Source: Orbicella franksi (taxonomy: Eukaryota). Taken from it: DNA of 64,000 bases. Positions 1-64,000 of this stretch are shown here, piece after piece. Within the stretch, counting starts at the first letter, position 1; every line of letters begins with the position of its first letter. The stretch spans positions 15,190,001-15,254,000 of the forward strand of contig OZ116704.1 in assembly GCA_964199315.1 (NCBI GenBank), given 5' to 3'. A program made the translations under genes and the position numbers. The notes beneath the pieces are model-generated. The model worked only from the letters and a program-made list of their open reading frames with translations, did not search any database and had not been told where the DNA came from.

Positions 1-2110
1 GCGCGTCGGGTATGTTATGGACGGGTCAATGGGTGAGTGAGTGAGTGAGTGAGTGAGTGAGTGAGTGAGTGAGTGAGTGAGTGAGTGAGTGAGTGAGTGA
101 GTGAGAGATGTATGTATGTCACACCAATCAGATTGGATCTACTATGAAGAGCCAATCAAATTTCTTGTTGTAAAGGGAAATGGTATGTGAGAAACTGACA
201 AGGTGTGTATAAACACAAGGACTATGGTAATTGAAAAATAAAGAGTGACGTGTATGTTACCGGTTTGCGATTTTCAGTCCGGTTTGGAGGGAAGTGTGAC
301 AGTTAGATACCTACATTGGGTTGTTTTATAGTGCATAATTTTCAGTGTAATGGTGGCTAGTTATGAACGAGATGAGTCTTGAGTTTTGAAGCAGTTCATG
401 AGTTAGTAGTAGGCAAATGGCACGAGATATTTTTATTTTTGATTACAAAGGGTAACTTGATACTTTTGTTTTCCACAAGGAGTTAATTCAATTAGAGGTC
501 ACGAATCGTCGGTTCTAGTTCTTAGGACATGTTTTAGAGGAGACGAGACTATTTAGATTTGAAGCATTTCTAACGTTTACAATAGTAAGTGCAGGTAACG
601 ATTGTTTTGTTCGTATTGCATGCAAATGTAACGAGATATTTTTATTTTTTAGTTACAATGGGTAATTTGACACTCTTGTTTTTCACAAGGTAGTAAATTC
701 AATTAGAGCTGACGAATCGTCACCACTTGTTCCCACGAGATGTTTGCTATTTTTAGTTACAAATGGTAACTCGACAATTCTGTTTTTCATATGGAAGTAA
801 ATTCAATTAAAGCTTACAAGTTATCAGCTATTGTTCCCAAGATATTAAACAAAATAGAAGCTTTCATTTCTAGAGTGTTTTTACGTCTCTGCAGTAGCAG
901 TTTAATAGTTTTATTTGATGATATTCATTTTAGTCCGATATTTTTTAAGGTAAAAAGTATGAAAACTGTTCAAACGTTCTTTGTAGACTGCGTGGCGTCA
1001 AGTTAAAGTGCATTTAATTAAATCAGACTTTCAACGTGTCAGAGAGGTTTTTTTCTTTCTTTCTATTTTTGAGTTATTTTTTTTGTAAAAACGATACCTC
1101 TTAGTCGGCGCGTCGGGTATGTTATGGACGGGTCAATGGATGAGTGAGTGAGTGAGTGAGTGAGTGAGTGAGTGAGTGAGTGAGTGAGTGAGAGATGTAT
1201 GTATGTCACACCAATCAGATTGGATCTACTGTAAACAGCCAATCAAATTTCTTGTTGTAAAGGTAAACGGTATGTGAGAAGATTTGATCCCGATGCAGTT
1301 TAGAACGGCCATATTTATTCTTCTATAAAAGAGGAGGAAGTATTCATATATTGGGTTTACTTCGACATTTTCTGTGGGTTAGGCTGAGGATTTTAGTTAA
1401 ATGAACGAGATGAGCCTTCGGTTCGTGAGTTAGAAGTATGCAAATGCAACGAGATATTTTTATTTTTAGTTACAAAGGTAACTTGATGCTTTTGTTTTTC
1501 ACAAGGAGTAAATTCAATTAGAGGTCACGAATCGTCGCTTTTAGTTCTTAGGACATATTTTAGAGGAGACGAGACTATTTAGATTTGAAACAGTTCTAAC
1601 GTTTACAATAGTAAGTGCAGGTGACGATTGTTTTGTTCTTGTTGCGTGCAAATACGAGATATTTTTATTTTTTAGTTACAAAGTGTAATTTGACACTCTT
1701 GTTTTTCACAAGAGAGTAAATTCAATTAGAGCTGACGAATCGTCACCGCTCTTTCCCATGAGATGTTTGCTATCTTTAGTAACAAATGGTAACTTAACAC
1801 GTTTGTTTTTTATATGGGAGTAAATTCAATTAGAGCTGACAAGTTATCGGCTATCGTTCCCAGGATATTAAACAAAAAAAAGCTTTCATTTCTGGACGGT
1901 TTTTACGTCTCTGCAGTAGCAGTTTATTTTTATTTGATGGGCATTTTATGACATTCTCTTCAGTCCGATATTTTTAAAGGTAAAAAGTATCAAAACTCTC
2001 AAATGTTCTTTGAAGGCTGCCTGGCACCAAGTTAAAGTGCAATTTAATTAAATCAGACTTTCAATGTGTCAGAGAGGTTTTTTTTTCTCTTTCTTTCTAT
2101 TTTCGGTGAC
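1..2110. repeat. Tandem duplication of a ~1.1-kb composite unit ((GTGA)n microsatellite plus ~100-200-bp internal subrepeats); a diverged third head at ~2210-2350
   Basis: gcgcgtcgggtatgttatggacgggtcaatgg+(gtga)n occurs at 1 and 1108 (period 1107). Subrepeat aacgagatattttt...aattcaattagag...acgaatcgtc recurs at ~421, 630, 745, 1448, 1654, 1760. Confidence 0.9.
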
Positions 2111-2366
2111 GTAGTGTTGTGTAAAAAGGTAAACTTACGACTCGTATAAAATGCGAAAAGGTCTCTTAACTTGAGTATTTTTGAGCAAAAATTCCTCTTG
2201 GGGGTTGGAAGGGCTATGTGATGGGTGAGTGAGGGAGTTATGCGTGTGCACGTGTCACACCAATCACAGTGTGGGTTTTATCAAAGATCGAATCAAAGAA
2301 GAGAAAAAGATGGTATCTACACTAATCTGGAGACGTGTCAGATTACTGTAGTTTGTTCAAACATTT

Positions 2367-2518
2367 TAGCGGAGCTCCGGCGGCCCGAAGGGCCGCCAAG
2401 CGGAGCCCCATACTCATATGGGAAAGAAAAGGAAACCCATGAGTTGATTTTCTCATGGTTATCATGGCTAGCGGTATTGCTCGTGGGCGCGTACGCACGA
2501 CGACGACGACGACGACGA

Positions 2519-2574
<56 letters not shown>

Positions 2575-3110
2575 GAGTTGCCCAACATGGCGGCCATACT
2601 CCAAATAATAGGTTGACAGGGACATGCAGCCTTGGTTTACCGTGTACTTCCTTGATATTGGACATCCATGTTATGATCAATTGACACCTGTCAATACAAG
2701 GTATCCGCTGACCAGTATCACGTGACCATATCGCGGGCTCAGGTTTACAGCTCCTCGAGGTCACGTGTTTTCTTGAAGTTGACCGCTGACCAAGCGCTGG
2801 CGATTGGATCGCGGGCTCATATTGGGTTAGCTTGTTGGAAACAGGGCAGGATTGCTCGGAAGCCAGTTTACGCTAACCCAGGATTAAAAGTTAATCGAAT
2901 TATAACTTTTTCTTCTATACAAATGTGTTTTGCTGTTTTGTTTTGTGTATATGGTGATTATTAAAACTCAAAACAGAAGGCCAAACAATATACAGAAACC
3001 TCACCGCAAAGTTACAAAACTCAAATCAAAATTCTACCTTTTCTGGGTTAGCTTAATCGGGCTTTGAACAACCCGGCCCAGGAGCTACGCTTTTAGGCTG
3101 GCCTAAATCT
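2367..3110 (+). mobile_element. Non-autonomous Helentron-like element (HINE/DINE-1 architecture) with (CGA)n/(CGGCGA)n microsatellite
   Basis: 5' subTIR agcggagctc, hairpin gcggccc-gaa-gggccgc, microsatellite 2497-2575, 3' subTIR gagctacgct, terminal hairpin tttaggc-tg-gcctaaa, T-rich flanks. Homologous copies at 42029-43022 and 24182-24360 (-). The class assignment is inferred from architecture. Confidence 0.7.
2845..3078. mobile_element. PIF/Harbinger-like MITE nested in the HINE
   Basis: Imperfect ~35-bp TIRs (ggcaggattgctcggaagcc...gctaacccag / ctgggttagc...gctttgaacaacccggcc) flanked by a CAG direct repeat (2842-2844 and 3079-3081). Confidence 0.75.
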
Positions 3111-3331
3111 ATATATTATGGCTTACTATTTAGCTATCTTACCATTACCGATGTAACATCGTATGTACATCATAAATTCCCAGTTTCATTCTTGCTGTAC
3201 ATCGCAACCAAAAAAAACTTGTCAGATTTACCAAATCATTACTGTAAACAGCTCCATGAATGCTCCTATCTCCGGCACTTCACAAAAAAAAATAACTCCT
3301 GCACGCCTTGCGTGCCTATGTTTTATTTTAG

Positions 3332-4884
3332 AAATTACACGGGGTAAGAATATACCTCATTCCAATCCTTCGCAAAAATTACGGCTTGTTGTCGTTATTT
3401 AAAATCTCGAACTGGAAGTTATTCAGCCGTGACCTAAAACCTTCTGGAATGTTCTATTTCTCCTGTAATGTTCAAATTTAGAAACCTTGCAACAACGCTA
3501 TTTAATAGCCCTTTTCACGGTTAATTTTTCTCATTTACATTACAATGTAATCCAACGTGGATGCAAGGCAATTTCGGGCTAAAACTACAAAATAGCCCGA
3601 AATTCCCTCACATACATGCTAGGTTTTATTGTAATGCAAATGAGCAAAGGTAACCGTGAAAAGGGCTATTCTTTAGATAAGTTTCTGGAAATTCCGGGTG
3701 TGCTTGTATAAGAGCGTGACTTTTGTCCATAAGAGAGCAATGAGAAATGTAATGAAGTTTAGCGCTGCTGAGTGCTGTAATCCGAGAAGTTAAATAAACC
3801 AGTTTGTTACTGTTACCGACGATCCCTTCGGCAGCATTTCGTATCATTTGGGTAAACTAGTTCCTAGGCCTCAATATTTCGCCGCGGTCATTCGTTTCGG
3901 GTCATGTGGTCCGGGGCGAAACGTGTACTCCGGGCCGTTCGTCTGGGATACGAAATATCAATAGACTGCGAAGGCCTGGGAGAAAGCCGTACAGGAACTA
4001 GGCAACCCAACACTCTGTAGGATGAAGGTTCCCCTCCGCTGGCTGGGTACTTCCTTATATGGGCTATATAGGTATGTGCGGCCTCAAAGGGTATGGTTTA
4101 TTAGCCGTTTTCGTCAGAAATAGCGTATCGATTTTGGCCATTTTGGTCTCAAATGAGGACAGGTTTTCTGAGGTCTAGTCTTGAATTAGGTGCTTTTAAG
4201 GAGCTATCCTACCTAGCATTTAAACGTATAAGGCAGGTCTGAAACACGGAATTCAATAACGGGTCAGGTCTTACATAAGGTATTGGAAAATCGCAAATTT
4301 TGGTCTTATATAAGGTAAAGCTTTGGGGAAGTGGGCCCCACACCCCCACCCATTTTTTCTGGGAGTACGTCTCCGGACCCCCTTCATGAATCTGTGTATG
4401 TGCTAAGGGAAAACATAACTTGCTGTTGATAGCATTTGAACTGGCAGCTAAGGCTTTTTTGAAACACCTTTCTTGTCAATCAAATGGACTTTTTTTAATA
4501 CAAAACAAATTCATTGATCACTTGGAATATTTCACATTTTATTGTCATGTTTAGACCTGACAATGAGCATGGAACTTCAGGAAAATCACAACATACAAAG
4601 AAATGGGAAAACCGTTCAATATTAAAATTCATATATCTAATTTTTCCAAAAACGTACGAAAACAAATGAGGATAATTTACATGTTGAATAATTTACACGA
4701 AAGTTGTTAAAAGCACCACGCACTGCAAATTACTTTGGTTATTTTAGGAAGCAGGTTTGTCTGCTGGAATCTTAAAATTGCTCAAGCTGCCACTTTTGGC
4801 AGCCATGTTGCTAAGGCTCATGGTGTACCCATGGCAACAAGATCGTCATGCTACATTCACATTGCTCCAGAGGCTTCAGATTGA
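3332..4884 (+). CDS. Candidate last three coding exons of an unidentified gene (3332-3343, 3623-3649, 4748-4884)
   Basis: All have AG acceptors, the first two have GT donors (gtaaga, gtaacc), and all junctions are phase 1. Spliced peptide ...ITRGFIVMQMSKGSRFVCWNLKIAQAATFGSHVAKAHGVPMATRSSCYIHIAPEASD followed by TGA TAA TAA; AATAAA at 5173. No family recognised. Confidence 0.4.
3858..4000. mobile_element. Short MITE
   Basis: Termini tagttcct...aggaacta with inner aggcct/aggcct; TA at both ends. Confidence 0.55.
4041..4380. mobile_element. MITE-like repeat family with gggtactccc...gggagtaccc-type termini (related copies ~8990-9396 and ~52420-52745)
   Basis: Shared blocks (atataggtatgtgcggc, ttttctgggagtac, tactcccagaaaaattgggtggg) and G-rich/C-rich inverted ends. 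Confidence 0.55.
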
Positions 4885-5385
4885 TAATAAGCATGAAAAA
4901 TATTCGTTTTCCGTTCAACAGAATTTAACCAAACCTCCTGTTTCCTCTTGCGTGTCAAGACAATAATCTACAAACAATGTACCAGTAACTATATTGTCAA
5001 TAACTTACGGTAGTGAAGATGAACAGCATGGCTGACATTTGTCATGCATTAATTTAGTTTTTTCCAAAAATTTGGACGATGCTAATGCCTGGTCACAGCT
5101 CAACTTTCCTCAACAAGCGAGCTTCATTTCAAGACTCTCAATTTACTGTTAATGATAATTCAAACTCTCTTCAATAAATATTAGACTTTTGGGTTTCGGG
5201 TTAACATGCTGGTTAAGTTTTACTTTTCAGTGCCAATTTTGTGTTTAAATGTTCCCCAAATGACCTGACATGCAAAAGCAATCCATCAAATGAAAACGAA
5301 AGCTGTTAAACAAACTAATGTAAGTTAACATTAGTTATGACATTTCTGTTGGCAGATAACAATACTTTTTTACATGTCGTCAAGT

Positions 5386-8300
5386 TTAAAATGGTTTAAA
5401 ATCTCCAAATGTGGTCGCATCTGAGACTGGGGCATGCATGTCCTCTCTTATAGCGCTCCGATCTCGGATTTTTGCAACAAGGAGAGAATGCTCCACCTAC
5501 AATAAACAACAAAAAACAATGATAATAATAAACATGTATTGTTCGTTGCTTGCAAGGCGGCAATGCTGACTCTCAGCTCAGCCTAGTAGGTGAGCTAGAA
5601 ACTTGTCATTACATCACAAATTTCAGCTTGGGCTGAAAATGTTTCTCCTTGCAGCTGCCATTTTATGTGATTAATAACATGCGATTTTGCTTTGTAGGCC
5701 CAAGTTCTTTTTTCTGCCTTGGTGAAATTAAGTTTGTTTATTTGGCTTTTTGGGGCTTTGTAAGACTGTTTGACTAGGCTGAAATTTCCCGGTCAGTTTT
5801 TCAAACCATTGAAATTCTCTATGGTAAGTGATCACCCCTTTATCACTCTCTTAAGCCTCTCAAGGCTGAACTGCTGATACAGGCAGTCAGTATTTAGGTC
5901 ATCACCCAGCAGAAGTGATGTGGATTTACAGCGGCATGAAATATGTCCTCGGCTGTAACTCACTCTCTTTAATCAAACCATATTAAAAACAAAACAAAAT
6001 GACATACAGGGTGCAGCTGTTACATCCCTAAACAAAGTTTAAAGCTATGTGACTCTCATTCCCAGGTTCACTCTTCTTTCAATCTCCAGGGGTCAGGAAG
6101 AAGAGAGAGCCTGGGGACAAGGTTGAACTATGTAATATAAAAAGCACTAAACATACCACTCCAATACGGACTTCCATTTGCTGGACCTCCTGTTTAAGTC
6201 TTGTCAAAGCTTGTTTTATTCTGACTAAAGGGCCTACATCAAGACAAGTAAGATGACTGAAAATTTTCTTTCATTTAGTTCATGATTTTCTATACTCCTA
6301 TAGCCTTACAGCATGACAAAGAATTGATGATATAAGATGAATTTAGATTTAGCTTCATGGAAAGGGCATGTGTTTTGCTGGGCAATGATATATTAAACTG
6401 TTGTCATGAATTGGCTATTCCTACTATAAACCAATTTCACAAGCTTTTGAGTCCTGGTGAAGTGCTTTTCTGTTACTCTAGGTAAAGGCAAGGTAAAGTC
6501 TGCATACAAGCCAAGTGACCCATCAGGCCAGCGATTATCCTGGTTTCTGTAGCATGAAACGACTAAGAGTATCTCTACTCCCCTGCTGGATAGGATGCCA
6601 GGACTTCCATCACAGGGTTAACCCCAACATCAAATTCAGCAGTACTCATTTATACACCTGGGTGGAGAGAGGTACTTTGACAGTTAAGTGTCTTGCCCAA
6701 GAACACAACTCAATGTCTCTGGCCAGGGCTTGAACCCAGACCCCTCAATCCAGAGTAGAGTGCGCTAACCATGAGGCCACCGTACCTCCCTTTCCTGTGG
6801 CCTTAAGCCGTGGCTATTTGGAAACTGCACCTGTTTCACAAAATCTTACCTGCATCAGTCATGTTAGTGCCTCGCTCATCCATCTGAGCTTTGACAGATT
6901 CTAGTTCTTCTGTGATCTGTGAATGAAATCATGTAGGTACCTTAAGCCTTTTTCTACACTGTCATAACTCATAGAGCTTGCTTGTTACTCAAATCCATTC
7001 AAACTAAACACACCTGAGATAATGACTTTGTAAGCTCAGTAACTCCCCCTGATCCTTGTTTGTAGCGCTCTTTTGTCTGTTGAGAAAATCAAATACAACA
7101 CTGTTAAAACTTAATGTTTCTGTTGTATCAGGGACAAGGGTATTGACAGAGAAACAGTATAATAACAATGCCAAGAATGCAAGGATTTCCACAGATTATT
7201 ATCAGATTTTTCTTTGAGCTTTTTAAAACAGGGGTGGGCTGGGGTGGGAGTGAACATGAAAAAAATATATTCCATCACCATCAAATACGTTCAAAGAAAA
7301 TAAAAGCATCATACCTCAGCCAAATTGTCCTGTAAACTTCGAAATTCTTGCAGCAAATGTTCAAGCTGTTAAAGAAAGCAGCAAAGTAGGAAACAGATCA
7401 AACTCTCCACTTTGCAAGAGAGAATGCCTTGTCAAAAGTATCCATGGCTACACTCATATTACTAACAATAATTTCATCATCACTAGATTTATCTGCACAT
7501 TTAAGGTTTCAAACATGTCAATCAAACTTCTACATGTACTTGTCTCATTGAAAAGAGTTTCATCAGAATTTTGCATGGTACGCAAAATGAAGAGAACTTA
7601 ATCTGAAATTAAGTTATAACATCTCTCAGACTCTCGCGTTGGATGTGCAACCGAAAAAAGGATGGCCGATCATAGGGTTTAAAAAGAAAAAGTATCTGAA
7701 GATCAATGGTTAATAACACTTTGTTCATAATACCTGGTTATTAATGTACTTTTCTCGACTGGATATTTTCTCCAGTGTTCTGCTGATCTCATGGTGAAGT
7801 TTGTCAAGATGGCCCTGAAAAGTACAAACAAAAGTAAGCATTGTAACTCTCCCAGGGCTGAACATCACCAGATTGTGCTGAATCAGCATTGCATGAATGA
7901 CCTGATGGGGGCATGGAACACTTAAGCCATTGGTAAAGCATTCATGACTGGCCCATTACCCACAAGGGGACTATGGTAAAAAGTGAAATGGAAAGCATTT
8001 ATGAGCATGCTCATGTATATTGTAGAAGAGTGATTTCAAATGTCTTATTACATGTAATTACATAACTTACCCTTGTTTCTGTTAAAGATGACTTGATTCC
8101 TTCACTATGCTGTTGCATTTGCTCGTAATGGGTCCTCCAGTCCTACAAGTATACAGTGTTTGTCAATCAACTTATCCTACACTACAGTAGACACACTAAC
8201 ACTGCCAGACAAACCTAATGGTGTATTACTGGCAATAACCAGGGGTTTCACTAACCTTTTCAGCAGGGGGCAAACTAGTTTTTCACAGGCAGGCAAAACA

Positions 8301-11300
8301 TTTTGAGCTGACAGAAGCTCTTTAGAAGAAAAACTTTCCTCTAAATGGTCAAACATGGCAGGCAAAACTGACCTCACAGCCGGTCAATTTGTCTGGTTCC
8401 TGGCCCTTGATGAAACCCCTGAAGAACAAGTCTGAGGGCAAAGGAAATGTTGCCTTGATGGAAGTGGTCAAACAGCATAGTCAAACTCTTAAACACCTGT
8501 CAAACAGCACTCAGCTTTTGCTGATCTTGAAACACATCTAAAACCATCAGCAGCACCTAATGATGTCCTCAACTTAGTCTGTGAGGTTTTAAACTGCAAC
8601 CCAAATGCTTCCTTACACTGAAAAGGTACACTTGTCTTCCAGATTTACTTGGATGCTCAAACATCACTTGAAACTTTTCAAAGATGGATTAAAAGGATCA
8701 GAAGAAATTCAGTCATTTCGCTTGATTATTTCTAAAGGTATTTTGAAGATATTTACCTTGTTATCAGTTCTTATGTGGACCTTTAACAAAGGCAGAACTC
8801 TTTCAACTTCAAGTTTCCATTCAGCTGCATCAGTAGTTGATTCCATTACAGAATCAGGTTTGGATGAATCAACCATTTCCTAAAGGCAAAACAACGATCA
8901 ATGATCAATCCAGTGACAAATACCTTATAATAACCTCACTCCTAGACCTCCTTCACCTATCTATTTTATGCCAAGTGGCATATAATTCTGGGGTGGGGGT
9001 ACTCCCAGAAAAATTGGGTGGGGCGGTGCGGCCTACTTCACAAAACCCTTACCCTTTTAAAGACTAAAATCTGTAATTTTCCCTACCCTATTTAGTACCT
9101 AACCACAAATTTGATACCCTATTTAAGATCTGATCCTTAAATCAATACCCTGCTTCAGATCTGCCATATAATTAGTTCCCTATTCCCTTATCAATGATGA
9201 AAAAAGTAGCTTCTTCTGAAAAACATAGTTACGCAAATTGAAGGCCAGAGTGCAAAAACCATAGCCAATTTGAGACCAAACTGGCTAAAATCAAAAATCA
9301 GTACCCTAGGTCTGACCAAAACAGCAAAAAACATACCCTTTAAGGCTGCACATGTACCTATATAGCCCAAAGAAGGGAGTATTCCCCGCCCCCCAGGTAC
9401 ATAAGGTCTCCACAATCTGCTAGCAACTGACAAATATCCCCCAGCAGTCAAAACAGGTGGAAAACAGCTTTGAATGAACTTGAATTGCACTGTAGAGCAA
9501 CTGAAATTCAGAGTACAGTATAGTGTGCAACTAGTGTTTGTCTTGTGTCAAGTTCTGGTTCAAAATAAAGTGACAATAGTTTGGTGTCTGATAGTTGACT
9601 GACACCTTTGTTCCTTCACAAGCTAACAGCCAAAATTAGCCTTTAACTAGAAAAGCAATGGTGTAAACAAAAAAAAACTATTACATTCATCTGGGACTGT
9701 TGCTTCATTCCTGCCAGATCAAGGTAACTGTCATCTTCTTCAATTTCTTCTTCCACCTCATCCTGAATAGGAGTAAATATATGTAATGAGCAAACAGTAA
9801 ATAACATCTTCAACAATCAAACTATTGTACAGTAAAATAGGGATGGAACAAGAACCAAAAAAAACAAAAATTCTCATTAGTGAGCATTGTCGTAATGAAC
9901 ACTTATCTCAGAACTAACAGTAAAATGAGTATCTTAGGTAATTGTACATGAATGCAAGTTCAAGTAAGTAAGTACAAGTAAAATTGCTCAAGCCTTCAGG
10001 CCAGTGCAATTTGTAACTTGAAAGAATTTTCAAATATCACACCAGTGTAAACCCTTAATTGTTCAAGCCTTCATACGATTACTCATTTATTGTATGACTG
10101 GGAAAATCACAAAAACACATGGCTGCATTTAATCTGCACTACAGTGCACACTGAAAATTAACGATAAATTGGCCAGCTCTCAGCCAATCACAATGAAATA
10201 ATTTTCTCAGTGAAAAATAAAGACACATACAGCAATCAATTCAGGAGAATCAAAATTCTGATCGTGATGACAGTACTGACCATCATTTCTTCCTCTACTT
10301 TGTTCAATGTTAATTCAGCCTCATCATCTTCCATGGTTTCCTCTTCAAAGTCTTCTTGCGCATGTTGCGGCCTTAGATTTCAACCAAAAGGCAACTTTGT
10401 TATTAACATCTTTTTTTTTAACTGATAGAGATATTTACTTAGTCTAGTAAATTGAACAAAACAACTTTCACAAAGAATGGATTCTGCAGACGCTTACTTT
10501 TGCCAGGCAAATTTTCTGGTTTTCAGAGCCTCATCAGCAAGTTTATCGATCACATAACAAATCTAAAGAAATTGAAATATTAAAATGTAATGTCATAAAT
10601 TACTGGTAAGTTACAGGTCAGAATGAAAGTAACATAAGCAACCTCTGAGATGCTAATTCCAAATAATTACATAATAATAGAAGGGCATGTTGCAAGAATA
10701 GAGCAGTTTTCAGTTGAGTGCCATAAACCAAAACTAAACCAGTTAACTTACCGATTAGACTACCCACCTAATCTCAAACCGCAGTTAAACCAAAACCAAA
10801 ACCAAAGTAGCTGCCTGTCATTACTTTTGACACTCAGTTGAAAACCACTCCAAGGTGAAGCATGGGTTACTGGTAAGTTGTTATTACTTAATTTGAAATG
10901 ATTCAATTTTTCATATTCAGATTGAAGGCAATCTGGTAGAATGCTTCAGATCCCAGATCTAGCCTGCACTCCTTATCATACTTTATTCGACAATCAGTGA
11001 CACCTGTTCTCCTGATCCTGTTTTCAACTTTCCTGGAGGGAAATCTGCCGGTACTCCCTGGAGTAAAACCAAAAAAATTACATATTAAACAAAATCATAA
11101 TTAAATGCAAATATTTATTGTTACTGTATAGTAAGTTAATCAAATGTACTAGCTAGTCAATGATGCTCACATTTCTAATCTGACTACTACTGATGGCTTT
11201 TGGTGGCCTCTTATGAGAAACAAGAAGCATTTTGTTATATAACTTTAGTTATGTACCTTTGTCTTGTTTGAGTATATAATTATTGTGTATTAGTAGACTG

Positions 11301-13747
11301 GAAGCAGTCTCTCTTTTGCTCTAAAATCTGTGGGGAAGAACAAAAAGTTCAGAGCACACAAGCAAAGACAAGCAGCAGTGTACTCGCTACTCACAGCTTC
11401 ACTGCACTCACCTCTGCTAGTTTACTTAGTGTTTTGCATTCTTCCACACAGATTTTAGAGCAACTGAGAGACTGCTCACAACCTAGTGTATTAGTTGTTA
11501 CTGCAGTTAAGCCTCCACTAATGGCCACCTCTAAACAAAAGCCACTTTTTGTGGTCATGGCAGACAGCATGTACATTGCCTCTTAATTAAACCTCTTAAC
11601 AATGACCACCTCTCCTCAATGGCAAAGGCTACTAAAGTGCATCCCAACTGCCAAACTCACCTCTCAACAATTGTCAGTTAATCAACGACTGACGAGTGGT
11701 GTGTACAAATTAAACCACTGTGACATTCTTATTGTAAAAGGTCACCAAACTTGATCTGTACGACATATTGTTGGGACATTCTTAATATATTTTGATTGCT
11801 TTAGGTATTTATATGCTAAAAGAAGCTTTCTTAAAACTGCAACAAAAGATTGCATGCCCCCCCAAAAAATGCAGGTGTCATATTACACCCCTACCTCCCC
11901 GTTATGGCCACCTCTCTACTATGGCAACTTTCCTCTGACCCCAAATGCAAAGGTGACCACTGTGAAGAGGTTCGACTGTGCTACTTGTCTTATAGAGGTA
12001 TAATTTATACAGTTAGTGACTATTTAACTGATCATTCTTCTCGTTCTTACCAGTTTCTTCATCTCATCCAGAATGCTTGACACAGTAGCGTTAGGATCAT
12101 CATACTATAAAGGAAGAATCAGACTACAGTTATCTCCACAATCCAGTCATCAGTGCATTATTTTTAAGAATCAACTTCTAGCAGCTGAAACAGTAATGCA
12201 AAACTCTTTCACTCCCTGACAATAGTGCAACTGGTGTAAAAGACATTCAAAATGTCATAATTTTCTAAAACAGTGAAAAGTAAACAAAATTAAAGAAAAT
12301 TCACATATGTTTCATTTTCAGACTTTAACCCCTTAAGTGCCTATATATGATGTACTCAGTATGTCATGATTTTTGTCCCCGAGGTACCTATATGATGTAC
12401 TGGAAACAACATTTATTGGCACCTGAGATTCATAGGAGGGTTTTTGAGAGACTGCTAATTTCCCATTGCTGTGATGTCATATGAATATCAAATTACATCA
12501 ACCACGGCAAAATTAACCACATTGAAGAGACACTTTTCTGACCTTTCAGAAAATGTGTACATGCCTATAATTTGAGCAAAAAAGCTTATGGCGTTTAAAT
12601 TTTTCTTTTTTTTAGTATTAGACACCCATTTTCAGTGAAAATGCTGTGGCACATAGTGTATGCACATATTGGTCCAAATGGCATTTTAGGGTTAAAATCT
12701 AAGTCTATAGGAGAAAAGAGGGCAATGTTGGAGATAAACTACTTTAAAAAGTCTCTACCGTCAAACTGCTAGTTTTCACTCATACCATCACATACCTCTT
12801 GTGGCTGTTCAAAGTTCTTGCCACAACACGTGAGCAGCCATGCAGCTAAAGAAGTAAAAGTGAAAAACTGCTCTCCGGGATTGGTTGCGAAAGCAAAGTA
12901 GTGCCTGGTGACAAATTAAAACAGGTATAATAAAAGTAATATCAGACACATAAAAGGATATAATATTAATAATAATACTAATAATAATACTAATACTACT
13001 ACTAATAATAATAATAATAATATTAATAATAATAATGTTATTAACTTTAGATTAGCAGAGTAGACCTGTGGTCTATGTGTAACTTTAGCTCAGCTTTTCT
13101 TATTTTATTGTAATCAGTGAAAAGATATGACTAGTTACGTCCGGCACTCATTTATATATTTGTGTGAAGAGGAACACTGTGAGGGTAGTGCCTTGTCCAT
13201 ACTTTTCACAACACAACACAGTGCCCCCAACCAGGGCTCAAAGTCAGATTGCTTGATCTGGAGTCCAGCAGATCACATCGTACAATGCATCCTTAGTAAG
13301 GAGAATTAATGTTTTGAGCTCAAGACTTAAAGCCTCCTTTTACTTCCAGAGCTTTATGGTGGATATCTGACCAGAAAATGAACAACGAAAATGGTACTTC
13401 TTTTGCATCAAGAAATACAAATCGATAAGAGATCAATATTTTTCTCAGTTAGTAGCCACACTTAAAAGATCTCTTCCATATTTTGTAGCCACATAGCTAA
13501 GTAAATAAAAACCGTCGATTTTAATATGATCTTATGTTGACTTTGGCTAAAAAAATCTAAAGTGGACATATGAAACAAATTCAAACCTTGATAGAGGTCT
13601 AAAACCCATCTGCTTACAGAAGTCCGTCTCGTAGTCAAGCAATTTTAGTTTCTCGAGTACTTCTTCCATAACTCCTACTGTCAACATGTAACCCTGAGAG
13701 GCATTATCAGCCGCTGCATCGGCTCCACGGCGAACTTCGCCTTCCAT
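5386..13747 (-). CDS. IFT57: Intraflagellar transport protein 57 (418 aa, 15 exons)
   Basis: Exons 13587-13747, 12796-12904, 12051-12104, 11004-11057, 10498-10562, 10281-10371, 9685-9762, 8757-8879, 8071-8142, 7734-7814, 7315-7365, 7014-7076, 6850-6916, 6157-6233, 5386-5496; all GT-AG and phase-consistent (1257 nt). Motifs LEKLKLLDY, HYFA..TNPGEQF, YDDPNAT, EWKLEVERVLP, DWRTH, LEKISSREKYINNQLE match IFT57. Confidence 0.96.
6481..6790 (-). mobile_element. tRNA-derived SINE, family A (full length)
   Basis: Minus strand reads tRNA-like head (A box tggcctcatggttag, B box gggttcaagcc), conserved body (cttgggcaagacac...ccacccaggtgtataaatg) and (TTTACC/TTACC)n-like tail. Other copies: ~13150-13260 partial, 16826-17098, 26440-26575, 26590-26890, 30170-30470, 38003-38065 + 38985-39124. 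Confidence 0.9.
8240..8421. mobile_element. hAT-like MITE with probable 6-bp TSD (family also at 21510-21685, 32758-32924, 39360-39504)
   Basis: TIR caggggtttca...tgaaacccctg; flanks aataac/aagaac (1 mismatch). Confidence 0.7.
10698..10850. mobile_element. MITE with tagagcagttttcagttgagtg-type TIRs (related copy ~50242-50500)
   Basis: agagcagttttcagttgagtg ... cactcagttgaaaaccactc inverted termini. Confidence 0.65.
11294..11485. mobile_element. MITE with ~45-bp imperfect TIRs
   Basis: tagactggaagcagtctctcttttgctctaaaatctgtggggaagaa versus ttcttccacacagattttagagcaactgagagactgctcacaaccta. Confidence 0.7.
11504..11978. mobile_element. Tc1/mariner(pogo)-like MITE family cagtcgaacctc...gaggttcgactg (also 40762-41226, 41333-41749, ~17725-18345, ~53330-53495)
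   Basis: Degenerate inverted termini; the 40762-41226 copy is flanked by TA on both sides. Confidence 0.7.
12329..12691. mobile_element. piggyBac-like MITE (partial inverted copy ~24835-25077)
   Basis: TTAA|cccctt ... ttaggg|TTAA. Subterminal repeat ctatatgatgtact is shared with the reverse copy ending tcagggg|TTAA at 25077. Confidence 0.7.
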
Positions 13748-13927
13748 TCTTTCAAAACAGAGTGTCAGCTACCCCAAAAGATGCCCTTGACGATATGTTT
13801 TTACTCACGAAAATACATCATGTACACAAGTTACCATGTTATTTTTCGTCTCGAAGAAATCAGCCTCGCTTTCATGATGACATATTTTTTGAGCCCGCAT
13901 GCACACTAGCTGACCTTCATTTTCAAG
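13748..13927. promoter_or_regulatory. Bidirectional promoter shared by IFT57 and PSMD9
   Basis: The two ATGs are only 180 bp apart and divergent; CpG-containing; YY1-type CAAGATGGCGG overlaps the PSMD9 ATG; RFX half-site-like catggtaac on the - strand (~13830-13838). Confidence 0.8.
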
Positions 13928-15318
13928 ATGGCGGACGTTTCAATGCAAAAAGTGAAAGATTTGATGGCAAAGAAAGATGCAATTGAACAGGAAATCAAGG
14001 AGTTTCAAGACGTTCTTGAATCTGTAAGCTCTATCTACGAACAACTAGATATTTAGATTCAGATAAATGACTATAGAAGTAACTTTAAAACTTTATTTTT
14101 TTTCAGCAAAAAGGAGTCGGGATGCATGGAAAGTTGATCGACGATGAGAATTATCCCCGCTCAGATATCGATGTTTACGCGGTTCGTGTTGCAAGAAATC
14201 GAATTATATGTAAGAAAGATAATATTCTGTTTCAAATTTCATGGTGTTATATTTTTTGAAGGCAAGAGGCGAATTTTTTTAAATAGTATTTGGCTCATGG
14301 TGATAACAATATGCGCGTGGGCTTAATTTGCTGACTCATTCTTATGCTGTCCTACATCCTTTCGAATGTTAAATCAGGTCTTCAAAATGACCATAAGGCG
14401 TTAATGAAGGAAATAGAGGAAGGCATTCATGAGGTGCATGCCAGAGCACGAGAACAGAAAAATAATGCAAAGGAAAACCAGGAGGATACAGAAATGGCAG
14501 GTAAAGCTGCGAAGGTGGTTTAGTAATCGATTAAGTCTCTGGATGTTCAAACATTGTTATTGTTCAAAGTAGGTAAAGAGCATTACTTGTGGTTAAATCG
14601 GTATTTTCTCCAAAATGCCAATTTGAAAAAAGGTACAAAAGTCAGTTTTGATATTCGCTGCGTCTCTAATTTGTCCAGCAGCTGGACAGGTTTTTCAAAA
14701 TACTCCATGTCCGGCAGTCAAAATTATTTTTTAAAAATTCATTTAATAATATCAAATCCTTGTTTATATGGCTGAATACTTCACTATTTCCACCATAGTG
14801 TGAAATTTGGTGAGCTGGCACCCTACACCAGTATTTATAACATAGACTATTATAAAATAATTGGCAGTCAAAACGTTTAAATAGTACTCTGGTTAGCCTA
14901 AAAATCACTCTGGTTAGCCTGAATAGCACTTGGGTAGCCTGTTTATGGTTAGCTTTCAATAATGCTAAGAGTAACTCTATAAATATTTAAAAAATTCTGA
15001 GCACTGCTGGCTGGTTGCCATGGCGCAGTGGTCATGGGTACTGCTTGCCATACCAGCGACCCGGGTTTGATTCCTCTTGGGGTTGCCTGTCATAAAGTTC
15101 TTTTTACGTTGCTTTAATTTATAAAAGTCTCACAGCCAGACACGGAGTATTTTAAAAAACCTGCCCAGCTGTCGGACATGTAGCCACAGTGTTTGATATT
15201 TCAAAGAAATAAATTCAGTAAACTTTTTTCTTAAATATGCCCAATTCCCTCACATAAATTATGGTAAGACTAATATCTTTTCTTTGAGACTTTGTTAACT
15301 TGCTCAAAAAGTCAAGAC

Positions 15319-15376
<58 letters not shown>

Positions 15377-18300
15377 GAATATTTATACAGGATAGCCCTT
15401 CAGTGCAAGAGTACTGTTATCAAAGGGGTCCTGTCTAAATAACATAATATAACAATAGAAACTAAAATAAGTTAAGAATGACTTTGTAAATTATTGTGAC
15501 GAACGAATGCGTGACATTATTTGTCATTGCAAAATCACCACGCTGTTGTAATAGGATCTCCGGGAGAGGTCTGAGTCGGAGAATTGAGAAGAGAATTAAA
15601 AAGACACCTGTGTATTTACGTGAAGGATCTGTCCTTTATTGCAGCCCGTTACATTATTAACTACACAACATAAAATTGATCTAAAGACTCCCTAAATAGT
15701 ACCCTAATGCTAATTTGCTTGATTTTTAAAGGTAAAGAATTAAAAGCTGAAGTGCCTAAAAAGTAAAAACTTTTTCGAGCGAAGTCAAGTTTCACTTTTG
15801 GCAGAGCAATGGTGGTCCCACTGTTCCTCGTATTAAAATCGTGGGTTAAAAAATTAAAATAACCCTAAACCCTAAAACTCTAAAATCAAGTAGAGATGGC
15901 AAGACTAGGAAATTTCTCTAAAATTCTGTAGGATGTATATTTTTTAAAGGACCAATTGCCATGTCAATCATTAAAATTCTACAAATCACAGATCAAATGG
16001 AGTTTAGGAACCACTAGCATAGTGATATTAGTAGAGTGGTTTTACTACTGGAATTGTACATGCCACAACTTCATATTAGTTCCTATTATCCGGGTATAGT
16101 TAGTAATTCTTTTGTTTTCTAATCTTTTTCTAATCTGTTTTTGTATACTACGCAGTAATACTAATTAGCAGACAATATTACACACTAACAAGTAGTTTCT
16201 GTTTCATCACTCTATGTTGGCCAAACAAAATCCATAATATTCTTGTTTGTAATACACTCACATGTTTGTGGTTTCCAGATATTTCAACAAAGCTGGAAGC
16301 TTTTCTTCGAGTTGATTCAGTTGCTGAAGGGTCACCGTCATCACAAGCAGTAAGAAACAATGTTTAATTGTTTCCATTAAGGGGCATTTCAATGTAATCA
16401 GGGATTAACAGCACATGAAATTGTTGTTGTCTTGAAGTAAGATTATTTTACCACACACCCATATTTATCACAATATGGACAGATTAGGTTAACAACCATT
16501 TGTCGCTTGTTAAATAAATACACAAGGAAACCACACAAAACATTTGGCAGTAAATGGGACTAAGGTTGTTGGGTGCTCCCTGGGATAAATAGGGTGGAAG
16601 CAATACACCCTGTAAAGTGAAGGTAAAGGGGGTGGCAGCAGCACACCCTACGAGTAATGGATGAGCCAACAATTGTAGTGCATGCTACACCTGGTGATAA
16701 CATGTAAACTAAAAGGGATGAGCCAATAAGTGTGGCACATGCCACACCTGGCTAGTGACTAAGGCTAAGGTGGGGTCAGGGTCTCACCCAGCCTGCTATG
16801 TGCAAAGAATATGGACAGATTAGGTTAAATCTGCATACAAGCAAAATGGCCCATTGGGCTGGCGCTTATCTCCGGTTTCAGTGACTTGTAGGAACTAGGA
16901 GTATTTCTACTCCCCCCTGGATGGTATGCTGGTTACCCCCAGCATTAAATTTGCTGGTACTCATTTAAACACCTGCATGGAGAGAGGCACTGTGAGTAAA
17001 CTGTCTTGCCCAAGAACACAACACAATGTCCCCGACCAGGACTTGAATCTGGACCACTCGATCTGGAGGCAAGCACACTAACCACAAGGCAACCTCCCCT
17101 CTGCAATATGCATAGATTACAATGAATTAACCTTTCCACAGTCATACTTCTTCATGATTCAATTATAGGGTTTAAAAGTTGGGGATCTCATCATAAAATT
17201 TGGCTCCATCAGTGGTGAGAACTTCAACAGCCTTCAGGATATTGCTTCTGTTGTACAGCACAGCAAGGGGGTAATGATAATAATTAATTAAAAATTTAAT
17301 TTCTCGATTATTCAGATTATTTTTACCAGTCCAAACATGTCTAATGATAAGGCTGAATAGTATTCACCAACTGTACAGCATTGTTTGTTTTGTTTCACAT
17401 GGTTTTCCAGTGTTGAATATTTGCAATAGTCAACTAGACAATCAGTACTCTTTACTTTTTTGAGAGTTAAGAGTTCTTGGAGAGGGGTGGGGGAGGGTGG
17501 GGGAAATGGGGGTAAAGTGTTCATCAGTTAATTTTGGCTCATATTTTAGCTTACCAGTTTGCATGTGATAATCTCTTCTACAGACCCCAATGAGTGTTAC
17601 AGTTGAAAGACAACAGAGAACACAAACCTTATCCCTTACCCCAAACACGTGGGGTGGACGAGGGCTTCTTGGGTAAGAATCCAGACTCCTGTTGGTATTT
17701 TCATTTGAAATGTAAATTACCAGTATGTTACAGGCAACTCTCTACGAACAGACACTCTCATAAGCGGACAGCTCTATTTACAGACACTTTTTTCAATTCC
17801 CGTTTTACCTTCCAGTCAAACTCTGTATTTGCACATCCCCATAAATGAACACTCTCTCGTAAGCAGACACGGACACTTTTGAAATGAAAATTGGATTTTT
17901 CTTTTATTTACTCTCTCCTAAGCAGATGCCCCATGTATTTAACAATTAACTCTTGGCAATAAATTGACAAAAATATGACCTTAAACAGAGAAACAGAAAA
18001 GTGGGATCAGTTTTGTCAAATCTACATTTGTTAACGGGAAAGCAAGCTGTCCGTTTGTTTGACATCAACAACAGTCTGACATAACATTTGTAAAGTCATG
18101 TCATGGCCACATTCATCATGGTCTACTGTCCTTCTCGCTTCTGTTTTCAATCACTGACTGTACTGAATACAGTATACTGTATCCCAGATAACACCCACTG
18201 ATTAACTCTCCCGTAGGCAGACATCCACACTATTTTTCTTTGGTGTCCACTTAAATGCAAATACTTCTTGCAAGTGAACAGCCATATATTACTAACAGAC

Positions 18301-18462
18301 ACTTTTTCCAGTTCCCAAGGGAGTCTGCTTAGGAGAGAGATGACTTAATTCTACTAGTATGGTCACTTCTGAAATGAATAGTCTGTTACAGTGTCATCCA
18401 GTGCTAAACATTCTTGATTACTCTACTTTGTCTACAGCTGCCACATTGTTCCTGTGAAATAG
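13928..18462 (+). CDS. PSMD9: 26S proteasome assembly chaperone p27/Nas2 (202 aa, 7 exons)
   Basis: Exons 13928-14023, 14107-14209, 14378-14500, 16279-16349, 17169-17270, 17584-17672, 18438-18462 (609 nt, phases consistent). Motifs [29 protein letters not shown] ([14 protein letters not shown]), C-terminal [13 protein letters not shown]. Confidence 0.96.
15010..15090 (+). mobile_element. tRNA-like SINE head fragment
   Basis: A-box-like tggcgcagtgg and B-box-like gggtttgattcc about 35 bp apart; no full cloverleaf. Confidence 0.45.
15320..15850 (-). mobile_element. 3' end of a CR1/L2-type LINE with (TTA)n tail
   Basis: Minus frame reads [43 protein letters not shown] (typical CR1/L2 ORF2 C-terminus), then a 3'UTR and a (tta)n tail at 15320-15374. 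Confidence 0.8.
16493..16807. mobile_element. 315-bp insertion flanked by a perfect 21-bp direct repeat
   Basis: aatatggacagattaggttaa at 16472-16492 and 16808-16828; internal duplicated motif ggatgagccaa...atgc(t/c)acacctgg. Confidence 0.6.
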
Positions 18463-18823
18463 GCATCTTTGACCATCATTTGCTGAAAAAGCAGCATCAA
18501 CAAAGAAACCTCCCTCCTCTGTCTGCAGTCAAGACAAAGTTTACAGACATTTTAAATCAAGCTGTGTAAACCTCTTTAGCAAAATTATCATTTAGGGCAA
18601 TTAGAATTATAGTTCTAATCCCTGTTCAGGGTGTATGGTGTTCCCAGAGGTAAATAACTTGGCTCATCTCGCAACTGGAAACCATTTGGGCACACCAAAT
18701 GCACTATCCCTGACAAAGACAGGGTCTGTTTGAGTTTACTGGTAGTTGTTTTTTTGGAAAGACTTACTCCATCACACCTTAAACTAAGTGAGCTTGGTTC
18801 TCAGTTTTCCACATGTTTCTTTG

Positions 18824-18961
18824 CAGTGGCAGATCTAGGAGAGGGGCCTGGGGGGGGGGGGGGGGGCAAAAAACCCAAAAAAATCGCAGAAGGAAGAAAA
18901 GCCAGCAGGGCACGCAAAAATAACCACACCCCCGTTAGCTCGAGGTCTGGATCCGCCACTG
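18824..18961. mobile_element. MITE with 5-bp TSD (hAT5-like)
   Basis: TIR cagtggcagatctag / ctggatccgccactg; flanks ctttg/ctttg. Second copy 55740-55896 has catat/catat. Confidence 0.8.
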
Positions 18962-19142
18962 CTTTGCGGACATTTTTTACTTTTTGCCACACTGGTCTCA
19001 AATTTAAAATTGTCAACAATTTCAATACTTATTGAGAAAATATAAAGATTTCTTTAATAATGTGCAGTATTAGCTCATCAAACAAGATGACAGGACTGTA
19101 CGGTATTAAAATACCTTACTACATTACTTACAAACCACTTAA

Positions 19143-21201
19143 GGTATTCCTGGAGGCTAAAGTGACATTTTTGTTTTGCCAAAATTTTTTGTCCGCTGGA
19201 AGATAATTTTAAAACACAAACGTATGCTAAGTTTTAGGTCGGAAAAACCAAACCCGTCTGAGATATTGGCATGCGAAGTTTCGTTTCTATGTAGGTTTTC
19301 GCGGTAAAAATACGAAAAAATGTCCTGCTGTGGTCTCCCAAAGGATGGTCTTGTTGACAGCTCAACGCAATAAAACCTGGTAATTCGAAATGTGACACCC
19401 TCTTTGATCGTGATGGCAGCCGAGGAAGCGGTAAATGCGCTCGACCGTACTTTCAGAAAATAAAATAGGCATTGAACTCGCGGACAAAAGAAATAATGCT
19501 TGACGTCGTGGCCACAAACAGTCCTTCTGGGATACGGATTCTAAAAGATAAAAGCAATTGTAAGTAACAGCGCTTTGGCAGAGTCATTGTAATTACAGTA
19601 AACAAAAGCGCACTGGAAAATCATCGGTCAAGGTTAGCTAATGTTTTCACATAAAATTTGTAGCTACACAAGCTAACAAAACATGAATCAAAAATTTCAC
19701 TGGGAAGCACCAAGGGGAAGTGAAATAAACGTATGTTATGGACGCTTATGTAATGAGAATGTATTCATTGCTCACAGATCACATATCATAGAAACGTGAG
19801 AAAATCTCAATGCTAGACAAGACAACTAATCGAGCCATCAATCTTCAATGAAAAAAGTTATGAAATTGAGACGGTTTGTTGTAAGCTACAAATCAAGATA
19901 CAAGCAGGAGTCTCACCATTCCCTATTGCTTTCCTCACGAAGTTCCTTTAGCGGTGGTTCGTAGTCAGAGTCATCGTGGGGAGAATCGGTCGTTGATTTC
20001 TGCTCTTGTTTGGCGTTGACAATGGTTTTAGTTGTTTGAAAGGTCTCCAAGACCCCTTCATCTCTCAGTTGCCGTTCTACATCTTTCGCACTTTTTAGTG
20101 TCTTTACACCAGGGTTTGTGTAGCGTAGGTAGACCTTAACTCCCGAGGACGACTCCCTCTCCTCCTGTTTTATCGTCCAGCCAGCTTCCCTCAACTTATC
20201 AAAATCCAACGCAATTCTTGATTGTGTTCCAGAACCACGAATCGCATTACCCTTCACCGCCTTCGCCGCTTTCTCGCTAGTTTCTCTCTGTCGCTTTTTC
20301 GGCGGCATCACTCCGACTACTTCTTTTTTTCTTTCGTTTTTTTTTTCGCTAAATTCTCTCGCGCGTCCTATCTTTCGCTCGCTTCGAATGTCAATTCTCG
20401 CAATCACGCTGTCAACACTAACAGTTGGATGCCGTTGCGGGTACCGTTGCTATGGAAAGGTGTTATTGTTCGTAATCGCTTTTTCCGATTGGTTTCGCGG
20501 GAAAAATAGCACCCCGTAAAAGGAAAAAAGGGCCCAAAACAGGGCCGTTTTAGGCGATATACCGCTGGAAACTATTATTGTAGGCATTTACAAGATGGCT
20601 GCCGAGGAAAACAACGAAGGGAGAGCTTTCCGACTGGTAATTTTCGAATTAAAGCTCGATCTTGTGTCTAAATAAATGGTATAAATAAATGTGGGAGATT
20701 GTTCATTTCATTTTCTTTTCATAGGTTAATCGCTACGACTTAAAACTTGGCAGACAAAAACTACGTATGTGAACGGACTTTTTTGTGCGAGTACGTCAAA
20801 TGCCTTTGAATACAAGACTCGTAGAAGCATTGCCATTTTTATAAGGGTGTGAAAACATATTTCTAGACATTATTTTTTCCCGTTTTCCTTTTCTCTGACG
20901 TACTCGCACGGAATTTTAGTTTTCAACCTCGTGCATAAATTGGCCAAACCTTTCTAACATTGAAGGAATATTCTTTGAGTTATTTTGCAATAATCAAAAC
21001 AAGAGGGTTTCGACCACGCCCATTTAAATATCAAATTTCAGGGACTACTTTCATTCTGGCTGAAGAAAATTATTTTTTAAAGTAAATACATAGAACAACG
21101 TTTTAGATGTAAAAATTTTATCATTTTTGAGCCAATATTTTTAATGATTTGATGCATGCAAATATGGTAGAAAAATATGCAAATTAGCCTCCAGGAATAC
21201 C
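19143..21201. mobile_element. Kolobok-like DNA transposon (internally deleted) carrying divergent ORFs
   Basis: Perfect 18-bp TIR ggtattcctggaggctaa / ttagcctccaggaatacc and TTAA TSD (19139-19142, 21202-21205). RR...YY termini with a TTAA TSD are the Kolobok signature. CpG-rich interior; no DDE catalytic core seen. Confidence 0.8.
19913..20308 (-). CDS. Transposon-borne 131-aa ORF: N-terminal NLS plus MBD-fold-like domain and acidic tail
   Basis: MPPKKRQR (NLS-like); AGWTIKQEERESSSGVKVYLRYTNPGVKTLKSAKDVERQL follows the MBD pattern GW-x-R-xSG-x-Y-xxP-x-K-x-(R/K)S-x-L. The stop overlaps a TG|GTGAGA donor, so it may be exon 1 of a longer gene. Confidence 0.6.
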   Translation of the reverse strand: MPPKKRQRETSEKAAKAVKGNAIRGSGTQSRIALDFDKLREAGWTIKQEERESSSGVKVYLRYTNPGVKTLKSAKDVERQLRDEGVLETFQTTKTIVNAKQEQKSTTDSPHDDSDYEPPLKELREESNREW

Positions 21202-22669
21202 TTAAGACTACTAATATACAGTATGTACAGAAAATAACATCTGAAATGCAATTAAAATGCGAGCGACTTTCATTTCACACACAGCTTTAGCATCATTGCC
21301 TGAATTACATAAGGATAATAACTGGATGGCTACCCTAGGGTTACTCTTCGTATGCAAGTCTTGACCTTGCTCATGTTAAAACCAACTGAAAATCTTACTC
21401 TGAAAGGATGAATTCCACTGCACAAATGATATACCTTTAACATATGAGCTTAAAAGTTCATTTCTCAAATTTGGGCCATTCCTTTTTTCCTGTTTACTTT
21501 ATATTTAACCAGGGGTTTCAATAATGTTTTCAACAGGAGGACAACTGGTTTTCATAGGCAGACAAAACTTTTTGAATTGAACTTTTTATAAGGAAAACAT
21601 TCCTCTGTATGGTCAAACTAGGCAGGCAAAACTATCCTGTCAGCCTGCCAATTTGCCCAATGTCTGGCCCTTAATGAAGTCCCTTAATTAGCTTGCTGTT
21701 TTCTGACTTTTATATCGTAAACTATCTTTTTGAGGGTGACATGGCCAATTAATACAAGAGGCCTAAATAATCTTAGAGGTCTTGTTATTATGTAATGGTA
21801 TTTAGTAAGCTGTTATAGTTATAGTAGAATTGAAACCCCAGAAATTGGCAGTACCATATGCTACAGTTGGCTAGCAGTAGAACAGTAAAATATCGGGGAA
21901 AGCATTTAATGTTTACAAGTTATAAATAAAATAACTCAAAAAGCAGACTGCTTTTCTGCCAATTTGGTTGCTTCAAACATCAGCAAAATGCCGAAAGACT
22001 GGAGACAAGTATCACATGTACATTCTACTTCCTTCAGACTACTGGTAATCCTATTTTAAATTAAATACCTGTCTGTTTAAGTATAGCATACTTTTCCAAA
22101 ATAAATATTATATTTAACATGCAAGCAAAGCCTGCTGTAGAAACAAGAGTTCATCACTGGCACTAATGAACCAATAACTGTGGAACAGAATTAACTGATC
22201 TTAGCACTGACTGTTTGTCATAAGCACCTTGCATTCAAATACATCAATATTCAAATATGTTATGTTCCTACAAACTGGGTCAAGTAATAAATGTCCTGGA
22301 AATCAAAGGTTCAGTCACTTTAATTTGCTTTTCATTACTATAAAATTAAAAGTAACTCAGCTGAATTTTGGCCTCTTAGAGGAGTCCATACGTTTACTAT
22401 ATACACTTTGCTAAAATGTTCAATTAGGTGCATCTTTGCTTTTCAGTAGGTAACATAGTTGAGATGTTGTTCTGCGTGGCACAGGGCATGCATGAATAAA
22501 TGCTTTTCTGCTTTCTCTACTTCCTCCCATGCTGCTTCATACCGTCACTTCCACAGCTAAAAGCTCTGCAAGTAATTAGACAAGCTTGAAGAGGCCTCCA
22601 TGGAAGCTAGCCAATGCTAGGTAACGGACAGGATATTATTGAAAGCACTGGCAGTGGACCACTGATAGG

Positions 22670-25600
22670 TCAGCTAAGGTTTGTGTTTTGTATTACTGAG
22701 TGAAGAATTTCAAGTCCATGCATTTCCTTCAGCTTGTCAAGATGCCTGCAAAATGAATAACATGTGCGTAAGGCTCCATTATACTAAATGGGTAATACAC
22801 ATAATTATTCTGTACAAAAGCTTTGTCTTAGTTGCATCAATACCATAGAAAATTATCTCCTGGTCTTTACTTTTTGTAACAGCACCATGCTGCGTCAATG
22901 AATGCTTAAAATCCTTAAAGTGTAAAGGTCTATGTATCTTTTGTAAATGTTTACAAGTTTGAACAAAAATTATTGGAATTACACTTGACTGCCTAATTCC
23001 TATTATATTTGACATTTTTCATTTCTATTTGTTTGGTTTGAAAAATATGTTGATGTATGTTCTTGTTTTGATGTCAAAGCCTGACTAGTCCCAGGTCCTA
23101 ACCCCACACAGTTTCTGACCCAACCAGAAGTGAAATTTCACATTTGCAGAGAGCTAAAATGTAATGAAAAATATTTCCACATCACGATCTCATGTAGATT
23201 CCATTGAGCCAATGAAAAAATATTTGTCATATACACTTTAACAGAGAAGCAGTGATTATGCGTTGTATTGCAATACCTTTTGTCTGCTGTGGCAAGTTTA
23301 GCTAAACAAATGGCAGCATTTTGTTTTACGTCATTGCTCAACTCATCATCTGTTGCATGCTTCAGGAGAATTTCCACTACCTCGCCAACACCAGCAAGAT
23401 ACTGGCTAACTTCCTCTGTGAAATAAAAGTCATTTACCAGGCTGATAAATTACTTGTAACTTATGGGAACAATGTTCTCCTGCAATAACACAATAATTAA
23501 TTTGCCATTGCTGACATGTAGCACTGTCCTCATCAAGGTAGTGTTCCCAACTGGTTCAATTGACCTAGCCCATCAGACACAACTTAGATCTGTATAGTGT
23601 TACGTCATTTCAGCATCAACTGTAATCTTGAATCCTAGACTGACTCCCAGGCCTCTCCTAATGACATGTAACACTATCCTCATAAACAGAGCGTCCCTGA
23701 CTGGTTCAATTGACCTAGCCCATCAGACACAACTTAGATCTGTATATGTTACATCATCTCGGCATCAACTGTAATCTTGAATCCTAGACTGACCCTTGGC
23801 CTCTCCAAGAGGGCCACAAGGATCTCACAATGGCTTAACTGTGTTGTCTGGGCAACTGAGGGCAAATACACCTTACAGCTGAATCTATCACTTTGTCCTT
23901 CTGAGAACAAATTTTGTATCTAAATCTGAGTATGTCTTGAAGTTTAAAATATGCTACTGGAATTCTGCATATTAATCTGATTTAACAGCCCATTAGTAAA
24001 GGAATTTTGAAGCAGTTGAGAGTCCTCTTACTTACCCATATCAGCACAGTGACCAAGGCATAGTGATGTATTTCCTATGATGGTTTCATCTGTAGAGTGC
24101 AGAAGTTGCACTAAAAAGTCCAAAGCTAAAACAGGAGAGTTGAACACCTTAGTTCAACCTTGCCATACACTAATTTATGCTGATTTAGCCAAAACCTGAA
24201 AGCTGAGATCCTGATTACAGTACGTTAACCTGGCTTGAGCTTGCCATCCAATGGAAAATCAGTACTGGGCAAAGGTCAACTTAAATAAAAAAGCTCTAAA
24301 CCTGAGCCTGCAATATGGTCATGTGATACTGGTCAGTGAATATCTTGTTTTGACAGGTCCACTATTACTACATGGTAGGCATTAGGGACCAGTGAAATTG
24401 TATCTTACATTTTCTTACATGTACCTAGTATGTGTATGCGTGTACCTTTCTCACTTAAGACAGCTTCTCTGGCATCTTTTCTCTCCATTGTGCACAGTGC
24501 CAGTGACTTGATGGCATATTTCTTCACAGTTTCCCTTGTGCTTGCCCCCCATCCCACCTGAAAATGGCTGCTAAGAATAACCAACTGCAGAAGGAATAAA
24601 CACAACATTGGCTTATAAACAGCTACCAAGATGCACAAACATTAACAAAACAACATCTGTGAGCCAGTTCACCTCTTGAGTGCCAGACCATTGTGTATGC
24701 TCTGTGCCACACCATTTTCACCGAAAATGGGTGTCTAGTAAAAAAGTTCACAGAGCTTTTTCACCTAATCAAAAGATATGTGCATATTTTCTGAACTTAG
24801 GTCATAGATTAAAGTGCTCCTTCAAAGTGGTTAATTTAACTGAGGTTGATGCATACTGTAATTTGATATCCATTTGATGTCATGAACAACAATGGGAAAT
24901 TAGCAGTCTCTCGAAAAACCTCCTATGAATCTCAGGAGCTGATAAAAGTTTTTCTAGTGTGCCAGGAGTTAAACTAAATCTCTTGAAATTTTGACATACT
25001 CAGTACATCATATAGGCACCTGAGGAGCAAAAACCATGATGCACATGTACTGAGTAAGGCATATAGGCACTCAGGGGTTAATATTTATTAAGCATATTCA
25101 AATGTAAGCATAACAGCAGGATGGTATGAGAAATGTTTCAAATAGCAATAATTTAGAACCCCATGCTTATGAGACTATCTGAGCAAAATGGTCACCATAT
25201 GATGCAGCTCTCGATCATGGTCAAAGCCAATCTACTGACCATTAGATCAAGACAAATTCCTGTACTGACGTAACAGAAAGCAAACATTCCAGCATGTAAC
25301 ATGTCACCTTAAGAATGCGCAAAACGTGGATGTGGATTTTCTGATCACAAGCTTGATTTAATGCATCGGTTGAGTGAGCCAGTAGATGTCTAATCGTAGC
25401 AAGACTGCGCTAAAACGTTAAACAGAAGTAATGAGTTAGACAGGATTATCCTGAACAAACTTCCTGTATTTGTCACCGATAAGGTTCACTTTCAACGGAC
25501 ATCACAAAAAAAAAAAAAAAAACAGCATCCAGTATCACAGGGCTTAGTTGACAAAATTATTGATAAGTCTGCATTGGTTCAATTGCAGCCATGCTGGAAA

Positions 25601-28600
25601 TGACTGACATTCCTCATAGCAAGATAAACGACATGAAGGTGTAACCATTAGCAGACGCTGGCACAAAGGCACAATTTCAGGCCTGAATCAACTACTCTAC
25701 ATCTAGACTGGTGCCCCCATGACACCGAGAAAACCAAGCAATGCTATAATGCAGTTTGTAATTTAATGGGTAATGACCAGGTTAAATCTAAGAATAGAAT
25801 ATATTGTACCTCACAGATTTCATCATATCCTGTGTTTAACATCTCAATGAGTGATGGAATCAACCTTGGAGCTGCATCCTGATTGACAAGAATTCCCAAA
25901 ATACTTTTTGTGAGTATACCAGTGTCAGTGGCTGTTTATTATTGAGACATGCTCAGTTAAAAGAGTTTCTTTTCATATATATAGTAACATTGGAATGTGC
26001 TGACTTCTATACTATTTCTGTCACTACTTACATATAACATACCTTCTGGTGTTGGTTTGGTTGTGTGGATATATTTGCTAGCAAACCAAGAAGAGAAAAG
26101 ATGGAACATCGTACTTTCTGGTCTTTTATACCACAGATATGGCAATCCTGTGTAAAAATATAATTTACATGTTAATTAAAAACAAGGCCACACTTAAAGA
26201 AAAGAAGCACAGATTGAACTGAGAATCCTGTAAGGTTGGGAGGGAATGAAAAGATTGTCATTGGTGACTGACATTTTACGCAATACATAAATTTTCACAA
26301 TCAGGTTCAAGAATCTGTTACTTTTTTAAAATTTTGGTCAGGGTTTGTTACATTTTTTTGTTACATTTCGTGTGAAACAAATTTGTTGCTATAAAGAATT
26401 GTTCATAACTAAGTTACAGGTACCACTTGTTAGAATAGTAAAAAAGTCTGCATACAAGCCAAGTGGCCCATCAGGTCAGAGCTTATCTCGGTTTCTGTAA
26501 CATGAAGTGACTAGGAATTTTTCTACTCCCCCCTGGATGGGATGCGAGTCAATCACAAGGTTATGCTCAGTAATAGAAAAGGTTAAGGTAGAAAGGTAAA
26601 CTCTGCATACGAGCCAAGTGGCCTATCGGGCTGAAGCTTATCCTGGTTTCTGCAGCATGAACCGACTAGGGCTACCTCTACCCCCCCTGGATGCGATGCT
26701 AGTCCTTTGCAGGGTTACCCCCCAGCATTAAATTTGCCTGTAACCATTTATATACACTTGGCTGGAGAGAGACACTGTGAGAGTCAAGTGCCTTGCCCAA
26801 GAACACAACAAAATGTCCTCCATCAGGGCTCAAACCTGGACTGCTTGATCCAGAAATGAGCACACTAACCATGAGGCCACCATGCCTCCCACACTTGGGA
26901 GTAGAAAAGTAAAGTAAATAGTGAAGTACAAACCAGGAACTTGACACTAGTTTCCCACCATGCCTGTTCATCTGCAATCTTATTTCTTATGTAAGTGTCC
27001 CTGGCCATGTTAGCCAAAGCTGATAAACCAGATGACACCAGAGACCAGTTATCTGTAGGTTCGTGAGATGTTTTTTGGTTGCCTTCGCATAACTTTAACT
27101 GTACATGAAAGGACAATGAAAGAACAATGACAGTGTCAATGAGCGTAATCATGAAGACAGGGAGGGAGGAAGAGAAGCTGAAGGACACAATGGACAATAG
27201 ATGTATGGACAAAGGACGAGAAGGAGCAGAGATGAACCTTTACAGATAAAAGGGTGCAAGGAGAAAGGAAGATCAAGAAAATAAGAGAAAGAAGGGAATC
27301 CACTTTACCACAAATTTCTGTGAGATGCCCAGAAAGTCCTTGTCAACCAGATCTCTAATTTTTTCACAGAATCTAAAAAGGAGAATTAGAGAGAAGAGAG
27401 AATTAGTTCTAAAATAATTTACCATCCTTTGGTTTATGATTGTTTAACATGTACTTTTCCCGTTTGTTTTTACTGACCTGTAAATTCATTCTGATCAGAT
27501 TATAAATTTAAGTTCAAAGTTCAGAATGAAAAAAGTTATACTCTTAACAATACCTTGTAAGGCTGAGAAATAACATGTTACAAGTAACTTGTCTCTAGAC
27601 ATAGCTTTACCAGAGCATATAACACATTTGACAGCTTTCATACCCTTGTTCCAAGGCTAAGTTATTAATTGTGGACATTGCCACAACAGCTGTATTGTTT
27701 CCCCTTTGTACAAGTGAAAATAAGGCTTCTGTTACCCTGAAAAAATAAAACATACATTCCTTAATCTCAACTCATTGATATCCACCCTTTAATGACTTTT
27801 TGTTTATCCTCACAGTCTGCAAGGTTTCATTTCATTTTCTTCTTGTCCACTCTGTTCTTATCATTAGTTTAAACCCTATTCAGTCTTCTAGTTGACAATA
27901 TTCTTTCATTACTCCCATCTGCTTGTTTCCTAATCTTACCATTTGATATGTTTATATGTAGTAAGACCAAGTCTTCCCTTTTCAGTTTGTGACAGTTGAT
28001 GGAGGAAGGACGTAGCAGCAGTTCTAATGACAGGAGAAGTTGGGTCTCTTAAGAGAAGATTGAATGATGGGGAATGATCCTTCCTGAGAAACTCTTCCAC
28101 ATTGTGATCTGGAAGAAAAATATCTTGCCTGTCACAAACTAATCAACAGAAAACAACAAATTCAAAAAGCAGAGAGAATACATGTCTTGATTGATTTAGT
28201 AACTGACTGACTAACCAACTAACTGATTAACCAACTGACTGACTAACTGACTGACTCACTGACTCACTGACTCACTGACTCACTGACTCACTGACTCACT
28301 GACTGATTGACTGAGTGACTGACCAACTGACCGACTGACTGACCGACTATCTCACTGACGCACTGACTCACTGATGGATGGATGGACAGAGAGATGAAAG
28401 GATGGATGGACGGACAGACAGATGGATGTACTGACTGAATGATTGAATGACTGATGGACTGACTGAGCTTTTCTTTAACCACCAGGCATATACATTTCTT
28501 CTTTAACTACATGTACTTACTGTCACATACATAGATACAAACACTGGACCTTTATAGATTGTTCACTTCCGTTGCATTACGACCATCGCTGATTTAGTTT

Positions 28601-31600
28601 ATGTTTGATTTATGTTTCTTGGCTGACTGCTCTAGGTGTTTTGTCATTACATAGATACCATATTTCTGAGCACGTTTCAGTCGATTGGGAGTCACATGTT
28701 CCAGGAGTCGTTCATAGTTTAACTCAGAGTATTTGGAGCTATTTTCTTTGGAGTTTCTCACGCACAATGTTAGAGATCAGATGCAAGTCATTTTATATTT
28801 TCCCTTCTTATGGTTTTACTCATTTCCATTTAGCTTGTTGTCCTGTGTGCCTCTTGTTACTCAACAATCGTCTATTGATTTCTAGTCTTTACAGTAAGTG
28901 GTGTACAAGCAGCCCAGCCAGATCTTCAATGAATCTTACAAATTGTGGGCTGTTGTGCCTAAGTTTATTTAAACTGGCAAACTCCGATGTACTGCACCTC
29001 GCATCCGCCACGTATGTTGGGATTGCAACACTTATTATGGCCTTAAAGATTACTGGGCATTATTGCCTACATGTGCCTCAAGTATTGAAATCATACTGAC
29101 CTGTAGAGCTGGATAATTGAGGACATAAGAAAATTAATGCATTGAGTTAATTCTTACCATTGTCAGTGCAGGCTTCCATCAAAATCCTTAAAATTTCACA
29201 CATAAAATCAATATCCTCTAACATTGTACACACATCTGCTCCTTCCCAATATCTACAAAGGGAAACAAAAATGCTCACATCTGTAAAGGCAGCCAAACAA
29301 CATATCAGTCTTACACACACCCACTCTTACAGTCCACAAAATATATTAACACAAAAGTGCTACCTGTTACATATTTTTCGCTTAAATTTATAAAAGATGG
29401 ACAACTCACTCAAATGGACACTGCATGCAGTGATCCAACACCTGCATGTTTATAAACAGAATTTAACTTCAACCTCATTTTACTTACTTTTTAAATGTTT
29501 TATTGTAATCTATGATTTGAAAGCCTCCATAACATCTAAATAATGTTTTATTAGCATCTGCAATATAGGAAAGCAAGGATTGAATTAGCTAAAAGTACAC
29601 ATAGGTAAAACTGTATATCAAACCTATGCTATGTTGATTTCGAAAAAAGGTTCTAAAAAGATAAATATTTAAAGGATATAGGCAATTATAATAAACTTGA
29701 AAATTGATAGAAACAGAGTGAATCAGAATTCCTAAACTTCAAAACTGACTTACTGCTATCTAGAAGTGAAACTAGCTTCCTTGTTGATTCAATGTATTGT
29801 GACGTAGCAAGACTGCCTTTGTGTAGTCTGTTAATAGATTCTTTTATTAATTCTCCACTTCCTTCTCCAGCGAGGGTGGCAGCCTGTGATGAGTTAAATG
29901 GTCAGGAATGGTTATTCCATTCACACACGTGATGTTACATGTACTAACAGTAATGTTAACATCTTCAAACATTGAAAAAAAAAAAGCATTTTTTAACCCT
30001 ACTGTAGGTCAACACACATAAAAAAGGAATGCTTGTCTTGAAGCAAGCAGCACCCAAGTTAGGGTTGTTGTGTGGTTTTTTTGGGGGGTGTTACTATGAT
30101 TTAGAGGAGAGGGAAATCAGATGTCAGCCTGTAAAAGTACCCGGGGGGGGGGGGGGGGTTTGAAGTAAAGGTAAAAAAAGTAAAGCCTGCATGCAAGCCA
30201 AGTGGCCCATCAGGCCAGAGCTTATCCCGGTTTCTATAGCATGAAGTGAGTAGGAGTGTTTCTTCTGCCCCCTGGATGGGATGCAAGTCCATTGCATGGT
30301 TAACCCCAGTATTAAGTTCGCCGGTACCCATTTATACACCTGGGTGGAGAGAGGCACTGTGAGAGTAAAGTGTCTTGCCTGAGAACACAACACAATGTCC
30401 CTGGCCAGGGCTTGAACCTGGACTGCTTGATCCGGAGATGAGCACACTAAACAAGAGGCCACTGCACCTCACATGCCTCTCATTATGTTCAAGGTCTCTA
30501 CTGTAAGATACAGACCAAGCTTTTTTGTTTCGTTTGTTTGTCTATTTGTTTCAAAAAGGAAAGCCAATCTTAATGTTGGACTAAGTTGACAGGTGAGAAA
30601 AAGTTAAGAAGAAGAAAGAAATTAAACTAATTGAAACTGCTCAGTCACACTATATATTCTTGCCAGTCAAAAGTGTATTCATCTGATAATTTAATATTTT
30701 TATTGCCACACAAATCTGACCTCTTTTTCATCCTGAAGCCTCCGTTTTGCTGATTCTGCCTCTGATATATACACTAAAAAGAGCAGAAGTTGAAAATTAT
30801 GTTAAACACAAATGGAGGAAAAATATGAATACTGACAGTAACATGTATTTAGTACTTCACTGACGATTATTATTAATTTAGCATAACATATATATGATGA
30901 ACAACCTTTTAAAACCTTTTCTTGCTTTGGAGCAACTTCAATAGCATTCTTTAAAACTGATACAGCCTGCAAAAAAAATGCAGTGATGTCATACATGTCA
31001 CATGTACATACAATTTTTATGATCAGATCTAAAGTAGTCTTGTTAACAATCACAGTTTAAAGGCGTCTCCGTACTGAGAATACCCCCTAGCATGGGAGTG
31101 GTTCTCCATAAGGCATTTCCTTTTTGGCATCATGAGAGTTACTGCTATAAATTCTGGCATTAACTTACTAATCATATTTTTGTCTGTCTTAAGAGTGTGT
31201 TATGGGTGAAAGATAAAACTCTATTTTAATTCACAACAGGATGATGTTAAGTAAAATCTTACCTCATCAAACTTCCCTTGTGCTTGCAGAGCTCTGGCTT
31301 TGTGAACAAATGCTTTCACCCACTTTGGATCAATCTGACATTGACAAGATATTAAAATTATATTTACTGAAGTCAAAGTTGAAAATTCAATAGATTTTAA
31401 AAAGCATATCATCAAAATTAAAAGTAAATTACACGTACATTGTATCTCCACTAAATATCTCTCCTTTGAATAAAATATAATATCACCCCTTCCTCTTGAA
31501 CTGAAAGAAGTCAAATTGATCCAAAAAGAATGTGTGGGTAAGAAAATATTGCATTTAAACCAAGTTTATTGCCACTTTGAATCAACCTACAATTGCCCAA

Positions 31601-34600
31601 ATTATAGCTGCTTGTAATGTAAAATATTAACTTGCCTTCAAAGCTAGATTACAGTCATGGATAGCGGAATCAAAGTCATCAAGTTTGATGTAAGCCTAAG
31701 GTTAAGAATAAGCACAAAATTAAAACATCAGTCCTGTTATTATCTCCCACAAACACTTAAAGGTATAATAGCTAGTAAAGCTGCATAATAATCCAATGAT
31801 CGATACTTCATGTGAACAAAAATATCTTCACTTCATCTGTGGAAATTGATATTTCCATCGGCAATTAATAAATTTTATTAAATTCTTTTTAGCTTCATCG
31901 TGTTATTTCAAATTATGCATTTGGGAAGTTTGGAAAGCACTCAAGAAGCTAAGAGTTGTTCTCGGCTGTGCTTGGAGCAACTCTTGATTGCACATTTTTG
32001 AGCTTTCAAACCTCCCTTTGTGCATTATAGCATGCTGAAGTGTGAATCAGTTGTTAATTGATTCTCATTTGTCTTGAAAACGTGTAGTTTTTTTTTTTTA
32101 ATTGTGTTACTTTTAATTGCCAAATACCTATCAAAGTAATTACTTACAACTAACAGTGGTTAAAGCTAAAAGTTTGCAGCTACATGTTAAGGTGTAAAGT
32201 AAATCCCTGTAGTCAGCTGAGTATTCACCTGAGCTCTGTTTGTGTAAAGCACAGGATTAGTGCAAACTTTAGCAATTGCCATAGTGTAGTTGCTGATGGC
32301 TTCTGTAAAGTTACCATCCTTGAAAGCATCATTCCCTTTTCCTTTTAACTTCTCAGCTTCGGCTTCAGATCTCTTTTTTATCTTTGCCCTCTCTTTGGCA
32401 TCTTCTTCAACTGCTTTCATGAACTTTTCTGTGAAAAAAATGGTCCATTAATTTCCAACTCTGCTTAAAAAATATCCCTTTTCACACACTTAAGTCCTCT
32501 TTCCCTAAAAAAAACATCTGGGGTTCCCCTTACACATTCCATACTGATGACCTGTGTATAACATCCCTTGTTGGTTGCTGCTCACATTTGAATGAAGAAT
32601 TTCTGTGTAAACGGTGGTTTTGACCTGTGTGGCTGTAATGAAAGCTTACATGTAGTGACAGCTAATTGAGCAGTAGATCAAAAGACAAGTGCCACTGTTT
32701 ATAAAGTTACGCCCATGGAGTGGTTTAAACTTTTGCATTGCATGTCTAGCAAATAGACAAGGGGTTTCATTAAGAGCTGGACACCAGGCCAATTGACTGT
32801 CCGTGAGGGTGATTTTTCCCACCCGGTTTGACCCTCTAGAGGGCAGTTTTTTTTATGACCAGCTTCAATTCAAAATGTTTTGCCTGCCTGTGAAAACCTG
32901 CTGAAAACATTAAGGAAACCCCTGGTCTAGCATTGAAATCTTACCAGCACAAACTTCTCCAGCATCCCTCTAACAATTCAAAAATAGAACACAAATTAAC
33001 TCAACCTAGATATCTGACCAGCTGCTTATAATGTAGGATCTAACAAAAGAGATCTCTACTGTTAAAGGAATCCTGTGGTACTTTTCGCACTTTACACCTT
33101 TGAAGTGCAAATTTATATAATCTGTACTCCTACATGCATTGCTATATGGACCTGTTTACTAATGTCATGCTTTTCCAATGTTTTCATTCAAACAAAGATA
33201 TAAATCAAACTGTTCAATTTATCATGCCAAATCGAGTATATAATATGTGAAGTTTCATTAGAATCTGTTGGAAATGCATAAAAATATGGGACCCCAAACT
33301 TGTCAATTTTTACAATGAAATGTAAGCCTAGGGATAATGCTATCCCCTGATATTTACATGTACTGGGGTCACATATTTTTATGAGTTTGCAATGGATTCT
33401 TACAAAACTTTGTAGGTTTACCAAATTCAGCATGACAAATTGAACTATAGGGGTGTTTTTTGGTTTATTTGAAAAACAGGTAACATTTTGATATTGTGAA
33501 AGAAAAACATTTTGATGTTGTGTGACACCAATAAAAAGATCCAGTGTGCCGGTATCAAGTATCCTGTTAACTTGAGCGTGCTTCGGAAATGAAGTTACGC
33601 ATTCATTTGCATCGATAACAGATTCATTTGCATCAATATTAGATACAAAAAATGTAGGTTGCTGCATGTAGTTAGTTTTTGATTGTATGGTAGTCAATTG
33701 AGAACATCAAATAGGAATGGCCATCTGACCCTCATGTATCCTTTACTTGTGACTTTCAAGTTGATGTAGAAAACAACTATTGCAATGGCAAATACCAATA
33801 GAAAAAATTGAAGAAGCCTAAAACTTATTGCATGTTTCTATTACTGTTAAGGATAATAAGAAATAATACCATTTCACCAAGAGCAGTTGAAGGATCTAAT
33901 GTCCTCCTTTCTCCTTCTTTGGAAATAACTGTTCTCTCAGATGTCATTTTTACTGGTCTGCATTCATCATCAGAATCATCATCATTTTCAGCTTTGTGTC
34001 TTTTCAAGAACTCATCTGCTGCAGAGAGTGCTTTGTTTTGTCTTTCAAGGTCACCACATGTTAAATCTTTCATAATAGAGTCTGTAAACAAATGAAAAAA
34101 GTTCCCAGATTTTTACTCGATAATTAATAATAATTATTAAAAGTATGCACACTACTAATAATTATTATTAGCAGTATGTCTACTTTTAGTTGCATAAAAA
34201 CTGCTGGCTAAAAAGGTCCAAGTGATACTAAATGTTCTAGGCTAACAGGGTACACAAACATTTAACACAATCAATGGCAAACCCAAGTCAATCTACATGT
34301 GCATGTCTTTATCTGCTTTAATCATACTTTAAGAAAAGACTGTAGTTACAACTTGAAAAACTTTAACACAGCACTGAAGGTATTGGCTAATTCTAAGGCA
34401 TTATTCTCCTGTAATGCCCACAGGCTGATTACGGGCCTACAAAACCAGAGTAAAAAGCCATATATTAAACAACTTATTAAACTCAAACATTTGGTCTTTA
34501 CAGGAAAATCTCAAACCTCAGCCTTACGGTATTGACCTCACCATACCTTGGTCAAATTATATGGCAAGGTCTCGGTTTGAACTCTTCCTGTAAAGACCTC

Positions 34601-35242
34601 ACTCTTGGTTAATAAGTAGTTCGTATATGAAAAAAGGAAAACACCAAATTGTACAGAGGGTAATATTGAACCACAAAATCGACAATTTTGTTTACCCTTA
34701 TGTCTTTACAGTGCTTCTAGGTATCCTCATAGTGCTTCTGGTAGAAGCCATTATATTGAAAGAAAAAAATACCATGCATAGCTTCTGGGAGGTAGTACTC
34801 TCGTTTGCCTTGAAGGGGAAACAGATGTACTACTGCTCTTAAGAAGAAACCCTGATCTGAAACCCAATAGGGTTTGCCCTCAGCTTAATCTTCACGTATC
34901 AATGTAACTAAGCTTTCATATCAAGATCCCCAAACTGTTCTTAAGAAAGGAAAGGCACATAGCTTTATTTTCTCGCAAGATAAGTAATTTAATATGGTTC
35001 AATCTGACCATTAAATAATCCGTGAGGACTGGACTTCAAGAAACAAAGCAAGCTGAAAGCTGCTGACATTGACTCAACTTTAAACTTCGGAGATTCGATA
35101 CAAAGAGGAGTGATGATTGTCTAACGATTTGCGATTGCTGCAAAATGCAAATCAGACATGATCGAAAACGCTGCTTACCAATTTCATCGACTTTCCCGAG
35201 AAATTTCTGCAGCTCTTCTTCCTTTCCTGTTGTTTCCTCCAT
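22670..35242 (-). CDS. TTC12: Tetratricopeptide repeat protein 12 (TPR + ARM; 738 aa, 22 exons)
   Basis: Exons 35179-35242, 33870-34081, 32945-32969, 32229-32428, 31636-31695, 31263-31334, 30906-30966, 30721-30773, 29754-29883, 29488-29557, 29158-29252, 27940-28108, 27644-27736, 27309-27372, 26934-27098, 26043-26147, 25810-25878, 25308-25409, 24455-24557, 24036-24125, 23277-23415, 22670-22745 (2217 nt, in phase). Motifs FLGKVDEI, AVEEDAKERA, KGNDAF..LYTNRAQAYIKL, GNTSLCL, NAAICLAKLA, LKEMHGLEILHS. Confidence 0.92.
23512..23806. repeat. Direct tandem duplication, period 150 bp, in a TTC12 intron
   Basis: tgacatgta...ggttcaattgacctagcccatcagacacaacttagatctgtata...aatcctagactgac at 23512 and 23662. 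Confidence 0.9.
24182..24360 (-). mobile_element. 3' fragment of the HINE family (empty site for both nested MITEs)
   Basis: Reverse complement reads ...ctcaagccaggttaacgtactgtaatcaggatctcagctttcaggttttggctaaatc, colinear with the 3' ends of the 2367 and 42029 copies. Confidence 0.75.
28200..28465. repeat. Compound tetranucleotide microsatellite (CTGA/CTAA/CTCA/GGAT)
   Basis: Directly visible. Confidence 0.9.
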
Positions 35243-35591
35243 TTTGACGCTACAGACACGATCGACTGCTCATCGACTGGATTAAATCAGTCGTTGACAA
35301 TTCGTGATCGTCGGAAGATCTTCGCAATCTGCTCGAGTATCCGAAGGTCGTTTATCACCCTTGTTTTGGTCTCGTTAGGATTTCCGTGCGCAGTGTTCGA
35401 AGAAAGTGGAGTAGAGATGTTTATATTTGTTGGATAAGTTACTTTTATACTTGAAATCACCCATGACTGCTTCTGAAGAGGGAAAAGCTCGGAACGAAGG
35501 TTGCCCTTGATGCTTTTGGTGTTGCTAGCGCGAGAGAAACTACCCGACGGCATTTCTTCAGTGGTACATGCATGCACAATTTATTTCTAAA
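35243..35591. promoter_or_regulatory. Bidirectional promoter shared by TTC12 and DCAF8
   Basis: Divergent ATGs 349 bp apart (35242 -, 35592 +); CpG-rich compared with flanking introns. Confidence 0.75.
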
Positions 35592-50860
<15,269 letters not shown>

Positions 50861-53000
50861 ATAATTGACTCCTTTTGTATAGATACCCTGTAAAATATGA
50901 ACTAGGCATACATAGCCATGTAAGTAAGACTGTACATGTAAACAGTTATTCAAATGTATTGGAAAGTTAAGTAGAACTGGATTTTGTCACATGCTCCATC
51001 TGATGTTACGTAACTGTTAAAATAGAAAACGTTTTGTGACACTTGACAAGACATTTTATGACAACTTAGAAGTTTCGTTATAGTTCAAAACTTAGTTTCA
51101 CTTTTAGATGAACAATGCCAGCAATATACAGAGGGTTGTTGGGATTTCTGTGCAACTATTTATGCAAGTTCTTTGGGTTTTAGATCTCATGGTGTTTGAA
51201 GTAAGCAATAAATCAGGGTAAGGTACTGAGGTTATTTTCCAACTGTTACAGAATTAGCTAAACCAGGTGCAAACTTTGTGCAGCTACAGCTGGAATGGGC
51301 ATGATTTACTTGTCTTCAGTCAAGGAACATGTGCTACTCTTTGCTATCCTCTATCCCAGGCTTTCTCAACAAGGGAAGCAAAGAAGAGAGAGCCTGGGAT
51401 CGAGGTTGAGAACAGTGCCAGCACTCAAGTATTACAACAGCTGACAAGCCATGATCCAGCAATGAGTTGCTTAGCAACATCAAGATCAACCTGTATTTTT
51501 GGTCAGGTATGGATGTGTGACTGTTATACACACTTAACCCCCCCTGTCTTTTCCCTGTCTTTGCTTGTCCTTTACATCTTGGTTTTCAAACTCCATCTCT
51601 GGAGTGTTGGTTTTGGTTTGATTAACAGCTATTTTTTGAGGGAAGTGAAAAACTAGTCCGCAATTAGACTGTGAATTGTGGTTTGGTGTAGTGATGCTAA
51701 ACAGACTATTATGCTGTAGTGAATATTTCTATACAGCTTTATTTCTCCACATTTGTATTCTCAGTAATAGACTGGGACTAGCTTGGAATGGAGGCTCATA
51801 CAGGGGAACCTATTTGCATTTTAAAAGATTTTTCGCATTAGCCTCAGTTGCAAGCTAATTCCAGTCCAATACCGAGAATACGATGAAACCAACGTGAAGA
51901 AACTTGGAACTTTGTATAGAATAGCAGTTATCTCTTTTGTATATTGTAGTGTACTTCAACATGCTGGTTAGTCTCAGAACAAAGAGATTATGAAAGAAAC
52001 GTTGTAGAACAAATTATGTGCTAAGCACTGGAAAAAAAACTATAAAAAAAATAAAAAACAGAAGTTAAAATTTTCAACTTCGAAATATTTCTTGTAGCCA
52101 ATGGCATTCCTGACACAAACTTGCGAGTCACAGGCTTTCTTTCAGGCTGCATCTGCCTGTGATACAAACACTAACAGGCTACTGTTACAGAACATATTCC
52201 TCCCTTCCCTTATGTCCTTTATGAGAATTTGGAGTCACATCATTGCAACATCCCTGAGTCAAGTTCTTTATTTTCATCAGCTGTCTCCCCGGTCAGTTGT
52301 GCCTCACTAAGTGCAGACAGCCCAGGTGGACGTTTCATGCTCCACACGAGGGGAATAACACGTATTTGTCAGGGTGTGTCCAGGAAATGGACCAAGTTGG
52401 CAGCTGATACCCTTGATAGCTGATACCCCATATAAGAAGGATGGAGGGTACTCGTCGTACCTTTAAGGGGTTAAAAAAGCGGTCTCGGTACCTGTTAGGG
52501 TATTTATCTTTCGCGGTTCCTTTAGGGTATTGAGCCGAAAAAATATGACAGGAGATATTTAACAAACAACTGATATATCGCTATGAAAGTGTCAGTTGAT
52601 GCGTAGTTTTAGAATTGGTACCTCTTTTAGAGGTGAAAAAAAATTCAAGACACTCCCAAGAAACAGGATCTTGGTACCTCTTAGAAGATCTTTTCAAAAT
52701 TTTTGATGAGCGCCCCCGCTCTTTTAAATGGGAGTTCTCCCCGCTTTCCGTCAAGCCCTTATTTCTTTCAGTTTTGCGTAAACCAAAAGTCCGCTTACGT
52801 TTGAGTTTTTCCCCTCACGGCTGATAGTCATTATAATGCGGCGTACATGACGTATTTGGCTTTTGATTTCTCGCGGTTTTTCCTGGAGACGAGTTTGTGT
52901 AATATTGTCCTCCGGCAGCCATGTTGGCTTGTGTTCGCACGTATAGCTTTTGCCTTGTTATGCCTGCCTTGTTTGAGAGATCTCCGCTGTGATATCATCC

Positions 53001-54190
53001 ATGGCTGCTTATATTGAACGTGATGAACGTTGCCTTTTTATTGGAAACCTCGACTCTCGTGTAACAGAGGAAATACTCTGGGAACTGTTCTTGCAGGTAC
53101 AGAAAGCTTGAGCTTGTGAAAGCTTTTAAACCATGTTTTAACTTTTAAAAATGCTTAGTGTAGCATGTAAATACATACAACAATTAAAATATATCCATAA
53201 AAGAGAAATCAAACACAAAAAAAGACCAACGACGTGTGGTATGGATCAAGTTTTATTACCTTTCCCAATAGTTTTCAACGTTCCTCAATTGATTGATCAT
53301 TGATTAACTGACCCTTGTCAAGAGGTTATTTTGACAGTTGGGACGTGCTTTAGTGACTGTTGCCATTGTGGAGAGGTGATCTTTGCAGAGAGGTTAAAAT
53401 AAGGGTGAATATATAAACCGTCCGCTAGGACAAAAAAAAAGTGGCCATTGTTAAGAGGTGGACATTGTGGAAAGGTCGCTGTTAGTGGAGGTTCTATTGT
53501 AATTTATTTAGTTATTTTCTGTTTTCTTAACCTTAGTCTGGTCCTCTTGAAGCTGTTCACATTCCGAAGGACAAAGAAACAGGCAGACAAAAAAGCTATG
53601 GTTTTATCCGTTTTTCGCATGAAGTCTCTGTACCTTATACCATTAGTCTAATGAATGGTATCACATTATATGGAAGAGCAATAACTGTCAAAAAATCTCA
53701 ACAGACTACAAATTCTCCCGGAAATCAGAGTCCATCTAGCTTCCCCTCACCACCTTTGTTTGTTAATCAGAATGGACAGCCAAGCCCTTTTCCAAGTCCA
53801 CATCAATCAAATTATGGCTGTGGAATTTCTAACATTTCACCACTGCATAGGCCATTGTTTGATTATCATAGAGAACAATCAAGTCCATCAAATTACAGCC
53901 ATGGAGTTTCCAATACTTCACTTCGGGGTCAGTTAGGATTTGAGTATCAGAATGGGCAGTCAAATCCAAACTCAAGTCGGCTGCCATTTCCTCCTGCAAG
54001 AAATGAAATTGACTATAACTCCCCAAGTAGTCATCATCCCTTTTCTCGGGATCAAAGGGATCAGATGTCACCATGGCAACAGAATAGAGGACGAGACTAC
54101 CAAGGAAGACCCATGCATCAATCAGGTCGTTCACTTAGTCCTAAATTTCTTCCAAGGGGCACAAGAGATTTCAAAACAGATTTTATCTAA
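53001..54190 (+). CDS. RBM7: RBM7/RBM11-family RRM protein (249 aa, 2 exons)
   Basis: Exons 53001-53096 and 53537-54190. RNP2 LFIGNL, RNP1 KSYGFIRF, family motif HEVSVPY..LMNGITLYGR; S/P/Q-rich C-terminus. RBM7 versus RBM11 is not resolvable here. Confidence 0.85.
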
Positions 54191-54787
54191 ATTATAATTT
54201 ATCGACTTGTATACTATTTCAGTGTTTTGCTGTAAAAACACATTTTATTTTAGAAAACACCCAGTAAAAAACCATGCACTAAAAGCTATACTTTGATAAT
54301 CAGATAGAAACACAGAACTAGCTTAAGTTGTTGACACAATGAAAGGATGGGTAAAGAGAATGTACACTTTGGTAATCTAAATAAACAGTGATTTTTCTTG
54401 TAAAAGAAATGGAAAACATTTTCTCCATGTTTCTAATGACTTTTAGTATAAATCTACTAGTATTCTATTACAAATGACGTTCTCTAATTGGCTCCGCTAC
54501 TCACTTTTCTGTTTTAGTATAAATCTACTAGCGTTCTATCATGAATGCCGTTCTCTGATTGGCCACGCTACTCACGTTCTATTCTGTGATAGATAGTGAG
54601 TAGCGTAGAAACATGCACTGGGGGCTGCTTCTTTGAATTTCTTCCAAGGGGCACAAGAGATTCTTTGTGTTTTCAAAGTGTCTGTGAAGAGGATTTAGAT
54701 GAAAGTTTTGAATGATTAGTAGATTTACTCAAGAAAAGTACCGTTTTTTGTCACTGACTTGTATATTTTACTAGTAGATTTATACTA

Positions 54788-55340
54788 AAACAATTAGATT
54801 ATTCGCTCTTGATTTCTATGCATGATAGTTGACTCGCACTACGCCCTCATCAACTATCACATGATAGAAATCTCAAGCTCATTATCTAATTGTTTTGTAG
54901 ATAGTGAGTAGCGTAGCAGCATACGCTAGAGGCCAGTTCTTTATGTTTTCAAAGTGTCTTTGAAGAGGGTTTAGATTAAATTTTTGAATGAATAGTAGAC
55001 GTATACTAAAGCAATTAGATTATCCATCCTTGATTTCTATGCATGATAGTTGACTCGTGTTGCGCCCTCGTCAACTATCATGCGATAGTAATCTCAAGCT
55101 CATAATCTAATTGTTTTGTAGATAGCGAGTAGCGTAGCAGCATGCGCTAGAGGCCGGTTCTTTGTGTTTTCAAAGTGTCTTTGAAGAGGGTTTAGATTAA
55201 ATTTTTGAATGAATAGTAGATGTATACTAAAACAATTAGATTATTCGCCCTTAATTTCTATGCATGATAGTTGACTCGCGCTGTGCCCTCTCAACTATCA
55301 CTCAATAGAAATCTCGAGCGCTCATAATCTAATTGTTTAA
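54788..55340. repeat. Three tandem ~220-bp units, each containing a ~110-bp imperfect palindrome
   Basis: aa(a/g)caattagattat at 54788, 55008, 55228; arms aacaattagattat...gatttctat...tgatagttga / tcaactatca...atagaaatc...atctaattgtt. Confidence 0.85.
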
Positions 55341-55739
55341 TAGACTCACTCAAGAAAGTATGATAGAACTTGAAAAACCTGTCTGTGTTCTGAATGTTAT
55401 TGAGCTCAAGATGTCCTTACCTGAGTTTTTCAGATAGACAAAGCTAAGAACTCTGATTTAGTGACTACACAGATTGACATGATGATTTCAAAACAGCTGA
55501 TGTTGGTAGCATGGGAATTCCCATGGATTCCTATTTGAAGAATTTTACTTTCTTTACATAAAATTCTGTTATTCTGTTATCATCTATTCCTTCAGTCTAG
55601 CACTTAAGTTTAGAACAACTCTATGCCAATCTTAGAGGTATGTATTGCTTTGTTTATTAAAATAATGGTGATAATGATAGTCATCTCATGTCATGACCAA
55701 CTCAACCCTGTGACACATGGAAGTAACTGTTGTTCATAT

Positions 55740-55896
55740 CAGTGACGGATCTAGGGGAGGGGCCGGGGAGCCGCCCCGCCCCCTTATTTTGGGTTACAAA
55801 AGAAGAAATGACTGAAGGAAGAAAAGCCGGCAGGGCAAGTAAAACAGCCCCCCCCCCCCCCCCCCCCCCTCAGCTCAAAGTGTGGATCCGCCACTG
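55740..55896. mobile_element. MITE with 5-bp TSD (hAT5-like), second copy
   Basis: cagtgacggatctag / gtggatccgccactg; TSD catat/catat. Confidence 0.8.
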
Positions 55897-55951
55897 CATA
55901 TGATTGCGGTTATTATTTTGATTTAGAAAATAAACAAATTACTTCATCATT

Positions 55952-56242
55952 TGAAGATATGATTAATCATCGCAGTTACACACACAACTTAAAGCAGCTG
56001 TGAAATTAAAGCCTGGAAAAAATTCAGGCCTGAATGGGATTCGAACCGATGACTTCTGCAATACCGGTGCAGTGCTCTACCAACTGAGCTAACAAGCCAA
56101 CTGGGAGCTGATCACGTTGTGAATTTTTTTCAGGCTTAATTTCACAGCTGCTTAAGTTGTGTGTATAACTGCGATGATCAATCATGTCTTCATATCTTTC
56201 CCCGCATTTCAAATATATGATCTTTCGTATATTCACTTGTAC
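55952..56242. mobile_element. Long-inverted-arm element with a central tRNA-like sequence
   Basis: ~70-bp arms tgaagatatgattaatcatcgcagttac...aattca / tgaatt...gtataactgcgatgatcaatcatgtcttca; the left arm is shorter than the right. Confidence 0.8.
56027..56098 (-). tRNA. tRNA-Thr(GGT)-like sequence, probably a repeat-derived pseudo-tRNA
   Basis: GGCTTGTTAGCTCAGTTGGTAGAGCACTGCACCGGTATTGCAGAAGTCATCGGTTCGAATCCCATTCAGGCC: D arm GCTC/GAGC, anticodon stem CTGCA/TGCAG with loop CCGGTAT, TTCGAAT T loop; mismatches in the acceptor and T stems. Confidence 0.55.
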
Positions 56243-59200
56243 CTTATCATTTGTTTAACATCAAGTCTTTATGATGCTTTTCCCATTTCCCAGCCAATTA
56301 CAAGCCAAGTTAGCCCTTTGGAAAACGTTCGAGTAGCAAGGTGCCAGCAAATTGCCCAACAGTCACGCAGCTCCATCTCTCTTTGTCAATTGACTCACAA
56401 GTTAGAAAACCAGCTGAAATATTCCTAAGAATCGCATAGCTCAGAGAATTCTCGCACCCTGATTGGTTGCCTAGGTGAGGTATTCATCTGGAATTGCGAC
56501 TTATGAAAGCCAGGCGCGTTGAATATTGCAACATTCAAAGAGACGTAATTGAAACGGGGTTTTCTTTCACTCAAAAAGAAGGCTATGCGATTCAAGGAGA
56601 ATTCATTACCTGACGAGGGAATTCCACGTTAAATTTCACTTTAAAAACCGATATAACATTCATCGCTTCGCGATTCGCGCGATATCGGTTTTTCGCGTGA
56701 AGTGCAACGTGGAATTCCCTCTGAGGTAATGAATTTTTCTAGAAAGCCAAACTACAGTCAGTCAAAAGCGTTTAGTGGAAGTATGTAACCTGTTTTGTCT
56801 AAATAAAATTGCTGCAAAAAAATATTTGGAATTCACCAAAAGAAAGTTACAACAGATGTCGACGAAAAATTTGGCAGACAAAGGGAATAAATTTTCTCGA
56901 TGAAGGACTCAAGGTACTAGTTGAAATTCCTGTCTATAAAGATCATTTGTGGAGGCTTTTTTCCATACGCGTGGAATTGACACTCGGGATACCTTGGTTA
57001 ACAACATGACTGACGGGAAAAATATCTGCAATAAAAGACGTTCTTTGCGGTTAACTGGATTTTAAATATGAGAGAAATTTGAAATAATATCTGTTTTTCA
57101 CCTGACCAGCACGTAATAATAAATACTGATAAAAGTCATGCGATTCTTACAATATAAACACTATAACTACACGAGCAACGATCATGTTACGTAGTAAAAT
57201 AAAATCTATTAGTTGCTAGAGTGTGTTCCTGGACTAAAAATCGTGTTAAAAATACCTCTGATATGTTTTTCAAATTCAATTTCAAAAAACGTGTTGAATG
57301 ACAGCACAGCCGATTTTATGCTCTTTTCCTGAATTAAGTATGACCTCACCAGCGTCACATGAGGGACAGCAATTGGTCGGCTGTGACACTCCTTTATTCA
57401 CAGACACCGCATAAAAAGAATAGTCATTTCCGCCGAAATTAAACTGTTAAATGCTCTAGCTTTTTAGCTGAAAAACGTTCAAATATAGCATTCATACACC
57501 CCATCAAGTTTCCAAGTGGAAGGGAAAGTTAGATGTGTTACTTTGTCAAAAAAAGTAACCCGTAAAAGCCTTGCAAATGTGGAAGGTAAGTGATACCGAT
57601 TTAGTCACTGTTGTTCAATTTTTAATGTACGCTCAGATCGTGGCAAGTCCATCTCCAGTCCCTTTGAAGCAAATGTTTGCTCTTTTTGATATTTTCGGCA
57701 TGTTGCAAGTTAATTATTTCAGCTCAAAAATTCACACTGCGATTTTGAATGCAATTTCGGCCGATCAAGACGCTCTCGACATGAAATTTATGCCACCTGA
57801 AATTTAAATTACGCCTTGAATAACACTTTATCGAGCGATCACTTGAATTTATTACCTTCTTCGATCGATGCGGTTCTTGAAAATTTGTTTCAGCTTTTGT
57901 TTTTCCACTCTTTGGAAAGAAAAACATTGATCTTCATGATCAGAGAAATACGTTTAAATTTTCCGTCAAGGTCAGGATGTTTTTTTTTTTAACAGGGCCA
58001 CGGGTTTATTAGCATATAGCATAACACATCCTTTTTGCCACCAGCCTCGTATTATTGCACTTTTCTTGTTGAAAGCAAAGGCAGAATAATCAACAAAACC
58101 ATTTACGTACACTGAAATCCTTGTCTAGGGGAACTGATTCTACTGCTAGTTTTCCCATGTCAGCGTGAAAGCCTGCTAAACTTTTACTCTTATTTTTTTC
58201 AAGCGTTGCAACTGAAATATAGATTAATACATTCACTTATGCTGTTTTGACCCAAAAAAAAATACCTAAGTGATTAAATCAAGATATGCTCTTCATATAC
58301 ATACAGTCTGTCAGTTTGACATTTTCTTAAATTATATCTATTGTATAAACCAACGAAAGAATTGAAAACTCACACTGACGAGATAATGTGGACAAAAATT
58401 ATCGCTTTCAGTCAATCTTTGCTCAGTTTCCTTTGTCGCTTTGATCTTGTCTGATTTATGTCGCCTTAGGGAATTAACAAAAATAAGTTTAAATGAAGAG
58501 GGATAAATAAGACCAATAGAAAGATGTTATTCATGCTACAAAGGCTCCGAGGAACAAAAACAATTAAGTCTAAATATCTTAAAAAGCCATTCCTTTTCAC
58601 GTCCGCTAAGTAAATTTGAAAATGTTACTTTCTAGAACGAATTAAATAGTGTATTCCTATCTGCGCAAGTTTCATATGTTAAAACTGCGTTGCTTTTCCT
58701 TAAACATTTAAAACCTTTTTATGATTGCATGTTTTTGAAACAGCACAACTAAGACAAAACAATGCGGCCGGCAACATTTTTCAACGGTACTTAACTAGTT
58801 TCCGTGTAACAATGTTGCTTTGCGGTAAATTGCTTTGAAACTGCCTTGTTTGTTATGCGTTTTGTTTCCCCTGGGCCAGTACAATGCAACATGTGCAAAT
58901 TGCAACACGGGTGGTAAATTTGAGGAACAATGCTATTCAACTTGCAGCAATACAAAATATTTCTGCTCTTCGAGTTGCTGACAAAATGTGACCCTCTTGG
59001 CGTGATGAGGCTATTCAACTTGAACTTCTCAGTCCTTCGTTTTGGCCAGTTCTGGACGAGGTGAAGTTTTGTATAAGAATTAAGCAAACTGTTATAATCT
59101 CCGACTCATCTAACTGGTTCGTCGTAACATTTGTTCGAATTTAATTCTCAAATGCAGTTGATCGTGAGCGTTTTTAATTAAAACCGATTTATAAAATACG

Positions 59201-60656
59201 CTTCTCTATGGTCCGTTGGTTAAAGACAAATAAGTTGTTTCCGGTTAAACAAGTTCTTTCCATAGTCAAAGAACTCTTTGTTTCAACATGGTTTCAACAG
59301 GAGGCAATAAGACAATGGTCTCTTTGTTTCAAGTGGGTCTCGCAAAAGAATAGGAAAACGCACAGAACGTGCCTGAACAACATTGTAATCGATCACGATG
59401 CATATTTGCGTGTTTGTGTGTCCTTACAACTTGTGCACTGGTTGTTAATAGGGCTCTTTTATAACCTGAAAACAAAATCAGTTCAGTTGAGTTCAGTTGG
59501 TGAACGTTTCCTAGTTCCCAGGCCTTCAATGTCACAAGCCTTGAATACACTTGAATGGGTTCTTTGGTTTTGGAATGCGTTTTCTCTGTTATCAGCATAA
59601 TTACACTCGCATTCCACTTATGAAAGATGTCTCCACGTAGTCTTATCAAAGACCTTTTATATCAAATTAAGAAAAAGGGTTGTCATGTGAACGGACCACG
59701 CTTGACCTGTTACTGCCCCTTTTCTGTGTCTAATTGTTGTGATTTTAATATTGTGGGAACAAAGCACATACATCCCCCGGCCAAATACTGCCTAGTGATT
59801 AAAACTGTACACATCCTTGCACAGCCTTGCATTGTAAAGCGTGTGCGACTCAGTCCTTGGAGGTTAGCTGTAACTGATCTGGGTCACTATAGCTTTCTTA
59901 TCACTTTCGTGGAAAATAACTCCGAGAGTGTAGGTTGATATCACACCATGAAGTTACTACTGCATGGTAAGTAGGTATCTCACAGGCGGCCCAAGCTCAG
60001 TATGTGACTGTTGTTTTGATGCTACGCAACGAACGCTTTTTGACTTAGCATGAAAATCCAATTCAGTTGTTCTAAATATGCTATGTTATGTTTTAATCGC
60101 ACACGCTCGGGTTAATCAAGTCGCTCCAGCAGTTTGTTATTGGACAGAATTAAAATTCTCAAGATAAGACTATGACCACCGATGGCATAGATGTTATTCC
60201 TAGCAAGTAGACTGCATCGTTGCCTAAGTTAACAGTACGTATAGGCTTGTGTTATAGTACGTGCTAACATGGTAGCTACACCGCCAACGGCTCAACATTT
60301 CGTGATTCTTTCATAGTCATTTGATTAAGGTTGTCCATATTTTTTATAATCCAACGTGACAACGCTCACCTGGTGGTCTCTCTCGCGTGAAGTCCATTTC
60401 TCGCGTGGGATCCCCTCTCGCGTATCGTCGCGCACACGAGTTGATCACACAAAAGGATAAAAATAGAAAACAAACTGCGGTCACAGGCATGCGTTGTTTT
60501 GTCATGTTTGTGATCGCATTTTGTTTTCTATTTTTACTCAAGCTGAAATGGCCGAAGACTGATAGTTTCTACACAAAGGATGTATGAAATTTGAACTAGC
60601 AGTTCTCATTTAAATCTGCAATCCACTCCGTAAATAATGCATGATCACGTTTCTGG

Positions 60657-60834
60657 TAGCCTACGAGCAGGCTCACGTTGGAGCACAAGCGCGCGAGGCG
60701 TAGCCGCGAGCGCGAAATCGAGCGGCGAAGCCGCGAGACGAGAAAGTACCTCTTCACCAGACTCCTTCCCGCCGGATCGCTTCGCTCTTCACTACTCACG
60801 CGCGTGACTCAAAGGTGAGCCTGCTCGCAGGCTA
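60657..60834. mobile_element. CpG-rich MITE
   Basis: 20-bp TIR tagcctacgagcaggctcac / gtgagcctgctcgcaggcta (1 mismatch), with TA ends. Confidence 0.8.
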
Positions 60835-63800
60835 CGTTTCTAGTATTAATGATAATGATTGTAATGCGAGAAAAATTCTTTCAACTTTCTTCCTGGCTAA
60901 TGGCTCTCTCTAGAGTCAGCAACGCAAGGAGAATGGATATTGATTCGCACAGGTTTCACGATTAAATAACTCTCTACTTCGAATTAGGCTCGCCTTAACA
61001 GTCCGCCATGCTTTTTTTTTATTTGCCGCGTAGCCCCGCTTCGCTGACAGCCAATCACAAACGTTTTATTCAACTCGTTGCGAGACAAGTTGTAGCTTCA
61101 GCGGTAATACGAGCAGCAAAACTGAAATTTGTTGCAGAAAGTAGAACTCGAGTCTTCTTTGCGCAACATGTTGCCTCAACTTGCAACACTTTTCTTTTTT
61201 TTGCTGCGAGACCAGTTGGTCACAAATGTAGTAATATGCACAACAATGGGTTTCAACTTGCAATGCAACAATGTTACGAGACAAGTTGAAGGAAAATGTT
61301 GCTCCTACTAGCGGACCCCAATTCTGGCAAATTAATGAATATTGCCATAAAATGAAAATTTCTCAATGGTGACAAAACTTCCACGCTTTCTCATTCACAC
61401 AACATTGAAAATCAAGATGGCAGTTCTGAAAACCACTGTTCTTGTTAAACTCATATTATTTCAGTTACAAAATTTCATTGCTGAGCTATTACTGGTCAAA
61501 ATTAATCTCTAAAATCCAGCTTTCTTCATCCAGACCGAATCATTAACACCTTGGAATATCACTTAGCTAGCTTTGAAACATGTTTCTCTTTTGAGACTAG
61601 TGATTTAATTACAATTTTAGCTTTATCGAAATACTAAAAAAACAAAATTAACGACCGAATCTAACCATTTTTAAAAATATTGGTTCGTGCATTCTCCACC
61701 ATTGTCTTAGTGATTTTGATTTTTTTGCGAGAAATAAAGGTCTTCACCAAAAGCGTCATTTTAGCAGCAACTTTCGTCTTTCGTTCTCCTGCAAACAGGT
61801 TTTTGGTGGTTTCAGTGCGTTTTTTCGATGTGTCTAATAAATCAGTTCTGAAGTTATTAAAGTGACCCAATAAACTAACGAAATGTAGGTTTAATGGATT
61901 TTTCATTTCTCCTGTTGAACAGCCGTCATCAAACGTAGGTCAAAAACACGCCACAAAGTATGTAGCAGTATAAATAGGAGACTTTTCTGAGACAAAAATA
62001 GCTCCTCAATGAAAAATTCATAAGCCGGTTTTAGATTGGAGTCAAATCATTTTGAACTATATATTTCAATATTTACTGATTTTGCACCAGAGTGAATACA
62101 CAGCGCTTACTTGACCAAACATTTAAGTGGATTTTGATGGGTTTGCATGAATAACTCTTGAAATCCACACAATATTCTCATACTTCCACTGACTAATTCT
62201 ATTCGGCATGATAATGAGCTTTGTCTCAAGTTGTACAAATTCACGTCACGCTGTGCGTCTTTTTCTATATTATCCGCTCCTGCTTTAATGTCTTATACGC
62301 CGGGTTTTCTTTTTTATCGAACGGTTTTCGGTTTTTTTTTCGCTTCATCTGTCGCGCTGCCTTTGCTTCAGTCTTTGAATTTTCACTGCTAACTGATTGC
62401 TTGGCTGGTAAGTAAAACTGAAAACAAAATCATCCACAGGCGGGTTTTAGTCAAAAGCTTTCGAATATTGATCTTAGTTTAGTAGATGCATTGCCGTTTA
62501 CACTAAACCCTTGGCTATATCTTTGTTTATCTCAACAGGGTTGTGAATGTCAAGACCTTCACACAGTTTAGTTACTAAGGTAAGAATTCCTGTTTTTCAA
62601 ACTTCATTTTCTTCGTTTTTCAGCGATCTGTCTGATTAATATCCCGCTCTGTTATTATAGAAAGGTTAAATATTAGTTCTGTATATGCAGTACCTAAAAA
62701 CCCACCAAAGTTTTGCCTCGTATATCAAAGGATTTGTTCAAAGGATAATTCTTGGCTTACAAACACAACAGCCAGAGCATTTTTGATCCTGAAAAGAAAC
62801 ACCGCCATATTGAAGCTCAAAATAGCTGAATTACGGAATTCAGTGGTTATGGGCTTCCTTGAGGCTTAATTAATCGGGCGAAGATATGCCAGTAAAGGAA
62901 ACTCGCGGTGATAAACTTTCAGAACTGGGCTGATGTTTTATCCGATAAAATGCTTAAGCGGATTTCAGTTCATAATTCACTGGCAAACGGTTATTGTAAT
63001 AATTTCCGTTTCAAGAAGAAAGCTTTGGACGAAGGCAGATCATATAAACACTTGATCAGTTCTCGTGCTGTGCCATTCACAAAGAATTAGTCAATTTTTG
63101 AAACAATAGGTGTGCCGGGAATTAATGATACCAGGTTTCCAATTCAGAGCGTGTCTTCATAGGCTTGGTTTTTGGTCCAAAGTTTTCAGAGAGCGTGCAA
63201 ATACTTTAAAGCTTGACGTAAGAGCGTCTCGGTGTTCTCCAAACGTAAATTATTTACTAGAGACGACAAGGCGAAACTAGTTTTTCTTCCACTGAACCAC
63301 AAGTCGTTACGATTAAAACAATTATTTGCACTCTAAATCTTTTATTGCCCAAATTAGAATAACAGGGTTAAATTTTTCTCAAATAAAAGCTCTACAGTGT
63401 TAAAAAAAACCATCGATGCACCAGAGGTGAAAGCCTCTTCAAAGACATCGCTTTTGTAAGTCAAAAATATAATCTTAGTATTTGAGATATGAATAATTCT
63501 GGTAGTTTTCCTTCGTCTTGCAAACTGAAGATCTGTTTGCCGATTAGAAACGTTTATTTGACACAAAATGTCAAACAGTGTTCATTTTTTTTCTCGAAAC
63601 ATAACAAATAAAGAGCTTGAAAAATTGAGTTCTATTTCCGAAATAAAATAGGAAGTTAGAAAAACTCATGCCTCGGGACATCTATATATATTTTAAATTA
63701 TCTGTTTGATATAATTTGATTTTAGTTGCTCTTCGTTCCACGTTCTGAAAATAGATCTCCGACCAGCTTTTTGGAATTCTTTTGTGTTTCCGGTAGGAGA

Positions 63801-64000
63801 CGAAATGAAAGGTGTTTCAAGTGCCGTGGGATTGAGTGTTATAAATACAGAATGTTTAGTCGGTGCAAGAAGACTAATAACGAAATAAAAGAGAAACTGA
63901 TTTGATATGAAAGTAAAACATCACCACGTCACGTCTACAATTTGTGAGTCACCTCGAACACCCTTTGGAGACTTGCAAAAAGGTAGAAATAAGAACTGAG

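Follow-up and report, generated by a model that had tools for sequence, protein, structure and literature searches.

An internally deleted Kolobok copy with intact ends

The stretch of DNA analyzed here (hereafter "the window", 64,000 nt of the Orbicella franksi contig OZ116704.1) contains, at positions 19143-21201, a coral Kolobok transposon in the form of a recently mobile, non-autonomous copy with an internal deletion. Its terminal inverted repeats (TIRs) lie at 19143-19160 (plus strand; the 3′ end in gene orientation) and 21184-21201 (minus strand; the 5′ end in gene orientation). The 18-nt arms are 100% complementary to each other, and the element starts with GG and ends with CC. TTAA target-site duplications adjoin the arms at 19139-19142 and 21202-21205, with unrelated sequence outside, and TTAA flanks both sides of every copy examined. 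The perfect complementarity reaches 23 nt when the TTAA and one further base per side, which pair by coincidence, are included. These observations agree with an earlier reading of the same DNA made from the sequence alone (hereafter the sequence-only reading), which had described perfect 18-bp TIRs with GG...CC ends and a TTAA duplication.

A search with the 22-nt pattern formed by TTAA and the TIR yielded 34 occurrences genome-wide at two or fewer mismatches, against none for the reversed control; therefore, the pattern does not reflect chance. TTAA adjoins 32 of the 34 ends and TCAA the other two. The outer flanks are unrelated between copies, with TTAA on both sides of each paired copy. A search with the left flank for an empty paralogous site hit nothing except an unrelated short repeat ~180 bp away; the sequence directly adjoining the element is unique.

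The observed/expected CpG ratio (o/e) of the element is 1.18, compared to 0.54 for the window and 0.21-0.38 for the 5-kb flanks, and the value of the element equals that of the highest 2-kb tile of the window; at 20309-20700, the ratio is 1.58. Thus, the "CpG-rich interior" of the sequence-only reading holds relative to background.

Short and long copies in the genome

The short form is present in six copies of 2,059-2,062 bp on five chromosomes. These are 98-100% identical, and since each aligns with the window copy over its full length, the deletion junction is common to all six. The sequence-only reading had proposed using the TIRs to look for longer copies, and this search found five of them (4.9-8.2 kb), with coding sequence for a DDE transposase. 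Relative to one of these, L031, the short form corresponds to gene-strand positions 1-1740 plus 7547-7861. The intervening 5.8 kb (1741-7546), which contains the entire catalytic core, is absent from the window copy. Specifically, the retained 3′ subterminal region occupies 19143-19457 (minus strand) and represents the final 315 bp of the full-length element (99.7% identical to L031 gene-strand 7547-7861), and the junction itself, where the 5.8 kb of the long copy is missing, consists of three filler bases at 19458-19460. With no catalytic core left, the window copy is a dead-end product of deletion. Two long copies, L031 and L032, have an open core exon; the element family is young, with these two open-core copies and a ready-made non-autonomous partner.

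The 131-aa frame is the first exon of a transposase gene

The open 131-aa frame noted in the sequence-only reading is present on the minus strand, running from an ATG at 20308 to a stop at 19913-19915 (the mechanically called ORF, beginning at an upstream GTG, is 164 aa). Its stop codon falls within a G/GTGAG splice donor. Under the predicted gene structure, the coding part of exon 1 would span 19917-20308 (minus strand), and the 131-aa ORF would consist of exon 1 plus a read-through into the intron up to the stop at 19913-19915. Predicted intron 1 (19541-19916, minus strand) extends from the donor G/GTGAGA at 19916 to an acceptor at 19541-19542, and it shows no conservation in L037, a related TTAA-flanked element with GG...CC ends from another species. 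The truncated exon 2 (19461-19540, minus strand) follows a pyrimidine tract and the acceptor cttttag; it forms a block conserved with L037, and its peptide matches residues 45-68 of the Orbicella gene model P0073 (E = 2e-10). In the window copy the first base of exon 2 is A, so that the predicted junction codon is TG/A, a stop; a second in-frame donor/acceptor pair, which would skip exon 2, is also present. Exons were handled one by one with junction frames checked by local translation, and the junctions are predictions from the genomic DNA. The region at 20309-21183 (minus strand), which is 5′ untranslated and presumably contains the promoter of the transposase gene, is 68% conserved with L037 over its whole length. 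Introns interrupt the gene in the family of this element, whereas some relatives are intronless.

The relatives place this frame within a larger protein. Most of 50 aligned homologous exon-1 ORFs share the same W-stop end. P0058, encoded on a metagenome contig, is a single uninterrupted 760-aa ORF to which the MBD-like, 494-aa, and CCHC ORFs align collinearly. An N-terminal MBD-like domain is likewise fused in P0168, P0092, and P0107 (E = 2e-9 to 7e-7), and also in the RefSeq gene model P0076, which was among the sequences that make up the A1 profile and thus matches A1 by construction. Since all three coding blocks are joined in relatives within one continuous 760-aa frame, the 131-aa frame is exon 1 of the transposase and not a separate captured gene. 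This finding, together with the position of the stop codon inside the splice donor, does not support the view of the sequence-only reading that the transposon carries a separate captured reader ORF. Its proposal to look for a fusion of the domain to a Kolobok DDE transposase, on the other hand, was borne out by the in-frame fusion in relatives such as P0058.

In full-length copies, we thus read a single multi-exon gene that encodes the transposase. Its exon 1 would hold a basic stretch and an R-G-x-G-x-x-S-R motif, followed by the MBD/TAM-fold domain with an acidic linker; after it would come the small exon 2, a large exon encoding the DDE core with an RNase-H fold, and a C-terminal exon with a CCHC-type zinc knuckle. 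The basic stretch PPKKRQR (20285-20305, minus strand) is conserved at the N-terminus of close homologues and, judging from its composition, is a probable nuclear localization signal. The R-G-x-G-x-x-S-R motif (20216-20239, minus strand) sits just ahead of the fold in a segment predicted to be disordered. It is conserved across the family: in an alignment of 29 sequences that includes the distant fused relatives, G25 is invariant and G27, S30, and R31 are nearly so.

Exon 1 is predicted to adopt an MBD/TAM fold

The fold core comprises residues 31-94 (20027-20218, minus strand). The sequence-only reading had called the ORF MBD-fold-like and had suggested structure prediction. In the AF2 model, the core reaches a pLDDT of 74-86, with strands at residues 45-53 and 56-64 and a helix at 74-84; the predicted arrangement is a beta-sheet on a C-terminal helix with an N-P-x-G-K hairpin, as in the MBD fold. 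The top Foldseek matches of this model are almost all MBD/TAM domains (BAZ2A/B TAM, SETDB2, MBD4, MBD2, and MeCP2; probability ~1, E = 0.02). An independent VIA search of 48,161 chains likewise places MBD/TAM structures in the five best positions (Z = 4.5-5.4), with dsRBD folds close behind (Z = 4.0-4.5, the upper value being a tie with the last of the five). When a profile of 29 homologues was compared with the PDB, the nine best matches were MBD2/MBD3 (best E = 0.029), and the language-model neighbours of the domain are MBD clusters. Altogether, these four converging lines, each weak alone, support an MBD/TAM fold as predicted by the models, and all of them point the way the sequence-only reading did.

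Direct family searches remain below threshold. For the ORF of the window copy, Pfam gives no MBD row at E ≤ 10; for the L031 copy, the MBD family (PF01429) scores 14.1 bits (E = 0.037), short of its cutoff of 21, and DUF7028 scores 18.4 bits where 27 would be needed. A phmmer search of the PDB with the single ORF returned MarR-type matches at chance level only, and MBDs came up when the 29-homologue profile was used.

The long copies encode a Kolobok-type transposase core

A DDD/E transposase with an RNase H fold is encoded in the long copies, and the window copy lacks this catalytic part. In the long copies, the nearly invariant positions of the core are D123, D200/D202, C374-x-x-H377, and E409, with the C374-x-x-H377 signature nearly invariant over the 31/31 sequences that cover the site. 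The AF2 model of the core has a mean pLDDT of 81, and its best structural matches are the ISCth4, Hermes, and P-element transposases. The 494-aa core ORF matches nothing in Pfam at E ≤ 1; relatives, including 76%-identical fragments, match PF20700 ("Mutator-like transposase") above threshold. The relatives P0175, P0177, and P0178 (36-40% identity, E ~1e-160) additionally carry a C-terminal RNase_T domain (DEDDh exonuclease).

Kolobok elements are defined by a TTAA duplication and 5′-RR...YY-3′ termini (PMC9587614). Since the element has both, we place it in this superfamily, in agreement with the Kolobok-like label of the sequence-only reading, to which the C-x-x-H-containing DDE transposase of the long copies can be added. 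The assignment is supported by the duplication, the termini, and the signature motifs, with the KolobokD-like relatives as indirect support. For other components of this superfamily, THAP gave no Pfam match in any long-copy ORF or in full-length relatives, and no C2CH pattern occurs in the six frames of L031; one atlas cluster of cnidarian relatives joins THAP with PF20700. A conserved C-G-G-H-V-G-R-A-H segment together with a later C-x-x-H would give the order H,H,C,H, a candidate for the putative H2CH zinc-finger motif of the superfamily. For a second, KolX-like gene, we examined the 3.4 kb that follow the transposase: the ORFs there have no Pfam match, and only one 94-nt block is conserved with L037.

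Residues and selection in the exon-1 domain

Alignment of the homologue profile to MBD2 reproduces the residue reading made from the sequence alone: the equivalent of R111 is kept, and those of D121, Y123, and R133 are replaced by Y, R, and K, respectively. Three of the four positions that read methylated CpG (mCpG) are therefore replaced, and the remaining one varies among sister families, the R111 equivalent being lost in L052 (a sister subfamily with an identical TIR in the same genome) and in distant fused relatives. Between subfamilies, the dN/dS comparison suggested earlier gives, for the fold core against two subfamilies, a pN of 0.14-0.15 versus a pS of 0.51-0.77, i.e., purifying selection with dN/dS far below 1. 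Exon 1 is open in 6/6 copies of the short form. One of them, the window copy, has a private G68V substitution, which affects a glycine that nearly all of the family shares. We infer that the youth of the short copies, and not selection on the copy, accounts for their intact ORF.

In the retained noncoding DNA, the motif TTTCGCGG occurs at 19297-19304, at a distance from the end that is kept in a relative of another species, and again at 20493-20500, where it is kept in L037. A perfect 14-nt inverted pair containing TGACGTA (20785-20798 and 20896-20909) is also kept in L037. A search for a repeated subterminal motif at both ends found none beyond the two-copy TTTCGCGG.

Interpretation and alternative explanations

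Taken together, we consider it probable that the locus is a deleted Kolobok copy in which the MBD-fold exon 1 of the transposase serves as a putative binding module for the element's own DNA and not as a methyl-CpG reader. This explanation builds on points that we regard as established: the anatomy of the element, the structure of its copies, the fold, the purifying selection on the domain between subfamilies, and the existence of relatives in which the blocks are fused collinearly. Most likely, the domain recognizes the ends or subterminal DNA of the element, and it appears to occupy the place that THAP has in typical Kolobok transposases. The parent would have been a Kolobok-superfamily cut-and-paste element of ~7-8 kb, recently active in an anthozoan (coral-like) genome. 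One 5.8-kb deletion, extending from inside exon 2 to 315 bp short of the 3′ end, would then have taken the catalytic core while sparing the promoter region, exon 1, and the two ends. The deleted form would subsequently have spread to at least six sites, and this spread would consequently have required transposase supplied in trans by full-length copies.

One competing explanation is that the Kolobok label is wrong and that the element belongs to piggyBac or to a MuDR/Mutator-like group. The TTAA duplication is indeed shared with piggyBac, the Pfam family matched by relatives is named "Mutator-like transposase", and the best structural match of the core is ISCth4, a transposase of the IS256 family, the bacterial kin of MuDR. 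However, the GG...CC termini are unlike the piggyBac type, and the lack of a Pfam match at E ≤ 1 for the 494-aa core ORF means that no piggyBac transposase family is recognized. MuDR elements make 8-10 bp duplications with no fixed TTAA, which differs in length from the duplication seen here. Moreover, since the C/DxxH signature is common to Kolobok, MuDR, hAT, P, and Dada, a Kolobok transposase should resemble Mutator in profile and fold. The DEDDh-bearing relatives also fit the published KolobokD lineage. Assignment to another superfamily is therefore very improbable. A different question is whether short copies act on their own by making a DNA-binding-only N-terminal fragment, which could compete with the full-length transposase at the ends and dampen transposition as KP elements do. 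Exon 1 being open in all six short copies, with the promoter region and both ends retained, would permit this; if L001-L004, the copies of the window type, are spliced as predicted, translation ends exactly where exons 1 and 2 meet (TG/A), and read-through would give nearly the same 131-aa product. Yet at 98-100% identity an open 393-nt frame is expected without selection, and the private G68V of the window copy resembles the onset of neutral decay, so that we regard such a repressor as unlikely.

The remaining alternative concerns what the domain reads. As a working DNA-methylation reader, it would steer insertion to methylated, CpG-dense DNA or shield the element from silencing, like the MBD of CopiaMBD, a retrotransposon precedent for this idea (PMC6673714). 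The supported MBD/TAM fold and the retention of the first arginine finger (equivalent to MeCP2 R111 and MBD2 R166) in the subfamily of the window element speak in its favor, as does the strongly CpG-depleted DNA (o/e 0.21-0.38) in which the window copy resides. In addition, the flanks of insertions (32 ends) have a median CpG o/e of 0.57 compared to 0.87 in 20 random 3-kb regions, a trend toward CpG-poor DNA that would fit a methylation-linked preference; the difference is non-significant (Mann-Whitney p = 0.10) and involves two non-independent ends per insertion and a small background. Targeting to methylated DNA is not supported, though it retains a small probability. Against methylation reading stand the replacement of the D121, Y123, and R133 equivalents by Y, R, and K and the absence of the R111 equivalent in L052 and in distant fused relatives. 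Furthermore, the best Foldseek matches are the TAM domains of BAZ2A/B, which bind nucleic acid and are not known to depend on methylation for it. We therefore judge a methylation reader improbable, and we hold it equally improbable that an anthozoan Kolobok clade swapped THAP for an MBD/TAM-fold domain that senses CpG or methylation state. If the latter were true, one would expect an insertion bias toward methylated gene bodies, or transposase binding at the element's own CpG-rich ends that is coupled to their methylation state, and the domain would be the first methylation-linked module for targeting or self-regulation in a cut-and-paste transposon.

Significance

Transposases bind their own ends through a few recurring domains (e.g., THAP, BED, HTH, and zinc fingers). 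This set would be enlarged by an MBD/TAM-fold domain in the end-recognition position, which would also be the second, independent use of a host methylation-reading fold by a mobile element, after the arthropod CopiaMBD. Our literature search on Kolobok or transposases in combination with methyl-CpG, MBD, or TAM did not find an MBD fold in a DNA transposase, which is weak evidence of novelty given that the library was partial; a search on PF20700 and DUF7028 found nothing. The young family also lends itself in practice to exploring what the fold binds without the methyl-reading residues, and the gene-body methylation of corals provides a backdrop for testing any insertion bias. For annotation, our results imply that the 131-aa ORFs called in many anthozoan assemblies are first exons of transposases and not small host chromatin proteins.

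Comparison with known systems

The closest parallel is Kolobok as described for Kol0 and Xenopus XKol, with which the coral element shares the 4-bp TTAA duplication, the 5′-RR...YY-3′ termini, the DDE core with C/DxxH, Cys/His-rich motifs, and internally deleted non-autonomous derivatives with common ends (PMC9587614, PMC6004289). It differs in that its N-terminus carries an MBD/TAM-fold domain, THAP was not found, and a KolX-like gene was not recognized. The KolobokD lineage of molluscs, arthropods, and cnidarians combines the transposase with a DEDDh exonuclease. The coral core transposase is clearly homologous to P0175, P0177, and P0178, whereas the coral element lacks the exonuclease and ends in a CCHC knuckle, and the exonuclease-bearing relatives gave no match to the MBD-like profile.

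With CopiaMBD of arthropods, the common feature is a mobile-element protein that includes an MBD-type domain (PMC6673714). CopiaMBD is an LTR retrotransposon whose host-derived MBD scores above family thresholds and binds methylated CpG (PMC6673714), whereas the coral element is cut-and-paste, and its domain is sub-threshold, lacks most methyl-reading residues, and has no identified host donor. Structurally, the best matches are the BAZ2A/BAZ2B TAM domains and the MBDs of SETDB2, MBD2-4, and MeCP2 (rmsd 1.4-3.3 over 40-61 aligned residues, 16-30% identity). These share G-W, N-P-x-G-K, and the following helix with the coral domain, in which the second arginine finger, the Asp, and the Tyr of the methyl-CpG site are replaced and which belongs to a transposase and not to a chromatin protein.

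The KP elements of Drosophila are internally deleted P elements that encode a repressor. Like them, the short coral form combines an internal deletion with retention of the promoter and of the N-terminal DNA-binding part of the transposase (putative in the coral element), but the P-element domain is a THAP, and repressor activity of the coral form is only a possibility. With piggyBac, finally, the coral element shares only the TTAA duplication, given its GG...CC termini and a core that matches no piggyBac transposase family.

The element belongs to a mobile, TTAA-flanked family

The element at window positions 19143-21201 is bounded by inverted arms of 18 nt that are perfectly complementary and carry GG...CC ends, with TTAA immediately outside each arm. 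Its interior is rich in CpG (observed/expected 1.18, versus 0.54 across the 64-kb window and 0.21-0.38 in the 5-kb flanks), and its minus strand holds an open frame of 131 aa that starts at an ATG (20308) and ends at a stop codon (19913-19915). These features had all been described in the sequence-only reading and were borne out. A genome search recovered the entire 2,059 bp at five further sites on four other chromosomes, aligning end to end at 98-100% identity. In addition, the 22-nt pattern of TTAA plus terminal inverted repeat (TIR), with up to 2 mismatches allowed, occurs 34 times in the genome, versus 0 for the reversed control pattern. TTAA is found on both sides of every copy, and the DNA beyond it is unrelated between copies. 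Chance does not account for this palindrome: the element is one member of a mobile family.

Six or seven of the approximately 20 insertions of this TIR family map to 2.0-8.6 Mb on one contig, C10, as would be expected if a cut-and-paste element hops locally or if this is a source region. The loci in this cluster are L017, L031, L052, L004, L035, and L025, among which L031 is one of the long copies and has its core exon open. L052 (G000:C10:7171477-7178198, 6.7 kb) has the same 18-bp TIR as the window family and a core frame open over 430 aa; its core is 77% identical to that of the window family and its N-terminal domain only 44%. From these comparisons, it appears that a single set of ends serves two diverged transposase lineages in this genome. 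Approximately 180 bp left of the window insertion, positions 18877-18962 belong to a short repeat of 85-145 bp that is highly abundant in this genome (714 first-look candidates, 74-89% identity) and overlaps a run coding for poly-Gly/Lys in one frame.

The 131-aa frame as the first exon of a transposase gene

The genome search for longer copies found five loci (L031-L035, 4.9-8.2 kb) at which the first 315 bp of the element and the other 1,741 bp are separated by 3-6 kb. In L031, the 131-aa frame is followed on the same strand by a 494-aa ORF and then by an 83-aa ORF that encodes a CCHC-type knuckle. P0058, a single uninterrupted 760-aa ORF from a metagenome contig, aligns collinearly to all three (residues 1-69 to the 131-aa ORF, 159-618 to the core ORF, and 656-758 to the CCHC ORF), and the MBD-like domain is also N-terminal in other fused proteins, one of which is a RefSeq gene model from Exaiptasia. 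The TGA of the 131-aa ORF sits within G|GTGAGA, and the same W-stop ends most aligned homologous exon-1 ORFs.

Downstream of this donor and ahead of the core exon, there is a 109-nt block whose acceptor (cttttag|) and donor (AAG|GTAAAT) are both strong and in the right phases. This predicted exon 2 is conserved with L037, a related element of another species, while the surrounding DNA is not, and the peptide that it encodes aligns with residues 45-68 of a gene model from Orbicella; an alternative in-frame splice that skips it is also present. Sequence comparison identifies the 131-aa ORF as exon 1 of the transposase gene, with predicted exon junctions. The earlier view of a separate reader ORF carried by the transposon is thus replaced by that of a domain fused to the transposase, with its stop codon inside a putative splice donor.

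The transposase core is Kolobok-like

The 494-aa ORF has 117 homologues, and all named ones are anthozoan (Montipora, Porites, Orbicella, Exaiptasia, Actinia, Actinostola, and Paramuricea). Among the fragments and relatives, several score above the threshold for Pfam PF20700, “Mutator-like transposase.” An alignment of 34 members shows the blocks D-G-x-W-x-x-R-G-x-x-S-x-N (D123), N-W-Q-D-x-D-S-S (D200/D202), C-G-G-H-V-G-R-A-H, C374-x-x-H377, and G-H-S-N-x-x-E (E409). The AF2 model of the core (mean pLDDT 81) best matches the ISCth4, Hermes, and P-element transposases.

Kolobok elements are distinguished from piggyBac by TTAA-specific duplications together with 5'-RR...YY-3' termini (PMC9587614), and both features are found in the window family and in the 6,974-bp L037. 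A profile search retrieved core homologues with a C-terminal DEDDh exonuclease (36-40% identity, E ~1e-160), and transposase plus DEDDh exonuclease is the published KolobokD architecture, with cnidarians among its reported hosts. Kolobok membership, as originally proposed, is well supported though not closed, and it rests on TTAA, the termini, the signature motifs, and these homologues. Homologous transposases of 900-1,130 aa (P0169-P0174 and P0175-P0178) carry C-terminal PHD fingers, an Ulp1-type protease domain, or a DEDDh exonuclease; accessory domains, a histone-tail reader included, are gained repeatedly in this clade. THAP, which is usual in Kolobok transposases (PMC6004289), was absent from the ORFs of the long copies and full-length relatives (Pfam) and from the six frames of L031 (pattern check).

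The window copy is a deletion derivative

The short form equals L031 positions 1-1740 plus 7547-7861 (gene strand) with three filler bases between, so that the breakpoint falls within predicted exon 2. Since the six short copies match the window copy over their full length, a single deletion event was followed by transposition to new sites, and the spread of the deleted form means that transposase must come in trans. Exon 1 is open in 6/6 short copies and in L031-L033 and is broken in L034; in L035, exon 1 was not recovered and the start codon was not located. L031 and L032 retain an open core exon; L033 has one stop in it and L035 has eight. Because the short copies are 98-100% identical, their open 393-nt frame needs no selection as an explanation. 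The window copy has a private change, G68V, at a hairpin glycine conserved across the family. In this copy and three siblings, the first base of exon 2 is A, and the predicted junction codon therefore reads TGA. The window element itself is an ordinary dead-end deletion copy.

Fold and conservation of the N-terminal domain

With exons searched and folded one by one, single-sequence Pfam scores were below cutoff (MBD, 14.1 bits versus 21; DUF7028, 18.4 versus 27), and a single-sequence search of the PDB gave chance-level matches only. A profile of 29 homologues, by comparison, placed nine MBD2/MBD3 chains at the top of the PDB (E 0.03-0.3, covering the entire MBD core), with the BAZ2B TAM domain further down (E 1.5). 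The AF2 model from the same alignment is confident over residues 31-94 (pLDDT 74-86), with two long strands and then a helix, and nearly all of its top Foldseek matches are MBD or TAM domains. An independent structural alignment against 48,161 representative chains is led by SETDB2, MBD4, AtMBD6, BAZ2A, and MBD2 (Z 4.5-5.4), followed by dsRBDs (Z 4.5 and below). Language-model neighbours are MBD clusters, one also with DUF7028. These lines, each weak for so small a domain, agree, and the modelled domain very probably has the MBD/TAM fold that had been suspected from its residues.

Aligned to MBD2, the domain retains the first arginine finger, and Y, R, and K stand at the positions of the methyl-CpG-site Asp, Tyr, and second Arg, which reproduces the residue assignment of the sequence-only reading. 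The retained Arg is not conserved in L052, the sister-subfamily copy, nor in distant fused relatives. Conserved family-wide are an R-G-x-G-x-x-S-R motif ahead of the fold, G-W, an N-P-x-G-K hairpin, and the helix. The suggested dN/dS analysis, run between subfamilies, gave pN 0.14-0.15 versus pS 0.51-0.77 in the domain core and dN/dS 0.19 where dS is unsaturated; the domain is under purifying selection at this level.

Methylation-linked targeting was put to a crude test, in which the ends are not independent and the background is small: median CpG observed/expected was 0.57 in the 1.5-kb flanks of 32 ends versus 0.87 in 20 random 3-kb regions (Mann-Whitney p = 0.10). Around the window insertion, the ratio is 0.38 (14143-19142) and 0.21 (21202-26201), versus the median of 0.87 in the random samples. 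Such strong depletion suggests that the DNA hosting this copy has a history of methylation and is perhaps part of a gene body; no exon turned up near the insertion.

Discussion

The Kolobok family described here is young, and in at least two copies the core exon remains open. Its amplified deletion derivative has kept both of its ends along with the promoter region and exon 1. We propose that the MBD/TAM-fold domain and the preceding basic R-G-x-G arm would form the DNA-binding module of the transposase for its own terminal or subterminal DNA, standing in place of THAP. Two candidate cis elements hold positions conserved in L037. An E2F-site-like motif, TTTCGCGG(G/T)AAAAATA, occurs at 20493-20508 and 19297-19312 in the same orientation, the first ~190 bp upstream of the ATG of the transposase and the second ~160 bp inside the 3' end. 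The other is a perfect 14-nt inverted pair in the 5' region (20785-20798 and 20896-20909) that contains the CRE-like TGACGTA. Separately, two similar ATGGC(A/T)GCCGAGGAA stretches, each shortly followed by GGTAA(A/T)T, lie on the plus strand opposite the transposase gene (19409-19433 and 20597-20645) and could be initiator-type promoter motifs or antisense first exons.

The interest lies in the transposase architecture of the family rather than in the window copy itself. The part of the literature covered yielded no description of an MBD-type domain in Kolobok or other cut-and-paste transposases; among mobile elements, the known case is the CopiaMBD retrotransposon of arthropods (PMC6673714). 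The short copies, for their part, would move by virtue of their retained ends and might also make an N-terminal fragment that competes with the transposase, a candidate that we liken to the KP repressor of P elements.
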